IMG/VR virus record: IMGVR_UViG_3300022868_000009
Location: 186,001 to 250,000 of that record
Strand: one strand, 5' to 3'
DNA length: 64,000 nucleotides
The position numbers and the translations under genes are program-made. The first letter of the stretch is position 1, and every line of letters begins with the position of its first letter. The notes under the pieces are model-generated. The model was not told the DNA's origin. It worked only from the letters and a program-made list of their open reading frames with translations, and did not search any database. Of this stretch, positions 1 to 64,000 are shown one piece after another.

Positions 1-1638
1 ACCTGGTGTGCTTTCTGTACCTTCATATGTTAATATATCTTCTGAACCTTTCAACATATAAACTACATCAACTCTACCTACTGTAGAACCTGTAGTAACC
101 AATGTTAATGGCTCGAATTGAACTGTTGTTGTACCCGTGTCTAATGTTTGTTTTGTGTCTGCAACAAAATATGGATCAGCACCAAATGAAAAGGCTTGAT
201 TATTTATTGTTGCTAAAACATCTGTTGTTATAGTTATTCCAGAAACTGCAGTTCCATTAGGATCTAATAATGTGAAATTATTAATACCAGGAGCAGAAAC
301 TGAAGGATATACTACTGTATATTCTAAAGTAGAATCAACACCAGTGAATGATTTATTGAATGTTATGGTTGCACCATTTATACTTGTGATAGCACTTACT
401 ACTGTAGAAGATGCCAATGTATCACCACTTACAATACTCGTAATGTAAAGATTTTCAAATGATGTATCACCTGTGACAACATCATTAACATACCAGTTTG
501 TGAATCCACCTGTTGTTCTACCGTAACTAGCATTCCATGCAGCTGTTAAATCTGCATCATAATTAGCAAAAACGTTTGATTCTGCATCTAAGAACTTATT
601 AGCCAATGATACAGTTTCTGTAACTGATTGGTTATATGACATAAAATTAATACTATCTAATTGAGTACCAACTAATCCGTCACCAATTATATCAATTTTA
701 CCGTTTGGATAATCTGCACTCATTAATAAATCTTCATTATATGAGCAGAAAATACCTGTTTTATCTGTGTCTGCATTAATATTACTCTTAATGTAAAGAT
801 CTCTATTATTTAAATCTCTAAAGTAAGGTAATAGTGATGTATCATAATATCCTAATATTGTTATGTTAGTTTCAGATATGAAATCACTAACTGTTCCTTT
901 AATTAAACCTGTAGTATCAAAATAAGAACTCCATGTTGTATCAACTGATAATGAATTATAATCTGTCCAATCACCTTCAACTATAATAACTGTAACTAAA
1001 TAATCTGAAATCCAGTCAGTTGGATTAATATAAGTAGGAACTTTAGTTCTACCACCATACCACCATTCGGCAGTAACATCAAATCCTGTTAAACTTGATT
1101 TAAACATAAATACTGTAACAGCCTTGTTGTTAAGGTTTGTAAAATTAAGTAATCTATCATCTGACCATGTTGTTAGACTCTTAAGATAATCTTGGAATGC
1201 AATATCATCTCTTTCCCAGAAATCTTGTCTATTGAATATCTTACTATATGGTATAGTAACTTTTGTACCTTGTGAAGTTGGATAGTTTGCATATTGAGAT
1301 GCAACTGACATTGAATCATATTCAATTAGATCTCTCGTATCATTAGTTGACAGTAAATTAAGTGCCCAAATCGGACCACTCTGTAACATTTTTAAACATG
1401 TTCTGTGGAAATAAGAACCTTTGTTTTCTAATTGTCTATCTAAATCACCGAACACAGTTGCAAACGTAGTTGGATTGTCTATATAAACTGGCTTATTGAT
1501 AGGCCCTTTCTTTGAAAAACCTGGTACTAGATTTATAAGAATATCTTGTACTGGTAACTCAATAGGTGACTGATTTATTTCTTCTATGAAAATGTCAGGT
1601 CTTTTATATTTTCCTAAATCTTTTTGTTGAATTGGCAT
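1..1638 (-). CDS. Contractile tail sheath protein (T4 gp18-like), 5' part; runs off window start
   Basis: Not in ORF track; CAT at 1636-1638 reads MPIQQKDLGKYKRPDIFIEEINQS...LVPGFSKKGPINKPVYI...FATVFG, the typical sheath N-terminus; TTAATATATA late motif at 1661-1670 (minus). Confidence 0.88.
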   Translation of the reverse strand, partial: MPIQQKDLGKYKRPDIFIEEINQSPIELPVQDILINLVPGFSKKGPINKPVYIDNPTTFATVFGDLDRQLENKGSYFHRTCLKMLQSGPIWALNLLSTNDTRDLIEYDSMSVASQYANYPTSQGTKVTIPYSKIFNRQDFWERDDIAFQDYLKSLTTWSDDRLLNFTNLNNKAVTVFMFKSSLTGFDVTAEWWYGGRTKVPTYINPTDWISDYLVTVIIVEGDWTDYNSLSVDTTWSSYFDTTGLIKGTVSDFISETNITILGYYDTSLLPYFRDLNNRDLYIKSNINADTDKTGIFCSYNEDLLMSADYPNGKIDIIGDGLVGTQLDSINFMSYNQSVTETVSLANKFLDAESNVFANYDADLTAAWNASYGRTTGGFTNWYVNDVVTGDTSFENLYITSIVSGDTLASSTVVSAITSINGATITFNKSFTGVDSTLEYTVVYPSVSAPGINNFTLLDPNGTAVSGITITTDVLATINNQAFSFGADPYFVADTKQTLDTGTTTVQFEPLTLVTTGSTVGRVDVVYMLKGSEDILTYEGTESTPG

Positions 1639-1781
1639 AGTTAATACTTTATTTTTTACCTATATATTAAATATATTTTTCGAATTATCTTCAACTATTA
1701 TATATAAAGTTGAAAATGTAACAAATTTCGTAAAATAAAATAGGTAGGATTTTCATTACCATCCGTATTTTTAATTATATA

Positions 1782-2972
1782 TTAAATTAAATTTCTCAAA
1801 TGATAATTGAAAACTAACTTAACCTCTTCTGAATATTTTTTTGGATATACTACAGAATCATGAATAGTAAAGATCTTAATGTGTGGATATTTCTTTGCAA
1901 TATCGCTCACAACCTTACCATAAATAAAATCACTTTCCATTCTCTGCAATTTATGACTCAACGATTTATAAGTATCGTCTAAACTTTTTAATTCTTTTAT
2001 ATACTCTAAAACACTCGGGTATAATTCACCAAAAATGTTATTTTCTCTGTTTCCATTATTATTTCCAAATAAAACCTTAAACATCATCAACTTAGCATCA
2101 GTCCTTGTTTTAAGTTCAAGTGGAAATCTTTCAGTAAATTCATCATATATTAAACCATTTTTAACAATATCAATAAATCTTATAACTTCTTCATTTAATT
2201 CATCTATCTCTTGTTTTAAATATAAACCAAAAAAGAAAGGTTGTGAATTTTTAATATCAACTTCATCAACAGGCTCACCATCAATCTTCAAAAATCTATT
2301 TCTAATTTCTTTTTTAAGTATCGTAAAATTAGTGTGCATTCTACCATAACCATCAAATTTAAAAAATATATTGCCTGTTTGTATTCCATCGACACTATTA
2401 TGATTACGTAAATATTTACTATTCTCCATTTCACCATTTTCCCATAAATCATCAATATAATCTATCGACTTTTGATAATCTATCTGTACATAATATAAAT
2501 AATCAATTAATTTCTTTCTAATTTCAATATCTATTGGACTATTAACATAGGTTGTAAATGATCTCTCTAAATAATCCTTTTGATATTTTTTCATTAAGAT
2601 TTTATCATCAACCACACATTTAGTTATTTCTAAGTCTGTTATATTTAATTTATATGTTTTGGCTTTTTTTGAAACATAATAATTAGAGACCAAAGTCATA
2701 AATCTTTTTTCAATTAAATAATTAATATAATAATTATAATATTTTCCATATTTATTTCTTAATAATACAGACCATAAATTAAATTTAACTTCATTAGTAA
2801 AAAAATATTTTATTACTAACTCATGAATTATATTTATTAAGTAATCTGTTTTTAAATTAATACCATTATATGGTATCTTCTTTATTCCAGTTAAATATTC
2901 ATATTCTTTTGGAATAAATTGATATAAATATTGTCTATCTTTTGGTAAAATTATATTTGTTTTATGGAACAT
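1782..2972 (-). CDS. Minimal family-A (PolA/T7 RNAP-fold) polymerase-like protein
   Basis: GRMHT, motif A-like DIKNSQP, motif B-like RTDAKLMMFKVLFG, LQRMES and motif C TIHDS; no exonuclease domain. Confidence 0.7.
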   Translation of the reverse strand: MFHKTNIILPKDRQYLYQFIPKEYEYLTGIKKIPYNGINLKTDYLINIIHELVIKYFFTNEVKFNLWSVLLRNKYGKYYNYYINYLIEKRFMTLVSNYYVSKKAKTYKLNITDLEITKCVVDDKILMKKYQKDYLERSFTTYVNSPIDIEIRKKLIDYLYYVQIDYQKSIDYIDDLWENGEMENSKYLRNHNSVDGIQTGNIFFKFDGYGRMHTNFTILKKEIRNRFLKIDGEPVDEVDIKNSQPFFFGLYLKQEIDELNEEVIRFIDIVKNGLIYDEFTERFPLELKTRTDAKLMMFKVLFGNNNGNRENNIFGELYPSVLEYIKELKSLDDTYKSLSHKLQRMESDFIYGKVVSDIAKKYPHIKIFTIHDSVVYPKKYSEEVKLVFNYHLRNLI

Positions 2973-3167
2973 TAATGAAATTATTTTTTCTTTTGAATTT
3001 AAATTATTATTTTAGAAAAGTTTATGGTTAAATTCTTAAGATGCATCAAAAGCTATTTCCACATGAAACGAAGATTTGGTGCAAAATTATGATAGTATTC
3101 TAATTAATTAATTTTTTTCTTTAAGAAAATTTTCTTATTTTAGAAGAACATTAAAACGAAAAAAATT

Positions 3168-3758
3168 ATGGATGAAAATATAAAAAAATCATTAGAATCT
3201 TTAAGTAAATCTATTTGTTCAAAACTTGTAGATAAAAATATAAATTTAGATGAATTAATTTCTAATCATTTATCAACTATTAAATTGCTTTATCCTGATG
3301 TTGAAAATTTAGAAAAAATATTTACTGATATTGTTCTTAAAGAATCAAAAAAGTATTATGAATCAAAGAAATTTAAAGTAAGATGTATAAAAACACATAA
3401 TACATTTTCACATAAATATAATAGAGGTTCAATTTATACTGTAATTGATGAATTTAAACAAGTTGGTATACATAATAATGATGATGAAGAACATTATTAT
3501 AAAATTAAAGATGATAATAATAAAATTGTATTAGTTGAGCCAAATCATTTTATTAAAATTGAAGATGAAGAAAGTTTAGCAGATATGAAAATAGAATATG
3601 TAGATGATGAATTAATAATTTCTACTTATGATGGACAAGCATTAAAAATAGAAAGAAAAAATATTGATATTTTTTTAAGAGAATTACATAAATATTCTTC
3701 ATCGTATATTAAAAATGATAAATTAGAAAAAACTTTAATATTTTTTGAAAGTAAATAA
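3168..3758 (+). CDS. Hypothetical protein
   Basis: 196-aa ORF after early-type promoter at ~3135. Confidence 0.6.
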   Translation: MDENIKKSLESLSKSICSKLVDKNINLDELISNHLSTIKLLYPDVENLEKIFTDIVLKESKKYYESKKFKVRCIKTHNTFSHKYNRGSIYTVIDEFKQVGIHNNDDEEHYYKIKDDNNKIVLVEPNHFIKIEDEESLADMKIEYVDDELIISTYDGQALKIERKNIDIFLRELHKYSSSYIKNDKLEKTLIFFESK

Positions 3759-3802
3759 AGACAACAAATTAAAAATAAATAAATTAAATAAATTAAATTA
3801 CT

Positions 3803-4321
3803 ATGAGAAACAGAACAAAATACAAAAACATTTTTATTGCTTTAGGAATAATTTTAATAATTGTTGCTGCTATAGCTGCATTTCAATTTTCATCGTCAAA
3901 TTCGGTTATTACTGATAATAAAACACTAGAATCAAAAAACAAAAAATATGTAAAATTATTAACAAATAATAAAAAACTTGTTGAATCGAAAGATTCAACA
4001 ATAATTTCCCTGAAACAGAAATATAACAAATTAAATACATCATTTGTAGATTCATTAGAAAATTTAGAAACAAAATATGCATCAAGGACAATTAAAAATA
4101 ATCTTAATTTAAATTCAACTTATTGGTATGTATATTTCGAAACATCTAAAATTAGAGGATATGATATAATTAAATTAAAATCTGATTGGAATTTAAATGA
4201 AGCATTTGAAAAAATTAAAAAATCATCAGAATTAAAAGACGACGATTTTATCGGAATCCAAAGTAGATGGCAAACTTCTGAGTGGGATTATATAAAATAT
4301 TATAAAAAATTAGAAGAATAA
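3803..4321 (+). CDS. Membrane-anchored coiled-coil protein
   Basis: N-terminal hydrophobic helix IFIALGIILIIVAAIAAF followed by coiled coil. Confidence 0.65.
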   Translation: MRNRTKYKNIFIALGIILIIVAAIAAFQFSSSNSVITDNKTLESKNKKYVKLLTNNKKLVESKDSTIISLKQKYNKLNTSFVDSLENLETKYASRTIKNNLNLNSTYWYVYFETSKIRGYDIIKLKSDWNLNEAFEKIKKSSELKDDDFIGIQSRWQTSEWDYIKYYKKLEE

Positions 4322-4974
4322 TGAAATCGTACCCACATCTATATTACTGGAATAAAGGCATAATGGGAGAACCTATTTATGCCTTTAATAAATTTGATGG
4401 CTCAAATATTAGAGCCGAATGGTCAAGAAAATTAAGTAAAAAAACTAATTTCACTAATGGTTTTGGTAAATTTGGCACAAGAAAACAATTAATTAACCAC
4501 GTCAATGAACAATTTGGAGAGTCCGTTGATATCTTTATGGATAAATATTCAGAAGATTTAGATAAAATTTTCAGGGAAGATAAACAATTTAGAAATATGA
4601 GAACAATGACTGTTTTCATGGAATATTTTGGTGAAAATTCATTTGCTGGATTTCATGAACCTAGTGATGAAAAAGATGTTGTAATATTTGATGTAATGCA
4701 ATTTCAAAAAGGCTGGGTTAAACCAAAAGATTTTGTTAATACTTTTGGACATTTACATATACCAGAAATAGTTTATCAAGGTAATTTGAATATGGAGTTT
4801 GTAAACAAAGTTAAAGAAGATTATTACAAACTTGATGAAGGTGTTGTAATAAAAGGTATAAGAAAAACTAAAGGTCAAGATATTGTTTGGATTGTAAAAT
4901 GTAAAACAAATAAATGGATTCAAAAAGTTAAAGGAAAATATGGACAAACAGCCATAGACAAAGAATTTAACTGA
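4321..4974 (+). CDS. RNA ligase-like nucleotidyltransferase (adenylation domain only)
   Basis: Motif I KFDGSN, III FMEYFG, IIIa IFDV, IV EGVVIK, V VKCK. Confidence 0.78.
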   Translation: MKSYPHLYYWNKGIMGEPIYAFNKFDGSNIRAEWSRKLSKKTNFTNGFGKFGTRKQLINHVNEQFGESVDIFMDKYSEDLDKIFREDKQFRNMRTMTVFMEYFGENSFAGFHEPSDEKDVVIFDVMQFQKGWVKPKDFVNTFGHLHIPEIVYQGNLNMEFVNKVKEDYYKLDEGVVIKGIRKTKGQDIVWIVKCKTNKWIQKVKGKYGQTAIDKEFN

Positions 4975-5050
4975 GGGAGGCGAAGCCGTATTAAAAAAAG
5001 ATATTTCGAAGGTGATACAAGTCTATTATAAAATATCCATTGATAAACCG

Positions 5051-5122
5051 TTAACAATATAAGAAGTTTCTGAATTCAAATCTTTTAAGATTGATGTCTG
5101 TGAATTGTTCAAAGGTTTTCAT
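5051..5122 (-). pseudogene. Micro-ORF or frameshifted remnant with capsid-targeting-like N-terminus (MKTFEQFTDINLKRFEFRNFLYC)
   Basis: Hand translation; ATG 3 nt after the stop of 5126..5497. Confidence 0.4.
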
Positions 5123-5125
5123 ATA

Positions 5126-5497
5126 TTATCCAGCTCTACCAGGTTTGTGAAGAGTAGTGAAACGTTTCCATTGACTTATGAAATCAGGTTTACTATTAGT
5201 TTTAGCTATTTCCGATTCTTTCTTGTTCTTTTCTCTTTCTCTTCTATTTCTCTCAATGGTTGATTTAGTATCAGATTTTTCTTTTTTATCAATTTTTTCA
5301 TCTTCTTCATCAAGTAAATCTATATCATCTTCATGAAGATCAACTACACCAGCATCACTAACTGTATCTTTACTAGGAGCACCAGTTTGACCTGCACCAA
5401 ACCAATTAGAATTACCATCTAATCTATTATTTGCAGTATTAGATTGATCTAATGGAACATTATGTTGCCATTCTAAATAAAATTTTAAATGTTTCAA
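5126..5497 (-). CDS. Putative internal virion protein (MKHLKFYLE tag)
   Basis: TTG start, TATATA motif at 5516-5525, tag motif. Confidence 0.6.
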   Translation of the reverse strand: MKHLKFYLEWQHNVPLDQSNTANNRLDGNSNWFGAGQTGAPSKDTVSDAGVVDLHEDDIDLLDEEDEKIDKKEKSDTKSTIERNRREREKNKKESEIAKTNSKPDFISQWKRFTTLHKPGRAG

Positions 5498-5560
5498 AAC
5501 TATTTTAATTTTAACTTATATATAAAAAACACACAAAGGAAATTTAAAAATTATTAATTT

Positions 5561-5785
5561 ATGAGTATATTTATTGTTACTTATTTAAGTAAATCAAAAA
5601 AACCTCAAACGAAAAAATTTACAACATCAGCTAATTCTAGTGATGATGCGTCTTTTAATTTTAGAAAATCTGGAATTAAATATTTAAAAGTTTTCAACAT
5701 TAAAGAATCAACATCAAACTGTTTAGGGAATATTTTTCCTGATTTACAAAATCTTAAAGATAAATTAGAAAATGAAGAAAATTAA
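5561..5785 (+). CDS. Hypothetical protein
   Basis: ORF overlapping next gene. Confidence 0.55.
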   Translation: MSIFIVTYLSKSKKPQTKKFTTSANSSDDASFNFRKSGIKYLKVFNIKESTSNCLGNIFPDLQNLKDKLENEEN

Positions 5786-6065
5786 AATCAATTTTACATT
5801 AATAATAGCAATATTAAACACATTTGCTTTTATAATTAATCCACTATCTATTATAGGTCTAGTAAATTTATTTTTTGCAATTTACTTCATAAGAAGCGTT
5901 TATAAACATTATAGGAAAAAATATGTGGAAAAAATTACTATTAAAAAGAAAAAAGAAGAAGAATTTGTGAAAAATTTTAGAAATTCAATAAAAAAACACA
6001 AAAAATTCGAAAAAGAATATGATTATATCAAAATTGATAAATCACCCGTTGAATTTAGAAATTAA
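5772..6065 (+). CDS. Small membrane protein
   Basis: Two N-terminal hydrophobic segments, basic tail. Confidence 0.55.
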   Translation: MKKIKINFTLIIAILNTFAFIINPLSIIGLVNLFFAIYFIRSVYKHYRKKYVEKITIKKKKEEEFVKNFRNSIKKHKKFEKEYDYIKIDKSPVEFRN

Positions 6066-6968
6066 TTTAGTAACTAATTTACTTCCTGAATTTGTCAAAC
6101 TAAATAACTTATTATCATTTTGATCTATTAATCCACGGTGATATAATTCAATTATATTATTAACTAATTCTTTAAAATCTAATTTATGTAAATATAAATC
6201 ATTTTTTAAAAATGATATTTTTCTAGGTTTAATATATAGTTTATATAATATTGCAAATTCTAATTTTGTCACCTTATTTGAACTATACACAAATCTTTCA
6301 TATAGAAATTCTACATGAAATTCTTCATTATTTCTAAATATTTTCATTATTAAATTGTCGAATTTATTTTTAATCTTATTAAAAATATCAGTTCCATAAT
6401 ATTTTAAACCAACTAAAGTAGCACCAACTCCAGTTAAGGTTACAGATTTTAAAAATTCTACTAAATTTATATCATTTATATTTACATCTACTAAAACACT
6501 AATAAAAGGTACTAATAAAATAGAATAAATAAATAAATCTCTTATTCCTTTTATAACTTTACCAAAATTACTAGCTAATATAGAAAATAATTTTTTTACA
6601 TTTTTTATAACATCAATAATCATTTTTAACAATTCATCTAAGCCTTTTTCATTAATAATTAATTTTGCTTTATGAATAGAATTTTTATTTTCTTTTAATA
6701 AAATTGCTAAAGCTGTTATTGTTAATAAAATAATATCAAAAACTCTTAATTCATATCCTGTATTCTTAATAATACTCTCAATAAAAGGGTAAAAAGCAGT
6801 AACGGATGTACCAAAAGTGGCTATGAAATAATAATTTAAACCTATTTCTTTAATTACATTTTTTTGTTCTTTTTGCCAAGTTGAAATTTCTCTTTTTTCA
6901 AATAATTTATACAGAATCTCACTTTCATTATCTTCATTATAACTTTTATAAGAATTAATATGTTTCAT
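6042..6968 (-). CDS. Multi-pass membrane protein with virion-tag N-terminus (MKHINSYKSYNE)
   Basis: About 4 hydrophobic helices; TAATATATAG just upstream. Confidence 0.65.
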   Translation of the reverse strand: MKHINSYKSYNEDNESEILYKLFEKREISTWQKEQKNVIKEIGLNYYFIATFGTSVTAFYPFIESIIKNTGYELRVFDIILLTITALAILLKENKNSIHKAKLIINEKGLDELLKMIIDVIKNVKKLFSILASNFGKVIKGIRDLFIYSILLVPFISVLVDVNINDINLVEFLKSVTLTGVGATLVGLKYYGTDIFNKIKNKFDNLIMKIFRNNEEFHVEFLYERFVYSSNKVTKLEFAILYKLYIKPRKISFLKNDLYLHKLDFKELVNNIIELYHRGLIDQNDNKLFSLTNSGSKLVTKLISKFNG

Positions 6969-7076
6969 AATATCTATATATTATTTTTTTATTTATAAAA
7001 AATTTTCTATATTGAATTAGGAAAATAAAGAAAAAAGGAAAAATTCAACCTTATTTAAATTTAAAAATATAATTAG

Positions 7077-7931
7077 ATGGCAGAAAAATTCAATTTTACT
7101 AAAACATATGATAAAGATAATATTTTTAACACATTAAACAATTTAAAAATATATCAACAAGGCAACTATATTATCACCAATTATAAAGGTAGACCTATCA
7201 GTGAAACAAAGGTGACAAATAAATATCAAATTTTTGACTTTTCTTCATTTGCAAAAGAAATTGTTGGGGAAGTTGAAAATTATTTTACCCCAGAAACATA
7301 TAAACTAAGAATAAGAAAAGGTATTCAAGAACTCAGATTAATTGGCGAAGAAGTTTATATAAACGGTGAACAATATCATAAAATGTTAAATATTTTAAAC
7401 TCAACAGATAAATCAAGAGCATTACAATTAAATATTGGTCTTATTAGATTTATTTGTACAAATGGTGTAATTGCGGCAGTTGAAGACGAATATACAGGTT
7501 TTAAAAATAAACACTATAAATCATCATTGCCTGGTGCTGTTGAAGATTTTATGAAAAACCTTAACAAATTCAATATTATACTTGATAAACAATCAACTAT
7601 AATTGAAAGTTTATCAACAAATATAATTTCATTACAAGAATTAGCTGCAAAGTTAACTTTAGATGAACATGGTGTTATCAAAGAAAACAGACTTCTTAAA
7701 TTGAAATCTTTTACTAAAAAATTATTAACTTCAAAAACAGATAAATTAAATATTAAACTGTTAAACGAAGAACAAATTAAACTATTAAATTATCCTGAAA
7801 TATTTCAATCTACGAAAGTTGATATCGAAATACCAGCTTATCAAGCGTTTAATAACTATACAGAATTATTCAGAGAATATGATAGTTCAGTAATTAAAAG
7901 AGAAACAAATAGAATATTAGAATTAGTATAA
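7077..7931 (+). CDS. DUF932/DUF945-like protein
   Basis: NS.D.S and RFICTNG motifs typical of this family. Confidence 0.65.
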   Translation: MAEKFNFTKTYDKDNIFNTLNNLKIYQQGNYIITNYKGRPISETKVTNKYQIFDFSSFAKEIVGEVENYFTPETYKLRIRKGIQELRLIGEEVYINGEQYHKMLNILNSTDKSRALQLNIGLIRFICTNGVIAAVEDEYTGFKNKHYKSSLPGAVEDFMKNLNKFNIILDKQSTIIESLSTNIISLQELAAKLTLDEHGVIKENRLLKLKSFTKKLLTSKTDKLNIKLLNEEQIKLLNYPEIFQSTKVDIEIPAYQAFNNYTELFREYDSSVIKRETNRILELV

Positions 7932-8072
7932 AGAATTTTTGAAAAAATTTGTATTATTTTCAACTTTTAAATATATTTATAATATATAATAGAATGTTTT
8001 TTAACAAAAAAGAATTATAAAAAATATCATTAATTTTGTTATTGGCATTGTAACTAAAAAACAAAAAGTTTT

Positions 8073-8669
8073 ATGGGAAAAAATAAACATGAAGTCAAAT
8101 TCAAAGAAGCAACTGGACAAGAATTTTCTAAATTTTATCAAGATCAAATGCCTAGATTAACTTGGCATCTTTCAAATTATACAAAAGATTTTGAAGTAGC
8201 AGAAGATTTTGCAAATGACGCATTTGAACAAGCCTTAAAAAAAATTGAAACTTATGATAAAAATAAGTCTCAAATTCAAACTTGGTTATACACAATTGCT
8301 AGACACATTGTTATTCAATCTTGGAATAAAAAGCAAAAAATGCCATCCGTCTCAATTGATAAAGAATATGACGTAAACCTTTCATTAAGTACTTTTTTAC
8401 CTTATGAAGATGGAAAAGAAGATTTAGAAAAGTATAATACTTATGTTGAAAAGGCTAAGATTATAAAAGAAGTTATTAAAAATCTTCCTCCTAAATACAA
8501 AGAAGTCATGGAATTAAGAGAATTAGATAATATGCAATATAAGGAAATTGCGAAGTATCTTAAGAGAAACGAATCTACTGTTAAATCTCAAATTCGAAAA
8601 GGACGTGAATTAATAAGAGATAAAGTGCAGAAAAAATTCGATTACATTGATAAACATGGACTGGAATAA
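8073..8669 (+). CDS. ECF-type RNA polymerase sigma factor
   Basis: Region 2 AEDFANDAF...TWLYTIARH; region 4 LPPKYKEVMELR...YKEIAKYL...STVKSQIRKGR. Confidence 0.9.
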   Translation: MGKNKHEVKFKEATGQEFSKFYQDQMPRLTWHLSNYTKDFEVAEDFANDAFEQALKKIETYDKNKSQIQTWLYTIARHIVIQSWNKKQKMPSVSIDKEYDVNLSLSTFLPYEDGKEDLEKYNTYVEKAKIIKEVIKNLPPKYKEVMELRELDNMQYKEIAKYLKRNESTVKSQIRKGRELIRDKVQKKFDYIDKHGLE

Positions 8670-8678
8670 CCCAATATT

Positions 8679-8706
8679 AAAGAGCCTTGTTTTTACAAGG
8701 CTCTTT
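8679..8706 (+). terminator. Intrinsic terminator
   Basis: AAAGAGCCTTGT-TTTT-ACAAGGCTCTTT perfect 12-bp stem after sigma gene. Confidence 0.85.
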
Positions 8707-8738
8707 CTACTTAAACTTATTAATAAAATTAACATATA

Positions 8739-8948
8739 ATGAGTAATATTTCGAAAGAAAATAAAAAATTAGCTAAAAACTGGTTTATAAAAAACATTGA
8801 TAAATATAATCTATCAACTTGGGATGATGAAGATGATTCATACAAATTATTTGAAGATCTACATAAAGATACAAGCATTAATTATGAAGATAAATTATAT
8901 TATAGAGAAGTTTTTACATTAGCCATGAAAATAAAAGATGAAATATAG
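8739..8948 (+). CDS. Hypothetical protein
   Basis: ORF in overlapping gene run. Confidence 0.55.
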   Translation: MSNISKENKKLAKNWFIKNIDKYNLSTWDDEDDSYKLFEDLHKDTSINYEDKLYYREVFTLAMKIKDEI

Positions 8949-9273
8949 AGTTTTTAAAGAAAGTATAGGATGGAGTGAAGGTTTATTTATATTTCCATTT
9001 GAAATTAAATTTAGTGAAATTAGTAATTTTCCACAAACACATTTTATATGTAAAGATAATTATTTAGGAGAATTTACATTTGATTTAAAATTTTTAAAAA
9101 TTTTAAATCAAGGTAAAATTAATGATAAAACTTTTTGGTTTGAATATTTGTTCGAACATGATTCAGATGATTCAATTAAAAACAAAAAAGAACCTTTAAT
9201 GAGAGAAGAACCTAAAATTGTCCCTAAAATAGTTCCTAAAAAGCAATTACCTGAAAATGAAAGTCTATTTTAA
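8938..9273 (+). CDS. Hypothetical protein
   Basis: ORF, TAATG coupling to next gene. Confidence 0.6.
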   Translation: MKYRVFKESIGWSEGLFIFPFEIKFSEISNFPQTHFICKDNYLGEFTFDLKFLKILNQGKINDKTFWFEYLFEHDSDDSIKNKKEPLMREEPKIVPKIVPKKQLPENESLF

Positions 9274-9614
9274 TGTGTAAAGTTGTTCATTTTAAAAAAG
9301 ACAATTATGATATTTATATTGGTCGTTTACCTAATGATGAATATAATAAATGGTCTTATCCAAAATGTTTATCTGAACAAATGTCAGGTGTTACAAGAAT
9401 AGAGAAAATAAATGCTTATGAATATTATTTAATTAATAATGAAGAATTGATGAATAATTTACATGAACTTAAATATAAAACTTTAGGATGTTGGTGTAAA
9501 GACAAAGGAGGCGGAGGTAAAAAATGTCATGGAGACATAATTAAAAAATACGTAGATAAATTAGAACTTAAAGATAAACAAAAAAATCTTAATTATAATG
9601 ATTGGGATTTTTAA
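9273..9614 (+). CDS. DUF4326-family protein
   Basis: YDIYIGR ... LGCWC ... CHGD motifs. Confidence 0.8.
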   Translation: MCKVVHFKKDNYDIYIGRLPNDEYNKWSYPKCLSEQMSGVTRIEKINAYEYYLINNEELMNNLHELKYKTLGCWCKDKGGGGKKCHGDIIKKYVDKLELKDKQKNLNYNDWDF

Positions 9615-9692
9615 AGAAAAATGATTTGGAATTGATTTTTTTTAACAAAAAAATTTAGTATTTTAGTAATAGGTAAAAAAAAAGAATGATAT

Positions 9693-10085
9693 GTGATGAA
9701 CAAAGATAAAATAATACCTACTCACAATGGTTTAGAAAGAATAAGAACATATACAATAGAAGAAGTTTTTAAATGGATTGACGATAATCCAAGAAAAACA
9801 TACTGGGAAGACGGAGAATATAGGATTAAAATGACACGAGCAAAAATTTTTAAAAAGAAAGGATTAATTTGCTCTATATGTGGGCTCGAAGGACTCTATT
9901 TTATATTAGAAAAAGATAAAGGCGGTGGTATACACTTAGATTTATATGGTTTAGAAAATGAAGTTGAAATATTACTCACAGTTGACCACATAATTCCTAA
10001 ATCTAAAGGTGGTATAAATAATATAATAAATTATCAAACCATGTGTAAATATTGTAATGAATTAAAATCAGATGATAACTTTTAA
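9693..10085 (+). CDS. HNH endonuclease
   Basis: CSIC ... TVDHIIPKSKGG...NYQTMCKYCNELK. Confidence 0.85.
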   Translation: MMNKDKIIPTHNGLERIRTYTIEEVFKWIDDNPRKTYWEDGEYRIKMTRAKIFKKKGLICSICGLEGLYFILEKDKGGGIHLDLYGLENEVEILLTVDHIIPKSKGGINNIINYQTMCKYCNELKSDDNF

Positions 10086-10098
10086 AAATTAAAAAATA

Positions 10099-10350
10099 AT
10101 GAAAAACGAAAAAACAAACAAAGAAGAAATAAAAATTAACGGTAAAGATCTTTTAAGTAAGATTAAAAAGGTAATTAAAGAAGGTAATGTTAAAAAAATT
10201 ACAGTCAAAAATTCAAAAGATGAATCAGTATTAAGTATTCCTGTTACAGCAGGTCTATTAATGTTAGTAATTGCACCTTATCTTATAATTATAGCATCTC
10301 TTACTGCTTATGCTATTGATTATACACTTGTAATTGAAAGAAAAGAATAA
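10099..10350 (+). CDS. DUF4342-like small membrane protein
   Basis: KIKKVIKEGNVKKITVK...IPVTAG plus hydrophobic tail. Confidence 0.75.
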   Translation: MKNEKTNKEEIKINGKDLLSKIKKVIKEGNVKKITVKNSKDESVLSIPVTAGLLMLVIAPYLIIIASLTAYAIDYTLVIERKE

Positions 10351-10353
10351 AAT

Positions 10354-10743
10354 ATGTTATATTTCTTATTAGGATTATTATCAGGAATTATATTAACAAC
10401 ATTTTATCTAATTTACAAATTTAAAAATTCCTTTAAATTTATAAATTACAGAATTGATTCAATTGAACAAGAAATGTATGATGAATCAAATTCAATATAC
10501 AATATGGTTGAAAAAATTGTAGATGATGTTAATAATAATAAAAATGTTATTCAAGATATTGATAAAGATACTAACATATTGGCATCAAATCAAAAATTAA
10601 TAAGTGATTTAATATTAGATAAAAATAATACTAAAAATAACAAATCAACAAAATTAACTATTGATAATGTTTTAGATAAAATTAGTAGTGAAGGATTAGA
10701 AAATCTAACAGATGAAGAACGTGACATTTTAAATAATATGTAA
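10354..10743 (+). CDS. Membrane protein with DUF6576-like C-terminus
   Basis: N-terminal TM; IDNVLDKISSEGLENLTDEER. Confidence 0.65.
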   Translation: MLYFLLGLLSGIILTTFYLIYKFKNSFKFINYRIDSIEQEMYDESNSIYNMVEKIVDDVNNNKNVIQDIDKDTNILASNQKLISDLILDKNNTKNNKSTKLTIDNVLDKISSEGLENLTDEERDILNNM

Positions 10744-11366
10744 TGACAGACTTTGAAAAAATATATAAATTAGAAACTGGAGAATATCCTAGTCGCATAG
10801 ATATGCATTCTGAAAGATCTATATTTACTAGTGAATATGTTGAATGGTTAGAAGAACGACTTGATTCTAGTAAACAAAAACCAATGGTTAGAACAATCAA
10901 AAGAATGTTTAACCATTCTTTTAAAAAAGAATGGTATGAAACATACTGGGGTTTTGATTTGCATGGTACTATTTTAATTCCAAATCATATTAAAGGTCAT
11001 TTAGATACAGAATTTTATCCTTATGCAAAAGAATGTATGCAAATATTATCTAAAAGAAAAGATGTTAAAATGTTTACATGGTCTTCATCACATCTATATG
11101 AATTAGAATCATATATAAATTTCATGAAAGAAAATAACATTGAATTTGATTATATACAAGAAAATCCTGAAATATCATCAAGTAAAGGTTTTTTCGGTTA
11201 TTATGAACAAAAACCTTATTTTAATGTTATGTTTGAAGATAAATCTGGATTCTTTCCAGAAGAATGGAAAGACATATATAAATTACTAAAATACTATGAA
11301 AATAATAATATTTATCCAAATCCCGAATGGGATATGAAAACTGAACCAGGTGGTTCTCTAGAATAA
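10743..11366 (+). CDS. HAD-superfamily phosphatase-like protein
   Basis: FDLHGTI (motif I variant), WSSS, KPYF...FEDK. Confidence 0.65.
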   Translation: MTDFEKIYKLETGEYPSRIDMHSERSIFTSEYVEWLEERLDSSKQKPMVRTIKRMFNHSFKKEWYETYWGFDLHGTILIPNHIKGHLDTEFYPYAKECMQILSKRKDVKMFTWSSSHLYELESYINFMKENNIEFDYIQENPEISSSKGFFGYYEQKPYFNVMFEDKSGFFPEEWKDIYKLLKYYENNNIYPNPEWDMKTEPGGSLE

Positions 11367-11596
11367 TGAGTTTAAACATAAATTATAAAATAAAATGTTA
11401 TACATCTATTAAAACAGAAAGTTTCATAATGGAGTATTCTTCAAATAAATTTGCTGAAAATTTAGATAAATTAATATCTGATATTATTAAAAAAGCAGAA
11501 AATCAAGAAAATGTTGAAGTTTACGATTTTAATATCGCAATTGATGCGGATAATAATTATCATATAATTATCAAATATAAAAAATACGAAAATTAA
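11366..11596 (+). CDS. Hypothetical protein
   Basis: Coupled ORF. Confidence 0.55.
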   Translation: MSLNINYKIKCYTSIKTESFIMEYSSNKFAENLDKLISDIIKKAENQENVEVYDFNIAIDADNNYHIIIKYKKYEN

Positions 11597-11612
11597 AAAA
11601 ATAAATAAAATT

Positions 11613-11987
11613 ATGACAAAACAACTAACAACAGAGGAATTTAAAGAAAAAATATTTGACTTTACTCAATTAAATGAAAATAATCAAAAATGGCATTTTA
11701 AAGGTGGTAAACCTTGTATAATTGATTTTTATGCAGAATGGTGTGGACCTTGTAAAATGGTAGAACCAATTCTTGAAGAATTATCAGATGAATATTCTCA
11801 AATTGATTTTTATAAAGTTAATACTGAAACAGAATCAGAAATTTCACAAGTATTTGGTATTAAAAGTATACCAACAATACTTTTTATTCCACTTGAAGGT
11901 GATCCACAAATTAATATGGGTGCACTTCCTAAAGAAGATTTTATAGAAGGTATAAATAATGTTTTACTAGGAAAGGAGACTGAATAA
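11613..11987 (+). CDS. trxA: Thioredoxin (Bacteroidota-type N-terminus)
   Basis: DFYAEWCGPCK; FKEKIFDF...WHFKGGKP. Confidence 0.95.
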   Translation: MTKQLTTEEFKEKIFDFTQLNENNQKWHFKGGKPCIIDFYAEWCGPCKMVEPILEELSDEYSQIDFYKVNTETESEISQVFGIKSIPTILFIPLEGDPQINMGALPKEDFIEGINNVLLGKETE

Positions 11988-12160
11988 TGAGTTGGCCAGC
12001 CTCACACCCTATCAAAGGACGGATAGATTGGAATGAACTTTCACTAGATGAAATGGTTGAATTCCTAAGAAGCAAATATATGTTTCTATCTTCTGGTGAA
12101 GCTAAATGTGTAATGGAATTGATAGATTTCTATGAAAAACATAAAGAGGTTGACAAATAA
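11987..12160 (+). CDS. Small hypothetical protein (57 aa, MSWPASHPIKGRIDW...)
   Basis: Hand-translated; TAATG coupling to thioredoxin; terminator follows. Confidence 0.65.
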   Translation: MSWPASHPIKGRIDWNELSLDEMVEFLRSKYMFLSSGEAKCVMELIDFYEKHKEVDK

Positions 12161-12175
12161 GAAGTAAATCTTAAT

Positions 12176-12212
12176 AAAAATCCTAATATAATTTTTTATG
12201 TTAGGATTTTTT
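12176..12212 (+). terminator. Intrinsic terminator
   Basis: AAAAATCCTAATATA...TATGTTAGGATTTTT. Confidence 0.75.
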
Positions 12213-12215
12213 CGT

Positions 12216-12240
12216 TATATTTGAGTATTAATAACTAAAA
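12216..12240 (+). promoter_or_regulatory. Bacteroidota-type -7 promoter element (TAnnTTTG)
   Basis: TATATTTGAGTATTAATAACTAAAA; near-identical copy at 22217. Confidence 0.65.
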
Positions 12241-12251
12241 AATATAAAACT

Positions 12252-12548
12252 ATGGATTTTAAAAACGCATTTATTGACGACTTACTTTATAGTATGAATG
12301 AATATTTACCTAAATTAAAAACAATTGCATGGTATCCAGAACCTTTCACAATTATTCTAATTTTAGGAGAAAATGTTTATGATTTTGATTATGAAAATAA
12401 AATGAAATTATACGAAATAACTGAAGAACTTTGTGATGAATATGAATATAATTTCGAAAAAATAAAAGAAAAATTAAATGTTATTGAATCAATTATATCA
12501 GAAGGTAAACACACACTTAATTATAATCATATAGACGAAAATGAGTAA
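12252..12548 (+). CDS. Hypothetical protein
   Basis: ORF after promoter. Confidence 0.6.
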   Translation: MDFKNAFIDDLLYSMNEYLPKLKTIAWYPEPFTIILILGENVYDFDYENKMKLYEITEELCDEYEYNFEKIKEKLNVIESIISEGKHTLNYNHIDENE

Positions 12549-13443
12549 ACAGAAAAAAGTATCAGATAAGTTTGAAGAAGCTTTTGATTACACTCCTCTA
12601 ACCGAAAGGAAAGAAGATATTCAAAGACAATTCTACAAAGTATTTAATGGTGATGGAAAAGACCTTAAAAAAGGAACCGGAAACCTTATTACTTCATTGA
12701 TTGCACTTTGCGAAGAATCAGGATGGGATTATGAAGAACTTGTCGATGATACATTAAATATAATTGATGCAAGAATGGATCAATATAAATCACTTGGTAG
12801 AAAAGTTAGAATTGCAATTTATGGTGGAGCTTTTAATCCAATTACTAAAGGTCATATTGAAGTTGCACAATTTGTATTAAATACAAGTAGATTATTTGAT
12901 GAAGTTTGGTTTATGCCTGCATTTGGTCATATGTATAATAAAGAATTAGAATCTACTAAAGATAGATTAAATATGGCTAATTTAGCTTTAAATGATGGTC
13001 GAATAAAAGTATTTGATTACGAAATTGAAAATCATATGAGCGGTGAAACTTTTAGATTAGTTAAAAAACTAAAAGAAGATATTAAATTTAAAGATAAGTT
13101 TGATTTTTCATTCATTATAGGAATAGATAATGCAAACACATTCGACAAATGGGTTAATTATAAACATCTTGAAAAACTTATACCATTTGTAATAATTCCA
13201 AGGAAAGGATATAAAACAGAAGAAGGTGTTGATTGGTATAGAAAATCACATCACATCTTTTTGGCAGGTGATGTTTATTCTTCTCCAATTAGAGAAATAT
13301 CTTCAACAGATGTAAGAGAAGTCATTAAAAATTATTATGAATCAGATGATATTGAAGAACAATTTGCGTTAATTGAAGATTTAAGAGAAATGGTTGGAAA
13401 TGAAGTATCAGAATATATTATAGAAAACAAATTATATAACTAA
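12541..13443 (+). CDS. nadD: Nicotinate/nicotinamide-nucleotide adenylyltransferase with N-terminal helical (MazG-like) extension
   Basis: YGGAFNPITKGH, FIIGIDN...W, ISSTDVR. Confidence 0.85.
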   Translation: MSKQKKVSDKFEEAFDYTPLTERKEDIQRQFYKVFNGDGKDLKKGTGNLITSLIALCEESGWDYEELVDDTLNIIDARMDQYKSLGRKVRIAIYGGAFNPITKGHIEVAQFVLNTSRLFDEVWFMPAFGHMYNKELESTKDRLNMANLALNDGRIKVFDYEIENHMSGETFRLVKKLKEDIKFKDKFDFSFIIGIDNANTFDKWVNYKHLEKLIPFVIIPRKGYKTEEGVDWYRKSHHIFLAGDVYSSPIREISSTDVREVIKNYYESDDIEEQFALIEDLREMVGNEVSEYIIENKLYN

Positions 13444-13454
13444 AACAAAAAACT

Positions 13455-14195
13455 ATGTTAGGATCTAAAAGAAGAAAAATTAATAAATTAGAAAAAGAAA
13501 ACACAGAACTAAAAGAAAAACTTGAAAAAAAGAACAAGAAAAAAGAGAAAAATGGACCAGGTTTTTGGACAAGTATAGGAAATTCTTTAAAATCTAAGAA
13601 AAGAAAAGAATCTGAAGCTGAAGTTGAAAAATTAAGATTGGAAAATGAAAAATTAAAAGAAAATAAAAAAACTAAACTTGGCGAAGGTATCCAAAATATT
13701 GAAGACAAATCCAACGAAATTACTGGTGATATTTGGACTAAAATTAGTGAAATGTCAGATAAAATGAACTCATCTATTTTTAATGGTGCAAATGTTGCAA
13801 ATGATACAGGTAACAAAATAATTGAAAATCTTAAAGATAAAATTGGTGAATTATCTGATCAAGCAACTGACATGAAATTAGAAGAAATTCTTTCTAATAA
13901 TTTCAATGAAAGCCTTTTTGTGAAGGCTATATTAGAAGGTAAAATAAATTTTACTTTTAAAGGCGAAAGAAATATTTATGATTTTATGACAGTTACTGGT
14001 ACTAAATATATCTGGAAATCAGATTATGAATATTTTGAATTTACATTACTTAGAAAAGTTGATAAAACTGCTGAATTCATATTCAAAATCAATCATATTG
14101 ATGTAAAAGTTACAATGATTCATGTAAATTATAATAGATTGTATAATGCAATTATAAATAAAAAAGATGAAACTCAATTAATTTTAACAAAATAA
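13455..14195 (+). CDS. Coiled-coil hypothetical protein
   Basis: K/E-rich ORF. Confidence 0.6.
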   Translation: MLGSKRRKINKLEKENTELKEKLEKKNKKKEKNGPGFWTSIGNSLKSKKRKESEAEVEKLRLENEKLKENKKTKLGEGIQNIEDKSNEITGDIWTKISEMSDKMNSSIFNGANVANDTGNKIIENLKDKIGELSDQATDMKLEEILSNNFNESLFVKAILEGKINFTFKGERNIYDFMTVTGTKYIWKSDYEYFEFTLLRKVDKTAEFIFKINHIDVKVTMIHVNYNRLYNAIINKKDETQLILTK

Positions 14196-14197
14196 AA

Positions 14198-14323
14198 ATG
14201 TGGTATAAAATAGCAAAAAGTTTAATAGTTGCGGCATTGGCGGTAATATCAACAAAAGTTTCTTTTGATGTGATGAAAAAATCAGATGAAAAGATAGAAA
14301 AAGAAAATAATAAAAATGGATAA
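14198..14323 (+). CDS. Small membrane peptide (41 aa, MWYKIAKSLIVAALAVIST...)
   Basis: Hand-translated; fills the gap between two genes. Confidence 0.55.
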   Translation: MWYKIAKSLIVAALAVISTKVSFDVMKKSDEKIEKENNKNG

Positions 14324-14750
14324 ATCCATAGAAGAATATCAAGAAAGTCTAGAAAATAAAGAAATTATTATAGAATTACTTAAAGAAAAAGTTGATAATC
14401 TAAATATAGAATTAGAAAATTATAGTTTTGAAATGATACAAACCACCAAAAATGGGTATAAAATGTATCGTCTCGATCCATATTTTAAAGAAACTAAAAT
14501 CGAAGAATTACAAGATTTTAGAGATAATATAAAAAATCCCACCATAAAGAAAATTACACAAGAGATAATTTTTTGTATAGACAAGGAAGAAATACCTGAA
14601 ATTGTCCTTCTAAATGAAAATGAGTATCAAATTTTACAGGAATATTTCGATGAAATACTTCAAAATGATAATGATAAAAAAATTCACCTTCCCGAAATAA
14701 GTTTAACAGTATATGTTTGCAAGGATTTGAAAAAATTAATTGTAAAATAA
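14316..14750 (+). CDS. Hypothetical protein
   Basis: ORF. Confidence 0.6.
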   Translation: MDKSIEEYQESLENKEIIIELLKEKVDNLNIELENYSFEMIQTTKNGYKMYRLDPYFKETKIEELQDFRDNIKNPTIKKITQEIIFCIDKEEIPEIVLLNENEYQILQEYFDEILQNDNDKKIHLPEISLTVYVCKDLKKLIVK

Positions 14751-14805
14751 TTTAAACTTGACTATCTAATTAAAATATATAAAGTTGTAGTAGAAAATTT
14801 TGGTC

Positions 14806-14861
14806 TTGTTAGTTTTGAGTCAAATGGCTTTAGAATCGTAAAACGATGAAAAAATTAGCAA
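14806..14861 (+). ncRNA. Candidate structured cis-regulatory RNA (three-way junction)
   Basis: P1 TTGTTAGTTTT/AAAATTAGCAA, P2 GAGTC/GGCTT, P3 ATCGT/ACGAT between promoter (14754) and ATG (14889). Confidence 0.45.
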
Positions 14862-14888
14862 TTCAAAAACAAAAATAAAAAATTAACT

Positions 14889-15863
14889 ATGACACATTAC
14901 AGAATGTCGGACAGAGATCCGAGTGCCGTTATTATGGCAAAAAATCCACGCACTGGTTCCCTAGAGGAACTAAAAATCTACATAGGAAATATAGTATATC
15001 TACAAGATAGACAAGAATTCCAACTTAGATTATTTAATCCAACCCACGAAAAACTTGGTGTACAAATCAATTTAAATGGGAAAATTAATGATCAAGTCCT
15101 AATATTAAACCCAGGACAAGATTACACAATTGATCGTTTTCTTAACGAACAAAAAAAGATGTTATTTGAAACCTATTCAATAGATGGTGGAAATGCATCA
15201 GCTAAAAAAGCAATTGAACTTAACGGTTTAGTTGAAATCAATTTCTTCAAAGAACAAAATCATTCATACACAACTACTACAACTGGTGTGAATAATATTC
15301 AATTCGGATCTAACTTTACTATCACAAATTCAAATTCTAGATGTTATGATTCAGGTACTATAAATTTAGGCGATATGAATCAAATGCGGACGACTACAAA
15401 AGAAACTGATAACTCAATCTTTTTTTCATCAGATTTAGGTGATGTTCAAACAGGTGATTTAACTATAGACGGTGGTGATTTAACTACAGATAGTTTAACT
15501 ACAGATAGTTTAACAATTGAAGGTGATTTAACTGTAACAGGTGACTTAAATCTTACATCTTCACAAAAACTTTCTTCAAAAGGAAAAGGTAAAGGTAAAC
15601 GTAAAAGAATATCTAAATCTATTAAATCTGAAAAAGTTGAAACAGGTAGAGTAGAAAAAGGTAAAATATCAAACCAAAACTTTCAACATGTTGAAGTTGA
15701 ATTTGATACTAATTCACCTATATTAACTCTAAATTATCAACTTAAACCAATAAGTTCTAAGACTTATGAAGTCAAAGAAATTAGAAACTATTGTTTAGAT
15801 TGTGGTTACAGAATAAGAAAACAATCATGGATGTATTGCCCAAAATGTGGTGAAGAATTATAA
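14889..15863 (+). CDS. Beta-sandwich protein with GDLT repeats and C-terminal zinc ribbon
   Basis: CLDCG...YCPKCG; internal repeats 15437-15551. Confidence 0.7.
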   Translation: MTHYRMSDRDPSAVIMAKNPRTGSLEELKIYIGNIVYLQDRQEFQLRLFNPTHEKLGVQINLNGKINDQVLILNPGQDYTIDRFLNEQKKMLFETYSIDGGNASAKKAIELNGLVEINFFKEQNHSYTTTTTGVNNIQFGSNFTITNSNSRCYDSGTINLGDMNQMRTTTKETDNSIFFSSDLGDVQTGDLTIDGGDLTTDSLTTDSLTIEGDLTVTGDLNLTSSQKLSSKGKGKGKRKRISKSIKSEKVETGRVEKGKISNQNFQHVEVEFDTNSPILTLNYQLKPISSKTYEVKEIRNYCLDCGYRIRKQSWMYCPKCGEEL

Positions 15864-15896
15864 TCCAAAAGGATATTAAAAAATAATCTAAAAATA

Positions 15897-16544
15897 ATGA
15901 AAACAACTAAAATAAACAATGAATATACAAAAATTATTTGCATCCTTGATAGATCAACATCAATGGGTGTTATAATTGATCAAGCAATTAATGGATTTAA
16001 TGAATTTTTAATTGGACAACAAAATTGTGAAGGTAAAGCTTCAATGACAACTGTTATGTTTGATTCATCATATGAAAAACTATACGAAAATATAGATATT
16101 CATAAAGTTGAAAAATTCAACAGAAAAACATATTCTCCGAGAGGATGTACAGCGCTTTATGATGCAATAGGTGTCACAATAGATGAAGAAATTGATAATC
16201 TAGGAGAAATTACATTAAAAGATAGACCAGATAAAACATTGTGTGTTATTTTAACAGATGGTGAAGAAAATTCAAGTAAACAATATAATCAATCTAAAAT
16301 TAAAACATTGGTTGATGATATGAAAGAAAACTTTAACTGGGAATTTATTTTCTTAGCCGCTAACCAAGATGCAGCATTAGCCGCAACTTCAATCGGTATT
16401 TCAACTGGAAATTCTATGACATTTGACTATTCAGATGATGGTATTAATGCCGCTTATACTACATTAAATGTTGCTGCTTCTAATTTTAGAAGTGCTTCAA
16501 AAGGTGTAAAAACGGATTCTTTGATAGAAGACATTGAAGAATAA
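15897..16544 (+). CDS. von Willebrand factor A domain protein
   Basis: MIDAS DRSTS, TALYDAI, ILTDGEEN. Confidence 0.88.
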   Translation: MKTTKINNEYTKIICILDRSTSMGVIIDQAINGFNEFLIGQQNCEGKASMTTVMFDSSYEKLYENIDIHKVEKFNRKTYSPRGCTALYDAIGVTIDEEIDNLGEITLKDRPDKTLCVILTDGEENSSKQYNQSKIKTLVDDMKENFNWEFIFLAANQDAALAATSIGISTGNSMTFDYSDDGINAAYTTLNVAASNFRSASKGVKTDSLIEDIEE

Positions 16545-16565
16545 TTTAGAATAATTCTAAATAAG

Positions 16566-16592
16566 AAAGTCCTCAAATTTTTTGAGGACTTT
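16566..16592 (+). terminator. Intrinsic terminator
   Basis: AAAGTCCTCAA...TTGAGGACTTT followed by T run. Confidence 0.8.
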
Positions 16593-16637
16593 TTATTTTT
16601 TAACACATATATTTATAAGAAAAATAAAAGTAAAAAA

Positions 16638-16970
16638 ATGAAAAGATTTGACGAAAAAAAACATATATTAGAACAATATCAACAAATGATAAATAGCTTC
16701 GATAAATTACAAATCATTTCAATTTATCTCAAATATATCATTGATAATGTTGAAACTGATAAAGATCTTTTAGAATTAGACTTAGATTTACCAATCTTAA
16801 ATAATCAATTTTCAATTGATGGAGATAAAATATACAGATTTCAACTTGAAATAGATAAACTGTTTAATAAACTAAAAATAAACAAAAATATAAAAATAGA
16901 TGATGCAAGATTCATCGAAATTAGTAAAAGATTATTAGAATATGCAAAATCAAAAGACGAAGCCGCTTAA
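16638..16970 (+). CDS. Hypothetical protein
   Basis: ORF overlapping next gene. Confidence 0.55.
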   Translation: MKRFDEKKHILEQYQQMINSFDKLQIISIYLKYIIDNVETDKDLLELDLDLPILNNQFSIDGDKIYRFQLEIDKLFNKLKINKNIKIDDARFIEISKRLLEYAKSKDEAA

Positions 16971-18456
16971 TGTTGACTTAAGTAAAATCATTAAGAAAGA
17001 AAACGCACATCCACTACTAGAAAACGCAATTATTAGAATGATATCAACATCACACTTACCATATTACGGTGAGTTTGCTCTTTTTGTTACATTCATTGAA
17101 GCAAAAATAGGAACATGTGGTGTAAGTGTTAATAAAAACGGTAATATGATATTTTATTGGGATCCTGAATGGGTCTCAAAACAATCAATGGGTTCTACTA
17201 TATTTGTAATGGTACATGAAATTTTTCATTTATTATTTTCACATATTAAAAGGACAGTAGGTTATAATAAGAATCTATCTAATGTTGCACAAGATATGAT
17301 TATTAATTCAATTATATATTCAGATCTTATGTTAGGTGAAAAATTGGGACCTGGTTATGAAAATTTTATAGAAGTTCCACTAGATGATGATGGTAAAAAC
17401 ACAGCATTATTTGTACCTAAAGAATATGATGGACCTTGGGTATTTGAATCTTTATATAAATGGTTGAAAGAAGAATATAAAGAATGGAAAGAAGAAAATT
17501 CGGACAAATGTAATGACGGAAAATTAACCATTAATGTTGACAAAGATGGTAATATGACTATGCCTGGAAAAGAAGACGAAGGTGGTGAACAAGAAGAAGA
17601 TGGTGAAAATGGAGATCAAGAAAGTGGAAATGAAAAGGGTAAAGAAAAACTAGATTCAACTGGTAAGCCAATATATGGTCCTTATGCTGAATCAGATTAC
17701 CAAGATCAAAAAAGTGGTGAAAAAAGACACACAGACATTGATTGTTATTCTAAAGAACATATTTTTGAAGGTTTAGAAAGTAGTAAAGGTTTAACATTGG
17801 ATTGTCACTTTGATGATGAAGTACCAGAAGAAATAAGAAGAGAAGTTGTAAATAGTGTAATGCAAAACCTTAAAAATAGAGGTTTAGAAACATCAGATAT
17901 TGCCGAAACATTAAGAAAACTTCAAAAATCTGAAAAAGATTATCTTAAATATATTAAAAGAAGTTTAAGTCACCATGTATTTGGTACTAAAAAAATGAAA
18001 TCTATCACCAAACCAAATCGTAGAGGTATCTGGGGATTAAAAGGCAATAGAAAATATAAAACAAAAATCAATTGTATTTTAGATACATCTGGTTCTATGA
18101 GTGGTGAATTTGAAAAAGCTCTAGCTTATATTTTTCAAAATGATATTTCAGTTAACCTTATACAATGTGATACAGAAGTAAAAGATTTTATTGAAGTGAC
18201 CGACAAAAATCAACTTAATCAAATGGAAATTAAAGGTTTAGGTGGCACAACACTAACACCAGGTATAAAATATATTGCAAATAATAAAGATTTAAATAAA
18301 TTAAATACAGTTATTCTTACAGATGGATATGTTGATCAATTAGATTTTACAGGTGTAAAAGGAAAAGTTTTGATTATATCAAATTCTGTTGAATGTCCTA
18401 TATTAAAATCAAACAATAAAATTAAGCAGATTATTATTGATAAGTCAAATGATTAA
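16942..18456 (+). CDS. Zincin-like metallopeptidase + VWA domain protein (DUF2201-like)
   Basis: HEIFH, N.A.D.IIN, acidic linker, DTSGS, GGT, LTDG. Confidence 0.85.
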   Translation: MQNQKTKPLNVDLSKIIKKENAHPLLENAIIRMISTSHLPYYGEFALFVTFIEAKIGTCGVSVNKNGNMIFYWDPEWVSKQSMGSTIFVMVHEIFHLLFSHIKRTVGYNKNLSNVAQDMIINSIIYSDLMLGEKLGPGYENFIEVPLDDDGKNTALFVPKEYDGPWVFESLYKWLKEEYKEWKEENSDKCNDGKLTINVDKDGNMTMPGKEDEGGEQEEDGENGDQESGNEKGKEKLDSTGKPIYGPYAESDYQDQKSGEKRHTDIDCYSKEHIFEGLESSKGLTLDCHFDDEVPEEIRREVVNSVMQNLKNRGLETSDIAETLRKLQKSEKDYLKYIKRSLSHHVFGTKKMKSITKPNRRGIWGLKGNRKYKTKINCILDTSGSMSGEFEKALAYIFQNDISVNLIQCDTEVKDFIEVTDKNQLNQMEIKGLGGTTLTPGIKYIANNKDLNKLNTVILTDGYVDQLDFTGVKGKVLIISNSVECPILKSNNKIKQIIIDKSND

Positions 18457-18508
18457 TCAGATAATAAGTGATTTTTTAACAGATGGTTTTTAATATATAA
18501 AAATAAAA

Positions 18509-19339
18509 ATGATTATTTGTGAAATTTGTAAAAAAGAATTAAAAAATAGAAAATCTTTAGGATCACATTTGTGTAAATCACATAAAGAAATATCAACTAA
18601 AAAATATTATGACAAATATTTTCTCATAGAAAATGAAAATATTTGTAAAAATGAAAATTGTAATAATACAACTAATCAATTTAAAGGTTTAACTAAAGGT
18701 TATATTAAATCATACTGTTCAATTTCTTGTGCTAGAAAATCAAAAGAAGTTATAGAAAAACAGAAAAAAACATGTTTAGAAAAATATGATAATGAAAATT
18801 ATAGAAATATAAACTCATATAAAAAAACGTGTTTAGAAAAATATGGTAAAGAAAATGCTTTATGTAAAGGCACTAAATCATATAATAAAAAAATAAATAC
18901 ATGTTTAGAAAAATATGGCGTTGAAAATGTATTTAGTGATGATGATATATGTAAAAAAATAAGATTAACAAATGAAAAAAGTGGTTTTTGGCAAAAAAGA
19001 GATGTGTTAAATAATTTTCAACATTATTATGAAGAAGTTAAGAAACTAACAAACAAAAACAAAAAATTATTATTTGAAAAATGGAATGGTGACGATTATT
19101 ATGATAATGAATATATTTTTAATAATTTTGTATTAAATAATAATGATAACAATTATCCTAGTGTAGATCACAAAAAATCAATAAAATATTGTTTCATAAA
19201 TAAAATATCACCAAAAAAGTGTTCAAATATTGACAATTTGTGCATTACTAAAAGAATTATTAATATTATTAAAAATAGTGATGATGAATTAGAATTTAAA
19301 AATCAATTAAAACAAATAGTAATAGATAAAAAAGATTAA
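18509..19339 (+). mobile_element. Free-standing homing endonuclease-like gene (Zn finger, KTCLEKYG repeats, HNH-like C-terminus)
   Basis: CEIC...H...H; three KTCLEKY repeats; SVDHKKS...NLCIT...N; own TAATATATA promoter at 18491. Confidence 0.7.
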
Positions 19340-19343
19340 TTAA

Positions 19344-19736
19344 ATGAAAAATAAAATTAAAAAAGAACGCTTAATAGCGATGAAAAATAAAGAAAACATT
19401 AAAAAGAATGTTCTAGGTGTCTTATTAGGAGAATTAGATAGAGTAGATAAAGATCCTACTAAAGAACAAATTATTAAAACTATTAAAAAAATAATAGATG
19501 CAAATATTGAAGTTGGTTCAGAAATTACACTAAAAGAAAATGAAATATTACAAAAATATATGCCACAATTATTATCAAATTCTGAATTAGAAATTATTAT
19601 TAATACTCAAATATCATATAACGAATATAAAGGTATAAAAGACATGGGTAAAATAATGGGATTTCTTTCCAGTAATTATATAGGTCAATATGATGGTAAA
19701 AAAGCAAGTGAAATAATAAGAATTAAATTAAATTAA
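19344..19736 (+). CDS. GatB/YqeY domain protein
   Basis: AMKNKE ... ENEILQKYMPQLLS ... KDMGKIMG ... DGK. Confidence 0.85.
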   Translation: MKNKIKKERLIAMKNKENIKKNVLGVLLGELDRVDKDPTKEQIIKTIKKIIDANIEVGSEITLKENEILQKYMPQLLSNSELEIIINTQISYNEYKGIKDMGKIMGFLSSNYIGQYDGKKASEIIRIKLN

Positions 19737-19739
19737 AAA

Positions 19740-20246
19740 ATGGAAGTAAAAAAAGTATTAGAAAAAAGAATGTATTTCTTAACAATGTATAATATATCAC
19801 CTATTCAAAAAGGTATTCAGTGTGGTCATGCAGCGTTAAGATATGTGAAAGAATGGAAAAATGAAAAAGATGTCTGGGATTTTATTGAGGATCATGAAAC
19901 ATGGATTATTTTAAATGGTGGAACATCTAATATTGGTGGTTTTGGAAGAGATAAAAACAAATTACACATAGAAGGAACAATGGAAAAACATTTAAAAACA
20001 TTAATTGAATATAGAATTAAATGTACACCTTTTTATGAACCAGATTTAAATAATTCATTAACATCAATTTGTTTTATTGTTGATGAAAGAGTTTTTAATA
20101 AAGAAGATTATCCAGATTTAGATGATTATTTACAAAATGATACTGGTGAATGGAGAGGTAAGACATATGACAAATGGTTAAATATAATAGGTGGTGAAAA
20201 GATAGCTTTCTTAAAAGAATTTTTATCACAATTCAAATTAGCATAA
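19740..20246 (+). CDS. Peptidyl-tRNA hydrolase PTH2-like protein
   Basis: S..QKGIQCGHA, IILNGG, FYEPDLNNSLTSICF. Confidence 0.7.
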   Translation: MEVKKVLEKRMYFLTMYNISPIQKGIQCGHAALRYVKEWKNEKDVWDFIEDHETWIILNGGTSNIGGFGRDKNKLHIEGTMEKHLKTLIEYRIKCTPFYEPDLNNSLTSICFIVDERVFNKEDYPDLDDYLQNDTGEWRGKTYDKWLNIIGGEKIAFLKEFLSQFKLA

Positions 20247-20274
20247 TATTAATTAAACATTAAAAATATACAAC

Positions 20275-21558
20275 ATGGCAAAAAAACAAAATCCAAACAA
20301 TACTAAAAAAATTAGTAAAAAGAAAGTAGAAGATTTAAAGAAAAGATTGGAAAATGAACAAAAACCATTTATACATCAATACCCAATTAAAAATCTAAAT
20401 GAAAAGGAAGAAAATTATTTCAGACAAATGGCATCAAAAGAAGGTGTACTATTTATAATGTCTGAACCTGGTTTAGCTAAATCAGCTATGATGAGGAGTA
20501 TATCAAGTAAACTAAATCTACATTATATTGATCTTAGATTAAGTATGATGGATGAAACAGATGTTGGTCTTTTTCCAGACAAAGACGAAATAGAAGTTGA
20601 AATTAATGGTGTGGTTAGAACAGAAAAATTCCTATCTCACATTATACCAGAATGGGCTTGGTCTGCAAACAATCCACCAAATAATAAAATTGGAACATTA
20701 ATTCACTTTGAAGAATTAAATAGAGCACCATTATCAGTTAGAAATGCATCTTTGCAGATTCTTCTTGAAAGAACCATTGGATTTAGAGGGTTTAAATTCA
20801 ATGAAAATGTATTTATGGTATCAAGTGGTAATTTAGGTGATGAAGATGGTACAGATGTTGAAGAATTTGATGCTGCTCTTTATGGTAGATTAATTGTTCA
20901 AAGACATACATTAAGTTTACCAGATTGGAGAAAATATTATGGTGACGAACATGTACATTCAGCAATTGTAAGTTTTTTAAATGCCAATCCAGAATATTTC
21001 TATGTAAAAAGAAGTGAAAAAGATGAAAATGAAAAAGTATACGCATCACCAAGAAGTTGGACATTCTTAAGTAAAATGATTGATGCTAACTATGGTAAAG
21101 AAGCATCACCACAACTATTCTTAGATTTTGTGGCTAGAGTCGGCCATGGTTATGTAGGCGCAGCTTGCCAACCATTTTTAAGATATTGTAGAGATATTGA
21201 TAAAATTACTATTCAAGATATTTTAGATAAATATAGTCAATATCAAGATGAAGGAAAGGTATTTATTAGAGATAAGAGATCTGAATTACTTCAAAAGTTA
21301 AGAAAAGTTAAAGTTGCAAAACTTAAACCAATTCAAATTGAAAATGCTAAATTATTTTTATTAGATATTAGAGCCGATGAAGTTGCAGCATTTATTATAG
21401 ATATGTTAGATAATGACCTTATATATCATAAAGACCCAACATTAGATGATCAAGATATTCTAGATTTTTTAAGAGACCCAAGATTTGAAAAATTTAATGA
21501 TTTAATATACGAAAATGTAGATGATGATGATGAATTTTTGAATATAAACAAAGATTAA
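20275..21558 (+). CDS. MoxR-like AAA+ ATPase (partner of VWA/peptidase)
   Basis: Walker A variant SEPGLAKS, Walker B FEELNRA, sensor SSGN, SPRSW. Confidence 0.85.
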   Translation: MAKKQNPNNTKKISKKKVEDLKKRLENEQKPFIHQYPIKNLNEKEENYFRQMASKEGVLFIMSEPGLAKSAMMRSISSKLNLHYIDLRLSMMDETDVGLFPDKDEIEVEINGVVRTEKFLSHIIPEWAWSANNPPNNKIGTLIHFEELNRAPLSVRNASLQILLERTIGFRGFKFNENVFMVSSGNLGDEDGTDVEEFDAALYGRLIVQRHTLSLPDWRKYYGDEHVHSAIVSFLNANPEYFYVKRSEKDENEKVYASPRSWTFLSKMIDANYGKEASPQLFLDFVARVGHGYVGAACQPFLRYCRDIDKITIQDILDKYSQYQDEGKVFIRDKRSELLQKLRKVKVAKLKPIQIENAKLFLLDIRADEVAAFIIDMLDNDLIYHKDPTLDDQDILDFLRDPRFEKFNDLIYENVDDDDEFLNINKD

Positions 21559-21572
21559 CTTTTACATTTTTT

Positions 21573-21608
21573 AAAAAAATCCCAAAAACACTTTTTTGGG
21601 ATTTTTTT
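21573..21608 (+). terminator. Intrinsic terminator
   Basis: AAAATCCCAAAAA...TTTTTGGGATTTT. Confidence 0.75.
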
Positions 21609-21681
21609 TATAAATTTTTAAACATTTTTTATAATTGAGACAATATGAAAGTGATATATAATAAAAAATAAATGAAATGAA

Positions 21682-22149
21682 ATGAAAAACAAAGATCTTA
21701 TTACATTAAACACAGCATTACAAGAAGTTTCAAACATAAAAGGTAAAGATTTTGCTTATGCTGTTTTTAAAAATAAAAATTTAATTGAAAAAGAATTAGA
21801 AATTTTTAATAAATTACAAAGAGAACCTCACCCAGAATTTCGAAATTATGAACAAGAAAGAAATATATTGTGTATTACACATTCAGTAAAAGATGAAAAT
21901 GGAAATCCCAATATCAAAGATAATAAATATGAAATAGATGCTGTTCAACAAGTTGATTTTCAAAATGAATTTGAAGACCTAAAAGAAGAATATAAAGAAG
22001 TTATAGAAGATATGCAACAAGCAGAAAAAGATTATAATGATTTTCTTGAAAAAGATTCTTTGATAGTTTTAATTAAAGTTAAATTTAATGATTTACCAGA
22101 AGAAGTTGATGCTGTTTTTTTAGAGAGAATTAAATATATGATTGACTAA
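21682..22149 (+). CDS. Hypothetical protein
   Basis: ORF with TATATA upstream and terminator at 22168-22197. Confidence 0.65.
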   Translation: MKNKDLITLNTALQEVSNIKGKDFAYAVFKNKNLIEKELEIFNKLQREPHPEFRNYEQERNILCITHSVKDENGNPNIKDNKYEIDAVQQVDFQNEFEDLKEEYKEVIEDMQQAEKDYNDFLEKDSLIVLIKVKFNDLPEEVDAVFLERIKYMID

Positions 22150-22252
22150 ATTAATCGATAATTAAATAAAATCCTGCTTTTTTGGTGGGATTTTTTTTAT
22201 TCTTGAATCTTTTCCTTATATTTAAGTATTAATAATTGAAAAATCAAAAACT

Positions 22253-23089
22253 ATGAAACTAAAATCCTTTATGCCAACAATTTGTCCGGAATGCGAAAGT
22301 AAACTCGTTATTGAAGAAGGTAAAAAAGAGGATGTAATTAGACTTATGTGCAAAAATCCTAAATGTAAAGGAACTGCTATTAAGAAATTACAAAAAGGTA
22401 TCAAAGCTTTAGAAATAAGAAATTTAGGACCCTCCACAATAAAAAAACTTTATTTATCAGGGATTGAAAATAGTTTTGATTTATTTAATCCAGAAATATT
22501 TAACGAAGAAAATCTTTGTAATGGATACTTTAAAGAAGGAAGAGCATTAGAAAAAATAATGGATTCAGTTGATAATGTTGAATCAATTGCAATTGAAAAA
22601 GCCATTCTATCACTTCAAATAATGGTTGAAAAAGAAGAAGGTGAAGGTTTTATATCTATTGGTGAATCTTTATCAGAACAAATTGGTAGAATGATGTCAG
22701 GTGTTGATTTTGATTATGATGGTTTAAGTATTCAAGTAAGAGAAGAAGTACAAAACGAAAAGAGTCCACTTTATCTTAAAATTAAAAGTGCTCTCCAAGA
22801 ATTTGAAAATAATGATATTGAAATAGATAAATTTAAAAAAGTTGAACCATTAGATTTATCAAAACTTAAAAAAGTTAAAAAACAAGTAACACTTATTGGC
22901 GAACCAACAACTATTGATATGACAACAGAAGAATTCTTAAACAAATTAGAATGGGGTGTTGTAGATATTAAAAATAGTGATATGTTAATCGTTGAAAATA
23001 AAAATATAGAAAACGAAATTGTTGAATACGCAAAAGACGAAGGTATTAAGATAATGACATTTAAACAAATTAAATTATTATTTCTATAA
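22253..23089 (+). CDS. NAD-dependent DNA ligase C-terminal-like protein (Zn finger, HhH, BRCT-like), no adenylation domain
   Basis: CPECES...CKNPKC; IRNLGPSTIKKL; C-terminal AKDEGIKIMT. Confidence 0.7.
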   Translation: MKLKSFMPTICPECESKLVIEEGKKEDVIRLMCKNPKCKGTAIKKLQKGIKALEIRNLGPSTIKKLYLSGIENSFDLFNPEIFNEENLCNGYFKEGRALEKIMDSVDNVESIAIEKAILSLQIMVEKEEGEGFISIGESLSEQIGRMMSGVDFDYDGLSIQVREEVQNEKSPLYLKIKSALQEFENNDIEIDKFKKVEPLDLSKLKKVKKQVTLIGEPTTIDMTTEEFLNKLEWGVVDIKNSDMLIVENKNIENEIVEYAKDEGIKIMTFKQIKLLFL

Positions 23090-23376
23090 TATTAAGAAAA
23101 AATTAAAATAGTAAAAGAATTTTTTCCAGAATGGGATGGTGATTATGATAATGATGAATTTGAACCAATAAAATGTGTGACATTACACACCGGTGAAATA
23201 TTATTGGGAACATAATGACTATCAAAGATGTTAAGTGGACACCAAAAATAAATATATTAACAATTAAGTGTGATTGTTCTATAGAGTTTTTATGGCCCAC
23301 AAATGTAAGTTCATGAAGAAGCAAAAACATGGGACGAAAATATAAAAGTCGCAAAACTAAAATTAAATAAATAAAT

Positions 23377-23628
23377 ATGGCAAAAGTAATTGAAATGACA
23401 GGCAGCCCTAAATCAGCGGGTTTTAAAACAAAATCTACTTTTTTAGAAAAATTAGCAGAATTTGGATTTACACAATCTAAAATGAAAAAGAAAGATAACC
23501 CAGTAGATATATTAGTAACAAATGATCCTGGATCTACAACATCTAAAATGACACTTGCCAATGAATTAGGTGTTGAAATTATGACTTATGAAGATCTTAA
23601 AGATTCATTCAATTTAGAGGTAGATTAA
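23377..23628 (+). CDS. Stand-alone BRCT domain protein
   Basis: MTGSP...ILVTND....SKMTLANELGVEIMTY. Confidence 0.75.
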   Translation: MAKVIEMTGSPKSAGFKTKSTFLEKLAEFGFTQSKMKKKDNPVDILVTNDPGSTTSKMTLANELGVEIMTYEDLKDSFNLEVD

Positions 23629-23671
23629 AAACTTTTTAACTGTAAGACACTATAATATAAACCAAAAAATT

Positions 23672-24121
23672 TTAATTGTATTTCGTTCTTCGATTTACTT
23701 TTTGAGTTATTTCAAAAAGTAAATCAAGAATATAATTGTCACATTCTTCATTTTTCGTTTCTTCTATTGGAACTGGATTTTCGAAATTTGGATTTTTTTC
23801 CGCTCTTTTTTGATCATCTCTAAACCATTGATCTTCATTAATATAATATTCAAATCTCAAACCATTATCTAAAATAATAATTATCATATCATTTTTACTT
23901 TCACTAGAATCAGATGAATTACTAAGTCTAACATCTTTAATTTTACCACCAGGTAAAGTTTGTAAAACTTTCCCAATATATTCACTAAAATCTAGATCAG
24001 ATCTATTATTTCTTTGAAATTCTGATTTCCAGTCATCAAATTCATGTCTATCATCTTGATTTAAAGAACCATAAATATCTTTAAGTTTATTAAAATTCTC
24101 GAATTTTTTTAAGTATTTCAT
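23672..24121 (-). CDS. Putative internal virion protein (MKYLKKFENF tag)
   Basis: Tag plus late motif. Confidence 0.65.
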   Translation of the reverse strand: MKYLKKFENFNKLKDIYGSLNQDDRHEFDDWKSEFQRNNRSDLDFSEYIGKVLQTLPGGKIKDVRLSNSSDSSESKNDMIIIILDNGLRFEYYINEDQWFRDDQKRAEKNPNFENPVPIEETKNEECDNYILDLLFEITQKVNRRTKYN

Positions 24122-24468
24122 AATCGTTTTTTTTTTTTGTGGTTATTGATATTATATATATTATTAAGTTGAAATATTTTTAGAGAAATTTTTTACAAAT
24201 GGTATATAAATTTCTCTATAAGGTGACTCATTTTTAATTTGAGGGTGTTTATTAACTAGTTTTTTTAACCTATTTAATTGTTCATCTATATCATCTATTT
24301 TAGTAATATCATCTAACATTTCTTCTAAATCTTTTATTTCTAATTTATAAAGACCAAGTTGATCGCTTACTGATTTCCAATCTTTATCATTATTGAATGT
24401 ATCATTCCATTCGTTGAATTTTCTTAAGTATTTCATAATCTTTTTTTTGGGTTATTGATATTATATAT
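24101..24468 (-). repeat. Duplicated ~55-bp promoter/leader/tag cassette (24101-24159 and 24416-24468)
   Basis: TATATAATATCAATAACC..A-run..GATTATGAAATACTTA(A/G)AAAATTC on minus strand in both copies. Confidence 0.85.
24164..24436 (-). CDS. Putative internal virion protein (MKYLRKFNE tag)
   Basis: Tag plus late motif. Confidence 0.65.
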   Translation of the reverse strand: MKYLRKFNEWNDTFNNDKDWKSVSDQLGLYKLEIKDLEEMLDDITKIDDIDEQLNRLKKLVNKHPQIKNESPYREIYIPFVKNFSKNIST

Positions 24469-24503
24469 CAACAAAAAAAAATGGTTTTTAACAAGATTGA
24501 AGA

Positions 24504-24908
24504 TTAAAATAATTCTTTTTCTAATTCTTTCATACATTGAATAACACCAAATTTGGTACCTTCCAATATAAAATCATATAAAGAAAATATATTATTACTC
24601 TTTGGTGAATCATCAAACCAATTATTATCATTACAAATATCATCAACATCACTTTGATATTTCAAATAAAAATTAAAAATATCTCCATTCTCAACAAAAT
24701 CTTGTAATTTACCTGGTTCTGGGTCATTAATGTAATCTCTGATAAAATTTTGAACATTAACCAATTCAGTTGTATTATCAACTGAATTATCTAATAAATC
24801 TAATACTCCTCTCTTTAAAGAAATATATTGTTCGGTTAGTTTATCTTTAAGAGTATCTTCAAGATTCTCTTTTATCATTTTTGAATATTCTTCTGTAAAT
24901 TTTTTCAT
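24504..24908 (-). CDS. Putative virion protein (MKKFTE tag)
   Basis: TAATATATAG immediately upstream. Confidence 0.6.
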   Translation of the reverse strand: MKKFTEEYSKMIKENLEDTLKDKLTEQYISLKRGVLDLLDNSVDNTTELVNVQNFIRDYINDPEPGKLQDFVENGDIFNFYLKYQSDVDDICNDNNWFDDSPKSNNIFSLYDFILEGTKFGVIQCMKELEKELF

Positions 24909-24931
24909 AAGACTATATATTATTATATTTT

Positions 24932-25876
24932 TTAAAAATCTGATGCATTTAATAATGTGTATTGATAAATACCACCTTCCAATTTAGTTCGATATTTTTC
25001 ACATAAAGACATAAATCTTTGAAAATCAGACCAATAATGTATTACTTGACAACCTGCAGACCATGATTTAACACCACTCCCTGGTGATGATTTTTCGGTA
25101 CCTACCTTAGTAGAATGTATATTAATACCTCCACCTTCACTACTATTAATATTATAATGAAAAGTTCCGTTTTTTGTAGGATCTCTATGAACTGGTAAAT
25201 TATAAGTAGGGTTCAACGCTCTATATCTAGCAGAATTAGTTTGTTTATGATATCCAAGTTTATATGTAAATTGTCCCTCTTTTAAAATTGAACAACCTTT
25301 AGAATTTAATAATTTTTTAAGGTAATAAACTCCAGGTTTTGTAGTACATTCAAATTCTTCAACAATATCATCATATACAACTAGCATAGTATCATTCCAA
25401 TTATTCGGTTTATCAGCGTTTCTAACTCCTATTAATTGAAAAGGTTCAATCCATTTGTATTTTTTTAGTTTAAAAATTCGTTTAAGTTGACTAACCGTAA
25501 TATTTGAAGGTTTTGGTGTTGTGTTTGCTGGATTAGAACTACCATTATTTGAAGTTGATATATTTGTTTGACCACCTTGACCTATTGATGAATCTAATTG
25601 TTTAGTAGGTGTATAAGTTCCCCATTCAGGGTTATTATATATAACATCTGATTCTCCAAAAGTATCTCCATCTACATACGGATCATAACTATCATCATCG
25701 GCATTAATATTACTAGAATATTGATTCATTTCAGAATAAGTAAACTCATTTGCGTCACCATATGAACCAGAATCTTCAAAATCATCAACACCACTATAAG
25801 GATCATATTCTTCTTTTATCACAGTCTCCTGTTTTTGTGTTATTGGCTTTGTTTCATCATATTTAGGTATAGCCAT
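24932..25876 (-). CDS. Baseplate-linked putative peptidoglycan enzyme (YkuD/L,D-transpeptidase-like C-terminal domain)
   Basis: CTTKPG ... GINIH ... WSAGCQVI His/Cys signature; low-complexity N-half; coupled to gp5-like gene. Confidence 0.65.
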   Translation of the reverse strand: MAIPKYDETKPITQKQETVIKEEYDPYSGVDDFEDSGSYGDANEFTYSEMNQYSSNINADDDSYDPYVDGDTFGESDVIYNNPEWGTYTPTKQLDSSIGQGGQTNISTSNNGSSNPANTTPKPSNITVSQLKRIFKLKKYKWIEPFQLIGVRNADKPNNWNDTMLVVYDDIVEEFECTTKPGVYYLKKLLNSKGCSILKEGQFTYKLGYHKQTNSARYRALNPTYNLPVHRDPTKNGTFHYNINSSEGGGINIHSTKVGTEKSSPGSGVKSWSAGCQVIHYWSDFQRFMSLCEKYRTKLEGGIYQYTLLNASDF

Positions 25877-27039
25877 TATTTATATCTTATAAATTTTTTA
25901 GTTTTCTTATCAAAAATTGCAATTTTTCCATCTTCTGTTTCTCTATATATAATATCCTTTTTAGTACCAGAAGTTGGTATCGTTTTTATTATTTTAGGTT
26001 CTAAACCACTTGATTTTTTAACATTTAATTTCTTAAAATCTTTATATTGTGCGTATTCAGATTCATCTGTTTCAATTGTCTCACCATCAACAACTTTAAT
26101 ATATGTTATATATTCAGTTCCGTCTTCGTTTTGACTAACAAAAGGAGCGTCATCTATAATAAATTTTGATGGTTGTGATTCTACTTCTTTATCTACAGCC
26201 TTTTCTCTTTCTTCATTAACTTTTTCTTTAAAATCTTTTGAAACATATTCAGATTTTAAAAGTTTTTTAGGTTTTGGTTCATTAAATTTATCAGTTAAAT
26301 CAATTGTAAGATCATCATCATCTTTAATAACAGACGTTTCAGGTGATCTTTTCAATTTCTTAATTTTATTATCATCATTCAAGAAAACATTATCAGAAAC
26401 AAAAGTTTCTCTGATTACTTTATATTCCATTAACAACATATCTAACTCTGGTCTAATAATAGGGGCCGCTAAATTTCCTGTTAATGTTGTAGGAACCAAT
26501 AATTTATTGATAAATTTATCCATCCACGCAAAAAAATTAGTTCCTAAAACAGCTTCTTGATCTGCAGTTTTATCACCTAAATTTATTTTCTGTGAATTAT
26601 CTTTTAATTCAATATTAATAGAATTATTATCTATTCTAATTTTATTATATTTATGATCTATTATAAATTCATCACCATTTGTATATACCTGAGAAGTTTC
26701 ATCAAATAATAAAGCCACAAAATTCAAATAATCATCTTCACTTAAACTCTTTAATTTTCTTTCAAGATTTATATTGTAATTCTCACTATAAATATAATGA
26801 GGATCATATATATCATCATTTAGAAAAATAACATTCACTATTTTACCAATAGCAGGAACCTCAAAAGATTTTCCAGCTAACCCCCTATATGGGGAAGAAT
26901 ATGGCAAATCTTCCATTGGTATAGTATCAAAAACACCTTGTACCCTAACTTTAAGTCTACCTTTTCTATTAGGATCTTTATTATCTTCTACAATACCTAC
27001 AAATATTTTATCTCTAATATCAACATTAATTTGTTGCAT
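25876..27039 (-). CDS. Baseplate hub/spike protein with gp5 OB-fold
   Basis: GIVEDNKDPNRKGRLKVRV...VPAIGKIVNVIF. Confidence 0.8.
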   Translation of the reverse strand: MQQINVDIRDKIFVGIVEDNKDPNRKGRLKVRVQGVFDTIPMEDLPYSSPYRGLAGKSFEVPAIGKIVNVIFLNDDIYDPHYIYSENYNINLERKLKSLSEDDYLNFVALLFDETSQVYTNGDEFIIDHKYNKIRIDNNSINIELKDNSQKINLGDKTADQEAVLGTNFFAWMDKFINKLLVPTTLTGNLAAPIIRPELDMLLMEYKVIRETFVSDNVFLNDDNKIKKLKRSPETSVIKDDDDLTIDLTDKFNEPKPKKLLKSEYVSKDFKEKVNEEREKAVDKEVESQPSKFIIDDAPFVSQNEDGTEYITYIKVVDGETIETDESEYAQYKDFKKLNVKKSSGLEPKIIKTIPTSGTKKDIIYRETEDGKIAIFDKKTKKFIRYK

Positions 27040-27054
27040 ATAATTCTTTTAATT

Positions 27055-28695
27055 TTATAAAATTCCAGAAAGACCAAGAAGATCGATTGTTTCACCTACA
27101 GTTGGAACAACATCTAAAAATTCATCTTCTATGTCTCCACTTAAATCTCCAATTAAATCTCCAATAACATTTTGTAGTGTTAGATCATAATAATCTTCAG
27201 CATAAACATTATTAGGATAAATTTCTGGAATACCAGTAACATCTCTAACTTGATAGACAACTTCTCTTAATAAATCTCCCCTGAAACCTCTCAATTTATT
27301 CATAACATCACCTTTAAAATCTTGAACATTTTCATTCAATGTATTACTCAATGTTTCTAAAAATGTTGGTTGATTATTAACAACATCTTCCCATTCAGTA
27401 GGTGCAGCATTTATAATCCAAGATTCAGTTCTATCCTTAGTACTAAATGACTTATTAACTTTTCTTTCAACTGCTTCTTTTCTAATTTGTTCAACAGATT
27501 TCTTATATCTACTAAATTCAAAGTCAGTTGAAGCCATAGATGAATCCGTCATATTTCTTATTCTATCACCCGATCGTATACGCTTACTGTAAAGTATATC
27601 CTGTGTAATCATCAATGGATTAAATAATCTTTCAACAGATTTATAATAAATATCAAATTTTAAATTCGCAGATGTAGTATTTAAAGTTGAATCAAACCCA
27701 GCCATTGATAAATCAGAACCATGTATTTGTGATTTCTCAAAATCAAAATTACAATCACGTAATATATAATATTGTGATGAAACTTCTGGATTTATTTCAT
27801 AAGAACCAGTAGAATCATTCCATTTTTTAAAACTTCTAAGATCTGTTATTCTGATTACCATGTCAAATCTTAATAAATTTTCAGGAAACATATACTTTTG
27901 TAATCTATAATCATAATTTAAATTATTATATAATTCAGCTAAATATAAAGCAATCATTGTAACATCTTCATTTAAATCAAATGTTATTTTATCTTCTTTA
28001 TATTTTACAATCTTTGCATTTAACTTATCTAAACCATTAATATTCTTAATATAATAAGGTCTATTTCTATCTCTCTTTTTATTTAAAAATACATCTCCTT
28101 CTAAATTAAATAATTGACCAAGTGTTGCAATAAATTTATTATATAATATTTCTCTAACCTTAACATCTGGTATTTCAGAATATTGTGTAATAAAAGATTT
28201 TAACGATTTAGCATCTAATAAACTTGATTTTTGTGATATAAACAAATCAAAACCTAAAAATGTAGGATCTTCGTACTTTAAAAAATCAAAATTTTTCGAA
28301 AAATCAGATAAACCATATTTAAATGTGTCTTCATCATAATTAAACATAGACTGAGTTCTTCTTGGACCATCATCAGGTATTAAAGGATTATAAACATTAC
28401 CTATATTTATATTACCAGTATTGCTAGTATTTAATGAATCAGAATTAGTAGAATTAGGATTATTACCAGCATCAGTGTTTGAATTTGGGTTTGATGTAGA
28501 ATTTAATTCTTTTTCAGTCCACGCAGCACCCTCATTTTTTCTAACATCAATTTCCTCAGCTAATTTTTTAGCCGCATTAGATGACATATCTTTAGATTCT
28601 TTTAATAATGTAGAATCTTTTAATGATTTAACACTAGCTAAATCTTCTGCTACTTTTGTAGGATCTATTTTTGAAATTTCATCTAAATAACCCAT
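27055..28695 (-). CDS. Putative baseplate/tail structural protein
   Basis: Position in baseplate operon; EDPTFLGF motif. Confidence 0.55.
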   Translation of the reverse strand: MGYLDEISKIDPTKVAEDLASVKSLKDSTLLKESKDMSSNAAKKLAEEIDVRKNEGAAWTEKELNSTSNPNSNTDAGNNPNSTNSDSLNTSNTGNINIGNVYNPLIPDDGPRRTQSMFNYDEDTFKYGLSDFSKNFDFLKYEDPTFLGFDLFISQKSSLLDAKSLKSFITQYSEIPDVKVREILYNKFIATLGQLFNLEGDVFLNKKRDRNRPYYIKNINGLDKLNAKIVKYKEDKITFDLNEDVTMIALYLAELYNNLNYDYRLQKYMFPENLLRFDMVIRITDLRSFKKWNDSTGSYEINPEVSSQYYILRDCNFDFEKSQIHGSDLSMAGFDSTLNTTSANLKFDIYYKSVERLFNPLMITQDILYSKRIRSGDRIRNMTDSSMASTDFEFSRYKKSVEQIRKEAVERKVNKSFSTKDRTESWIINAAPTEWEDVVNNQPTFLETLSNTLNENVQDFKGDVMNKLRGFRGDLLREVVYQVRDVTGIPEIYPNNVYAEDYYDLTLQNVIGDLIGDLSGDIEDEFLDVVPTVGETIDLLGLSGIL

Positions 28696-28703
28696 ATCTT
28701 ATT

Positions 28704-30071
28704 CTATTTTTTTGAAGTGTTTGGAGTATACTCCTCATTTAAACTTCTCTTTGCTAATGTTATTTCTTGAACATTACCATCTTTCTTTGAAAATGTGTAA
28801 CTAATGCCAATTATTATCCATTCCCCTGACAATCTTTTATTAATTTTTGCATCATCAACTTTAGGATTTTTTTCAGTTGTTACAGCATCTTGATTAAAAC
28901 CAACATCATCTAATTGTCCTAATGAATATAACTCAAGTAAAACTTTTTGAAATCTATTTAAACTAAAATTAGGTCTAGTTAATGTTATTAACATATTAGT
29001 TTTTTGTAACATTAACATATTATAACTATTCTGTTGATCTGCAAATAAATAATTTTCATGCATATTATCAATATCCAATTTCCCTAAATATCTACCAGAT
29101 ACAGGTGATAATTGTGAATATTTATCTTTATCATTCTCTTTAATAACTTTTAAATGAAAAAATTTATAACTATTTTTTAATTTATCATACCATCTAATAT
29201 ACCTTGAATAACCCTCTTTTAAATGAAAAGATGTTTTCTCATCTAACAAATTAAATTTATCAATATAAGTATTAGTATCATTATAATCTGGATGATTTGT
29301 TAATTTTAATTTTGTTATATTATCTTCTTCTTTAGTAGATGATGTTGTATAAGCAGACTCATTACCAACATTTTGAACTGTTGATATATCGGCTTTTAAT
29401 TCTATTTCAACATTAACAAAACAAAAATTATAATAAAAATCAATATAACTAGATAAAAAACTCGAATCATTTTTAAAAGATTTAATTGTTATTTCTTTCA
29501 TATAATACATTGTATAATCTGCTGGATTTAACCATGTCATTTCATCTTGAGTACCATCTATATTTGTTGCAAATCCTAATTGTGATTCTTCAGATATTTT
29601 TTTTAATATAGAATAACTAGTACCTTTATCAGATCTAAATTCTGTATTATATAAAGTATCTACATTTAATTCACCTTCTAAATAATATATTAATTTTTGA
29701 TTTTCTTTTCCAACTGGTTTAGTTGGATTAAAAACTGTTATCTTAAAATCCATTCTAACTGGCATAGAAGATTCATTTTGTGCTCTTATAAAAATACTAA
29801 TTAAATCATTATCAAGTGGATAAATATCACCAAATAATTTATTACTTTTATCATTAAACTTCATTTCTAATTTAGGTAAAAAATCGTCATTTGTTAATGT
29901 TAAATATAATATGTCATCCGATTCTATACTTAATCCTTTATAATATACCAATGGATATTTACCAACATTATCACCATAATAATCTTTTTCACTATCCTTT
30001 GCATCAGTTCTATAATCATATTCAATATCAACTAATTGTAATTTACTTCTATTTATAATTTCTAATGACAT
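28704..30071 (-). CDS. Baseplate hub protein (gp27-like)
   Basis: Synteny gp53-gp27-gp5; C-terminal LSGEWIIIGISY...QEITL. Confidence 0.6.
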   Translation of the reverse strand: MSLEIINRSKLQLVDIEYDYRTDAKDSEKDYYGDNVGKYPLVYYKGLSIESDDILYLTLTNDDFLPKLEMKFNDKSNKLFGDIYPLDNDLISIFIRAQNESSMPVRMDFKITVFNPTKPVGKENQKLIYYLEGELNVDTLYNTEFRSDKGTSYSILKKISEESQLGFATNIDGTQDEMTWLNPADYTMYYMKEITIKSFKNDSSFLSSYIDFYYNFCFVNVEIELKADISTVQNVGNESAYTTSSTKEEDNITKLKLTNHPDYNDTNTYIDKFNLLDEKTSFHLKEGYSRYIRWYDKLKNSYKFFHLKVIKENDKDKYSQLSPVSGRYLGKLDIDNMHENYLFADQQNSYNMLMLQKTNMLITLTRPNFSLNRFQKVLLELYSLGQLDDVGFNQDAVTTEKNPKVDDAKINKRLSGEWIIIGISYTFSKKDGNVQEITLAKRSLNEEYTPNTSKK

Positions 30072-30072
30072 A

Positions 30073-30519
30073 TTATTCTAATTTGTTTGTTATTCTAATT
30101 CTACCCGCTTTCTTATCATTTGTAACCTGACTTAATCCTTTAGGTTTCATAGTTGGAGATAACTTAGGAGTACCGTCTGGTTTCTTTTCTTGAAATTTTG
30201 TCAATTTATCAAAAGCAGAATCATCATCTTTTCCACCATGTAATATCATAAGATTTTCAGGAGAAAAATATAAGATTTCATCACCTTCTTTAATATTCCA
30301 TGGATTATAAATATTATTAACAACCATTAATTCTTCAATAAAATCCGTGTGAGTATATAAATAATCACATATTAAATCGAGTCTCATTTCATGTTCAGGC
30401 AATACAACATAAACATAAAAATTCTGTTCTATATCATAAATAACAGTTGTTCCGAAAATATCATATAAACCATTACTTGTTCTTTTAAAACCATCTAAAT
30501 CATCTAAAGAATATAACAT
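30073..30519 (-). CDS. Baseplate wedge LysM-like protein (gp53-like)
   Basis: RLDLICDYLY...VNNIYNPWNIKEGDEI. Confidence 0.7.
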   Translation of the reverse strand: MLYSLDDLDGFKRTSNGLYDIFGTTVIYDIEQNFYVYVVLPEHEMRLDLICDYLYTHTDFIEELMVVNNIYNPWNIKEGDEILYFSPENLMILHGGKDDDSAFDKLTKFQEKKPDGTPKLSPTMKPKGLSQVTNDKKAGRIRITNKLE

Positions 30520-30548
30520 ATTAAAATTTAATTTTTAAACATCACCAT

Positions 30549-32186
30549 CTATGGTAAATACTTTTTAGTAAATTCATCAGTTTTTTGAGGATTTGTATTA
30601 AAATCCACTTGCCATGTTTCTGAACCCGATTCACCACCTGCAGCAACATTTGAAGGGTTAGTAACATCACCAACAATAGAACCAACCTTATAAATTCTCT
30701 TATATCCATTATTAAAATATGTCATTATTTCCTGTGCACCCATATTTCTACCCAATCTACAATCTATTTTAACACCAATATTAATTGGAGAATCATTAAA
30801 AGATAATTGGTTTGCAAAATCAATATTAACTTTATCAACAACTATATTGTTAATTGATAATATAGGCATATATGGATTACCAACTGTTATATGCCATGGT
30901 GTTGAAGGTAAACCTGTCATAACAGATACAGACCCTCTTAAAGGCCATTTATATTTATTTAATGTACTTGCTAATAAACTACCAAGAAGACCATTTGCAT
31001 TAATACTATCAACCCTTTTTACTGCATCCAGACCACTTTTCTTCACTTGAATTAACACATCATCAGATGTTAAACCTACTTCATCATTTTTTTCTTCTGT
31101 GATAGTACCAGTTACTGAACCAATCACCTCTTTAACTATTTTAATAATAGCTAATACAAAAGCTCTTACCAATGTTTTAATAAACCCTAACCATGCATCA
31201 ACAGAACCACTATTTGTAGCAGCTAATAATTTTTTTATAACAGAACTATTAGAATTAGATAAAACATATCTAACATCTGATGTACCCATTTTTAATAAAT
31301 TATCAATTATATCATTCATTGCAATACCTGGATCAATATTATTAATATATTTTTGTTCATAAGATGTTTCTAAAGAAATATCTAAATTAGATACTAAACC
31401 AAATGAATTTGCATCACGAGTAGCACCTTCTTGTAAAACGTTAGGATTACCAAAAGGTATTTCTTGAGAATCAAATCCACCAGATGATTTTCCACCTTCT
31501 TCTTTATTTCTTTCTGTCATACCCATAGCCTTTAAAAACCCAAACAATAAACCTTGTGACCAACCAGGTATAGGTATAGATTTACCAGCATCAAAATCAA
31601 ATTCATTTGATAATACTTCACCTAATATTTCATGTACCATTTTTGTTTCTGTTATCCATTTCTCATTAAAAGATAAATTAAATAACTTTTCATCACCATC
31701 TTTAACCCATCCAATAACAGTAGATATAGGTTTTTTGGCATTTTCGGACATTTTCGGCCAATTATTTAAATTAGTAGGAACAATAGTACCTTCTCTATAC
31801 CTTCTCAAAATTACTAATCTATTTATAGGATAAACACCTAAATCTTTTAAATATACAAAATCGGCTGCTTTTAATTTCATAGCATTATTGTCTTTGAAAT
31901 ATTCAATTAATTTTAGATACGGGTTAGCACCTGTATTAGGTTTACTGAAAGAATTAATATTTATCCTATTTGAGATAGCTTTTGTACCAGCCAATTTAGC
32001 ACTAGTGCCTTTAGTTGGTTTATATACATTAACTCTCTCACCACTATCAGATTTTTTATATAAATCACCTGAAACCCAGCCTGATCCCGGGTTATCATAT
32101 ATACTACCTTTATTATCCTTATTATTAAATTGGGATGGATCTAATGAAAATAAAAACTTTAATTCTGTTCCATGACTTCTAAACAT
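30549..32186 (-). CDS. Putative tail tube initiator/baseplate protein
   Basis: First gene of late baseplate operon; WHITVGNPY motif; TTAATATATA upstream. Confidence 0.55.
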   Translation of the reverse strand: MFRSHGTELKFLFSLDPSQFNNKDNKGSIYDNPGSGWVSGDLYKKSDSGERVNVYKPTKGTSAKLAGTKAISNRININSFSKPNTGANPYLKLIEYFKDNNAMKLKAADFVYLKDLGVYPINRLVILRRYREGTIVPTNLNNWPKMSENAKKPISTVIGWVKDGDEKLFNLSFNEKWITETKMVHEILGEVLSNEFDFDAGKSIPIPGWSQGLLFGFLKAMGMTERNKEEGGKSSGGFDSQEIPFGNPNVLQEGATRDANSFGLVSNLDISLETSYEQKYINNIDPGIAMNDIIDNLLKMGTSDVRYVLSNSNSSVIKKLLAATNSGSVDAWLGFIKTLVRAFVLAIIKIVKEVIGSVTGTITEEKNDEVGLTSDDVLIQVKKSGLDAVKRVDSINANGLLGSLLASTLNKYKWPLRGSVSVMTGLPSTPWHITVGNPYMPILSINNIVVDKVNIDFANQLSFNDSPINIGVKIDCRLGRNMGAQEIMTYFNNGYKRIYKVGSIVGDVTNPSNVAAGGESGSETWQVDFNTNPQKTDEFTKKYLP

Positions 32187-32246
32187 TATTTGATATAAAT
32201 TTTAATTATATATTAAAATAATTAAACTGAAACAAAAAGAAAAAAA

Positions 32247-32660
32247 TTAATAATCTCTTATAATCTGTGAAGTATCAAAATTATGAAGCTCACCTAAGAT
32301 TTCTTCCTGTGTTTCAGAATCATCTTGAAAATCTTCATATAAATATAAAGATCCAAACTCAACTGGGAACTCAAAAATGTTCTTTATCTTAAATAAATCT
32401 GCAATATTTAATTCGGGATTTTCAAAATTTGGAATGTAATATATATCTTTTTTCTTTCTTAAAGAATGAACAATTTTAGTGTATACCAATAAATTGAAGT
32501 AATCTCTATATTTTTTAATAGTAAAATCAGGGCCTTCTTCATCTTTTAACTGATCTATTTGTTGTTTTATATCTATAATAACTTTGTTCCTAATTCGATT
32601 TACTTTCACGTATTTATCAAATTTCTTTCTGTTCTTGCAAAATACTATATAAAATTTCAT
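32247..32660 (-). CDS. Hypothetical protein
   Basis: ORF with TATATA upstream. Confidence 0.6.
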   Translation of the reverse strand: MKFYIVFCKNRKKFDKYVKVNRIRNKVIIDIKQQIDQLKDEEGPDFTIKKYRDYFNLLVYTKIVHSLRKKKDIYYIPNFENPELNIADLFKIKNIFEFPVEFGSLYLYEDFQDDSETQEEILGELHNFDTSQIIRDY

Positions 32661-32840
32661 TTAAACATCAATCATTTTTAGTTATATATAAGACACCCCA
32701 GGTCCAAAATTAACCAAAGTTCATGACAAAAAATGTCATTAATTAAAATTAAAAATTTCACCAACTTTTTCACAACTTCAAAATACAAACTTGACAATCT
32801 GTGAAATATAATCTTTCACACAAAAATTAATTCATTATGA

Positions 32841-34085
32841 ATGGCTAAAAGTACAGGAAAATTTGACTTTTCCAAATTAACAAGCGTAGTTGAAGATATT
32901 TCAAAAAAGACCGCTATTATGATTGAAAAAGATAATAAACAAACATCTTTTATTGATACTGGTATTTATACTTTCAATGCACTACTTTCTAAAAATATTC
33001 GAACTGGCGGTATTTCAAAGAATAGAATTACCGTATTAGCTGGACCCCCACAATGTGGTAAATCTTATTTATGTTATAATATTGCTAGAAATGCTCAAAA
33101 AGAAGGATATAATATTATTTATATTGATACTGAATTTTCAATTGAAAAACATGAAATGGAAAAATTCGGTATAAATATTAGCGAAGATAGATTAATGTTA
33201 ATAAGATCAAATAAAGTAGAAGATCTTAAAATAATGTTAACGCAACTTCTAGATAATCTTAAAACACAAAAACAAGATGGTGTTGATATAGGAAAAACAA
33301 TCATATTCCTAGATTCAATTGGTCAATTAGCATCCAATAAAGAAGTAGAAGATGCTTTAGGCGGTAAAATTAAAGTTGATATGTCTAGAGCAAAAGCTAT
33401 CAAATCTCTCCTTAGAATTATTAATAGTGATCTTGGATATTTAGATATTCCATTAGTAGCTACTAACCATGTTTATATGACACAAGATTTATATCCAGTT
33501 GCTGTAATGGGCGGTGGTGAAGGAATCACATATACTGCATCTACTGTAGTTTATATGAGTATAGCTAAACTTAAAACAGGTGAAGAAAATAAAGATTATA
33601 AAATGTATGTGTCTGATATTGGGCAATCTGGTGTTATAGTAACTGCAAAATCTAGAAAGAATAGATTAGCAAAACCAATGAAAATTAAATTCGAAATTAA
33701 TCATAACGAAGGAACAAATCCTTATAGAGGACTTGAAGTATTTTGTACTCCAGAAAACTTTGATAAAGTTGGTATTGCAAAAGTTAAAAAAGTAGAATCA
33801 GGTCGAGGTAAAGCTAAGACAATAGAATATCAAGCTGGTGGTACTAAATATTACGTTAAACATTTAGATCAAAGTTTTTATGAAAAATCATTATTTAATG
33901 GTAAAATTTTCACTGATGAAGTAATTACTGCTCTTGAACCAATCGTTCAAACATACTTTGAATATTCATCATATGATGAACAACAGAAAATCATGGATAA
34001 TTTGGACTCTGAACACGCAAAATTTGAATCAGATACTGATTTTGATATTGATGGTGATAATGATGGGCAACTTTTTGATAAATAA
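32841..34085 (+). CDS. uvsX: RecA-like recombinase UvsX
   Basis: GPPQCGKS, YIDTE, FLDSIG, TNHVY, MGGG. Confidence 0.92.
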   Translation: MAKSTGKFDFSKLTSVVEDISKKTAIMIEKDNKQTSFIDTGIYTFNALLSKNIRTGGISKNRITVLAGPPQCGKSYLCYNIARNAQKEGYNIIYIDTEFSIEKHEMEKFGINISEDRLMLIRSNKVEDLKIMLTQLLDNLKTQKQDGVDIGKTIIFLDSIGQLASNKEVEDALGGKIKVDMSRAKAIKSLLRIINSDLGYLDIPLVATNHVYMTQDLYPVAVMGGGEGITYTASTVVYMSIAKLKTGEENKDYKMYVSDIGQSGVIVTAKSRKNRLAKPMKIKFEINHNEGTNPYRGLEVFCTPENFDKVGIAKVKKVESGRGKAKTIEYQAGGTKYYVKHLDQSFYEKSLFNGKIFTDEVITALEPIVQTYFEYSSYDEQQKIMDNLDSEHAKFESDTDFDIDGDNDGQLFDK

Positions 34086-34117
34086 AAAATAGATAAATTA
34101 CAAAATAAATTTTTTAA

Positions 34118-35455
34118 ATGAGTAAAGAAACCCTAAACACAGGAATGGAAAAAGTATTCTTCCATTATATATTAGAAAACCCTAACCAGTTTTCTAATGT
34201 AGAACCGTATTTTTTCAGAAATGAAAATATACAATTTATCTACACTATTCTCAGAGATAACTATCTAAATAGTAAAAAGAAAATTGTACCAACACCACAA
34301 CAAATCTTTGCAATGACAAAATTGCACGATCCCAATGGTAAGATATCCGACAATTTAATTAAAATGTTACTTAAAGGAGATAATAGTCAATATGAAAATG
34401 ATTGGTTAGACCCTAGATTTAAAGCCTGGAAAATTTCTAATCTTGTTAAAAATAATGTTATGAAATCAATTGACTTTGTCAGAGGAATTGATGATGTAAA
34501 CTATGATAATGTTGTCGAAGTTGCATCAAAAATTAATCAAATGTTTAACGAAGTTCAACTTATTGATACAGACGAAGATGATCTCGGAGATGATTTCGAT
34601 GATCCAGAATCACATAAACAAGATTTTAATAAACATAAAATATCTACAGGTTGGAATTGTTTAGACAATATGATGAATGGTGGATGGGATTATGCATCAC
34701 TTATTGTTCTATTAGGTGAAACCAATGTTGGTAAATCTATGTGGCTAAATAATATAGCAGTTAATATAGCAAACCAAGGTAAAAATGTTGTTTTTGTAAC
34801 TTTAGAAATGGCTTCACATAAATGTATGAAGAGAATGGGATCAATGAGATTAAAAATTCCAGTTGATAGTTATGATGAAAAATCAAAAGATTCAATCTTC
34901 ATGAAAAATAAAATAAATCAACTTAAATCGAGTAACGGTGGTGTTTTTAATTCAACATCAGGCAAAATATATGTTAAAAAATTCCCAACAGGTGCTTGTA
35001 CAGTTACAGATTTAGACAATTATATAACAAAATTAGAACAAGTAAAAAAAATTAAAATTGATGCAGTTTTAGTTGATTATATTAATATTATGGGAATTGA
35101 AAAAGGTCTCGACTTCGCTAATATGCTTTTCCTTAAAGGTAAACATTTAGCTGAAGGTTTAAGATATCTTGCTGACAAACATAACGTAGCATTAATTACA
35201 GCAACACAAACTAATAAATCAGTATGGGGCGCTTCGGATATTTCTCTTAGAGATATTCCAGAATCAAAAGCAGTAGCAGAAACTGCTGATGCAGTGTGGG
35301 CAATCATTAGAAACAGTGAAATGAAAAGACAAAATAAATATAGACTCAAAGTTTTAAAACTTAGAGATGGTGAATATAAAGATGAACAAATAAGATATGA
35401 TTTTAACACTACTTTTCTTTCTATGGAAAATGATGAATTTGTCGGTACTACCTAA
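34118..35455 (+). CDS. Replicative DnaB-like helicase (T4 gp41-like)
   Basis: GETNVGKS, VTLEM, LVDYI, TATQTN. Confidence 0.92.
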   Translation: MSKETLNTGMEKVFFHYILENPNQFSNVEPYFFRNENIQFIYTILRDNYLNSKKKIVPTPQQIFAMTKLHDPNGKISDNLIKMLLKGDNSQYENDWLDPRFKAWKISNLVKNNVMKSIDFVRGIDDVNYDNVVEVASKINQMFNEVQLIDTDEDDLGDDFDDPESHKQDFNKHKISTGWNCLDNMMNGGWDYASLIVLLGETNVGKSMWLNNIAVNIANQGKNVVFVTLEMASHKCMKRMGSMRLKIPVDSYDEKSKDSIFMKNKINQLKSSNGGVFNSTSGKIYVKKFPTGACTVTDLDNYITKLEQVKKIKIDAVLVDYINIMGIEKGLDFANMLFLKGKHLAEGLRYLADKHNVALITATQTNKSVWGASDISLRDIPESKAVAETADAVWAIIRNSEMKRQNKYRLKVLKLRDGEYKDEQIRYDFNTTFLSMENDEFVGTT

Positions 35456-35482
35456 AAATTTAGGTTAAAATATCACAAATAT

Positions 35483-36169
35483 ATGGCTAAAAAGAAATCT
35501 GAAATTAATAATTTAGATGATATTTTTGATGGATTTGAGAAAGAAATAATAAATACAGAATCAGATGCAGAATCAGAATCAGAACTAGATACAGAATCAG
35601 AATCAGAATCAGATATAGAACTAGATGATGAATTTGTAAAAGAGGAAGAAGATGATTTTGAAATTAGATTTAAATCCATTCAAAATAAACATAAATCTGA
35701 AGGTAAACACAGTCTTAATAGAGACACAATATTTAACGGTAAATTAGAAGAAAAAGTTGAAGATGAACAATATTTAACCGATGTGGATTACTATGATGTA
35801 AATCCAGCAAAAATTGAACAAGGTACTCAATTTGAATTTGAATCAAAATTCAATGAAGATTATATTAACCTTAAAGAACTAGAAAAAGATGTCTATGATC
35901 TACTATCAGAAAATACAAAACTAGATTTTACTGCTAATAGAAGAAAACCAAATAGACAAACCTTTAATTCGTACTACCAAATGTTACTTAACGAACTTAA
36001 ATATAAATATACTAAAAGTGAAATTTTTGTAACATTATCGTTTTACTTTACCGATAATATATTTAACATGTTTAAACTTTTAGATAAAAAACATGCAACA
36101 ATAATTATCATTGAATTAAAAAACAAAGGATACCTCGAAGATATTATAGGGGACTTTGATTTTCAATAA
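35483..36169 (+). CDS. Acidic hypothetical protein with 36-bp tandem duplication (ESES repeats)
   Basis: ACAGAATCAG...GAACTAGAT twice at ~35554-35626. Confidence 0.65.
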   Translation: MAKKKSEINNLDDIFDGFEKEIINTESDAESESELDTESESESDIELDDEFVKEEEDDFEIRFKSIQNKHKSEGKHSLNRDTIFNGKLEEKVEDEQYLTDVDYYDVNPAKIEQGTQFEFESKFNEDYINLKELEKDVYDLLSENTKLDFTANRRKPNRQTFNSYYQMLLNELKYKYTKSEIFVTLSFYFTDNIFNMFKLLDKKHATIIIIELKNKGYLEDIIGDFDFQ

Positions 36170-36185
36170 AAAATTAAACTAATAT

Positions 36186-38711
36186 ATGAATTTTTATGAC
36201 AGAAACACAGTCTATGAATCTACATTAAAATATTTTAAAGGTGATCAACTCTCAGCTAATGTATGGATTAATAAATACGCACTCAAAGACTCAAATGGAA
36301 ATATATATGAACTTACACCAGATGATATGCATAAAAGATTATCTAAAGAATTACATAGAATAGAATCCAAATATATAAACCCAATATCAGAAGAAGAAAT
36401 ATATGATCTTATCAAAGATTTTAAATATATAGTTCCACAAGGTGGTTCAATGTCAGGGATAGGAAATAATTTACAAACTGTTTCACTTAGCAATTGTTTC
36501 GTTGTTGGAAATGAAGCAGATTCATATGGTGGAATATTTATGGCGGATCAAGAACAAGCACAACTTATGAAAAGAAGAGGAGGAGTTGGTCACGATATGT
36601 CTCACATTAGACCAAAAGGTTTTCCTGTTAAAAATTCAGCATTATCATCAACAGGTATAGTTCCATTTATGGAAAGATATTCAAATACAACAAGAGAAGT
36701 TGCACAAGATGGTAGAAGAGGTGCTCTTATGTTATCATGTTCAATAAAACATCCAGATATTGAAGAATTTATAGATGCTAAAATGGAACAAGGTAAAGTT
36801 ACAGGTGCAAACGTATCTGTTAAAATTACCGACGACTTTATGAAAGCCGCTTTAGAAGATAGTGTATTTTTTCAACAATATCCAATTGTTAGTGATAATC
36901 CAGTTATCGCAAAAGAAGTAAATGCTAAAAACATTTGGGATAAAATTGTGCATAATGCTTGGAAAAGTGCTGAACCTGGTATAATGTTTTGGGATACTAT
37001 GATTAATGAATCTATTCCAGATTGCTACTCAGATTTAGGCTATAAAACAGTATCAACAAATCCATGTGGTGAGATCCCTTTATGTCCGTATGATTCTTGT
37101 AGATTACTAGCTATTAATCTTTATTCTTATGTTAAAGATCCTTTCACCAAAAATGCTAAATTTAACTATGAATTATTTGGCGAACATGTAATAATCGCAC
37201 AAAGATTTATGGATGATATTATCGATCTAGAAATAGAAAAAATTGATAGTATACTTAAAAAAATTAAAAGTGATCCAGAAAATCAATTAATCAAACAAGT
37301 AGAAATAGATCTTTGGAAAAAGATACAACATAAAGCTAAAGAAGGTAGAAGAACAGGATTAGGCGTAACAGCCGAAGGTGATATGTTAGCAGCTCTCAAT
37401 ATTAAATATGGTACTAAAAAAGGAACCGAATTTTCAGCAAAAATACACAAATTATTAGCTATCGAAGCATATACATCATCTTGTATCATGGCTGAAGAAA
37501 GAGGCGCTTTTGAGATATATGATTTTGATAGAGAAAAGAACAATCCTCTTATTAAAAGATTATTTGAAGCAAAACCAGAACTTGAAGAACTACACAAAAA
37601 ACATGGTAGAAGAAATATTGCATTATTAACTATTGCACCAACTGGAACAGTATCTCTAATGACACAAACAACATCAGGAATTGAACCGGTATTTCAGTTA
37701 TATTATAAAAGAAATAGAAAAGTAAATCCTAATGACAAAGATTCTAGAGTTGATTTTGTAGATGAAATAGGTGATGCATGGGAATCATATAATGTATTTC
37801 ATCCAAAATTCTTCAAATGGCTTAAAATTAATGATTACAATATTGAAAAAGTTAAGTTGATGTCAAATAATGATATTGCTGTAGTAATTGAAAAAACACC
37901 TTGGGCTGGTGCAACATCAGCCGATGTAGATTGGCTTGAAAAAGTTAAAATGCAAGGAGAAATTCAAAAATGGGTTGATCATTCTATTAGTGTAACAGTT
38001 AATTTACCTAAAGAAGTAACAGAAGAAATGGTTTCTAAAGTATATGAAGAAGCATGGAAATCTGGTTGTAAAGGTATAACAGTTTATAGAGAAGGTTCTA
38101 GGAGTGGTGTATTAGTTTCAACAAATGATGATGAAAAGAAAACACTTGAACAAATTATTAAAGAAAACAATGCTCCTCGAAGACCAAAAAATATGGAATG
38201 TGATATTCTTAGATTCCAAAACAAAGGCGAAAAATGGATCGGTTTTGTAGGTTTATTAGAAGGACAACCTTATGAAATATTTACTGGTATTATTGATTCT
38301 TTCAATATTCCAACATATGTAGAAAAAGGTGTGGTTAGAAAAATGAGAGATGAAAATGGTAAATCTAGATATGATTTTGTATATGAAGATAAAGATGGAT
38401 ATGAAGTTATTATGACTGGTTTAAGTAGAGCCTTCAATAGAGAATATTGGAATACAGGTAAATTCATCTCTGCTATTTTAAGACACGGTATGCCATTACC
38501 AAATGTAATTGCTTTAATGGACTCAATTAGTTTAGATGGTGATTATATAGGAACTTGGAAATCAGGTGTTAAGAGAATGCTTAAAAAATACATTAAAGAT
38601 AATACAACAATATCAGCAGTTTGTCCAGAATGTGGACAAGATACATTAGTATTTAATAGTGGTTGTGTACAATGCACAAACCCAGAATGTGTTTATTCAA
38701 AATGTGAATAA
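36186..38711 (+). CDS. nrdJ: Class II (B12-dependent) ribonucleotide reductase, Bacteroidota-type
   Basis: SLSNCF, TNPCGEIPL, APTGT, C-terminal CPECG...CVQC; no adjacent beta subunit. Confidence 0.9.
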   Translation: MNFYDRNTVYESTLKYFKGDQLSANVWINKYALKDSNGNIYELTPDDMHKRLSKELHRIESKYINPISEEEIYDLIKDFKYIVPQGGSMSGIGNNLQTVSLSNCFVVGNEADSYGGIFMADQEQAQLMKRRGGVGHDMSHIRPKGFPVKNSALSSTGIVPFMERYSNTTREVAQDGRRGALMLSCSIKHPDIEEFIDAKMEQGKVTGANVSVKITDDFMKAALEDSVFFQQYPIVSDNPVIAKEVNAKNIWDKIVHNAWKSAEPGIMFWDTMINESIPDCYSDLGYKTVSTNPCGEIPLCPYDSCRLLAINLYSYVKDPFTKNAKFNYELFGEHVIIAQRFMDDIIDLEIEKIDSILKKIKSDPENQLIKQVEIDLWKKIQHKAKEGRRTGLGVTAEGDMLAALNIKYGTKKGTEFSAKIHKLLAIEAYTSSCIMAEERGAFEIYDFDREKNNPLIKRLFEAKPELEELHKKHGRRNIALLTIAPTGTVSLMTQTTSGIEPVFQLYYKRNRKVNPNDKDSRVDFVDEIGDAWESYNVFHPKFFKWLKINDYNIEKVKLMSNNDIAVVIEKTPWAGATSADVDWLEKVKMQGEIQKWVDHSISVTVNLPKEVTEEMVSKVYEEAWKSGCKGITVYREGSRSGVLVSTNDDEKKTLEQIIKENNAPRRPKNMECDILRFQNKGEKWIGFVGLLEGQPYEIFTGIIDSFNIPTYVEKGVVRKMRDENGKSRYDFVYEDKDGYEVIMTGLSRAFNREYWNTGKFISAILRHGMPLPNVIALMDSISLDGDYIGTWKSGVKRMLKKYIKDNTTISAVCPECGQDTLVFNSGCVQCTNPECVYSKCE

Positions 38712-38712
38712 T

Positions 38713-39015
38713 ATGTGGAAACCTAGAATAAAAAAGACAAAAGATGATCTCTACACAGAAATAAATCAAATTCTAATAAAATCTGGTTTATCTGATGGAG
38801 AAAACTTCTATGGTTTAAATCACACAGAAGTTGTTACTATAGTTTACGAATATTGTAAGATATTAGAATTTAAATTATATTTCAAATCTTTTAAAACTTT
38901 AGGAGTACCTCTAAGACAATTATATACTTGTTGTGAAAAACTTAGTATGTTAGAAAAAAAAGAAATACTGGAATTTCGAAAAACAATACCTACAAAGAAA
39001 AAAGATGACAAATAA
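38713..39015 (+). CDS. Hypothetical protein (start revised to MWKPR)
   Basis: ATG 1 nt after nrdJ stop; terminator-like hairpin AAAAAAGATGAC/GTCATCTTTTTT at ~38998-39028. Confidence 0.6.
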   Translation: MWKPRIKKTKDDLYTEINQILIKSGLSDGENFYGLNHTEVVTIVYEYCKILEFKLYFKSFKTLGVPLRQLYTCCEKLSMLEKKEILEFRKTIPTKKKDDK

Positions 39016-39134
39016 AGTCATCTTTTTTGTAAAAATAAATCACATGAAAGTTAAATATAGATTTTATTAAATTATTAAATAAAAAATCCCAAGCTGAATC
39101 AGATTTTATAAAATTTTCTGATAAATTTGATTTC

Positions 39135-39395
39135 ATGGACTATAAAATGTGTGTTGAAATTACTAAAATTATAGAATCTATACATAATTATGATGATTTC
39201 GATGATGATTTCGATGGTGTGTCATGTTTTACAGATATTACAAATCTTGATATATTTTGGGATATTGGTGAATTATCAAAAATAGTAACATTGACTATTC
39301 TTATTGGTAGTTCAGAAATATTTTTATATACTATAAATAATGATGAAATATTTATGAATGAAACTTGTTTCTATGTAATTCAACAATCTTATTAA
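39135..39395 (+). CDS. Hypothetical protein, possibly frameshifted from ATG 39044
   Basis: Frame is open from ~39048; upstream ATG is out of frame by one base. Confidence 0.45.
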   Translation: MDYKMCVEITKIIESIHNYDDFDDDFDGVSCFTDITNLDIFWDIGELSKIVTLTILIGSSEIFLYTINNDEIFMNETCFYVIQQSY

Positions 39396-40101
39396 ACTCA
39401 TCTAATAGTTCTTCACTATTTTCAGAATTATCAATATATTCTTTTACCAATTCCTCTACATCAAAAGATTCATCATTGATAGTTATTGGTTCAGTTATAT
39501 CTTTAGGGTAAGTAATCTTCTTAAAATCAAACTTAGATAAAACAATATCAAGTTTAAGTTTATGTTCAATAGCATTTTCCGTTAATTCTAATTCAATCCA
39601 ATTATTCTTAACCCATTCTTTGTCAATGCCTTCTAACTCATCAACATTATCAATTTTGACTTTACCAAATCTCGGACTAGTTGTATTTTCATAGAATTTG
39701 TGAGTTCCACTATCTTCATCAATAACTACAAAGCCAATTTTTTTATAATCTCTTTTCAATTGATATAATCCATCAATTTCATAATTTGCATCTATTTTAT
39801 CATAATACTCAATATTTGGATAATATTTGAAAATATAATTTTTCTTCGAATTTTCTACTTTTACAGGTAAAATAGTTGATATATTATCTAATATTATTGC
39901 AACATAATATAATATATCTATATTAATGTTTTGTCCATTAAATATGTTGCCAGTTATATGAAGTGTGTCTTCTTTATTTGCATTTTTATGTAATAAAGGA
40001 ATGAAAATATTATTAAAATAATCTTGCATCATTTTAAAAATATCAGAATCATTATTTTTCCATCCAAACAAGGGATTAGATATAACAAAGTTTTTAGACA
40101 T
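39352..40101 (-). CDS. Degenerate Mre11/SbcD/gp47-like metallophosphoesterase
   Basis: VISNPLFG and HITGNIFN align to ISDxHFG and GDxFD; YQL..D...GF...YEN..SPRF matches the gp47 C-terminal pattern. Confidence 0.6.
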   Translation of the reverse strand: MSKNFVISNPLFGWKNNDSDIFKMMQDYFNNIFIPLLHKNANKEDTLHITGNIFNGQNINIDILYYVAIILDNISTILPVKVENSKKNYIFKYYPNIEYYDKIDANYEIDGLYQLKRDYKKIGFVVIDEDSGTHKFYENTTSPRFGKVKIDNVDELEGIDKEWVKNNWIELELTENAIEHKLKLDIVLSKFDFKKITYPKDITEPITINDESFDVEELVKEYIDNSENSEELLDEFNKIVELHRNKFHS

Positions 40102-40118
40102 GTCTTTTATATTAAAAA

Positions 40119-40586
40119 TTAACCAGAAAGTTTACTTTTACAAATATTACCTAATTGTCCTAATGCTTTATAATTAATATTTTCAAACATTTCCCAAGTG
40201 ACTACTTCTACATCTTCAAATCTTTGTGTTTGTGGTCCTTGTAAATTATGAATTTGTTGTGGTTTAGGGTATGATATAACTTCATTTAAACTATTTTCAC
40301 CAATAAACTGGTTTAATCCGTTTGGATCATTGGCAGGTTTTCTTTTTTTATTTTGTTGAATATAAGGATTGCTGTTTGTTTGTGGAACACCATTAACTTT
40401 AATCTCACAATCTATATTCCATCCATCATTAAGATTTTCATTGATTTGATATTGACTCAAATCTGGAGTCTCATTTAATGATTCCATATCATCATACTGT
40501 GGAGTTTCATTTAAAGGTTTTAATTCCTCTTCACTATTATTGTTTTCTTGTACTTGTTTAAATGCTTTTAAATATTCCTCATTCAT
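40119..40586 (-). CDS. Hypothetical low-complexity late protein
   Basis: TATATA upstream; repeated LNETP. Confidence 0.6.
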   Translation of the reverse strand: MNEEYLKAFKQVQENNNSEEELKPLNETPQYDDMESLNETPDLSQYQINENLNDGWNIDCEIKVNGVPQTNSNPYIQQNKKRKPANDPNGLNQFIGENSLNEVISYPKPQQIHNLQGPQTQRFEDVEVVTWEMFENINYKALGQLGNICKSKLSG

Positions 40587-40619
40587 GACAAAATTTGTTA
40601 TTTTTTCTATATATAAAAA

Positions 40620-40641
40620 AAACCAGTTATAAACTGGTTTA
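40620..40641. terminator. Hairpin terminator
   Basis: AAACCAGTT-ATA-AACTGGTTT. Confidence 0.65.
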
Positions 40642-41238
40642 ATTCAATGTATCTGTAAACTTAACAGTGGAAAACTTTTTATTAAGTTGATTCTTTATTT
40701 TGTTCTTAAATGTATCATCCCATTCACCATCATATTTCAAATCATTAACAACAGATTTTTTAAAATCATTAAATTGTCTTTGAATAACTTCATAAGGTAC
40801 ATTTGATCTAATTTCACCATTATCAATTTGACTTCTTATTCTATGATTAGATATTTCTACACCAGGTCTAAAAACAATAGCTGTTTTCTTAACATCAAGA
40901 AACTGTTTAATAGAGCTATTTCTTGTTGTACTATTTGTATTAATAGCATCTAAAACAGCCACACCATATTCTTTTAATAATACTTTAATTCTAGCATATG
41001 CAACTTCCCATGCTTTTTTAGATCTCCACCAATCTCCACTGTTTCCAGCATTTATGTCACCGTATAATTCTAATCTAATATCATCTGGCGCAATTCGAAT
41101 ATCATCAATTGTTAAGCCGTTCTTATCTAATATTTTTTTAACTTCTGGAAAATCATTTAAAAATACATTATTAAAATAAGTTGATTTTCCGGAACCTGAA
41201 ATTCCAATTGGAAAATATAGAATTGGTTTATTTGCCAT
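40639..41238 (-). CDS. P-loop kinase (polynucleotide kinase/AAA_33-like)
   Basis: GISGSGKST, PDDIR, LDAIN, R...R..VP.EVI.RQ. Confidence 0.82.
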   Translation of the reverse strand: MANKPILYFPIGISGSGKSTYFNNVFLNDFPEVKKILDKNGLTIDDIRIAPDDIRLELYGDINAGNSGDWWRSKKAWEVAYARIKVLLKEYGVAVLDAINTNSTTRNSSIKQFLDVKKTAIVFRPGVEISNHRIRSQIDNGEIRSNVPYEVIQRQFNDFKKSVVNDLKYDGEWDDTFKNKIKNQLNKKFSTVKFTDTLN

Positions 41239-41297
41239 ATTATTACGTTTTTTGATTTAACTTTAATTTATATATAAAACAAATATAATAAATTTAT

Positions 41298-42158
41298 ATG
41301 AAAGAACCTGATGAAATTGAAAATTTTTTTACTTTTGAAAATGAAGATGAAGATGAAGAAAATAAAAAAGAAGCAAAAGAAGTTAAAAAAAGAATTGAAG
41401 AAGATCATATTAAAGAAGTAAAATCTAATATCTCTGAACTTGAAGATAATATTCAAAATATACTTGATGAAATAGAAGAACCCGTCGAAAACCTTTTTCC
41501 TACCAATGATTTATTACCAGATCTCGATATGGAAATTGATATTCATGATTATGAAAAAGATATTCAAATGGTTAAAATTGCAGCAAGTGAAACAATTACT
41601 TGTTTAGCTAATCTTTATCTTGATGGAGAAACAATGAAAAATAAAAATATTAATAGTATTATTAAAGACGACGCTAATAAATTATCAGAACTTAATTTTA
41701 ATGTAACTCAAACTAAAAGAGCATTAATAATGTGTATGAGACAATTAGATTTAGGTATAAATGATCCTGAAATGTTTCAATCTGTTACTATGTTTCAAAA
41801 AGAAATGAGGGAAACAATCAAAATGGCGTATGGATTACAAATTCAAATGAAAGACTTCTATAAAGGACTTAAAAGTGAATTAGATGAACTTAATAAAGGT
41901 GACGATTTAGAAGATGAATTAGGTGTAAGTGAAATGAATATTATAGGTGACCCTAAAGAACTTAATAATATACTTGAAGCAATGCAAAATGATAGAACAC
42001 TTTTAACTTATAATGAAGAAAGAAAAGAAAGAGAAGAAAGAGAAAGGCTAGAAGATGAAGAGTTCGAAGAAAATAGAAAAAGAAGATTAAAAGAAAAAGA
42101 ATCTGAAGAAAAAGAAACTAAAAAAGAAAATATACCTAAAGAAGAAAATCCTGATTAA
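41298..42158 (+). CDS. Acidic coiled-coil protein (possibly packaging-related)
   Basis: Long ORF behind palindromic TTTATATATAAA; function not recognised. Confidence 0.6.
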   Translation: MKEPDEIENFFTFENEDEDEENKKEAKEVKKRIEEDHIKEVKSNISELEDNIQNILDEIEEPVENLFPTNDLLPDLDMEIDIHDYEKDIQMVKIAASETITCLANLYLDGETMKNKNINSIIKDDANKLSELNFNVTQTKRALIMCMRQLDLGINDPEMFQSVTMFQKEMRETIKMAYGLQIQMKDFYKGLKSELDELNKGDDLEDELGVSEMNIIGDPKELNNILEAMQNDRTLLTYNEERKEREERERLEDEEFEENRKRRLKEKESEEKETKKENIPKEENPD

Positions 42159-42172
42159 AATCAGGATTTTCT
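42143..42172. terminator. Bidirectional terminator between convergent genes
   Basis: AGAAAATCCTGA-TTAAAA-TCAGGATTTTCT perfect 12-bp inverted repeat. Confidence 0.75.
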
Positions 42173-43609
42173 ATTTTGTAATTCCGTTAATTTAAAATAA
42201 AAATCTCGAGCTATTTTCTTTAAGTAATATGTACCCATTCCTTGCATGCCTGTTTTCTCGTTATCTGGATCTGGTACTCTTTTACCATTTAAGTAGTTTA
42301 AACCACTAACATTTGTAATAAATTTATGACCCCCTGAATTTGATTGAATAATATCCCATGCCGTAACATACATATCATTTAATATCTTTTTATCATTTTC
42401 ACTTAATTTTATAAAAGGAACAGTCATCACAGCATCTAACACATTTTCAGATTGCTGATCTAAACCAACAATTTGATCTTTAAATAAAGAAACTAAATCT
42501 TTAAATCTAAAACCAAATTCATTTGAAATATCTTTTGGAGCTTTATTTCTTGTACCTTTAGCAGCTCTGACCATATCTTGTTCAGATATTCTCTTAATAT
42601 TTTTAACAGTTATTTTAACGTTTTGTAAATTAGTTTTGAAATTATTTAATACATCTTGTGCAATATCGCCCAAGTTAATATGTTCAAATTTTGGATCTTT
42701 CTTTTTAAAAGGATTTGTTGAAACTTGAACTAATCCCATTGGCCAAGCCATAATAAAAAAATTAGCATCTGGATATAATTTAAATGAAGCATATCTATCA
42801 TATGAACCAGTATCAAACATTCTAGGACCACCATATTGCATCATTATATCATTCTTAACAACTAATTTTTTAAAATTTTTAAGATTGTCAAAATATGTAT
42901 TTGCATGTTTTTCAATTGATTCAGCAGGATCTAAACCTAAATCTTTAGCTAATTTCTTAATTTCTAAAAACATACTAACTAAACTAGGTTTTGAATTTTC
43001 AACTAAACCTACTAAAAAACCAGGTTTATTTTTATAAGCCAATAATAGTTTATTTACAACAAATCCTAATTTCATTCTATTTGATTTAGTTGATATATCT
43101 TTATTGGTTTTATAGAAAAATTGAATTACATCAGAAGGAGTTATATCTTGACTTGCATAATCTGCACTATCAACAGTATCAATCATATTAACATCTTCTG
43201 CTGAAAATATATCATTAGGTGAAATTTCACCGGAAATAGTACCAGCATTTGATTTAGCTTTCTTAAAATGTGCAGACATAGTTTCTACGCCTATTTGCAT
43301 ATCATGGTGGTCTGTATGAATAACAAATTCTGTTTTACCGTGAGCAAAATCTACTAAAACAGCTAATGTACCGGGTTGTGGTTTATCTAAATGATATTCC
43401 ATACCACCATATTGAATAGTATGATATCTTACTGTTTTAATACCATATTGTTTCAAATATTCTCTCATAGCAATAGCTGATGTAACACCATCTAAATCTA
43501 CATGAAAATATATTTCAGCTTCATCAAAAGTTTTAGATATTTTTTTAATATCACGTATGCCAGATTCATTTAATTTCAGAAACTGATTATAACTTTCTAA
43601 TAAACGCAT
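42161..43609 (-). CDS. DHH-family phosphoesterase with virion-tag N-terminus
   Basis: HVDLDG, VDF, TDHH, SGGH; start revised to MRLLESYNQFLKLNE. Confidence 0.8.
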   Translation of the reverse strand: MRLLESYNQFLKLNESGIRDIKKISKTFDEAEIYFHVDLDGVTSAIAMREYLKQYGIKTVRYHTIQYGGMEYHLDKPQPGTLAVLVDFAHGKTEFVIHTDHHDMQIGVETMSAHFKKAKSNAGTISGEISPNDIFSAEDVNMIDTVDSADYASQDITPSDVIQFFYKTNKDISTKSNRMKLGFVVNKLLLAYKNKPGFLVGLVENSKPSLVSMFLEIKKLAKDLGLDPAESIEKHANTYFDNLKNFKKLVVKNDIMMQYGGPRMFDTGSYDRYASFKLYPDANFFIMAWPMGLVQVSTNPFKKKDPKFEHINLGDIAQDVLNNFKTNLQNVKITVKNIKRISEQDMVRAAKGTRNKAPKDISNEFGFRFKDLVSLFKDQIVGLDQQSENVLDAVMTVPFIKLSENDKKILNDMYVTAWDIIQSNSGGHKFITNVSGLNYLNGKRVPDPDNEKTGMQGMGTYYLKKIARDFYFKLTELQNRKS

Positions 43610-43613
43610 GAAA

Positions 43614-44171
43614 TTAAACATTTTTTAACAGATTCATTAAATCATCATTTAATATCTGTAACACTTTTTTACCATTTAGTTCAATTTGTGGGACATTCTT
43701 AATTATAGAAAAAACATCATTGCCCTCAACAACTATTTCACTAAATAATTTATCAAGTTGTGGATTTCTTCTATAATAAGAAACTAAATTATCAACAAAC
43801 TCTTTTAATTTTAATTCATGATTTTCATTATATTTCAAAACTAATAAAGATTTATCAGTTTGCTCTATTATCATGAAATGTAAATCATCTTTAGAATGAT
43901 TATTTGATTCTAAAAGAGAATAAGCATCAGAAGGTTTATAATTATCTAAAAATTTAGCGACTTTGCCATTAAGTTTAAACCTAGGTTTTTTCCTACTAAC
44001 ATTTGGATCTCTGTTATCTCTTCTTGGAGGTTTAGATAACTCTTGAGCCATTGCAGCCAAATTAGCCTTCTTAATCGGAATTTCCTTTGGAATTTCAGGA
44101 ACAGAACTAGTAATAGTTTTTGAACTACCACCACCTGTTGATGCAAAATCACTATATTTTTTTAAGCCCAT
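43614..44171 (-). CDS. Putative virion protein (MGLKKYSDF)
   Basis: Late operon, tag-like N-terminus. Confidence 0.6.
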   Translation of the reverse strand: MGLKKYSDFASTGGGSSKTITSSVPEIPKEIPIKKANLAAMAQELSKPPRRDNRDPNVSRKKPRFKLNGKVAKFLDNYKPSDAYSLLESNNHSKDDLHFMIIEQTDKSLLVLKYNENHELKLKEFVDNLVSYYRRNPQLDKLFSEIVVEGNDVFSIIKNVPQIELNGKKVLQILNDDLMNLLKNV

Positions 44172-44181
44172 TTTTTAATTT

Positions 44182-44703
44182 TTAAATTTCTTGACTACCT
44201 TGTTGTAACTGTTGACCTTGTTGTTGTAATTTCTGGCCTTGTTGTTGTAATTGCTGCCCTTGTGTTTGTAGATTTTGACCTTGTGCTTGTAAACCATCAT
44301 CCTGTGCAGGAATATCCTGTGCAGTTTGTTGAGCTTGAGTTTCATCTGGAACATCTTGTAATGGTTGAACTTGTTGCGTTTGAGCTTGTTGCATTTGAGG
44401 TTGAACTTGTGCACCTTTTGCATAATTAGAACCCATTGCCATTGTAACAGGCAAATTCTCAATGTTCATATATGATGAAGCGATATAGTTAACAATCATT
44501 TCAGCCATTTGTTCTGCACCATAAAGATCTTTAACATCTCTACCTGTCTCATCTTTAACTTTTTTAGTAAAAGCGTTAATTAATGATTTAGGTACATCAA
44601 CGTTTGGTAATACTCTATAAACATCATCAATAGCAAATACAGTTTCTTGAACTTTATTTCCTTTTGAATTTTTAAAATCATTTAGATTTGTTAAATGTTT
44701 CAT
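44182..44703 (-). CDS. Putative virion protein with Q-rich tail (MKHLTNLNDF)
   Basis: TTAATATATA upstream; QGQ heptad repeats. Confidence 0.7.
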   Translation of the reverse strand: MKHLTNLNDFKNSKGNKVQETVFAIDDVYRVLPNVDVPKSLINAFTKKVKDETGRDVKDLYGAEQMAEMIVNYIASSYMNIENLPVTMAMGSNYAKGAQVQPQMQQAQTQQVQPLQDVPDETQAQQTAQDIPAQDDGLQAQGQNLQTQGQQLQQQGQKLQQQGQQLQQGSQEI

Positions 44704-44756
44704 AATCGGATTTTTTATTTTTTATTATATATTAAACTTTATTTCTCATTTTTCTT

Positions 44757-45584
44757 TTAGAATATATTCTTAATATCCTGCCATGTGGTTCTTCTAGTAA
44801 TTCCTAAACCTATACCAATATAAGGACCTACTCCTTTATTCATAGGATTATACATAAAACCAACTGAAAACGTTGGACCAATTCCCCATCTATATTTAGG
44901 CATAATAGCTTTTAATACTTTAGATTTTTGTGGATCTATCAAAGCACCATCCAAATTAGCAATACTGAAACCTGGATAATCAGATTTAATAAATATTTTT
45001 AATTGACCTTTTTCTTCAATTAAACCAGTTGTTAAACCTAAACTAAATTCATCTTTTAATAATGTTGTTATAATAGGTTTTACAATTTTACCACTATCTA
45101 TCATAAATCTAGATTCACCAACTAATGTTCTACTATTATATTTATCAAACTGTTTAAAATAATCCCATTTCAACCCATTTGAACCATCAGGATAAACAGT
45201 ATCAGTAGTGTGTATTATAATAGGTTCTTTATTTTTAATCTTAGCTAAAGCAGTTGCTAGATAAATAACATCACCCCTTTGTTTTTTAACTTCATCATAT
45301 AATTCTTTATTCTTTTCTTTTAGTTCTTTCTTATCAGCAATTAATACAGCTCTCTCATATTGTAATTCATTATTCTTATTATAAACCTTTATTAAAGTAT
45401 CTTTATAATATGATTCATTTTGTTCTTTAATTATTAATTTATCTTGTAATTTTCCAACTTTATCACATTTCTGAATAAAAAGTAATATTACAATCGCACC
45501 AGCAATTAATAAAACTGTTCTTTGATTTTTAGGATCTGAAATAAAACCCCATATTTTCTTTAATATTTCCCAAAATTTACCCAT
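44757..45584 (-). CDS. Membrane-anchored coiled-coil protein, possible spanin-like lysis protein
   Basis: TM ending LLFIQKC, coiled coil, C-terminal Gly/aromatic beta hairpin. Confidence 0.5.
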   Translation of the reverse strand: MGKFWEILKKIWGFISDPKNQRTVLLIAGAIVILLFIQKCDKVGKLQDKLIIKEQNESYYKDTLIKVYNKNNELQYERAVLIADKKELKEKNKELYDEVKKQRGDVIYLATALAKIKNKEPIIIHTTDTVYPDGSNGLKWDYFKQFDKYNSRTLVGESRFMIDSGKIVKPIITTLLKDEFSLGLTTGLIEEKGQLKIFIKSDYPGFSIANLDGALIDPQKSKVLKAIMPKYRWGIGPTFSVGFMYNPMNKGVGPYIGIGLGITRRTTWQDIKNIF

Positions 45585-45586
45585 TC

Positions 45587-47539
45587 TTATAAACTATTTT
45601 TTGACGAATCTATTGGTGGTGTACCATCTCTAGAAGTTTTATTACTTGGATTAAACACCGCACTCATAGAACTATTTGGTATTGAATTATCACCAGTAAT
45701 TTTATTTTCACCTAGTACCCAATAACCTTTATTCCAAATTCCATTATACCAATTACCAAGATAAAATTTTCCATTAATAAAAGTTCCATTATACCAATCA
45801 CCAGACCAAAAATATCCATCATTAAATGTACCACCACTCCATCTACTAAAAAATATATTAGTTTTTGTTGATGAACCATTTTTCCAATCAGCATATATTA
45901 TATCGCTATTTTCTGCTATACCATTTTCCCAAATTGTATTTGTTGTTCCTGTCATGCCTAAAATCGGATCATAAATATTCTCTGTTTCAGAATTGAAAAA
46001 TTTACCATTTTTCCATGTACCATGACTCCATGTTGAATTATTAAACTCGCCTTGATACCAAGTACCAGAACTCCATGTAGAATTTATCATTTTTCCATTA
46101 TACCATGAACCATCTCTCCAACCACCATTATTAAAAGTTCCACCATACCACACACCGTCATACCACGTACCAGTTTCAAATATTCCATTATTCCAGATTC
46201 CATTATTCCATGTAGATCCACTACCTTTAAAAGCACCATTATTAAAAATTCCATCATACCATGTAACATAATTAATTATATTACCATTATTAAAAGTTCC
46301 ATCATACCAGTATATTTTATAATAATATATCAATAATTTTAAATCTCCACTCATATCACCACCATTAAATGTACCACCTGACCACATACAATCTATATTA
46401 TCTGCATTAAAATTGCCATTATTAAAAACACCATTATACCATTGTGAATCTACAAATGTTCCATCATTAAAAGTACCACCAGTCCAATTTGATCTATAAA
46501 AATACCCATCATTAAAAATACCATTTAACCAAGTTTTTGAACTATTAAAATAACCAAATATCCCATTATTCCAAATACCATCATACCAAACACTTGGTCC
46601 AAATTTTTGACTTTCTTCACTTAATAAAGAATAATCTTCACCTATATCATATTCCCATGTACCATAACTCCAAATACAATTATTTTCCACCGTACAATTT
46701 TTAAAATATCCACCAGTAATTATGTAATCACTTATCACACATTCTTCAAAATATCCACCACTTATAATATGATTAGAGCCATTAAAAACTCCATTATAAT
46801 AAATACCAGATTCTATATTAGTTATATAAATATTTGAACTAATTGAATTTTCACAACCAATATAACTATAACCATTATTATTATTATTTTTACTTATAGA
46901 TAAAGATAATATATCATCTTCAGTATTAACTAATGTAGGATACATATAATCATATTTTAATTCAAATGTTGTACCAGTAGAATTACAAACAAAAAAGATA
47001 CCTTGATTTACATTAACATCACCAATCAAATCACATTCTTTTATAATAGCTGCATCTATATAACCATCATTTATTGTGATATTTTCACATTTAACCAAAC
47101 TAATATAATGATTTGTTAAATTAACATTTGAAGGTAAATCTTCATATTTTTTATTAATAATAATTAGATTTCTATTACTATCTACATATATTACTTTATA
47201 TCCATTATCTTTAACATAAGGAAAATTTAAATCATATCTTCTTTCATAAAATGTATCAATATTACCAGTTGCATCATCAAAACTTGAAATATAAACTATA
47301 TCTCCTATTTTAATATTAGAATCTAACATTGTATAAAACCCAAGATATTCATTATATCTTTCTGGTATGTTTACAATCTTAACAGAATTTCTTGTTTCAG
47401 GATATTTTGCAAGTTCTCTTTTTCTAACAGGATCAATAGGATCTGATAAATTAACATTAATACCCAATTCTAATGATAGACCCTTTATAATTCCATTTGA
47501 ATTTAATGTGTCAACAGGTATGTTTGTTATTCTAGCCAT
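45587..47539 (-). CDS. Late protein with W-x-x-G-x-F-x-x-G beta-solenoid repeats
   Basis: Start revised to MARITNIP; many WYDG/FNNG pentads; TATATA upstream. Confidence 0.75.
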   Translation of the reverse strand: MARITNIPVDTLNSNGIIKGLSLELGINVNLSDPIDPVRKRELAKYPETRNSVKIVNIPERYNEYLGFYTMLDSNIKIGDIVYISSFDDATGNIDTFYERRYDLNFPYVKDNGYKVIYVDSNRNLIIINKKYEDLPSNVNLTNHYISLVKCENITINDGYIDAAIIKECDLIGDVNVNQGIFFVCNSTGTTFELKYDYMYPTLVNTEDDILSLSISKNNNNNGYSYIGCENSISSNIYITNIESGIYYNGVFNGSNHIISGGYFEECVISDYIITGGYFKNCTVENNCIWSYGTWEYDIGEDYSLLSEESQKFGPSVWYDGIWNNGIFGYFNSSKTWLNGIFNDGYFYRSNWTGGTFNDGTFVDSQWYNGVFNNGNFNADNIDCMWSGGTFNGGDMSGDLKLLIYYYKIYWYDGTFNNGNIINYVTWYDGIFNNGAFKGSGSTWNNGIWNNGIFETGTWYDGVWYGGTFNNGGWRDGSWYNGKMINSTWSSGTWYQGEFNNSTWSHGTWKNGKFFNSETENIYDPILGMTGTTNTIWENGIAENSDIIYADWKNGSSTKTNIFFSRWSGGTFNDGYFWSGDWYNGTFINGKFYLGNWYNGIWNKGYWVLGENKITGDNSIPNSSMSAVFNPSNKTSRDGTPPIDSSKNSL

Positions 47540-47957
47540 TAATAATCTTAATTTAGTTTTATATATAAAATATTGATTAGTGATAAAAAAATTTTTCAAA
47601 AATTTCCTTGAATTCTCTAAGATGTTGATTTTATTGTATTTGAATTTTCAACAAATCCTTTAAATATAATAGTTTTAGAAATTTTAAAAAAGTGAAAAAT
47701 TTTTTAAATATATAAATAGTGTAGTATTTAAACAGAATTTAGATTGAAAAGTATTAAAAAAATTAAAAACTTTTATTTGAATTCGTTTTATATGATTTAA
47801 GATAAATTTTAAAACGCTTTAAAGTTTTTCAGTTGAACTAAACAACATTAAAAATTAGTATTATGAAGATTCAAATAATTCAAAGGCAATTAATAGCAAT
47901 CAAAGGATTTTTTAAGAATTACAAGAATTTTCATACAAAAAAAGGCAATTATAGGCA

Positions 47958-48914
47958 ATGAAAGAATTAGAAAACGTTGATCTTTTCAACATGACAGCTG
48001 ACGACGAATCGTTAAATGTCTTCGACAAACCGACTACAAATCAAGACGGAATTTACAGACCAAAATTAGATGAGGCAAAAGATAAGAAAACTGGATATCG
48101 TTCAGTTATTAGATTTTTACCTAACCTCTTCGAAAATGGTAAAATAGGACCTAGTGCAATAGAAAAACATGTACATTACGCTGACCTAAAAAACGAACCG
48201 GGATTAGCTAATTATTACGACTGTGCAAAAAACTGGGATCCTAAATGTCCACTCTGTACAATATATTGGAAACTTAAAAATTCCAAAAATCAAGCAGATG
48301 TTGAGAAATCTCAACTCATCAATAGAACAACTAAGTATTATTCTTATGTTCAAATTATTGAAGATGACCAAAACACCGATTTAATAGGAAAAATTTTAGT
48401 ATTCCCTTATGGATATACTATTAAAGAAAAAATTAACAGTGAACGTAATGGTGATGTTACTGGGGAACCCTGTAATGTGTTTGACTTAGCAACAGGCAAA
48501 GATTTTGTTCTTATTATCAAAGAAAAAGGTGGATTTCCAAATTATGAAGGATCACAATTTAAAGATAGTTCACCTATCAAATTGTATGATGCTAATAAAG
48601 CTAAATTCCTATCAGCTCCTGTAGATGAGAATGGTAGAATAACAAATGCTAAAGTGCAAAAGAAAGTCAAAGATTTCTTACTTGAAAGAACTGTAACACT
48701 TGATGAACATGCACCAGTACAATGGAATGAAGAAGTAAAAGGTAAAATTGAAAACATTTTAGCTATACTTAATGGTGAAGAAATAGTTAAAGCAGAAAGA
48801 TCTTCTAATAAGGCAACAACTGATTCAACAAATGATAACAAAGATCTACCAACTGACTTTGGTGGTGATGAAACAGACGCTGAAGATTTCTTTAGTATAG
48901 AAGATGAAGATTAA
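47958..48914 (+). CDS. Single-stranded DNA-binding protein (T4 gp32-like)
   Basis: IRFLP, CPLC, YY..V.II.D....GKI, FD...GKDF, acidic tail. Confidence 0.88.
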   Translation: MKELENVDLFNMTADDESLNVFDKPTTNQDGIYRPKLDEAKDKKTGYRSVIRFLPNLFENGKIGPSAIEKHVHYADLKNEPGLANYYDCAKNWDPKCPLCTIYWKLKNSKNQADVEKSQLINRTTKYYSYVQIIEDDQNTDLIGKILVFPYGYTIKEKINSERNGDVTGEPCNVFDLATGKDFVLIIKEKGGFPNYEGSQFKDSSPIKLYDANKAKFLSAPVDENGRITNAKVQKKVKDFLLERTVTLDEHAPVQWNEEVKGKIENILAILNGEEIVKAERSSNKATTDSTNDNKDLPTDFGGDETDAEDFFSIEDED

Positions 48915-48936
48915 TCCTCTTTTTATATGATATTTA

Positions 48937-48965
48937 AAAGCCTCGCAATAATGTGAGGCTTTTTT
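48937..48965 (+). terminator. Intrinsic terminator
   Basis: AAAGCCTCGC...GTGAGGCTTTTT. Confidence 0.85.
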
Positions 48966-48991
48966 ATTTTAAAATATTAATATATAGGTGC

Positions 48992-49966
48992 ATGAAAATA
49001 TATAAATTTAATTCTTTTATATTTGAAAAAAGTTCTCTAACTTCAATTGGAATACCAAATGAAGTTCTTAAACAAATTCAAATAGATTACGAATTACCAC
49101 ATAATATAAAATGGGAAGAACTTACATTTTCAAACACCATCAAATCATCACTAGAAAATGATGACAAAAATCTATATATTGAAATAAATAAAGAAGGCAC
49201 TAAAGTAAACGTAATAACATCAATAAGAAAAAATAAAAAGAAAATCTACATATTAGACGAATATAAATATAATTTCGGATGGGAAAAATCAGAAAGAATT
49301 GATATAACATTCGCACCAATTGTACAAAAAATGTCATTTAAAAGTATATATTATCACTGTGAATCTAAAAACTTTAAACTCACATCCAAAAAAGAAAGAT
49401 CACTTGAAAATATAAATGTCCAATATGAAAATTTTAATACACAATTTAAAAAAGACTTTACTAACAAATTCATAAGTATAATTAAAAAAGATAAATATAA
49501 TCTACTAGACAATACTATAAAAGAAAACGGTCTAACAACATTTGATGAATATTTATATGATTTTGAATCACAATGTTCAGAAGAATTAAAAAGATATTTA
49601 ACAATTAAAGAACTTATTTCTAGATATGGTAAAGATAAAATATTTAGATCATTTATGTATTTCATTAAAACAAATAACTTAAAATTATTTGAATCAAATA
49701 CTTCATTAAAACAAACAATAAGTTTATTCGTTGACGATTATTGGTATGCAATGGACGAATTAGAAGGAGTATTACATGACTTAGGATATAAAAGAATGAG
49801 TGATAGTGGTAAAGATGTTCTTTTTGTAGAAAAAGAAGGCGAAACTAGATTATATTGGTACGGAAAAGCTTTTGAAATTAAAAATGAACCACATTATAAA
49901 ATGCCAGAAGACTGGGCAACTTTTGTTAAAGAAATAACACAAAATTTTGAAGATATAAAAATATGA
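48992..49966 (+). CDS. Putative virion protein (MKIYKFNSFIFE tag; internal LKLFES)
   Basis: Start revised; TTAATATATAG a few nt upstream. Confidence 0.65.
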   Translation: MKIYKFNSFIFEKSSLTSIGIPNEVLKQIQIDYELPHNIKWEELTFSNTIKSSLENDDKNLYIEINKEGTKVNVITSIRKNKKKIYILDEYKYNFGWEKSERIDITFAPIVQKMSFKSIYYHCESKNFKLTSKKERSLENINVQYENFNTQFKKDFTNKFISIIKKDKYNLLDNTIKENGLTTFDEYLYDFESQCSEELKRYLTIKELISRYGKDKIFRSFMYFIKTNNLKLFESNTSLKQTISLFVDDYWYAMDELEGVLHDLGYKRMSDSGKDVLFVEKEGETRLYWYGKAFEIKNEPHYKMPEDWATFVKEITQNFEDIKI

Positions 49967-50175
49967 AACATATAAAAACTTTTGAACAACATGCTGCAGA
50001 TTATTATGAAGGAGAAACTTCATCTTCACCTTCAGGACCAGTTAAAATGAACTGTCCTAATTGTGGTAATGAAATGAATGTAATGTTCCATGAAATTAGT
50101 CCAAAACCAATCACTTGTGAATTTTGTGGTGATAAAATAGAATATCCATATGGTCAAAGTTGGCGTTGGGCATAA
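49963..50175 (+). CDS. Zinc-ribbon protein with virion tag (MKHIKTFE)
   Basis: CPNC...CEFC. Confidence 0.7.
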   Translation: MKHIKTFEQHAADYYEGETSSSPSGPVKMNCPNCGNEMNVMFHEISPKPITCEFCGDKIEYPYGQSWRWA

Positions 50176-50176
50176 T

Positions 50177-50662
50177 ATGAAACATTTAAAAACATATAAT
50201 GAAAAATTTTCTTTTAGGAAAGATGATCAAAGAGAAATTAGAAAATGGCTTTTTAATTATATATGTAATGAATATTTTGGCGAAAAACAAGAATCATTAA
50301 AAAAATATGATAGAAAAATTCGTTTTTCACCAGGTTCTAATGGTAACGATATATATAAAATATATAAAATATTTAATGATAATAGATATAGATTTGACAT
50401 TATATGTGAACTAACAGACGAAGAAATTAAAGATGATATCTATCTCAGTGCAAGTATTGTAAAATTCAAAGATATGTATGATATCTCACTTAGACAGACA
50501 TACAATGAAACAGAAAAACAAATAGAAATTAAAGGTATTGCTTTTGAAGTAAGAGCAATATTAAAAAAGGGAATGGACAAATCAAAATTTAAATCTGAAT
50601 TATCTGATAAATTAAGAGAAACTGTTGAACATGAATTCAGCATTATGACTCATTATTTATGA
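50177..50662 (+). CDS. Putative virion protein (MKHLKTYNE tag)
   Basis: Start revised to ATG 50177. Confidence 0.65.
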   Translation: MKHLKTYNEKFSFRKDDQREIRKWLFNYICNEYFGEKQESLKKYDRKIRFSPGSNGNDIYKIYKIFNDNRYRFDIICELTDEEIKDDIYLSASIVKFKDMYDISLRQTYNETEKQIEIKGIAFEVRAILKKGMDKSKFKSELSDKLRETVEHEFSIMTHYL

Positions 50663-51111
50663 AATATTTCGGTCCGGGTAAGTGGAAGATACCAGAAAAT
50701 GATCGTTTTAAAAATTTTTATAACCTTAAACATTACGAACCACTTTTACTTGACCTTATGAAGGGTTGTGTAATAGATGATAATTATATACCTAAAGATT
50801 TAAAAAAAATTATTTTAGGTGATTATCCATATGGTATCACTAATGATGAAATTAGAAAATATTTATTTAAATTAATACATCCAGATGAGGTTAAAGCATA
50901 CCTTAGAGGATGGTATAAAGTAAGTAAATCTAAAAAGTTAGATTTCACAAAACAAATCTATAAAGATCTTGAATATCAAAAAAATAGTAGATTCGAATCT
51001 AAAAAAGATTTTAAACCTTTAACTGAAAAATATCCAGAATTTTGGAATGATGTCAAAAAATTATATATCGGAACAGCTAAAGATATGTTCCAAAATTTAA
51101 AATGGAATTAA
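50659..51111 (+). CDS. Hypothetical protein
   Basis: ATGA overlap with upstream gene. Confidence 0.6.
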   Translation: MKYFGPGKWKIPENDRFKNFYNLKHYEPLLLDLMKGCVIDDNYIPKDLKKIILGDYPYGITNDEIRKYLFKLIHPDEVKAYLRGWYKVSKSKKLDFTKQIYKDLEYQKNSRFESKKDFKPLTEKYPEFWNDVKKLYIGTAKDMFQNLKWN

Positions 51112-51169
51112 AAATAATTGTTTTTTCTTGAAATTTTTAGTATATTAATGTAAATTAAAACTAAAAATT

Positions 51170-51934
51170 ATGAGAATAGGATACCATACTTCAATCTCCG
51201 AAGGACTTAAAAAAACTGCAAAATATATTAAAGATACAGGAATGAGCGCAACACAAATTTTCGCAGGCTCACCTAGAACATATTATGTATCAAAAAACCA
51301 ATCAGAAAGACACTACATAAAAGAACTAAATTGTTATAAAGTAGTTCATATAAATTACCTAGTAAATCCAGCAAAATCAAGACCAGCCATACCTAAATCT
51401 ATTATTGATAATATTAGATTTTGTAGAGACATTGATGCTGATGGTATTGTAATTCATTGGGGTTCAAATGAAAATCTTAAAGAAGCATTGCACTATTCAT
51501 ATGAAAACTTTTTAGCAGTAAGAAATAAAATAGGATTAGAAACAAAAATATTAATAGAAACAACAGCCGAAGGTGGAAACAAATTAAAATTTAATACACT
51601 AATAGACTTTTATGACAAATATAAAGATGAATTAAACTTAGGATTATGTTTTGACACCGCTCACCTTTATGCAGCAGGTTATAACGTATTTAAATTAATT
51701 GAAAAACATGGAAAAAATATAGATGTAATGCATTTAAATAACCCAAGTCCAGATGTAGTTTTCGGAAAACATCTAGATAGACATAATATGTCTCTTTTTG
51801 ATGAAGCAGGAAAATTTACAAGAGAAGAAATATATGAATTAATGAGACTTGGCACAAAATATGATATACCAATGATTTTAGAAACAGGAGAACCACATAA
51901 TGATTTCATGATTTGTGAATCAATAAAACTATAG
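51170..51934 (+). CDS. nfo: AP endonuclease IV-like (TIM barrel)
   Basis: IGYHTS, QIF..SPR, H..YLVN, IETTA, CFDTAH, HLN, DRH, ILET. Confidence 0.88.
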   Translation: MRIGYHTSISEGLKKTAKYIKDTGMSATQIFAGSPRTYYVSKNQSERHYIKELNCYKVVHINYLVNPAKSRPAIPKSIIDNIRFCRDIDADGIVIHWGSNENLKEALHYSYENFLAVRNKIGLETKILIETTAEGGNKLKFNTLIDFYDKYKDELNLGLCFDTAHLYAAGYNVFKLIEKHGKNIDVMHLNNPSPDVVFGKHLDRHNMSLFDEAGKFTREEIYELMRLGTKYDIPMILETGEPHNDFMICESIKL

Positions 51935-52009
51935 ATCTTTTTAACTCATTTGAATTAAAAAAATTCACATTTAATTTTTAATTTTTGAAAAAATTCACTA
52001 TATTTATAG

Positions 52010-52100
52010 TAGATAAAAAAGAAAAAAAGGTTAACAAAAGTTCATAGTTTAGTAGTTTAGTGGTGAAAGGGCGGACAGATAGTTCGCCTTTTCTATTTTA
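52010..52100 (+). ncRNA. Candidate small RNA (own promoter and terminator, no ORF)
   Basis: TATATTTA at 51999-52006; TTCATAGTTTAGTAGTTTAG core; 12-bp hairpin 52065-52093 plus U-rich tail. Confidence 0.5.
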
Positions 52101-52145
52101 CTGTTTTTCGTAATTAAACTAATCATTTATTTTTTAGTAAATATT

Positions 52146-52571
52146 ATGTTTGAAAAATTTAACGAGAAAATGAAAATTGATTTTATAGAAGTAATTAATA
52201 GATTATTTAAAAACAAAATAGATTATAAATTACTGATAGATAAAGATAAAGAAGATAATTTCTTTATGGTTAATAGAAAAATTGCAACCAAATATATTAA
52301 AGGTGCACAATTTTTTAATTCTAGATATGTTGATAAAGCAACTGCTTTAGATATTTGGAAATATTTTTTTAGAAATGCTCAAGGGATACCTTCTTGGTAT
52401 TGGGCTCCAAAAAATAGAACAAAAACACCCAAAACAAAAACTCCTAAAAAAGATATTGAAAAAATAACATCATTTTATGATTTAAATAATGATGATTTTT
52501 TATTTTTAGAAAAATATTTCAAGGATAACGTTGATTACGAGATTAAAAAACTAAAAAGATTTGAAGAATGA
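52146..52571 (+). CDS. Possible clamp-loader small subunit (gp62-like)
   Basis: FFMVNR...AQFFN pattern resembles T4 gp62. Confidence 0.4.
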   Translation: MFEKFNEKMKIDFIEVINRLFKNKIDYKLLIDKDKEDNFFMVNRKIATKYIKGAQFFNSRYVDKATALDIWKYFFRNAQGIPSWYWAPKNRTKTPKTKTPKKDIEKITSFYDLNNDDFLFLEKYFKDNVDYEIKKLKRFEE

Positions 52572-52621
52572 AAATTTGGATATTTCAATAGAAATATATA
52601 AATAAAAATAATTCAAAAAGA

Positions 52622-52912
52622 ATGGCAAAAATAAATACAGAATATATTCATTTTATACTAGAACAGTTTGAAAAAACATTTGAAGAAAAACTTTATGATG
52701 TATATGTAGGACATAAAAAAACCAGTGATGATGACAAGGATGTCAAAATCTATACTGCAAAACCAGAAGAATGGGAACAAGTCATTGATACATTATTAGA
52801 AAAAGGTGTAAATCTAGAAGAATATGAACTATGTTCAAAAATACAAGGATTAAAACCTAAAGTATTGGAAGAAGCAAAGAAAAGACTTGAACAAAAAGAA
52901 AATATAGATTAA
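52622..52912 (+). CDS. Hypothetical protein with UVR-like motif
   Basis: LEEYELCSKIQ. Confidence 0.55.
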   Translation: MAKINTEYIHFILEQFEKTFEEKLYDVYVGHKKTSDDDKDVKIYTAKPEEWEQVIDTLLEKGVNLEEYELCSKIQGLKPKVLEEAKKRLEQKENID

Positions 52913-53566
52913 TTATCTACTTAATAAACCTATTTTAGAATAAACATTTTTCCAATCATCCTCATTGTTTATTATATATTCAGGTTCTCTGGAATCTAAA
53001 ATAGTTTCAGCATTTTCAATTGTTACATAATCAACGGCTTTTATTTTAATTCCATCATTAATTCTAACTCTATAAGTTTTAAATGTTTCACTCAAAATTT
53101 GTGCTATATATAAAGGAAAAGTACCATCATCAATATACATAACAGCAGAAAGTTTTGCATTTGGCATCTCAACGTACAACTTATTCTCTGTATCTATCAA
53201 ATGATATTTGGATAAGCTTTCTTTAATTCCGTTATGTTTAATAACATCACTATTCTTAACATAATAATAAGAATCTGTAGAAGTTTCTTTAAAAACTAAT
53301 GATGCATCAATTTTTTTACAGAATTGATTTAACATTTTTCTTTGAAAATTGCCTTTATCTAATAAATTACTATTAATTAATCCACTAAACTTATATTTAT
53401 CTTCTAATATAACAACAATTTTTCTATTTGCATTATCATAATACAAACAATCTATATCCAACATATAATTAGATCTAGATAAACTTCTATGTCCTTCAGA
53501 AAAGACATTACTTTTACCCCATTTTCTTTTATAATCTTCAAATATGTTTTTAATTCTTTGTATCAT
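52913..53566 (-). CDS. Hypothetical protein, possible PD-(D/E)XK fold
   Basis: DID...ILEDK; overlaps the 3' end of the CCA gene. Confidence 0.5.
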   Translation of the reverse strand: MIQRIKNIFEDYKRKWGKSNVFSEGHRSLSRSNYMLDIDCLYYDNANRKIVVILEDKYKFSGLINSNLLDKGNFQRKMLNQFCKKIDASLVFKETSTDSYYYVKNSDVIKHNGIKESLSKYHLIDTENKLYVEMPNAKLSAVMYIDDGTFPLYIAQILSETFKTYRVRINDGIKIKAVDYVTIENAETILDSREPEYIINNEDDWKNVYSKIGLLSR

Positions 53567-54857
53567 TACTCATATATTCATTTTTAAATCTTTCGTATTC
53601 TATTCTTCTCATTTCTTCACCTAAAGCCTTTCCATGAAATCCCTTTTGCATTAACTCTTGTGAATTTTTTAAAAAACCATCACTACAATATTTAATGAAA
53701 GCTTCAGTTATATTTGAATATAATCCCTGAGACTTAGTATATAATCTTAATATATTATCATCAATACCAAATCTAGTCTTATTTTTAGCTAACTGATAAA
53801 TATTTGTCATCCACATATCACCTGTAGATTCTTCTATTATCTTTTTCTCATAATTAAATAGAAAAATAATATAATCAATCAAATTATTTTGCAACTTACA
53901 ATCAATTAATTTGTTGGTTAAATTCGAATCATCTGAACTTGGAGTCATCAAAATAGGTAAAATTATCCTATTATCGAAAAGTGAAAAATTCACCCAAGGA
54001 ACCTCTATTTTAATTCCAGGGAAAATCTCATCAAACATATCAAATTCATCAAGTAATCTTAAATATTTAATAAACATAGACATATCATTTGCATCTCTCG
54101 CATGACCTAACATTTTATTCCATTCACCATTTTTAGTGTCAAATATTCTTTCAAATGAAACATCATCTTTCTCAGATATTCCATGTAATCTATGATCCAT
54201 AGTTAATGCATTCTTTACATTTTCACTTATTTTACCATTAGTTCTTGCACAAAATCTAAACAATCTTAATATTCTCAATCTATCTTCATTAAACCTTTCA
54301 TAAGGTTCACCAACAGTTTTAATAAGTCCTTTCTTTAAATCTTCAATACCACCAACATAATCAATGATTTTCTTACTACCAAGATCATAAAACATTGCAT
54401 TAATTGTTAAATCTCTTCTTAAAACATCATCTTGTATTGTAACATTTGAACCAATTTCTACTTTTTGATCATCACCTTTAACATCTCTACCTTTAGCAAT
54501 ATCTTTTCTATAGGTTGCTAATTCATGACCTAATGGTTCTAAATCTGTATAAATTCTTAATACTCCAAAATTTTGTCCTTGCTCTTCTTCAGAAACATAA
54601 CCACCATTCCAATCTTCTAATATCTCTTTAGATTCATCTGGCATTGCATCTGTAACTAAATCAAAATCTTTAGGTTTTTTTCCTTGTAAATAATCTCTAG
54701 GAGCGCCACCTACAACATATAATTCCTTACCATACTTTTTAAATCTTTCATATATTTCTACAATATCTTCGGGTATGAACATATCTTTAGCTTTAACAGT
54801 TTTCTTTTGCATTTTATTTTCATTTAAAAATTCAGAATATTTATACAATTTATTCAT
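53550..54857 (-). CDS. cca: tRNA nucleotidyltransferase (CCA-adding, class II) with virion-tag N-terminus
   Basis: VGGAPRD, DFDLVT, RRDLTINA, EDRLRILR; MNKLYKYSEFLNE; TTAATATATA upstream. Confidence 0.9.
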   Translation of the reverse strand: MNKLYKYSEFLNENKMQKKTVKAKDMFIPEDIVEIYERFKKYGKELYVVGGAPRDYLQGKKPKDFDLVTDAMPDESKEILEDWNGGYVSEEEQGQNFGVLRIYTDLEPLGHELATYRKDIAKGRDVKGDDQKVEIGSNVTIQDDVLRRDLTINAMFYDLGSKKIIDYVGGIEDLKKGLIKTVGEPYERFNEDRLRILRLFRFCARTNGKISENVKNALTMDHRLHGISEKDDVSFERIFDTKNGEWNKMLGHARDANDMSMFIKYLRLLDEFDMFDEIFPGIKIEVPWVNFSLFDNRIILPILMTPSSDDSNLTNKLIDCKLQNNLIDYIIFLFNYEKKIIEESTGDMWMTNIYQLAKNKTRFGIDDNILRLYTKSQGLYSNITEAFIKYCSDGFLKNSQELMQKGFHGKALGEEMRRIEYERFKNEYMSNDTKN

Positions 54858-54877
54858 GACAATATATATTAAATTAA

Positions 54878-54906
54878 AAAACCATCGTTTAAATTACGAT
54901 GGTTTT
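54878..54906 (-). terminator. Intrinsic terminator after phoH
   Basis: AAAACCATCGT...ACGATGGTTTT. Confidence 0.8.
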
Positions 54907-54924
54907 ATTATAAGACATTATTTA

Positions 54925-55671
54925 TTAATCTTTTAAATCATATCTTTGTAAAATTCCTGCAATTATAGGATTTCTAACAATATCTTCAGGTCTATCTACT
55001 ATAAATTCATAAACTCCAACACCTTTAGCACCTTTCATTAAAGTGAATGCGTCATATAAACCACTACTATTCTTTTTATTATACCTATCAGTTTGTTCTA
55101 AATCACCACTAATAATAAATTTACTATTAAAACCAATTCTAGTTAAAACAGTTTTCATTTGTTTTGGTGTACAATTCTGTGCTTCTTCAAATATTAAAAT
55201 ACTATTATCTATATTCCAACCTCTTAAATAAGCTAAAGCTAAAGGTTTAATTATTTCAGATTCAACTAATTTTTTTCTATTTTCAATGCCTATTATTTTG
55301 TCAATAAGTTTATAAGTTGAATATAAATAAGGTTCTAATTTATCTTCTAAATCACCAGGTAAATAACCTAATTTCTCTTCTGATTCAACAGCTGGTGTAA
55401 TAATATAAATATTATGATAATTGTTAGAAGAATCAGCTAATAATTGTAATGCCTTAATTATACTAATATAACTTTTTCCTACACCGGCAGGTCCTATACA
55501 AATTGATATTTGATTACTATCAATTATTTTTATAAAATCTTTTTGTTTTTCATTTTTACATCTAATCTTAACTTTTTTGCCATATAATATATCTGCAAGT
55601 TGTTTATTATTTAACAACTCTTTATCTTTACTTTTTACATTTAATTTTGTTGTTATTATTGGTTTTCTCAT
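54925..55671 (-). CDS. phoH: PhoH-family ATPase
   Basis: GPAGVGKS, LGYLPG, RG, EEAQN, LTRIG, GDLEQ. Confidence 0.93.
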   Translation of the reverse strand: MRKPIITTKLNVKSKDKELLNNKQLADILYGKKVKIRCKNEKQKDFIKIIDSNQISICIGPAGVGKSYISIIKALQLLADSSNNYHNIYIITPAVESEEKLGYLPGDLEDKLEPYLYSTYKLIDKIIGIENRKKLVESEIIKPLALAYLRGWNIDNSILIFEEAQNCTPKQMKTVLTRIGFNSKFIISGDLEQTDRYNKKNSSGLYDAFTLMKGAKGVGVYEFIVDRPEDIVRNPIIAGILQRYDLKD

Positions 55672-55874
55672 ATAAATATTTTATTTTTAACCAAAAACAA
55701 AAAAACCACTCGTTGCAATATCGCATTTTAAGTGGCTTAAAAAAATATGTTTTTAGTATTCTTAATTTTCATTCATTATTATATATTTTTAAAAATAGAT
55801 GAAATTTTCACAATATTTTTAAAATAGTTTAAACAAAAAGTTTAATATATAAATAATATAATAACAAAAAATAT

Positions 55875-56108
55875 ATGAAATATTTAAAGACATACGAAGA
55901 ATTAACCGATTCACAAAAAGAATCTGAATATAATAAAAAATTAGAAGAACTAGAAGATAAAAAAGAAAGACTTCAGAAAAAACTCCAATATTCAGAAGAT
56001 GTAAGAGATCCAGAAAAAACAGAACAAATAAGAAAAGAAAAGAAAGAAGAAATTGAAAAGAATAAAAAGAAAAAGAGTTCTGAAGATCAAAACTCTTTTG
56101 TATCCTAA
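55875..56108 (+). CDS. Putative internal virion protein (MKYLKTYEE tag)
   Basis: TTAATATATA upstream; charged coiled coil. Confidence 0.65.
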   Translation: MKYLKTYEELTDSQKESEYNKKLEELEDKKERLQKKLQYSEDVRDPEKTEQIRKEKKEEIEKNKKKKSSEDQNSFVS

Positions 56109-56749
56109 TTTTTACATAATAAATCTGCAGCACTAGTAGAAGCATATGCTTTAGGTTTACATTCAACCTTAAATCCATAACCACACAACATACCCATCAT
56201 AGCTTTATAAACTTTATTAGATTTATTTCTACCATTTCCATCATCTGAATTAAAATCAACATGTAATACAGGTAATCTATAAGGCATAGAACCATCATAT
56301 TCATTTAATTCATGATCTTTAAAATATTTACCTTTTAATTTTTCATCTAAATATAAAGCAAGTTCAAGTAAATATAAACCTTCTGTATATAATCTATTAA
56401 AAATTGCTTCATTAGAACCTGAACTAATTAATTTTGAATTATCTGGTTTATTTTCTTTATACCATTGATCAAATTTATAACCTCTAGCAGCTAAATATTT
56501 AGGTATATTAATTCTTTTAAAAATACAATGCGCACCATTATGCTTAAAATTATCATAAAATACGATAGTTATAGCATATTGTGTTTTTCGTCTCTTATTT
56601 TTAGAATCACAACCAACAGAAATTGTAACATCACTTGGTACTGAATAATTACCAGATTTATCCCCTAAATATTCCATTATGTAATCAATTTCATTATCAA
56701 CGAAATCACCACCAAACCTTTTAAAGTAAATTTTATTTTTCATTTTCAT
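56105..56749 (-). CDS. RNase H-like YkuK (DUF458) family protein
   Basis: VGCDS, RLYTE, HVDFN, KPKAYASTSAAD. Confidence 0.82.
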   Translation of the reverse strand: MKMKNKIYFKRFGGDFVDNEIDYIMEYLGDKSGNYSVPSDVTISVGCDSKNKRRKTQYAITIVFYDNFKHNGAHCIFKRINIPKYLAARGYKFDQWYKENKPDNSKLISSGSNEAIFNRLYTEGLYLLELALYLDEKLKGKYFKDHELNEYDGSMPYRLPVLHVDFNSDDGNGRNKSNKVYKAMMGMLCGYGFKVECKPKAYASTSAADLLCKN

Positions 56750-56780
56750 TATTTTACAATTTTTAAAAAATTATATATTA

Positions 56781-56808
56781 AAAAATCCCACTGAGAGTGG
56801 GATTTTTT
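56781..56808 (-). terminator. Intrinsic terminator after S1 gene
   Basis: AAAAATCCCACT-GAG-AGTGGGATTTTT. Confidence 0.85.
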
Positions 56809-56810
56809 AT

Positions 56811-57962
56811 TTAATTAGGAAAGTCTAAATAAATCTTTCTATCGTCCCGTATAACAGAAATCACTTTAACTTTCACCTCTTTTCCCACTTCCAACTTTTT
56901 ATCAGCCTTCTGTATATAAGTGTTCTGAATTAACCCTGTTGTCTCTGGATCCAATTCTACTAAAACACCAAATGACTTGATAGATTTAACCTTGCCATCT
57001 TTAATTTGTCCAACTTTAATCTTATCCCACAAAGATTCTCTCAAAAATTGAGATAAAATAATCTTATTACCTTTCAAAATATCTCTAACATAGAATGTTA
57101 CTTCCATACCAGGTTGAACTTGATCAATCTTCCATTCAGGATTAAGATTGACTTTATGTATCATACCAGTTAAACATTCATTAAACTGAACAAATACACC
57201 GTAAGCCATTGTGCCTGTTACTGTTCCTTTATAAGCAATTGTTTTCTTAAGTTTACTAATTTCTACTGGAATTAGAGTTTTAAGATATTTCTTGCGTGAA
57301 ACAACATATACACCTTTCTCTTGTTGTAAAGATTCTAATAACACATTAATTCTACTACCAACTAAATTACTAGATTGTTCATCTGTTAATTTATTAATTC
57401 CAGCCAAAATATTTGGCATAAAAGATTTAATAGTTATATTATCCAACTCAATATCCAACATGAAACCTGCTGGTATTCTTTCAATAACTTTTACAACTAA
57501 CTGACGATTTTCTTTATAATAATCTTTCAATTTGTGCGAAACCTTCGCTTTAATAAGATCTGTTATTGAACCTTTAATTTGAAACGGATTATCTATCACC
57601 TTTATTATCATAACATCAATTTCATCACCAACCTTCAAATTTTGAATAATTTTAAAATCAGATAACTTATTCTCAACATAAATACTATCTTTATAATTTA
57701 TATTAATCTTAAGTTCCCTTTTAGAAATCGTTTCAATTTGACCAGTAACAATGTCACCTATTTTCACCTCATTATATGAAGATTCATTTTCAGACATCAT
57801 ATCTAACATCTCTTTATACTTATCATTAAAAGCTGATGTATCCATATCATCAGTCCACTTGATAATTTTATTATCTTCTTTCTCTAATTCATTCCAAAAC
57901 GCATCATCATCAATAATCGATGTATAATCTAAATTTTCTGGATTTTCTGAATTTTCTTTCAT
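56811..57962 (-). CDS. rpsA: Ribosomal protein bS1 homolog (about 4 S1 domains)
   Basis: GDIVTGQI; VVSRKKYL; GTVTGTMAYGVFV...GMIH; GKVKSIKSFGVLVEL...GLI. Confidence 0.82.
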   Translation of the reverse strand: MKENSENPENLDYTSIIDDDAFWNELEKEDNKIIKWTDDMDTSAFNDKYKEMLDMMSENESSYNEVKIGDIVTGQIETISKRELKININYKDSIYVENKLSDFKIIQNLKVGDEIDVMIIKVIDNPFQIKGSITDLIKAKVSHKLKDYYKENRQLVVKVIERIPAGFMLDIELDNITIKSFMPNILAGINKLTDEQSSNLVGSRINVLLESLQQEKGVYVVSRKKYLKTLIPVEISKLKKTIAYKGTVTGTMAYGVFVQFNECLTGMIHKVNLNPEWKIDQVQPGMEVTFYVRDILKGNKIILSQFLRESLWDKIKVGQIKDGKVKSIKSFGVLVELDPETTGLIQNTYIQKADKKLEVGKEVKVKVISVIRDDRKIYLDFPN

Positions 57963-58017
57963 AAATTAATTTTTTTGGTTAAACTTCTTTTATCTTTACA
58001 TATACTTAAACAATAAA

Positions 58018-58046
58018 AAAAAGTTGTTAAAAAAATTAACAACTTT
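58018..58046. terminator. Perfect inverted repeat overlapping the S1 promoter
   Basis: AAAAGTTGTTAA-AAAAA-TTAACAACTTTT. Confidence 0.6.
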
Positions 58047-58068
58047 TCTTAATTATATTAAAAATGTT

Positions 58069-58464
58069 TCAATAACTAATTTCTAGTTTTTGTAAATAAT
58101 TATTTAATACTGATGCCCTTTCATAATCTTCAATTTCTAAATAATATTTCATTTTTTTGATAAGATCCTGTTCGCTGTCATTATATGAAAAAACGTTATT
58201 TTTTGTAATGTCTACAACATATTTCTTTCTTTTTTTGTTGTAAGTAACATCATAGTCTTTTAATTTTTGTCTGACATCTTCTATCGTATAATTATAGTCA
58301 GAATTTTCATCAAGTTTATTTAAACTCTCCGATTCTATCAACATTAACATAAACTCTTCTGAGAATGCCTTTTTCTCACATAAAAAATCACACAGAATTT
58401 CAGGATCTGTGCCAATAATCTTTAATAGTGAGTTGAAATTTTCCTTAAATCTTCTTGTAGCCAT
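58069..58464 (-). CDS. Hypothetical protein with UVR-like C-terminus
   Basis: EIEDYERASVL. Confidence 0.6.
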   Translation of the reverse strand: MATRRFKENFNSLLKIIGTDPEILCDFLCEKKAFSEEFMLMLIESESLNKLDENSDYNYTIEDVRQKLKDYDVTYNKKRKKYVVDITKNNVFSYNDSEQDLIKKMKYYLEIEDYERASVLNNYLQKLEISY

Positions 58465-58511
58465 GATAATATGGTTATTTTCTGCCCAATAAGAAACTTA
58501 TTAGGCAAATA

Positions 58512-58808
58512 TTAATCATCAAATTGTGTGTACTCATTAGGTTGATTCAATAAACCTAAACTTTTGTAAATACACACTTTATTATTATCAATATAATATT
58601 TATCATAAGACGTAAAATTACATAAACTTATAAAAGATTCAAACCAAACCTCTTTTCCTGTAATAATATCATTTAATTCAATTGTTATCATCTGATTTTC
58701 TTCAATTAAATTAATATCAATGTCAAGATCTTCAAAAAAATTATATAAATTTGATTTCAATGAAACATACTGTGTTTCATTTATAAATTGATTAAATTTT
58801 GTTTTCAT
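58512..58808 (-). CDS. Putative virion protein (MKTKFNQFINE tag)
   Basis: Tag; coupled to upstream genes. Confidence 0.6.
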   Translation of the reverse strand: MKTKFNQFINETQYVSLKSNLYNFFEDLDIDINLIEENQMITIELNDIITGKEVWFESFISLCNFTSYDKYYIDNNKVCIYKSLGLLNQPNEYTQFDD

Positions 58809-59500
58809 TATCTAAATGTTTTATAAAATTTACCTAAATTGTTCTTCTTATATATTAATTCTTTTTCTCTTCTATCTAATTCTTCTAAAAATTCTTCATC
58901 ATTAGAAACACCAAAATCTTTATAATGTTTCTCTCTAGAAGGCGCGGATGTCGTATAACTACCGTAAGTCGCAATTGAGTCTGGTTTTGTAGTTTCAGGT
59001 AAATTTCTTTTTATAATTAACCCAGCCATTCTATTATCAATTTGATTAATTATTGGATCTTTTAAATGTTTAACAATTTTCTTATTATTTTTAGTTTCTG
59101 GATAAAATGCAATAAATTCATCAAAAACGCCAATATCAAAAAGTCTACTTTTATTACTAGATTTAGTACTCGTTATTCCTTCACTATATTCATAATCTGC
59201 AATTAAAGGAAATATATCATTAATATCTTTTGATTTTGAATTCATAAAATCATATAGAGGTTGTATGGCTTTTTTATAAGCTTTTTGATTTTCTTCTTCT
59301 ATACCAACTTTATTTCTTTCATACCAATTCGTACTCAAAGATCTCCATTTATCCTTGATCTTATCATATCCTTGATAAGTACTATAATCTTTTTTAAGTT
59401 TTTGAAGACTTTTTAATACAACATCATCATCAACAATATTTTCAATTTCTTCCAATCTAATTTCAAGATCTTCAAGATCATTACTACAATATATTTTCAT
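58808..59500 (-). CDS. Hypothetical protein
   Basis: Coupled ORF. Confidence 0.6.
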   Translation of the reverse strand: MKIYCSNDLEDLEIRLEEIENIVDDDVVLKSLQKLKKDYSTYQGYDKIKDKWRSLSTNWYERNKVGIEEENQKAYKKAIQPLYDFMNSKSKDINDIFPLIADYEYSEGITSTKSSNKSRLFDIGVFDEFIAFYPETKNNKKIVKHLKDPIINQIDNRMAGLIIKRNLPETTKPDSIATYGSYTTSAPSREKHYKDFGVSNDEEFLEELDRREKELIYKKNNLGKFYKTFR

Positions 59501-59922
59501 TAAAATAAACCTAATTTATTTGATTCAGTTGAATATTTGTATTGTGGATATTTATCCAAAAACTCATCTAATTCAAAATTGTTTTTTGTTTTAGTTTTTT
59601 GTAAAATTTCATTAAGACTATCTTCAACACTAACACCTAAAACTTCGAAATCTTTGTAGATACCAGTTGATAGTTTATTCTTATATTCAGAATTAGGATT
59701 ATAAGATATATAACCTTTATTTTCAGAAGGTTTAAAATTCTTTTTATCATTAACAAAATCTAACCATTCTATATTAAATTTTTCATCACCATTATAAATA
59801 TCACAAAAAATAGTGTAAATAATTTTCAATTTATCAGGTTTAATATTATATAATGTTAAATCGTTCCCTGTATAATCAAGATTAATGTTTTCAAACATTT
59901 TATATAAAACTAAATATTTCAT
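59500..59922 (-). CDS. Putative virion protein (MKYLVLYKMFE tag)
   Basis: AAATATATA just upstream. Confidence 0.6.
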   Translation of the reverse strand: MKYLVLYKMFENINLDYTGNDLTLYNIKPDKLKIIYTIFCDIYNGDEKFNIEWLDFVNDKKNFKPSENKGYISYNPNSEYKNKLSTGIYKDFEVLGVSVEDSLNEILQKTKTKNNFELDEFLDKYPQYKYSTESNKLGLF

Positions 59923-59978
59923 AATATTATATATTTAAATTAAATTCTAACTTTTTGTTTTTTCTTTTGTAAGGTTTT

Positions 59979-60683
59979 TTAGATATTCACATCACCTTGT
60001 TCCTTAATATAACTAATTAAATCAGGTCTTCTTTCACCGCCACGAGGATATGGATCATTTCCAAATGCTTTATCTAAAGTGCCTTGTTGGAAATTTATAG
60101 GAATATCATAAATTGAAGTACTAGTCGCAACATCATCATCGTCAATTTCCCAAAATATATCAATCCAATTAAATCTAAATGTTATAGTAAATGTAATTTC
60201 TTGAACCTCTTGAATTTGATATGCTAAACTAATAGAAGATATATTTTTTAATAAAACATCCCTAAATGATACAGTATAAATCAAATCCCCATCTTTATTC
60301 AAAACATGTAATAAAAATAAGGGTAAATGAGTCTTCTTAGGGTTTAAATAACTCTCAATTAATACCTGTAATAATATAAAATAATTTAAATGAGAATCAA
60401 CAGATCTAAAAGTTATATCTAAATCATTACTAAATTTATCCTGTACATTTTGAGCCTCTCTCCATGAATATTTCTTACCATATTTTAATCTCTGCTCTGG
60501 ATTATCTAATGTAAAAGAAGGAAAAGATATTTCCTTTATCGTAGAATTAACATAATCAATAACAGAATCATATGCTACAAAATTTTTATCCATTAACTTC
60601 TTAAAATCTCTGTATAAATACTCTTCGATAAAATCAACCGGTAAGTTGAATATAAACTGATTGTTTTGTGAACTTAATCTCAT
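59979..60683 (-). CDS. Tail-tube-like (gp19-fold) structural protein
   Basis: LDITFR...LHVLNKDG...VSF....TFTITFRF pattern. Confidence 0.55.
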   Translation of the reverse strand: MRLSSQNNQFIFNLPVDFIEEYLYRDFKKLMDKNFVAYDSVIDYVNSTIKEISFPSFTLDNPEQRLKYGKKYSWREAQNVQDKFSNDLDITFRSVDSHLNYFILLQVLIESYLNPKKTHLPLFLLHVLNKDGDLIYTVSFRDVLLKNISSISLAYQIQEVQEITFTITFRFNWIDIFWEIDDDDVATSTSIYDIPINFQQGTLDKAFGNDPYPRGGERRPDLISYIKEQGDVNI

Positions 60684-60687
60684 AATT

Positions 60688-62868
60688 TTATGTTAATATT
60701 TCATATGCCTTATCAATACCACCTTCACTACTAATACCTTCAAGTTTTAGTATTTCATCTTTCATTGCATTTGTAATGTTTTCTATTATATAGGTGAAAT
60801 TATACATTGTCTTAACTTTAGAAAAATCTCCAATAATTTGTTCCAATTGTGAATTAAATGATGTTTGATTATAAGTACTTTTCACAAATAAAACAAAATA
60901 TCTAATATTAGAACTTGTACCATCACTTGCACCACCTTGTCCAGATTCTGCAGCTATACCACCTTGTTTATAACCTTCATCATAACCTGCATCATAATTT
61001 ACATTAACTTTAATATCATTATAATTTCCAACAACACCATCATTATAACCAGCTAAAAAACCATCAGCATAATCAGCAGAAGCACCACCTCCACCTCCAG
61101 TAACATCATTAATACCAGGTCCGGTATTTGGTTTTAAATTAGAATATACAGGTGATGTTACTCCAACATTTATTTGATCTTGTAAACTTGAACCAACAGC
61201 AGCTTGACTAGACGCACTATCTAAAAAAGTAACATTTTCATAAATAGCAAACTTACCAGAATAAATAAGAGTCTTAGTTCCACTAAACTGTCCGTTTAAA
61301 GTAATATAAAAATTAGTATTATTTTCACTTATAGTTTTTAATGTTTGTACATCTCTTTGACTAACCTTAAATACTATTTGACCTTTATCATATAAATTTT
61401 GATCTGTTTCATAAAATATATCCTTCTCTAAAAACTCCTCATCAGATTTAAATGATAATACTATTTTTGAATTAAACATTAATTCTGATAAATCATAAGG
61501 GGCTACACTAGCATCCGCTGATAATATACCCATAGAAAATTTAATAATATTATCAAATGGAGTAATCATTATCTCTAATAAACCATTGCCCTTATAACCG
61601 GAAACAGACTTAGAACTACCAACCATTATTTTATACTTATCTATTAATATAGGATAATTAACCTTACTAACAGATAAATCAGGTAAAAATTTACTTGTAA
61701 TATTACCTCTATTCAAACTTTCAACTGGGTTTGAATTATATAAAGTAGGCAAATAAGCATCCGCAATATCTATCCTAGTTAAATTAATACCATATTTAAA
61801 TAAATTAGTAGTTAAACCCAATGAAGCACTTCTTTCAATTTGACTTAAATCTGTTAAATCTATAACTTTCATTAATACATCTATAGCTGCAGTAGTATTA
61901 GAAAATGTAATAACAGGTCTGTAATAAACCTCCTGTGCAAAATTTTCAGTCACAGTAAATGTTTGTGTTCTCTGTCTTATATTTTCTTCATATAATGTAA
62001 CATCATATTCTAATCTTATAATTTTTCCTTTAGCTCTTAAATCAGCAACAAAATCATCCATATTTTCATTTGAACCATTATAAGTTCCCTGAATTATGAA
62101 AAAATCTCCAACATCAGACTCTGCAATCTCACAACCCAATGTTTCATATTCTGGTGATTGAGACAATGAAGCGGTATACCAATTATCAGTATAATAATAC
62201 TTAGTTCCAAATGTTGTTTCAGTATCAGTTATATATGTAAATTGAATAAATATAGGAGCAGTCTCACTTAAACCAACACCATTAGTTAAATTGTAATTAA
62301 TAGTATCTGGTAACGCAGCGTTATTTTGATTTAAAAATGTTGTTCTTTGTGGTGATAAAACTCTCACTGAAGGTACATCTAACTCAATATATTTAATCCA
62401 AACTTGTTCGTCATAGTATTGAGGCACTCCAAATTGTACTTCATTTTGTCTATTAGGATCTTCATTATCAAAGAAATAATTAGATAATTCATATACATTA
62501 TTATTATTATAATCATAAGTATAAACCTTAATTAAAAAACCTTTATAAGTTCCATCATCTATTGTGTTATTTTGAGATAATTTAATTTTTATTTTATCAT
62601 ATAAAACTGGACTAGAATTATATGTTTGTGATTTTATAAAATTGTATGTTGTACTTAATTGAGCATATTTTCTAGATATAGGATCAATATTAATTAATTG
62701 GTTATTTGGAATATTAATAGCAGTTGCTCTATTAGATGTGAACAACCTTTTACTATTATCATTTAGATTAGTGTATACTTGATATTGCTCAGATATATTG
62801 TTATCATTATCATAAGTCCATTCAAGTAGAATATTAGTATCTAATTTTAAATATTTGTTCAACGACAT
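60688..62868 (-). CDS. Large late structural protein
   Basis: TTAATATATAG upstream; beta-rich with GYxxG repeats near C-terminus. Confidence 0.6.
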   Translation of the reverse strand: MSLNKYLKLDTNILLEWTYDNDNNISEQYQVYTNLNDNSKRLFTSNRATAINIPNNQLINIDPISRKYAQLSTTYNFIKSQTYNSSPVLYDKIKIKLSQNNTIDDGTYKGFLIKVYTYDYNNNNVYELSNYFFDNEDPNRQNEVQFGVPQYYDEQVWIKYIELDVPSVRVLSPQRTTFLNQNNAALPDTINYNLTNGVGLSETAPIFIQFTYITDTETTFGTKYYYTDNWYTASLSQSPEYETLGCEIAESDVGDFFIIQGTYNGSNENMDDFVADLRAKGKIIRLEYDVTLYEENIRQRTQTFTVTENFAQEVYYRPVITFSNTTAAIDVLMKVIDLTDLSQIERSASLGLTTNLFKYGINLTRIDIADAYLPTLYNSNPVESLNRGNITSKFLPDLSVSKVNYPILIDKYKIMVGSSKSVSGYKGNGLLEIMITPFDNIIKFSMGILSADASVAPYDLSELMFNSKIVLSFKSDEEFLEKDIFYETDQNLYDKGQIVFKVSQRDVQTLKTISENNTNFYITLNGQFSGTKTLIYSGKFAIYENVTFLDSASSQAAVGSSLQDQINVGVTSPVYSNLKPNTGPGINDVTGGGGGASADYADGFLAGYNDGVVGNYNDIKVNVNYDAGYDEGYKQGGIAAESGQGGASDGTSSNIRYFVLFVKSTYNQTSFNSQLEQIIGDFSKVKTMYNFTYIIENITNAMKDEILKLEGISSEGGIDKAYEILT

Positions 62869-62941
62869 AAATTTTTACTATAATTTTAAACTATATATTA
62901 AAATGACAAATATGAAACTAGAAAATTTATAGATTATTAAA

Positions 62942-64000
62942 TTAAATTGTAATAGTTAATTCATCATATGGATATTCCTGTTTTTTATAAATATTATCCC
63001 TTCTCGATAAATAGTGATTATATAATGTATTAGTATATTGCTTTGAAAATCTATCAACTATATCAAATACAATTAATTTACTTTTTTCAGAATGTAATCT
63101 TAATCCACGTCCAATAGACTGACGTATAATTTGATCAGATTTAAAAGAATCAGCAAATACAATATTAACAATTGATTTTATATTAACACCTGTACTTAAT
63201 GTACCATAACTCGCTACAAGTATTTTTGGATTACCACTTGTAATCTCCATATATTTTTTAATTTGTATTCTAACATCCGATTTAACAGAACCATCTATAT
63301 AATAAAAATCTTTTCCCTGTATATTATTTCTAAAAAAATCATATAATTGTGTACCATAGTCAATACTATGAAACAAAACTAACGAATTTTGTTTAAATTT
63401 AGTAACCAATTTAGTTAAAAATAATTTTCTTTTTTCTGAATTATGAATATATTGTTTCTCTAATTCAAAAGCTTTCTTACCACCGCCCCTCTTCTTAATC
63501 ATAAAAACATTTTCTGCAAATTCATGATCATCATAATTTAATTGTAAAGACTTTATTTTTAAATTACTTATAACACCAATCTCCTGTAGTTTTTTAGCTC
63601 TCACAGTTAAAAGTTTAGGACCCATTAATGATTCAATAGTCATTAATTCTGAAGTTCCATTTAATGGATATGTACCAGACATACCAAATCTATATCTAGC
63701 ATAACCAAATGTTCTTTCTAGAATAGTATTAATAGTTTTAGCTTTAGCTTTATGTGCTTCATCAGTACCTATTAAATAAAATTGTTTGAAAAATTCTTTT
63801 GGATATTTCTCTAAAGATTGATATGTGCCAATATAAATATTCGGTTCAACATTATCTCTATTTTTTCTTGGTTTATCAGACATAATCTCTTGTATCTTAA
63901 TATCTAAAGGTTCTTTTTGTTCTTTATTATAACCCTCATTATAATCTAAAATATCATCATAAAATTGTGTCACCAAAGATATATTAGGAACAATTAACAA
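62942..64000 (-). CDS. uvsW: UvsW-like SF2 helicase (5' end beyond window)
   Basis: DEAH, GMSGT, STGVNIK, QSIGRGLR. Confidence 0.9.
   Translation of the reverse strand: MLIVPNISLVTQFYDDILDYNEGYNKEQKEPLDIKIQEIMSDKPRKNRDNVEPNIYIGTYQSLEKYPKEFFKQFYLIGTDEAHKAKAKTINTILERTFGYARYRFGMSGTYPLNGTSELMTIESLMGPKLLTVRAKKLQEIGVISNLKIKSLQLNYDDHEFAENVFMIKKRGGGKKAFELEKQYIHNSEKRKLFLTKLVTKFKQNSLVLFHSIDYGTQLYDFFRNNIQGKDFYYIDGSVKSDVRIQIKKYMEITSGNPKILVASYGTLSTGVNIKSIVNIVFADSFKSDQIIRQSIGRGLRLHSEKSKLIVFDIVDRFSKQYTNTLYNHYLSRRDNIYKKQEYPYDELTITI

What the first reader, a model, noticed from the sequence alone, without database searches (positions are those of the whole stretch)
42161..43609. Tagged DHH phosphoesterase: candidate injected nucleotide-signal eraser
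Seen: intact DHH motifs (HVDLDG, DHH, GGH) and a tag-like N-terminus ending ...LNE, as last gene of a late operon of tagged proteins. Known: DHH/DHHA1 enzymes (NrnA, GdpP, RecJ) hydrolyse nanoRNA, pAp, cyclic dinucleotides or ssDNA. Inference: a virion-delivered enzyme that degrades immune second messengers (CBASS, type III CRISPR) or processes RNA ends.
Basis: inference. Interest (0 to 1): 0.7.

Follow-up and report, generated by a model that had tools for sequence, protein, structure and literature searches.

The report
Leader-tagged DHH phosphoesterase of huge phage
A huge salt-lake phage with a T4-type head encodes an intact but very divergent DHH/DHHA1 nucleotide phosphoesterase whose short N-terminal leader looks like the T4 capsid-targeting peptide, so it may be loaded into the head and injected, although its substrate and its packaging are unproven.

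Summary
Window 42161-43609 (-) encodes a 482-aa protein (486 aa from an upstream ATG). All DHH/DHHA1 catalytic motifs are present and invariant across homologues. The AF2 model is confident (pLDDT 94). Its nearest solved relatives are a pAp phosphatase and the pGpG hydrolase PggH, ahead of other NrnA-type enzymes and RecJ.

The protein belongs to a large unnamed family: 328 clusters at 50% identity and at least 565 IMG/VR contigs. In the phage-record collection searched it occurs only in four uncultured huge-phage records. All five carrier genomes tested have a T4-type capsid protein and S77 prohead protease.

The leader MRLLESYNQFLKLNE is real. Across the family, leaders of 6-24 aa end in [LIVMF]-x-E directly before a conserved SG[IL]R. 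Some members start exactly there. Some leaders nearly copy the T4 capsid-targeting sequence.

This phage's protease-scaffold protein has 11 YSEYIAE-type repeats and an LNE|S junction. The gene is last in a unit that carries the promoter-like motif also found before the capsid and baseplate genes, and it ends in a hairpin.

Packaging, cleavage and substrate remain inference. The fold points to short linear nucleotides at least as much as to cyclic immune signals. Similar leaders also sit on DeoC, NUDIX and RNase H enzymes.

The parts
42161..43609 (-). Coding sequence of the DHH/DHHA1 phosphoesterase, 482 aa from the likely start MRLLES. An in-frame ATG at 43619-43621 would add MFNF.
43565..43609 (-). 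N-terminal leader MRLLESYNQFLKLNE. The proposed propeptide ends in L-N-E directly before the conserved SGIRDI.
   Evidence: (leader residues form a separate helix; pLDDT averages 66 and 57 over residues 1-10 and 11-20)
43487..43504 (-). DHH motif I, HVDLDG (residues H40, D42, D44, G45).
43337..43354 (-). DHH motif II, VDFAHG (D91 invariant).
43304..43312 (-). DHH motif III, D104-H105-H106 (invariant).
43160..43174 (-). DHH motif IV, VDSAD (D151 invariant). It aligns with DSAQF of PggH.
42794..42796 (-). Invariant R276 in SYDRY. A weak profile alignment places it opposite PggH R228, a residue needed for dinucleotide binding.
   Evidence: tentative
42326..42337 (-). DHHA1 motif SGGH (G431 and H432 invariant).
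42143..42172 (.). Perfect 13-bp-stem hairpin across the tail-to-tail junction with the convergent 286-aa gene. Likely a bidirectional terminator that ends the unit.
43614..44171 (-). Upstream 185-aa basic protein (MGLKKYSDFAS..., pI 9.3). No promoter motif of its own; its stop lies 4 nt before the DHH start.
44182..44703 (-). Upstream 173-aa acidic, Q-rich protein (MKHLTNLNDFKNSKGNKVQE...), with a weak tag-like N-terminus.
44725..44734 (-). Promoter-like motif TAATATATAA about 22 nt before the 173-aa gene. Probable start of the 173-185-DHH transcript.
44757..45584 (-). 275-aa protein with an N-terminal hydrophobic segment and no tag.
45587..47539 (-). 650-aa protein (670 aa from an upstream TTG) with GxWxxGxFNNG-type repeats and no tag.
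47559..47567 (-). Second copy of the promoter-like motif (TATATATAA), 19 nt before the 650-aa gene.

Best explanation
The gene encodes a catalytically competent two-domain DHH/DHHA1 metal-dependent phosphoesterase from a distinct family that is mainly viral.

Mechanism (inferred):
1. It is transcribed with the two small genes upstream from a promoter of the type found before the capsid and baseplate genes.
2. It is made as a precursor with a 15-aa leader (19 aa from the upstream ATG). The leader resembles the T4 capsid-targeting sequence.
3. The leader takes the precursor into the assembling head core.
4. The T4-type S77 prohead protease removes the leader after L-N-E, leaving a mature enzyme that starts at SGIRDI.
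5. The enzyme travels in the head and enters the cell with the DNA.
6. There it hydrolyses short 5'-phosphorylated nucleotides: linear dinucleotides, nanoRNA, pAp, or a nucleotide-derived messenger such as SAM-AMP or a cyclic oligonucleotide.

What is shown: the fold, the active-site motifs, the extent of the family, the behaviour of the leader across homologues, the presence of the T4-type head machinery, the promoter-like motif and the hairpin.

What is inferred: cleavage, packaging, injection, timing of expression and the substrate.
For: Fold and active site:
- AF2 model pLDDT 94.4, pTM 0.92.
- VIA-align Z 17.6 to pAp phosphatase 8a8k and 17.5 to PggH 7d62. TM1595, B. fragilis Nrn, Rv2837c, DhhP and Pde2 follow at 12.8-14.4, RecJ at about 13.5 and SAM-AMP NrN at 11.3.
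- The profile search against PDB puts PggH first, E 6.6e-4.
- Nine of the motif residues are invariant in 57 homologues; H40 and D42 are conserved in at least 90%.

Family:
- 328 clusters at 50% identity, more than 3251 proteins, at least 565 IMG/VR contigs.
- In the phage-record collection searched, only four uncultured huge-phage records match.
- All five carrier genomes tested have a gp23-type capsid protein and an S77 match (two below Pfam's cut-off), as does the window's own genome (S77 also below cut-off).

Leader:
- 55 of 67 representatives with a recognisable anchor have [LIVMF]-x-E directly before SG[IL]R. Eight start exactly at the anchor. Leader lengths are mostly 6-24 aa.
- 12 of 105 have the aromatic form [YF]xx[FY][ILVFM]xE. 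Examples are MIRKRYQEFINE and MAKTYKEYLAE, against the T4 CTS MKTYQEFIAE.
- Orthologues in LR745206 and LR756502 begin MISKYNQFINE and MLRKYGQFINE.
- T4 Alt loses only 6 aa at ITE-6, and T4-type and related giant-phage proteases all cut after Glu (PMC5694885).
- In this genome the aromatic pattern occurs at 22 N-termini against 2.7 expected.

Head core:
- The 811-aa protease-scaffold protein has 11 repeats of ..YSEYIAE.. with a 42-nt period. The repeats are conserved in two related huge phages.
- An LNE|S site sits at the protease/scaffold junction.

Expression:
- The motif TAATATATA is 13-fold enriched upstream of genes.
- It precedes the capsid gene, the baseplate-hub operon and this unit. 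It is absent before gp32, RNR, UvsX and the helicase.
- 44% of tagged genes carry it against 20% of untagged genes, p = 2e-4.
- A hairpin lies at the 3' end of the gene.
Against: - There are no proteomic, transcript or biochemical data. No RNA runs hold this sequence.
- The window's own leader departs from the strict aromatic pattern: YNQFLKLNE has two extra residues.
- The window's leader scores poorly on both position matrices.
- A matrix built from the scaffold repeats is not enriched at N-termini.
- Similar leaders sit on DeoC aldolase, NUDIX, RNase H, an NT5C-like protein and the CCA-adding enzyme. About 12% of ORFs carry one, which is many for capsid cargo.
- Tagged proteins are not basic: median pI 5.4.
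- The conserved [IL]-x-E could simply be part of the first helix of the fold.
- Nearby genes on the other strand are replication and nucleotide-metabolism genes.
- Relatives such as PggH do not hydrolyse cyclic dinucleotides.
- The complex prediction of protease with leader gave no answer.
Confidence: 0.4

Rival explanations
1. A cytoplasmic housekeeping nanoRNase / pAp phosphatase (NrnA-like). It finishes the breakdown of host RNA and DNA fragments into mononucleotides to feed replication of a very large genome. On this reading the N-terminal leader is not a capsid tag. It might be a general N-terminal module of this phage's accessory genes, or part of the fold.
For: - The best structural matches are a pAp phosphatase, PggH, TM1595 and Nrn/NrnA.
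- RNR, a P-loop kinase, NUDIX, DeoC and an NT5C-like enzyme are encoded in the same genome, and several carry similar leaders.
- In the roughly 320-kb phages the gene sits among auxiliary metabolic genes.
Against: - Leaders vary in length, end precisely in [LIVMF]-x-E, and are absent in some members.
- Some leaders nearly copy the T4 CTS.
- The gene shares a promoter-like motif with head genes.
- Every carrier genome tested has a match to the S77 protease family, though not always above Pfam's cut-off.
Confidence: 0.28
2. A RecJ-like 5'-3' single-strand DNA exonuclease. It would work with the phage recombination and repair genes nearby (UvsX, gp32, an SbcD-like protein).
For: - RecJ core domains match at Z about 13.5.
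- Foldseek against Swiss-Prot models lists RecJ first.
- The only NCBIfam hit is a faint one to RecJ.
- UvsX, a helicase, gp32 and an SbcD-like gene lie within 10 kb.
Against: - NCBIfam RecJ scores 16.6 bits against a cut-off of 396.9.
- There is no OB-fold or C-terminal RecJ domain.
- NrnA/PggH-type enzymes match better in both structure and profile.
- The recombination genes lie on the other strand or in other transcription units and lack the promoter motif.
Confidence: 0.1
3. An RNA-end processing or repair enzyme. It would act with the tagged CCA-adding enzyme and the Pnkp-like kinase, for example to trim or dephosphorylate damaged tRNA ends after attack by a host nuclease.
For: - A tagged PolyA_pol/CCA enzyme lies at window 53550-54857.
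- An AAA_33 kinase with a faint Pnkp match lies at 40639-41238.
- In the marine relatives, HAD_PNKP, PolyA_pol and a DUF2828 protein lie within 8 kb of the homologue.
Against: - The association is loose, the genes are not in one operon, and it was seen in few independent lineages.
- No DHH enzyme is known to me to act in tRNA repair (own knowledge).
Confidence: 0.08
4. A non-catalytic structural or scaffolding DHH-fold protein, as Cdc45 is.
For: Cdc45 and GAN structures match at Z 10-13.
Against: All metal-binding and catalytic residues are invariant or nearly so across the family. Cdc45 has lost them (own knowledge).
Confidence: 0.02

Closest known systems
PggH (Vibrio cholerae VCA0593, PDB 7d62), a pGpG-specific DHH/DHHA1 phosphodiesterase
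   Same: - Top profile hit among solved structures (E 6.6e-4), aligned over motifs I-IV including DSAxF.
- Z 17.5 over both domains.
- The connector between the domains is helical.
- R276 may correspond to the substrate-binding R228.
   Different: - About 14% identity.
- The phage protein is about 160 aa longer, with helical segments (about 178-248 and 317-415) that lengthen it.
- It has an N-terminal leader.
- Motif II is Asp rather than the Asn55 of PggH.
- Its specificity is unknown.
NrnA-type nanoRNases and pAp phosphatases (8a8k, TM1595, B. fragilis Nrn 3w5w, Rv2837c/CnpB, Pde2, DhhP)
   Same: Stand-alone DHH plus DHHA1 architecture, the same catalytic motifs, Z 12.8-17.6.
   Different: - No match to NCBIfam or Pfam models at their thresholds.
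- Extra helical segments.
- Mainly viral distribution.
- A leader peptide.
CRISPR-associated NrN (B. fragilis), the SAM-AMP phosphodiesterase of type III-B CorA systems
   Same: A DHH enzyme whose closest structural relatives are also PggH and GdpP. Solved NrN structures match at Z 11.3. It shows that this fold can erase a defence messenger.
   Different: NrN is about 250 aa, is encoded by the host in the CRISPR locus, and is not the closest match. Nothing links the phage enzyme to SAM-AMP.
T4 internal proteins IPI-III and Alt, targeted by the capsid-targeting sequence MKTYQEFIAE and cut by gp21
   Same: - A short N-terminal leader with the pattern Y-x-x-F-[IL]-x-E that ends at a hydrophobic-x-Glu site.
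- A gp23-type capsid protein and an S77 protease domain match (below Pfam's cut-off) in the same genome.
- The cargo can be an enzyme, as with Alt.
   Different: - No virion evidence here.
- The cargo is a 54-kDa phosphoesterase.
- The window's leader is a loose variant.
- In this phage dozens of proteins carry similar leaders, and they are not basic.
DHH phosphodiesterases of jumbo phages noted by Iyer et al. 2021 (PMC7824862)
   Same: Same superfamily, and the same proposed role against CBASS and type III CRISPR signals.
   Different: The protein search of 50,697 phage records found this family only in four uncultured huge-phage records. It is therefore probably a different, previously undescribed branch. 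No leader was described for the earlier set.
Known phage messenger-degrading enzymes: Acb1, AcrIII-1, Apyc1 (own knowledge)
   Same: The proposed task is the same: removing nucleotide immune signals early in infection.
   Different: These have unrelated folds (2H, DUF1874 and metallo-beta-lactamase, by own knowledge), and I know of none that is packaged in virions.

Membership tests
DHH/DHHA1 phosphoesterase superfamily | Motifs I-IV of the DHH domain (DxD, D, DHH, D) | tested here: met
   H40-x-D42-x-D44, D91, D104-H105-H106 and D151 are invariant or nearly so in 57 homologues.
DHH/DHHA1 phosphoesterase superfamily | DHHA1 domain with a GGGH-type motif | tested here: met
   S429-G430-G431-H432, with G431 and H432 invariant. 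The structural alignment spans residues 34-481.
DHH/DHHA1 phosphoesterase superfamily | Two-domain fold joined by a linker | tested here: met
   AF2 pLDDT 94.4. Foldseek probability 1.00 for every hit listed in both libraries but a few family II pyrophosphatase rows at 0.98-0.99. VIA-align Z up to 17.6.
DHH/DHHA1 phosphoesterase superfamily | Pfam PF01368 / PF02272 gathering scores | tested here: not met
   DHH scores 26.1 bits against a cut-off of 28.1. There is no DHHA1 hit. This reflects divergence and does not contradict the fold.
NrnA / PggH-type stand-alone dinucleotide or pAp hydrolases | Closest structural and profile neighbours | tested here: met
   8a8k at Z 17.6 and 7d62 at Z 17.5. 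PggH is the top profile hit.
NrnA / PggH-type stand-alone dinucleotide or pAp hydrolases | Compact protein of about 300-340 aa; curated model match | tested here: not met
   482 aa with extra helical segments. No NrnA-type NCBIfam hit.
NrnA / PggH-type stand-alone dinucleotide or pAp hydrolases | Hydrolysis of pApA, pGpG, pAp or nanoRNA | not testable with these tools
   Needs an enzyme assay.
RecJ exonuclease | RecJ equivalog score; OB-fold and C-terminal domains | tested here: not met
   TIGR00644 scores 16.6 bits against a cut-off of 396.9. The model has no extra OB domain.
GdpP / PdeA cyclic-di-AMP phosphodiesterases | N-terminal TM-PAS-GGDEF module before the DHH/DHHA1 domains (own knowledge) | tested here: not met
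   Only a 15-19-aa leader precedes the DHH domain.
T4-type capsid-targeted (CTS) head proteins | N-terminal leader resembling MKTYQEFIAE | tested here: inconclusive
   Family members and orthologues match closely: RYQEFINE, KTYKEYLAE, KYNQFINE. The window's own leader, SYNQFLKLNE, is a looser variant.
T4-type capsid-targeted (CTS) head proteins | Hydrophobic-x-Glu cleavage site at the end of the leader | tested here: met
   L-N-E19 | S20. 55 of 67 representatives have [LIVMF]-x-E at this point and 8 start just after it.
T4-type capsid-targeted (CTS) head proteins | gp21-type (S77) protease and gp23-type capsid protein in the same genome | tested here: met
   for this genome (the S77 domain scores 22-23.5 bits, below the cut-off of 27). 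Five of five other carrier genomes also have both (S77 above the cut-off in three of five).
T4-type capsid-targeted (CTS) head proteins | Presence of the processed protein in virions, and its ejection | not testable with these tools
   The family has no cultured member and no proteome is held.
Phage anti-signalling enzymes (anti-CBASS, anti-type III CRISPR) | Hydrolysis of cGAMP, cA3-6 or SAM-AMP, and rescue of phage from the defence system | not testable with these tools
   No PADLOC or other sequence link. Needs assays.

The most novel reading that the evidence does not exclude
This lineage of huge phages has expanded the T4 capsid-targeting principle into a general loading system. Dozens of proteins carry N-terminal leaders of the T4-CTS type: this DHH phosphoesterase, a CCA-adding enzyme, NUDIX, RNase H, DeoC, LRR proteins and many small unknowns. 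On this reading the leaders dock on a scaffold built of YSEYIAE repeats and are cut after Glu. The proteins are then injected as an enzyme kit that acts before any phage gene is expressed. The DHH enzyme would serve as a pre-delivered eraser of nucleotide-based immune signals such as cyclic oligonucleotides, SAM-AMP, or their linear products.
Probability: 0.2. Interest if true: 0.85.

Novelty: new variant of a known kind. Interest (0 to 1): 0.6.

Why it matters
If the leader is a working capsid-targeting signal, this would be, as far as I know, the first nucleotide phosphoesterase delivered inside a phage head. Known phage enzymes that destroy immune messengers are made after infection. A pre-loaded one would act before the defence signal builds up.

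It would also give a sequence rule (leader, hydrophobic-x-Glu, S77 protease) for predicting ejected proteins in uncultured jumbo and huge phages.

Whatever its role, the family is large and unnamed: more than 3000 proteins and at least 565 viral contigs. It has an intact active site and a confident model, so it is an easy and informative target for biochemistry.

If instead it is a plain nanoRNase for nucleotide salvage, the finding is ordinary. What remains of interest then is the genome-wide leader motif.

Tried and rejected
- **Complex prediction.** The S77 protease domain (residues 1-172) was folded with DHH residues 1-40. The verdict was 'no answer', score 0.00. This is not evidence either way.
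- **Scaffold-repeat matrix.** A position matrix built from the 11 scaffold repeats was scanned over all N-termini and showed no enrichment: 3 observed against 3.0 expected at threshold 6. The link between scaffold and leaders therefore holds only at the level of the pattern [YF]xx[FY][ILV]xE.
- **Strict-motif matrix.** The matrix for the strict motif MK[HY]LKT[YF] gives the DHH leader only 1.0 bit. The DHH protein is not a member of that class.
- **Gene neighbourhood.** The 80 IMG/VR loci retrieved were mostly from one syntenic lineage, so co-occurrence is not independent, and the neighbours differ from the window's.
- **Synteny test.** The 650-aa repeat protein and the 464-aa protein upstream of the orthologue in LR745206 show no significant similarity.
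- **Family libraries.** PHROGs, PADLOC and NCBIfam gave nothing useful for the DHH protein. A single-sequence search of PDB gave nothing.
- **Expression.** No RNA sequencing runs hold the locus, so expression could not be checked.
- **Charge.** Basic charge as a mark of internal proteins was not found.
- **Context of P0048.** The contig that carries the homologue with the most T4-like leader is only 2.4 kb, so it gives no context.
- **Alternative code and DNA repeats.** An alternative genetic code is not needed: coding density is 89% under table 11. A DNA-repeat origin of the N-terminal motif was rejected. Synonymous codons vary at least as much as genome-wide, and upstream DNA is not conserved.
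Full report
**What the window is.** The window is bases 186001-250000 of a 344.6-kb IMG/VR virus record that CheckV rates 48% complete. GC content is about 25%. The standard code gives 89% coding density. Near-identical DNA occurs in many salt-lake metagenomes and one marine metagenome; no RNA run holds it. The closest records are uncultured huge phages of 634-735 kb: LR745206, LR756502 and LR756501/3.

The genome has a T4 gp23-type major capsid protein (85.5 bits; 64% identical to that of LR756501; distant to Lak phage and cyanophage gp23). It also has an S77 (gp21-type) prohead protease domain (sub-threshold, 22-23.5 bits) at the start of an 811-aa protein.

**The observation.** The ORF at 42161-43621 (-) gives 486 aa. 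The second ATG (43609, MRLLES...) is the likelier start, for three reasons:
- It lies 4 nt after the stop of the upstream gene.
- It aligns with the start Met of homologues (M5 is invariant).
- Other gene calls give 482 aa.

So are VDFAHG (90-95) and VDSAD (150-154). In an alignment of 57 homologues, D44, G45, D91, D104, H105, H106, D151, R276, N303, G431 and H432 are invariant. H40 and D42 are conserved in at least 90%. Pfam's DHH model falls just short of its cut-off (26.1 against 28.1 bits), and no DHHA1 hit is reported.

**Fold and nearest relatives.** AlphaFold2 with this alignment gives a confident model, pLDDT 94.4 and pTM 0.92. Residues 1-20 are the least confident part. Residues 3-17 form a separate helix, followed by a coil at 18-24.

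Foldseek places the model in the DHH/DHHA1 superfamily with probability 1.00. VIA-align matches across both domains are, in order:

| Match | Z |
|---|---|
| Methanogen pAp phosphatase 8a8k | 17.6 |
| pGpG hydrolase PggH 7d62 | 17.5 |
| TM1595, B. fragilis Nrn, Rv2837c, DhhP, Pde2 | 12.8-14.4 |
| RecJ cores | about 13.5 |
| CRISPR-associated SAM-AMP enzyme NrN | 11.3 |

A profile of the family against all PDB sequences finds PggH first (E 6.6e-4), aligned through motifs I-IV. A weak second stretch puts the invariant R276 opposite PggH R228. Mutating R228 abolishes dinucleotide binding (PMC8861645); this correspondence is tentative.

NCBIfam gives only a trace RecJ match, 16.6 bits against a cut-off of 396.9. 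The protein is therefore an intact but divergent stand-alone DHH/DHHA1 enzyme. It is closest to those that act on pAp and short 5'-phosphorylated oligonucleotides. It is enlarged by helical segments at about 178-248 and 317-415.

**The family.**
- An exhaustive HMMER search finds 328 clusters at 50% identity, 114 of them below 1e-30.
- The word-indexed search finds more than 3251 proteins, none with an informative name. Some are fused to a SET domain.
- At least 565 IMG/VR contigs encode a relative, including complete genomes of about 320 kb.
- Among 50,697 phage records in the INPHARED collection, only four uncultured huge-phage records match.
- All five carrier genomes tested have a gp23-type capsid protein and an S77 protease match (above Pfam's cut-off in three).
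- A few high-GC homologues carry signal peptides and look cellular.

**The leader.** Across the family the N-terminus behaves like a detachable module. Among 67 representatives where the conserved SG[IL]R anchor is recognisable:
- 55 have [LIVMF]-x-E directly before the anchor;
- 8 begin exactly at the anchor (MSGIRNI...);
- leader length is mostly 6 to 24 residues.

The abundant freshwater and marine branch has MKKILKE|SGIRDI, with position -3 always I or L, position -1 always E, and position -2 free.

Twelve of 105 representatives carry an aromatic leader of the form [YF]xx[FY][ILVFM]xE. They include MIRKRYQEFINE|E and MAKTYKEYLAE. The orthologues in LR745206 and LR756502 begin MISKYNQFINE|E and MLRKYGQFINE|E.

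The T4 capsid-targeting sequence is MKTYQEFIAE. It is cut once by the prohead protease, and it carries any fused protein into the head (PMC8442874; PMC3012670). T4 Alt loses only six residues at ITE-6. T4-type and related giant-phage proteases all cut after Glu (PMC5694885).

The window's own leader, MRLLESYNQFLKLNE|SG, keeps Y-x-x-F-L and the L-N-E end. It has two extra residues, so it is a looser variant.

**The head core.** The 811-aa protein at G000 5467-7902 (-) has three relevant features:
- An N-terminal S77 domain.
- A conserved ...LNE|SLG... junction.
- Eleven 14-aa repeats, DKNI.YSEYIAE.., with a 42-nt period.

The same repeats and junction occur in LR745206 and LR756502. The core of each repeat, Y-x-E-Y-I-A-E, has the T4 CTS pattern and ends in a hydrophobic-x-Glu site.

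In this genome the pattern is concentrated in two places. One is this scaffold. The other is the first 11 residues of 22 proteins, against 2.7 expected. A full matrix of the repeat is not enriched at N-termini, so the link holds at pattern level only.

In a 321-kb relative the protease is a separate 241-aa protein. Its acidic scaffold has plain [ILV]-x-E sites without aromatics, and the DHH leader there is the short non-aromatic type. This co-variation is suggestive but rests on two lineages.

**The transcription unit.** The 9-mer TAATATATA is 13-fold enriched in the 70 nt before genes and usually lies 0-40 nt upstream of the ATG, most often 20-30 nt.
- It precedes the capsid gene. A variant, AATATATAG, precedes the protease gene.
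- It precedes the first gene of the baseplate-hub block (30549-32186), the 650-aa gene and the 173-aa gene.
- It is absent before gp32, RNR, UvsX and the DnaB-like helicase.
- Genes with N-terminal tags carry it more often than untagged genes: 24 of 55 against 76 of 387, p = 2e-4.

The 185-aa gene and the DHH gene have no such motif and abut their upstream neighbours. A perfect 13-bp-stem hairpin spans the DHH stop codon at the tail-to-tail junction with a convergent gene.

'Last gene of a probably late unit' is therefore reasonable but inferred. The first two genes of the strand block are untagged, and the two small genes just upstream have only weak tag-like N-termini.

**What argues for caution.**
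- N-terminal motifs of this kind are very common here. A strict form, MK[HY]LKT[YF][EN]E, starts 41 of 479 ORFs and none of 1310 internal-Met controls.
- The looser class sits on a CCA-adding/poly(A) polymerase-family enzyme, a DeoC aldolase, a NUDIX hydrolase, an RNase H, an NT5C-like protein and LRR proteins. This could be an injected enzyme kit, or the motif could have another role.
- Codon analysis shows that selection acts on the peptide, not on the DNA.
- Tagged proteins are not basic.
- The complex prediction gave no answer.

**Most likely function.** I commit to this reading: a late-made precursor whose leader takes it into the head core, where the S77 protease removes the leader after E19. 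The mature enzyme is delivered with the DNA. It hydrolyses short 5'-phosphorylated nucleotides or a nucleotide-derived messenger.

My separate estimates are:

| Claim | Probability |
|---|---|
| Active DHH/DHHA1 hydrolase | about 0.9 |
| Small-nucleotide substrate rather than ssDNA | about 0.65 |
| Leader cleaved and protein packaged | about 0.5 |
| Main role is erasing immune signals | about 0.25-0.3 |

The rivals are salvage nanoRNase, RecJ-like exonuclease, RNA-end repair and a non-catalytic protein. They are listed with their tests.

**Relation to what is known.** The enzyme works like NrnA/PggH-type enzymes but fails their curated model thresholds and size. I file it only in the DHH/DHHA1 superfamily, as a new branch.

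The delivery mode would be that of the T4 CTS. The idea that jumbo-phage DHH enzymes counter CBASS and type III signalling is already published (PMC7824862). So is a DHH enzyme that degrades SAM-AMP, the messenger of a type III CRISPR system (PMC10600005).

What is new is the family itself and its CTS-like propeptide, together with the genome-wide use of such leaders and the CTS-like repeats in the scaffold.

Noticed in passing
Genome-wide in G000. In the window, for example 23672-24121 (-), 24164-24436 (-), 55875-56108 (+) and 50150-50662 (+).: 41 of 479 ORFs begin with a strict motif M-K-[HY]-L-K-T-[YF]-[EN]-E, against 0 of 1310 internal-Met controls. Most are unknowns of 77-200 aa. Synonymous codons vary and upstream DNA is not conserved, so selection is on the peptide. 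The KTYxEF core resembles the T4 CTS.
   Followed up: partly
G000 299-343 kb (outside the window) and scattered elsewhere. In the window, 59500-59922 (-).: 54 of 479 ORFs END with ...[EN][AGS]xK[LM]GL[LM]-stop, against 12 internal occurrences in 102,588 residues. Most are proteins of about 100 aa in tandem arrays, and 15 also carry the strict N-terminal motif. The Gly and Leu codons vary synonymously. The function is unknown. The motif loosely recalls C-terminal clamp-binding or degradation tags (own knowledge).
   Followed up: partly
G000:C1:5467-7902 (-) = L002. Orthologues are in L095 and L096.: The prohead protease is fused to a long scaffold-like region with eleven 14-aa repeats (DKNIxYSEYIAExx, 42-nt period). 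A conserved LNE|S site at the domain junction suggests self-release. The arrangement is conserved in LR745206 and LR756502.
   Followed up: partly
window 53550-54857 (-): A CCA-adding/poly(A) polymerase-family enzyme (PolyA_pol, 1e-29) carries a clear T4-CTS-like leader, MNKLYKYSEFLNE, about 20 aa before the catalytic domain. The promoter-like motif lies just upstream. No tRNA genes are found in the window.
   Followed up: partly
G000 105929-106732 (-), 49472-50173 (-), 292159-292764 (+), 109032-109559 (+), 97218-97820 (-), 336852-337331 (-): Other leader-bearing proteins have recognisable domains: DeoC aldolase, NUDIX, RNase H, an NT5C-like nucleotidase (weak match) and two LRR proteins.
   Followed up: partly
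Genome-wide. In the window, for example 44725-44734 and 47559-47567 (- strand).: The promoter-like motif T(A/T)ATATATA(A) is 13-fold enriched upstream of genes and usually lies 0-40 nt before the ATG, most often 20-30 nt. It is present before the capsid and baseplate-hub genes and absent before gp32, RNR, UvsX and the helicase. It is a candidate late promoter of this phage lineage.
   Followed up: partly
window 40119-40586 (-): An acidic 155-aa protein has four L/I-N-E sites: KPLNETP, ESLNETP, QINEN and NSLNEV. It may be another substrate of the prohead protease.
   Followed up: no
window 45587-47599 (-): A 650-670-aa protein is built largely of GxWxxGxFNNG-type repeats, with faint pentapeptide-repeat matches. 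It is probably a beta-helix and heads the strand block that ends with the DHH gene.
   Followed up: no
G000 1788-3440 (-) and 8010-9752 (+): Two paralogous ORFs of 550-580 aa share a Cys-rich N-terminus and a KYGVDNVFQLEE motif. They flank the capsid and protease genes and interrupt the head module. They may be mobile (homing-endonuclease-like) insertions.
   Followed up: no
Proteins P0072 and P0073; P0173, P0193 and P0196; P0203: The DHH family also includes high-GC, apparently cellular members with signal peptides, phage members fused to a SET domain (PF00856), and members carrying PF25218.
   Followed up: no
window 39352-41238 (-): An SbcD-like fragment protein (PHROG 100) and an AAA_33 P-loop kinase with a faint Pnkp-kinase match lie just beyond the convergent 286-aa gene next to the DHH gene. 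In marine relatives, HAD_PNKP, PolyA_pol and DUF2828 genes lie within 8 kb of the DHH homologue.
   Followed up: partly

What the first reader, a model, noticed from the sequence alone, without database searches (positions are those of the whole stretch)
51995..52100. Candidate phage small RNA antisense to translation start sites
Seen: in a 211-bp ORF-free gap, a host-type promoter (TATATTTA, 51999) is followed by an A-rich stretch, then TTCATAGTTTAGTAGTTTAG (52041-52060, tandem TAGTTTAG), then a GC-rich 12-bp terminator hairpin. The core is the reverse complement of CTAAACTACTAAACTATGAA, an A-rich leader plus AUG. It pairs 10/10 with the start of ORF 22253 (AAACTATGAA) and 8/8 with the starts at 12252 and 13455. 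Known: Bacteroidota mostly initiate on A-rich leaders without SD, and Bacteroides has start-site-pairing paralogous sRNAs (FopS). Inference: an early sRNA that silences host or phage mRNAs at their start codons, or mimics a host sRNA.
Basis: partly seen in the sequence, partly recalled or inferred. Interest (0 to 1): 0.72.

Follow-up and report, generated by a model that had tools for sequence, protein, structure and literature searches.

The report
Candidate small RNA in huge phage
A huge salt-lake phage that probably infects Bacteroidota carries a conserved promoter-to-terminator cassette predicted to make a non-coding RNA of about 88 nt, but the idea that this RNA silences genes by pairing with their start codons is not better than chance.

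Summary
A Bacteroidota-type promoter (51971-52012, -7 box 51999-52006) scores 31 bits against a 67-member promoter family of this genome. It is followed by about 50 nt of unstructured A-rich and UAG-rich sequence, then a 12-bp intrinsic terminator (52065-52093).

The cassette is kept in the same order in two other phage lineages (downstream protein 79-81% and 61% identical). Promoter and terminator are conserved above neutral level.

After the terminator lies a second, different promoter-like element (TTAAAC-N18-TAAATA, 52114-52143). It is conserved in all three lineages and sits in front of a T4 gp62-like clamp-loader gene. The promoter-to-terminator cassette therefore looks like a stand-alone RNA gene lying in the nfo 3' UTR, not simply a leader.

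The proposed function is not supported:
- The 10/10 and 8/8 start-site matches exist but are at chance level in this 25% GC genome.
- The anti-AUG triplet is lost in one lineage.
- The tandem TAGTTTAG is a lineage-specific 8-nt duplication.
- No Rfam family, host-genome copy or second copy was found.
- No RNA-seq run was listed, so expression is untested.

Verdict: a plausible new phage sRNA candidate with unknown target. A cis-acting termination checkpoint remains the main rival.

The parts
51170..51934 (+). nfo-like AP endonuclease gene. It has its own weaker promoter of the same class at 51113-51154, and its mRNA would end at the same terminator as the candidate RNA.
   Evidence: Pfam PF01261, E 1e-13. 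Promoter matrix hit of 19.7 bits at 51113. Homologues are named deoxyribonuclease IV by their sources.
51971..52012 (+). Class-1 promoter of Bacteroidota sigma-A type: T-run at about -33, a GAA element, and the -7 box TATATTTA at 51999-52006.
   Evidence: 31.2 bits against the genome matrix of 67 sites, with 0 in the control. Parts of it recur at three other loci of the genome. It is 93% and 81% identical in L008 and L009. The TAnnTTTG consensus is from PMC7366714.
52012..52100 (+). Predicted non-coding transcript of about 85-90 nt. The start within +/- 3 nt and the 3' end in the U tract are both inferred.
   Evidence: Position of the -7 box and of the terminator. It folds as an unstructured 5' half plus one hairpin in all three lineages. 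No start codon lies between the promoter and the UAG-rich segment. There is no tRNA or Rfam match.
52024..52034 (+). AAAAAGGTTAA, the best-conserved block of the RNA body; AGGTTAA is invariant in all three lineages.
   Evidence: Alignments A2 and A4.
52041..52064 (+). The tandem TAGTTTAG x2 lies at 52045-52060.
   Evidence: L008 has one copy and L009 a different arrangement, giving 4, 2 and 6 UAG triplets. Identity is 0.77 and 0.56, which is about neutral.
52065..52093 (+). Intrinsic terminator hairpin (12 bp, loop of 5), followed by a U-rich tail to about 52100.
   Evidence: All 36 pair cells across the three lineages are paired; 3 changes are one-sided and none is compensatory.
52114..52143 (+). 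Class-2 promoter-like element, TTAAAC-N18-TAAATA, in front of the downstream gene.
   Evidence: The pattern has 41 genome hits, 15 of them 10-110 nt upstream of co-oriented starts (7% expected). It ranks first of 60 hexamer permutations. The same 18-nt spacing is seen in L008 (GTAAAC..TAAAAA) and L009 (TTAAAC..TATAAA).
52170..52571 (+). T4 gp62-like clamp-loader A subunit gene. The true start is at 52170, not 52146.
   Evidence: The MKIDF N-terminus is conserved in the homologues. The ESM Atlas nearest cluster carries PF16790, score 0.94. The AF2 model has pLDDT 91.7. The top structural match is T4 gp62, 3u5z_A, at Z 6.4 over 121 residues, with the next match at 4.8.

Best explanation
This is a stand-alone small-RNA gene nested in the 3' UTR of the nfo gene.

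**Proposed mechanism**
1. Host RNA polymerase with the Bacteroidota primary sigma factor recognises the class-1 promoter and starts at about 52012.
2. About 55 nt later the polymerase meets a strong intrinsic terminator and releases an RNA of about 88 nt.
3. The 5' 50 nt of that RNA are single-stranded: an A tract, AGGUUAA, then UAG/UUUAG repeats. The 3' end is a stable hairpin.
4. The downstream clamp-loader gene is served by its own, different promoter placed after the terminator.
5. The single-stranded 5' arm is the likely working surface, either for pairing with A/U-rich RNA or for binding a single-strand RNA-binding protein. This is the same build as the Bacteroides GibS/FopS sRNAs.

**What is shown and what is inferred**
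- Shown: the motifs, their order, their conservation and the predicted fold.
- Inferred: that transcription occurs, that the RNA is stable, and that it acts in trans.
For: - The promoter belongs to a 67-site family. About 37 of the sites lie within 60 nt of a co-oriented ORF start, against about 4% expected.
- Promoter and terminator are conserved in three lineages above the level of the flanks and of third codon positions.
- The order promoter-then-terminator is rare. Seven promoters in this genome show the usual terminator-then-promoter overlap. Only four show promoter-then-terminator before the next ORF of 50 aa or more. The other three are a tRNA-Met unit and two units of about 200 nt with no convincing ORF.
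- No class-1 promoter lies between terminator and gene, but a class-2 promoter-like element does, conserved with fixed spacing in all three lineages.
- Distant relatives carry the clamp-loader gene, or nfo, without the cassette, so it is not an obligatory leader of either gene.
- In B. thetaiotaomicron, a transcription start plus an intrinsic terminator is the criterion for high-confidence intergenic sRNAs, and 76% of intergenic sRNA candidates use the canonical promoter (PMC7366714).
Against: - There are no expression data: no RNA run was listed, and the DNA contigs were uninformative for the RNA body.
- The 5' arm is about as diverged as neutral sites (0.56-0.77). It also varies in length and repeat number, whereas seeds of trans-acting sRNAs are usually their best-conserved part.
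- No target stands out.
- Only three independent sequences exist, and the hairpin shows no compensatory change.
- The class-2 promoter is a statistical inference. If it is not real, the class-1 promoter must feed the clamp-loader gene by read-through.
- No other copy exists in this genome, in a complete 640-kb relative, or in the public collections searched.
Confidence: 0.45

Rival explanations
1. It is a cis-acting termination checkpoint. The class-1 promoter is the early promoter of the gp62-like gene, and the terminator in its leader lets through only a fraction of transcripts, or only those modified by a phage antiterminator. The short RNA is a by-product, as with lambda pR'-tR' 6S RNA. 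The UAG repeats just before the hairpin could be a protein-binding site, as in the TRAP or HutP systems.
For: - The gene lies on the same strand, 44-69 nt after the terminator, in all three lineages.
- No second class-1 promoter is present.
- In distant nfo relatives a -7 box directly after nfo drives the next gene.
- The downstream gene is a replication gene expected to be expressed early.
- From general knowledge, a clamp loader needs fewer A subunits than its other subunits.
Against: - A conserved class-2 promoter-like element sits after the terminator.
- The leader has almost no C, so no antiterminator helix can form against the 5' arm of the hairpin.
- UAG number and spacing are irregular (2, 4 and 6), unlike TRAP or HutP sites.
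- This genome otherwise places promoters after terminators when it needs both.
- No antiterminator protein was identified.
Confidence: 0.25
2. One reading: an early sRNA whose UUCAUAGUUUAG... core pairs with A-rich leaders plus AUG and blocks translation of phage or host mRNAs.
For:
- Matches of 10 nt or more are found at 5 starts, against 1.0 +/- 1.3 expected, reached by 6 of 300 shuffles.
- One 12-nt match lies at -13..-2 of a gene at genome position 341207.
- FopS sRNAs work this way in Bacteroides (PMC11697453).
Against: - There is no excess at 6-9 nt.
- Pairing to start regions is no stronger than to coding windows.
- The decamer is an ordinary start context. The C at -2 that it needs is present at only 5% of starts.
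- The CAU is lost in L009/L010 and the repeat number varies.
- Host targets could not be tested.
Confidence: 0.1
3. There is no function of its own. The hairpin is simply the nfo terminator. The promoter is either a relic of a lost small gene, whose A-rich leader and 3' end remain, or a leaky extra promoter, and the short RNA is noise.
For: - The RNA body evolves at about the neutral rate, by slippage.
- The A-rich stretch plus AAGG resembles a translation start region. L009/L010 still have an AUG right after it.
- The element is confined to a narrow clade.
Against: - A 31-bit promoter is kept at 81-93% identity across lineages whose proteins are 61-81% identical.
- The promoter-before-terminator order is kept in all three lineages.
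- AGGTTAA is invariant.
Confidence: 0.15
4. It is a leader mini-ORF that senses UAG read-through. Ribosomes reading through in-frame UAG codons, using the phage's tRNA-CUA, would run into the terminator and melt it.
For: - In L009/L010 an AUG follows AAGGUUAA. The 25-codon frame has three in-frame UAG codons and runs through the hairpin to a UAA.
- The genome encodes two tRNAs with a CUA anticodon.
Against: - The window and L008 have no start codon there.
- A 2-nt loop indel shifts the frame between lineages.
- Three of six UAGs in one frame, and an open frame of that length, are unremarkable.
- There is no sign of TAG recoding in this 344 kb.
Confidence: 0.03

Closest known systems
GibS / FopS intergenic sRNAs of Bacteroides thetaiotaomicron (PMC7366714, PMC11697453)
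   Same: [quoted passage not shown] One FopS member is also derived from a 3' UTR.
   Different: There is no sequence or Rfam match. The 5' arm here is poorly conserved and made of low-complexity repeats, whereas FopS keeps a conserved R1' seed. It is a single copy rather than a paralogous family. It is encoded by a phage from a salt lake. No target or protein partner is known.
3' UTR sRNAs with their own promoter that share the mRNA's terminator (for example MicL and DapZ in enterobacteria; from general knowledge)
   Same: The promoter lies after or near the end of the upstream gene, and the sRNA is co-terminal with that gene's mRNA.
   Different: Those sRNAs depend on Hfq and have defined conserved seeds and targets. 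None of that is known here.
Lambda pR'-tR' 6S RNA with Q antitermination (from general knowledge)
   Same: A strong promoter is followed closely by a terminator, with phage genes beyond it, and a short terminated RNA is produced.
   Different: No Q-like protein or pause element was identified. A separate promoter-like element lies after the terminator here. The downstream unit is two small genes rather than a late operon.
Phage-encoded trans-acting sRNAs (lambda LPR1/PreS, bioRxiv 10.1101/2024.10.31.621285; lambda OOP and prophage DicF from general knowledge)
   Same: Each is a short phage transcript with its own promoter and terminator that acts, or is proposed to act, on mRNAs by pairing.
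   Different: Those have experimental support and known targets and come from enterobacterial phages. Here expression and targets are untested.
TRAP and HutP attenuation sites of Bacillus, and type III toxin-antitoxin ToxI repeats (from general knowledge)
   Same: UAG-type triplets or short repeats lie between a promoter and a terminator, upstream of a gene.
   Different: TRAP and HutP sites have regularly spaced triplets and competing structures. ToxI repeats are about 34-36 nt and precede an endoribonuclease toxin. Here the repeat unit is 8 nt and irregular, and the gene is a clamp-loader subunit.

Membership tests
FopS/GibS sRNA family | Sequence and structure match to the family model, which the authors deposited in Rfam | tested here: not met
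   Rfam 15 scans of the whole window at gathering score, and of 51800-52300 at E up to 10, gave only L20_leader (19.3 bits) and SNORD123. I could not confirm that the FopS model is in this release.
FopS/GibS sRNA family | Conserved R1/R1' seed at the 5' end | not tested
The 5' arm here is not conserved even among the three phage lineages.
FopS/GibS sRNA family | Canonical sigma-ABfr promoter; single-stranded 5' stretch plus terminator hairpin | tested here: met
   The -7 box TATATTTA matches 7 of the 8 positions of TAnnTTTG (all 6 specified bases except the final G, which is A here), within a 31-bit family motif. The folds of all three lineages show this architecture.
FopS/GibS sRNA family | Pairs with translation initiation regions of targets; associates with RbpB | tested here: inconclusive
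   There is no excess complementarity to phage start regions. Host mRNAs and protein binding cannot be tested with these tools.
Intrinsic (Rho-independent) terminator | G+C-rich hairpin followed by a U tract, on the transcribed strand | tested here: met
   12 bp with 6 G-C pairs, loop of 5 and tail UAUUUUA. The predicted 89-nt RNA folds at -18 kcal/mol. The hairpin is kept in all lineages, with 100% of pair cells paired.
Bacteroidota sigma-A promoter | -7 TAnnTTTG with a T-rich -33 element about 19 nt upstream; a transcription start a few nt downstream | tested here: inconclusive
   The motif features are met, and family members sit just upstream of ORF starts. The transcription start itself cannot be tested without RNA data.
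Type III toxin-antitoxin (ToxI-like RNA with ToxN-like toxin) | Tandem repeats of about 34-36 nt, then a terminator, then an endoribonuclease toxin gene | tested here: not met
   The repeat unit is 8 nt, present twice, and absent in L008. The downstream protein has no Pfam or PADLOC hit and resembles T4 gp62.
TRAP/HutP-type protein-mediated attenuation | Regularly spaced (G/U)AG triplets overlapping competing terminator and antiterminator structures; a cognate RNA-binding protein | tested here: not met
   Triplet number (2, 4, 6) and spacing are irregular. No alternative structure is predicted. The cognate protein was not searched for.
Known RNA families (tRNA, tmRNA, riboswitches and others) | Match to ARAGORN or to an Rfam covariance model | tested here: not met

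The most novel reading that the evidence does not exclude
The cassette encodes a genuine trans-acting regulatory RNA of a huge phage that infects Bacteroidota. Its unstructured A-rich and UAG-repeat arm would act on host RNAs or titrate a host single-strand RNA-binding protein. Together with the other promoter-to-terminator units in this genome, it would show that such phages carry their own set of small RNAs. I know of no characterised sRNA from a phage of this phylum, and the literature searches here found none.
Probability: 0.25. Interest if true: 0.6.

Novelty: new member of a known kind. Interest (0 to 1): 0.35.

Why it matters
RNA-level control is almost unexplored in phages of Bacteroidota and in huge phages. 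If real, this would be a conserved, easily testable sRNA gene with host-type signals, and a starting point for that question.

The by-products of this analysis are useful for annotating this genome and its relatives whatever the RNA turns out to do:
- a 67-site host-type promoter family;
- a second promoter class;
- further promoter-to-terminator units without ORFs;
- a gp62-like clamp-loader assignment for the downstream gene.

The negative result also matters. In a 25% GC genome with stereotyped A-rich start contexts, 8-10 nt 'antisense to start codon' matches carry no information.

Tried and rejected
1. **tRNA or known RNA family.** ARAGORN and Rfam found nothing.
2. **Small ORF.** The window and L008 have no start codon before the UAG-rich part. 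The GTG-started frame through the hairpin is shifted by a 2-nt loop indel between lineages.
3. **More copies or relatives by DNA pattern.**
   - The viral contig scans returned only a 100%-identical sister contig, plus one unrelated terminator, L015.
   - The metagenome scan returned 49 stretches. All were ordinary terminators except this genome's own contig and that sister contig.
   - The scan of species genomes returned 0 hits.
4. **Covariance model R1.** It found only generic gene-end terminators in this genome and in three relatives' records.
5. **Transcript evidence.** No RNA run was listed. Logan DNA contigs from four salt-lake or marine runs gave one variant of the promoter and nothing across the RNA body.
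6. **AGGUUAA as the seed.** TTAACCTTTT occurs 4 times against about 4 expected, once in a leader (genome position 323252) and in the wrong order relative to the AUG-pairing part.
7. **Conserved pairing with neighbouring genes' start regions.** Nothing consistent was found across the three lineages.
8. **TAGTTTAG as a genome-wide operator.** It is not enriched.
9. **TAG recoding.** It is not evident in this 344 kb.
10. **Replication origin.** The element sits near convergent, not divergent, genes, and the GC-skew profile tracks gene strand.
11. **First structure model of the downstream protein.** With 6 sequences it was too poor to use, at pLDDT 57. Foldseek against PDB found nothing.
12. **nfo homologues.** They added no new lineage carrying the cassette.

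Full report
**Setting.** The window is bases 186001-250000 of a 344,634-bp viral contig. CheckV rates it about 48% complete, so it is a fragment of a genome of several hundred kb. GC content is about 25%. The contig carries 35 tRNA genes, two of them with a CUA anticodon. DNA runs that hold it are salt-lake and marine metagenomes. There is no match in the GenBank phage collection. A sister contig (IMGVR_UViG_3300023257_000007) is 100% identical across the region and adds no information.

**The observation.**
- The gap is 51935-52145.
- TATATTTA is at 51999, followed by an A-rich stretch.
- TTCATAGTTTAGTAGTTTAG is at 52041-52060.
- A 12-bp hairpin with a U-rich tail is at 52065-52093. It is the only terminator-like site in 2 kb, against 0.2 expected. 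The 93-nt stretch 52010-52102 folds at -19.4 kcal/mol.
- Homologues of the downstream protein all begin MKIDF, which corresponds to 52170. The gene therefore starts there, and the non-coding interval is 235 nt.

**The promoter is real by genomic criteria.** Part of the gap recurs at three other loci of the genome. Iterating a position matrix from these sites converged on 67 sites genome-wide, with none in a Markov-simulated control.
- The consensus is roughly ATTTTT..TTTTaGAA.A..TTcCgTATATTTgTAT. That is the Bacteroidota -7 box TAnnTTTG (PMC7366714), plus a T-run about 19 nt upstream and a GAA element.
- About 37 of the 67 sites lie within 60 nt upstream of a co-oriented ORF start, where about 4% would be expected.
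- The site at 51971-52012 scores 31.2 bits.
- nfo has its own weaker site at 51113.

**Conservation.** Homologues of the downstream protein led to contigs from two further lineages that keep the order nfo, gap, gene.
- These are L008 (protein 79-81% identical) and L009/L010 (61%).
- Identity to the window in L008 and L009 respectively is 0.93 and 0.81 for the promoter, and 0.82 and 0.76 for the terminator.
- The RNA's 5' part scores 0.77 and 0.56.
- The two flanking spacers score 0.45-0.70.
- Third codon positions of the neighbouring genes score 0.71 (L008) and 0.58-0.63 (L009).
- All 36 hairpin pair cells are paired. The three changes are one-sided (to G-U), and there is no compensatory change.
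- AGGTTAA is invariant.
- All three RNAs fold as an unstructured 5' half plus the hairpin.
- More distant relatives carry the clamp-loader-like gene directly behind other genes, or carry nfo followed directly by a -7 box and the next gene. They lack the cassette.
- Pattern scans and a covariance model found no other copy anywhere.

**Leader or separate gene?** The downstream protein is probably a T4 gp62-like clamp-loader A subunit.
- Its nearest ESM Atlas cluster carries PF16790.
- A 77-sequence alignment gave an AF2 model at pLDDT 91.7.
- The best structural match among 48,161 PDB representatives is T4 gp62 (3u5z_A) at Z 6.4 over 121 residues, with the next at 4.8.
- Foldseek against PDB found nothing, and single-sequence Pfam was silent. 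This is a moderate-confidence call.
- A gp32-like gene lies upstream at 47958-48914.

A replication gene 70 nt behind a terminator, with no second class-1 promoter, argues for a leader. Three observations argue the other way.
- First, this genome normally puts terminators before promoters: there are seven cases in which the terminator's U tract overlaps the promoter's T-run. Promoter-then-terminator before the next ORF of 50 aa or more occurs only four times. These are the finding, a tRNA-Met unit, and two units of about 200 nt next to tRNA clusters. Those two have no convincing ORF and no Rfam match, and one is strongly structured at z -4.6.
- Second, the only conserved blocks in the spacer after the terminator are TTAAAC and TAAATA, 18 nt apart (52114-52143). 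The same spacing is kept in L008 and L009. Genome-wide, TTAAAC-N17-19-TAWAWW has 41 hits, 15 of them 10-110 nt upstream of co-oriented starts (7% expected). It ranks first among all 60 permutations of the hexamer. That is a second promoter class, and it gives the clamp-loader gene its own promoter.
- Third, the leader contains almost no C, so it cannot form an antiterminator against the hairpin.

I therefore favour a stand-alone RNA gene (0.45) over a termination checkpoint (0.25).

**The proposed function.**
- Matches of 8 nt or more occur at 16 starts, against 13.8 +/- 11.3 for dinucleotide shuffles of the seed. Only the class of 10 nt or more is nominally high, at 5 against 1.0 +/- 1.3, reached by 6 of 300 shuffles.
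- Against the leaders of the other 66 class-1 promoters the counts equal the shuffles.
- Duplex energies to start regions (mean -7.97, top-ten mean -16.7 kcal/mol) fall in the range obtained with random coding windows (means -7.6 to -7.9, top-ten means -14.8 to -17.0).
- Start contexts are stereotyped.
- The CAU opposite AUG is missing in L009/L010.
- The tandem TAGTTTAG is an 8-nt duplication relative to L008, and the number of UAG triplets is 4, 2 and 6.
- TAGTTTAG is not enriched in the genome.
- There is no Rfam match, including to the families searched at E up to 10, and no copy in bacterial genomes. Mimicry of a host sRNA therefore has no support.

**Other readings considered.**
- A mini-ORF with three in-frame UAG codons that runs through the terminator exists only in L009/L010. 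It is not supported in the window.
- The type III toxin-antitoxin, TRAP/HutP and replication-origin readings fail on the features listed in the membership table.

**Comparison with known systems.** In build, this matches Bacteroides intergenic sRNAs such as GibS and FopS: a canonical promoter, a single-stranded 5' arm and a terminator (PMC7366714 and PMC11697453). It also matches 3' UTR sRNAs that have their own promoter. It is not a member of the FopS family by sequence. Phage-encoded sRNAs are established in lambda (bioRxiv 10.1101/2024.10.31.621285). None turned up for phages of Bacteroidota in the searches here.

**Verdict.** This is a credible but unproven new sRNA candidate with unknown target. 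Interest is modest until a transcript is shown.

Noticed in passing
Whole genome G000. In-window sites at 3108, 6980, 12188, 22189, 51113 and 51971; dense cluster at genome 302.8-325.6 kb (L069, L070): There is a 67-site family of Bacteroidota-type promoters (-7 TAnnTTTG plus a GAA element). About half lie in one 23-kb region, all on the + strand, interspersed with tRNA genes and short genes. Several of those genes have AGGAGG-like sequences before the ATG.
   Followed up: partly
Genome 310411, 315117, 320996, 322910 and 325366 (L069:8405-8478, L069:13111-13184, L070:2990-3060, L070:4904-4980, L070:7360-7436): Five class-1 promoters are followed not by an ORF but by a shared element of about 60 nt with an invariant core GAGTAGACT (most copies read GAAGAGTAGACTCCAA). 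There is no Rfam match and only weak consensus structure. This may be a paralogous family of short RNAs or leaders.
   Followed up: partly
Genome 166189-165953 (-) = L088:148-385, and genome 42843-42595 (-) = L087:290-540: These are two more promoter-to-terminator units of about 200-250 nt next to tRNA clusters. They have no ORF above 35 aa and no Rfam match. The first has a G+C-rich core and folds far better than shuffles (z -4.6), so it may be an unknown structured RNA.
   Followed up: partly
Genome 313203-313290 (L069, about 11203-11290): The sequence after promoter 313161 contains a canonical-looking tRNA T-arm (GTTCGATTCC) and an acceptor-like end. Neither ARAGORN nor Rfam calls it. It may be an aberrant or tRNA-like RNA.
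   Followed up: no
Genome 112614-112688 and 140629-140701: There are two tRNA genes with a CUA anticodon (amber suppressors). Even so, this 344-kb part shows no sign of TAG recoding: only 4 long frames contain internal TAG, and each of those has many. TAG ends 41 of 481 called ORFs.
   Followed up: partly
Window 52114-52143, 54892 (-), 8711 and others; 15 sites genome-wide: A second promoter-like class, TTAAAC-N17-19-TAWAWW, is enriched about five-fold just upstream of gene starts. It may serve a different sigma factor or a different stage of infection.
   Followed up: partly
Window 52146-52571: The ORF caller's start at 52146 is probably wrong, because all homologues start at the ATG at 52170. 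The protein family (457 representatives at E 0.001 or better) has no Pfam assignment but resembles the T4 gp62 clamp-loader subunit.
   Followed up: yes
L009:900-985 and the same stretch of L010: In this lineage only, an AUG follows AAGGUUAA. It opens a 25-codon frame with three in-frame UAG codons that spans the terminator.
   Followed up: partly
Window 54879-54905 and 56783-56805: Hairpins score as terminators on both strands at these two places, so they may be bidirectional terminators; 56783-56805 lies between the ends of two same-strand (-) ORFs.
   Followed up: no
Genome 309683, 313851, 315075, 316040, 317673, 319615 and 324508: In these compact terminator-promoter junctions the terminator's U tract doubles as the promoter's upstream T-run.
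   Followed up: no

Follow-up and report, generated by a model that had tools for sequence, protein, structure and literature searches.

An N-terminal tag resembling the T4 capsid targeting sequence on a predicted tRNA nucleotidyltransferase of a giant uncultured phage

A predicted tRNA nucleotidyltransferase of a giant uncultured phage starts with a 13-residue tag that matches the signal with which phage T4 loads proteins into its head. The tag is not private to this gene. At least 31 of 482 ORFs in the 345-kb phage fragment start with the same tag, where about 0.04 are expected, and 28 more start with a related one. Head loading and removal of the tag after Glu13 are therefore the best-supported reading of this N-terminus, with a probability of about 0.55, whereas injection of the enzyme into the host and tRNA repair by a pre-packed enzyme remain inferences. 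The gene lies in a window of 64,000 nucleotides (positions 186,001 to 250,000 of IMG/VR record IMGVR_UViG_3300022868_000009), whose features are collected in Table 1.

Table 1 Features in and around the tagged gene (positions of the 64,000-nucleotide window)
Position	Strand	Feature	Remarks
53550..54857	-	Gene for a class II tRNA nucleotidyltransferase (CCA-adding type)	435 aa
54819..54857	-	Codons 1-13, N-terminal tag MNKLYKYSEFLNE	Y7, F10, L11 and E13 correspond to T4 CTS positions 4, 7, 8 and 10; cleavage predicted after E13
54783..54818	-	Codons 14-25, Lys-rich linker NKMQKKTVKAKD	Between the tag and the conserved start of the enzyme (MFIPEDI); contains Met16, and Met26 follows directly; either is a putative internal start
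54660..54713	-	Motif A of the catalytic head domain	GGxxRD ... DxD
54863..54872	-	Promoter-like motif TTAATATATA	5 nt upstream of the ATG; spacing predicts a leaderless or near-leaderless mRNA
54873..54906	-	Intrinsic-terminator-like hairpin plus U-run	11 bp, 7-nt loop; downstream of phoH
54925..55671	-	Upstream phoH-like ATPase gene	Untagged
52913..53566	-	Downstream ORF	217 aa; overlaps the end of the CCA gene by 17 nt, so probably co-transcribed; no family match
58512..58808	-	Tagged ORF	MKTKFNQFINET; highest tag score in the genome
48992..49966	+	Tagged ORF	MKIYKFNSFIFEK; 324 aa; promoter-like motif 5 nt upstream
55875..56108	+	Small ORF with related N-terminus	MKYLKTYEE-type; TTAATATATA 23 nt upstream
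52622..52912	+	Tagged ORF	MAKINTEYIHFILEQ; 96 aa
23672..24121	-	ORF with related N-terminus	MKYLKKFENF
49963..50175	+	Small ORF with related N-terminus	MKHIKTFEQH; 70 aa; directly downstream of the tagged ORF at 48992-49966

Every feature given in the preliminary description, namely a class II enzyme with an N-terminal extension, a motif a few nucleotides upstream and a terminator after phoH, is present in the sequence. The Pfam PolyA_pol head domain covers residues 46-179 (103.7 bits), and the PHROG match is tRNA nucleotidyltransferase (3.3e-45). Residues GG50-51, R54, D55, D64, D66, RRD147-149 and E191/D192/R195 are invariant in 55 homologs, and the GGxxRD, DxD, RRD and EDxxR motifs are all found. 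The AlphaFold model, built from an alignment without two rows from annotated-record loci, has a mean pLDDT of 88.5 and a pTM of 0.86. A Foldseek search matched it to full-length class II CCA-adding enzymes (3H37-3H3A, 6Q52 and 1MIV) at TM 0.55-0.60, in agreement with the head-neck-body-tail architecture of tRNA nucleotidyltransferases. The assignment as CCA-adding is nevertheless an interpretation, as sequence does not separate CCA-adding from poly(A) polymerase activity.

The N-terminal extension comprises about 24 residues. Solved cellular enzymes align from query residue 23-33 to their own residues 4-19, so about 13-24 residues are extra. Occurrence of the same N-terminus in cellular homologs had been set beforehand as a result that would refute the virion-cargo reading; the solved cellular homologs lack it. 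Residues 1-14 are the only low-confidence N-terminal part of the model, where they are detached and hold a short helix at 7-12. The tag starts at Met1, which is the first start codon after the upstream stop.

We asked how often this N-terminus recurs. With a position-specific scoring matrix (PSSM) trained only on this genome, 31 ORFs reach a score of at least 12 at the N-terminus, against one internal hit in about 91,000 positions. A regular expression that disregards the Met matches 21 ORFs against 1.06 expected, and the 28 related ORFs start with MK[YH]LKT[YF]xE. The tag is thus a generic label on at least 12% of the ORFs, which include a NUDIX hydrolase, an RNase H, a DeoC aldolase and many proteins with no family match. 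It is spread across the lineage as well. LR745206 has 29 tagged ORFs in 400 kb against 0.24 expected, and many genes of two 634-642-kb relatives, including neighbours of the CCA orthologs, carry it; tagged proteins of relatives include GH108 and PPK2. About 90 of the 120 closest CCA homologs are tagged. About 10 orthologs do without the tag; these are scattered through the tree next to tagged sisters, and one of them sits in a phage whose neighbouring genes are tagged, which indicates that the tag is modular. Conservation is in the spacing of amino acids and not in one nucleotide string. The AT-rich Tenacibaculum phage PTm1 (30% GC, 313 ORFs) has no ORF at or above 12.

The tag conserves the four positions ([YF]-x-x-F-[IL]-x-E) that experiments mapped in the capsid targeting sequence (CTS) of T4, MKTYQEFIAE, in which residues 4 and 7 direct targeting and residues 8 and 10 direct processing at the gp21 site (L/I)-x-E (PMC9026906). 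In the 64 unique tags of the CCA family the corresponding positions are Y/F in 100%, F/Y in 98%, I/L/V in 97% and E in 84%. When the matrix trained on this phage was used to scan 252 T4 ORFs, gp61.1, ipIII, ipII and ipI ranked first to fourth. Against a head-loading tag, the top match, gp61.1, is not a known head protein.

An inspection of the head genes indicated a T4-type module. The major capsid protein (MCP) matches PF07068 (85 bits), the portal matches phrog_213 (1e-64) and the protease matches phrog_207 (1e-29). The protease aligns with full-length T4 gp21, and the catalytic residues (H85, S140), the His in "DHP" and the Ser in "VSSR", are conserved. In favour of a head-loading tag, none of the T4-core homologs carries it; against it, the MCP propeptide has no clean [LI]xE site near the expected cleavage point. 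The protease is fused to a scaffold in a protein of 811 aa, which holds 13 of the 42 internal [YF]xx[FY][ILV]xE sites in the proteome, most of them in a 14-aa tandem repeat (YSEYIAEN...), and 29 [LI]xE sites against 12 expected. Two tag-bearing relatives have 11 copies of the pattern each, while tagless PTm1 has none. The CCA tag core YSEFLNEN ranks 10th of about 95,000 positions against a profile built only from the scaffold repeat cores, but this 8-column profile enriches N-termini only about 3-fold, and a 14-column profile of the full repeat does not retrieve them above chance. The link between tag and scaffold therefore rests on the count of the 7-residue pattern and on its co-occurrence with tags across four phages.

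The upstream motif TTAATATATA occurs 12 times in the window against 3.3 expected, and none of 100 dinucleotide shuffles reached 12. Genome-wide, AATATATA lies within 60 nt upstream of 91 ORFs against 9.8 expected. It is found upstream of the gp4, gp13, gp17, gp21 and gp23 homologs, that is 5 of the 6 units that hold homologs of T4 structural genes, and it precedes 44% of tagged ORFs against 22% of untagged ones (p = 6e-4). A search with T4 gp55 found no late sigma factor of that type in the fragment, a negative that is uninformative at 48% completeness, so "late" is an interpretation that rests only on motif sharing. The terminator-like element between the phoH stop and the motif, with the hairpin and U6 at 54906-54878 (-), has a centroid energy of -12.9 kcal/mol and a z-score of -2.3.

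All the above suggest the following explanation. The phage is a roughly 700-kb "Mahaphage"-type phage from salt-lake metagenomes, and among sequencing runs only DNA runs from salt-lake and marine metagenomes were found to hold the sequence. The gene encodes a class II tRNA nucleotidyltransferase with an intact catalytic core, most likely CCA-adding, whose first 13 residues are one copy of a lineage-wide address tag that would work like the T4 CTS. In this view the tag helix docks the newly made enzyme onto the prohead scaffolding core, itself built from tandem copies of the same [YF]xx[FY][ILV]xE pattern, and the capsid shell closes around the core. The gp21-type protease would then cut after the Glu of the pattern, dismantling the scaffold and removing the tag after Glu13, and the mature enzyme, starting at Asn14, would stay in the head with the DNA. 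By analogy with T4 internal proteins and CTS fusions, it would be delivered into the next host, where it may add or restore 3'-CCA on tRNAs, including those of the phage itself. The analysis itself establishes the tag and its statistics, the match to the T4 determinants, the T4-type head genes, the scaffold repeats, the intact catalytic core and the promoter-like motif shared with head genes. Docking, affinity for the scaffold, cleavage, presence and retention in virions, ejection, timing of expression, exact CCA addition and any benefit of arriving pre-made are inferred.

Some observations do not sit easily with this view. Twelve percent of ORFs is far more than the three internal proteins of T4, and the tagged set includes a DeoC aldolase and a NUDIX hydrolase, for which a role inside a capsid is not obvious. 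Tagged proteins are mostly acidic (median pI 5.2), whereas the internal proteins of T4 are basic. The nearest cultured phages by capsid protein, Tenacibaculum PTm1 and PTm5 at 27% identity, have neither tags nor a CCA enzyme, so no published proteome can be transferred.

The preliminary description had proposed a late, tagged virion cargo, packaged and injected so that tRNA 3' ends can be restored before phage gene expression, and this interpretation is only partly supported. A recurrent phage-specific tag with the residues of the T4 CTS, a T4-type head module and an upstream motif shared with structural genes speak for it. However, the tag had been treated as a special feature of this enzyme, which it is not, and delivery and a role before phage gene expression are inferred. 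The ordinary job of the enzyme remains equally possible, as 32-33 of the 35 phage tRNA genes found lack an encoded CCA and would need it added.

The T4 CTS and the tag described here have much in common. Both sit at the extreme N-terminus, are about 10-13 residues long, have an aromatic residue and a Phe three residues later followed by I/L and Glu, are shared by otherwise unrelated proteins, and occur in a phage with gp20, gp21 and gp23-type head genes; the genes tend to be small, diverse and often clustered. Here, however, the tag is on at least 31-59 ORFs of a half-genome and on sizeable enzymes, one to four extra residues precede the aromatic, and the scaffold is fused to the protease and consists of tandem copies of the pattern. 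In the giant phages phiKZ, 201phi2-1 and SPN3US (PMC5694885), large heads also carry dozens of internal proteins, including enzymes such as virion RNA polymerase, which a gp21-like protease trims and which are ejected into the host. Those propeptides are mostly 80-275 residues long, are cut at A/S/G-x-E and share no short consensus tag, and that lineage is unrelated to this one in capsid sequence. The CCA-adding enzymes of jumbo phages, viewed as RNA-repair factors (Iyer et al. 2021, PMC7824862), are likewise class II Pol-beta nucleotidyltransferases of large phages that carry many tRNA genes. The cultured-phage enzymes found here (from Aeromonas, Vibrio, Agrobacterium, Brevundimonas and other phages) align only from residue 15-47 onward, most from 26-47, so the tag lies outside the alignment, and no packaging signal has been described for them. 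The T4 late promoter is a single -10-like element, TATAAATA. Like it, the motif described here is a short A/T-only element with no conserved upstream hexamer or -35 and lies upstream of head and neck genes, but its sequence differs ((T)TAATATATAA), it precedes about a quarter of all ORFs, its spacing to the ATG is bimodal (5-7 nt or 16-25 nt), and no gp55 or gp33 homolog was found in the fragment.

A wider reading is possible but tentative. The largest known phages (the Mahaphage lineage, 630-735 kb) might use a T4-like label of 12-14 residues, copied from the repeat unit of their own scaffold, to load dozens of different proteins into the head and deliver them with the DNA. The cargo would be a pre-made starter proteome with RNA- and nucleotide-handling enzymes such as a CCA-adding enzyme, NUDIX hydrolase, RNase H, DeoC, PPK2 and a GH108 lysin, and the CCA enzyme would let the phage restore or complete tRNA 3' ends from the first moments of infection. 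What giant phages carry in their heads besides DNA is largely unknown, because none of this lineage is cultured. If the tag is a head-loading signal, the virion cargo could be read directly from genome sequence, at about 60 candidates per half-genome, which would turn an open question into a list that metaproteomics or prohead reconstitution can test. It would also extend the CTS principle from three small anti-restriction proteins to whole enzymes of RNA and nucleotide metabolism, suggest that maintenance of the translation system can be delivered rather than expressed, and provide a natural short tag with a matching repeat scaffold for protein encapsidation.

The strongest alternative, which we consider less likely, is an ordinary cytoplasmic CCA-adding enzyme that matures and repairs tRNAs during infection. 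The tag would then serve another function, such as expression or translation of leaderless mRNAs, binding to a chaperone or another intracellular assembly, or regulated removal by a protease. Only 2-3 of the 35 tRNA genes encode CCA, CCA enzymes are common RNA-repair genes of jumbo phages with no packaging known, tagged proteins include metabolic enzymes, and some orthologs lack the tag. In addition, 22 genes have the promoter-like motif only 5-7 nt from the ATG, so 5' coding sequence could matter for initiation. But this reading does not explain why the tag keeps the four CTS determinant positions, why the internal proteins of T4 rank so high in a scan of T4, or why the prohead scaffold repeats the pattern only in the tag-bearing phages. 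A link to leaderless mRNAs was rejected, because tagged ORFs occur with the motif at 5-7 nt, at 16-25 nt or without it, in proportions similar to untagged ORFs.

It is more doubtful still that the protein, tagged or not, is a poly(A) polymerase or another class II nucleotidyltransferase (A-adding or CC-adding). The best sequence hit among solved structures is E. coli poly(A) polymerase I (PAP I; 96.6 bits, against 87.5 for the human CCA enzyme), and the best NCBIfam model is the pcnB subfamily, with every NCBIfam model below its cut-off. Whole-chain fold similarity, however, is lower to PAP I (TM 0.49) than to CCA-adding enzymes, the PHROG families are annotated tRNA nucleotidyltransferase, and the phage carries many tRNA genes without CCA. 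The EDxxR motif and a low-confidence loop between motifs A and B are present, but these features do not exclude PAP. Finally, an origin of the N-terminal similarity without shared function, as a by-product of AT-rich codon usage (the genome is 25% GC, and K, N, Y, F, I and E all have AT-rich codons) or of recent duplication of a few paralogs (some MKYLKTYNE-type ORFs lie in tandem arrays and could be paralogs), is contradicted by the internal rate of the pattern, which predicts about 1 N-terminal case and not 21-31, by the absence of the tag from PTm1, a phage of the same host phylum, and by the unrelated families of the tagged proteins (PolyA_pol, NUDIX, RNase H, DeoC, GH108 and PPK2).

The window encodes a 435-aa ORF that starts MNKLYKYSEFLNE. 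It carries the Pfam PolyA_pol head domain at residues 46-179 (103.7 bits) and matches phage tRNA-nucleotidyltransferase families (phrog_2244, 3.3e-45). In an alignment of 55 homologs, several signature residues of class II nucleotidyltransferases are invariant, namely GG50-51, R54, D55, D64, D66, RRD147-149 and E191/D192/R195. An AlphaFold model built on that alignment is confident (mean pLDDT 88.5, pTM 0.86) and matches the full-length CCA-adding enzymes of Thermotoga, Planococcus and Geobacillus at TM 0.55-0.60, whereas it matches E. coli poly(A) polymerase at TM 0.49. The three DNA features given in the preliminary description are real. The sequence TTAATATATA lies 5 nt before the ATG, an 11-bp hairpin followed by a U-run lies between the phoH stop and that motif (centroid energy -12.9 kcal/mol, z-score -2.3), and phoH is the upstream gene. 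Downstream, an ORF that overlaps the end of the CCA gene by 17 nt has no Pfam or PHROG match, although by eye it shows a D...(E/D)xK-like motif (DIDC...ILEDK), suggestive of a PD-(D/E)xK nuclease fold.

The window is part of a 344,634-bp viral contig with 25% GC that is estimated to be 48% complete, and the sequence is found in salt-lake and marine metagenomes. The major capsid protein is 64% identical to that of the 735-kb uncultured phage LR756501 and about 50% identical to those of the 634-642-kb phages. The best hits of the CCA enzyme in the phage database are the same 634-642-kb phages. Therefore this is a member of the largest-genome phage lineage known. Several ORFs have lipoprotein or secretion signal peptides that end in ...FSQ or ...SC, a style typical of Bacteroidota, which would be consistent with a Bacteroidota host.

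The contig has a T4-type head module, with a portal (phrog_213), a prohead protease (phrog_207) that forms the N-terminal 200 residues of an 811-aa protein, and a gp23-type capsid protein (PF07068, 85 bits). The protease part aligns with the whole of T4 gp21, and the His of 'DHP' and the Ser of 'VSSR', the catalytic H85 and S140, are conserved. The equivalent gene of the cultured relative PTm1 is annotated as 'prohead core scaffolding protein and protease'. Homing-endonuclease genes flank the capsid and protease genes, and the terminase large-subunit homolog is split in two pieces by an inserted ORF.

Coordinates of the features in the window, on the whole viral contig and in phage T4
Feature	Sequence	Coordinates	Strand
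Class II tRNA nucleotidyltransferase gene, likelier CCA-adding	window	53550-54857	-
Promoter-like motif upstream of the CCA gene	window	54863-54872	-
Met16 and the following Met26	window	54783-54812	
217-aa ORF overlapping the end of the CCA gene	window	52913-53566	-
Tagged 96-aa ORF starting MAKIN	window	52622-52912	+
811-aa protease-scaffold protein	contig	5467-7902	-
Homing-endonuclease genes (phrog_3339/559)	contig	1788-3440, 8010-9752 and 134669-135655	
Terminase large-subunit homolog, two pieces	contig	134077-134601 and 135625-137952	
tRNA gene clusters (four)	contig	36-42 kb, 112-116 kb, 164-166 kb and 313-322 kb	
tRNA-Lys with encoded 3' CCA	contig	115149	
tRNA-Arg with encoded 3' CCA	contig	316891	
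tRNA genes with anticodon CTA (two)	contig	112614-112688 and 140629-140701	
ORFs with lipoprotein or secretion signal peptides	contig	30-34 kb and 47.9-49.2 kb	
Gene 61.1	phage T4 NC_000866	18966-19130	

Solved cellular enzymes align from query residue 23-33 to their own residues 4-19, and the phage enzyme therefore has about 13-24 extra residues. Residues 1-14 are the low-confidence part of the model and hold a short helix at 7-12. The decisive observation is that unrelated neighbouring ORFs in the two relatives start the same way, with MIIKKYIRFLES, MRLKKYNQFIKES and MKHLKRFNEEL. Of the 482 ORFs we called on the contig, 21 have [KRTNSQE][YF]xx[FY][LIF]x(0-1)E within the first seven residues, whereas the internal rate of the pattern predicts 1.06. 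An iterated position matrix finds 31 ORFs at a score of 12 or more at the N-terminus, while only one internal position in about 91,000 reaches that score. A further 28 ORFs start MK[YH]LKT[YF]xE. The first 400 kb of LR745206 hold 29 tagged ORFs against 0.24 expected. Two controls set the background, as the 30%-GC Tenacibaculum phage PTm1 has no ORF at that threshold among 313 ORFs and T4 has one.

The tagged proteins with a recognisable family are this enzyme, a NUDIX hydrolase, an RNase H and a deoxyribose-phosphate aldolase, which scores above its NCBIfam cut-off, and, in relatives, a GH108 muramidase, a DHH-like protein and a PPK2 kinase. Most tagged proteins are small and have no family match, and several lie in tandem arrays. 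No homolog of a T4 core structural gene carries the tag. The tagged 96-aa ORF opens with the same five residues as the cleaved propeptide of the T4 vertex protein gp24 (MAKINELLRE), which may be coincidence.

Of the 120 closest homologs of the enzyme (42-82% identity, several of them on contigs of 130-620 kb), 90 carry the tag, about 18 have weaker variants, and about 10 start directly at the conserved 'xIPxDI' that opens the enzyme. On a tree built without the N-terminus, tagless and degenerate forms are scattered, each next to a tagged sister, and well-supported branches force at least 10 changes. One truly tagless ortholog sits in a phage contig whose neighbouring genes are tagged. The tag is thus a separable module that has been lost repeatedly. 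A Met just before the conserved start of the enzyme recurs in many homologs, and tagless orthologs begin near it. An internal start that gives an untagged cytoplasmic isoform is conceivable, as T4 genes 17 and 21 have internal starts.

[quoted passage not shown] Mutational mapping put targeting at residues 4 and 7 and processing at residues 8 and 10. The four conserved positions of the tag have exactly that spacing, with [YF] (100%), F/Y three residues later (98%), I/L/V (97%) and E two residues after that (84%). In this enzyme they are Y7, F10, L11 and E13. We scanned the whole T4 genome with the matrix trained only on this contig, and the four best of 252 ORFs were gp61.1, ipIII, ipII and ipI. 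The uncharacterised 54-aa protein gp61.1, which starts MKTFKEFIKED, scores higher than the T4 internal proteins themselves. It may be an unrecognised CTS-bearing protein, or a warning that the motif is not exclusive to head cargo.

The pattern [YF]xx[FY][ILV]xE occurs internally 42 times in the whole predicted proteome, and 13 of these are in the protease-scaffold protein. Most of the 13 sit in a 14-residue tandem repeat (YSEYIAEN-DKNIA), of which about 11 copies, two heptads each, occupy a scaffold-like region at residues about 290-460, followed by a Q-rich, acidic stretch. The repeat is conserved in the 634- and 642-kb relatives. The protein also has 29 [LI]xE sites against 12 expected. The protease-scaffold proteins of the two tag-bearing relatives have 11 copies of the pattern each, while that of tagless PTm1 has none. 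The CCA tag core YSEFLNEN differs from the repeat core YSEY[IL]AEN at two of eight positions, and against a profile made only from the repeat cores it ranks 10th of about 95,000 positions. However, that profile enriches N-termini only about 3-fold, and a profile of the full 14-residue repeat gives no enrichment. The scaffold link is therefore treated as suggestive, and it rests on the shared pattern and on its co-occurrence with tags in four genomes.

The upstream motif AATATATA lies within 60 nt upstream of 91 ORFs against 9.8 expected, and no second conserved element lies upstream of it. The spacing to the ATG is bimodal, at 5-7 nt and at 16-25 nt. The CCA gene is one of 22 genes on the contig in the short class, which predicts leaderless or near-leaderless mRNAs, and the CCA orthologs in LR745206 and LR756502 show a similar TATAT-N4-5-ATG arrangement. 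The motif precedes the homologs of T4 gp4, gp13, gp17 (first part), gp21 and gp23, but neither the portal gene nor the two non-structural homologs that were found. It is twice as frequent before tagged ORFs as before untagged ORFs (44% against 22%, p = 6e-4). On sequence evidence alone this fits a late, T4-like single-element promoter, although the motif also precedes about a quarter of all ORFs and no gp55 homolog was found in this half-genome.

All the above confirm the observation of a class II enzyme with an N-terminal extension and its own upstream motif, preceded by a terminator-like hairpin after phoH. The proposal that the enzyme is a tagged, late-made virion cargo is partly supported, and it is the best-supported explanation for the tag (probability about 0.55). 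While the tag, its recurrence and its agreement with the T4 determinants come directly from the sequences, head loading, tag removal and late synthesis are inferred by sequence logic only, and injection and tRNA repair before phage gene expression are extrapolations from T4. Five points count against this reading, namely the scale of the tag, at 12% or more of ORFs, the metabolic nature of some of the putative cargo, the acidic charge of the tagged set, the weak result of the scaffold profile, and the fact that the best T4 match, gp61.1, is not a known head protein. We found no paper in the literature searched that links a capsid targeting sequence to huge phages. In this view the T4 CTS principle, itself already known, would be expanded to dozens of proteins and to whole enzymes in the largest phages.

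An ordinary role of the enzyme is compatible with packaging. The contig carries 35 tRNA genes, and only tRNA-Lys, tRNA-Arg and perhaps tRNA-His encode a 3' CCA. A tRNA nucleotidyltransferase is therefore useful during infection regardless of packaging, and CCA enzymes are already regarded as common RNA-repair genes of jumbo phages. Poly(A) polymerase activity is the less likely assignment, but sequence models do not separate it from CCA addition. The best PDB sequence hit is E. coli PAP I, and every NCBIfam model scores below its cut-off. 'CCA enzyme' is therefore the likelier label for a function that is predicted and not proven. Two tRNA genes on the contig, outside the window, have the anticodon CTA and are amber suppressors, labelled Pyl by ARAGORN. 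TAG still ends 41 of the 482 called ORFs. Partial TAG recoding, for example of some late genes, is possible.
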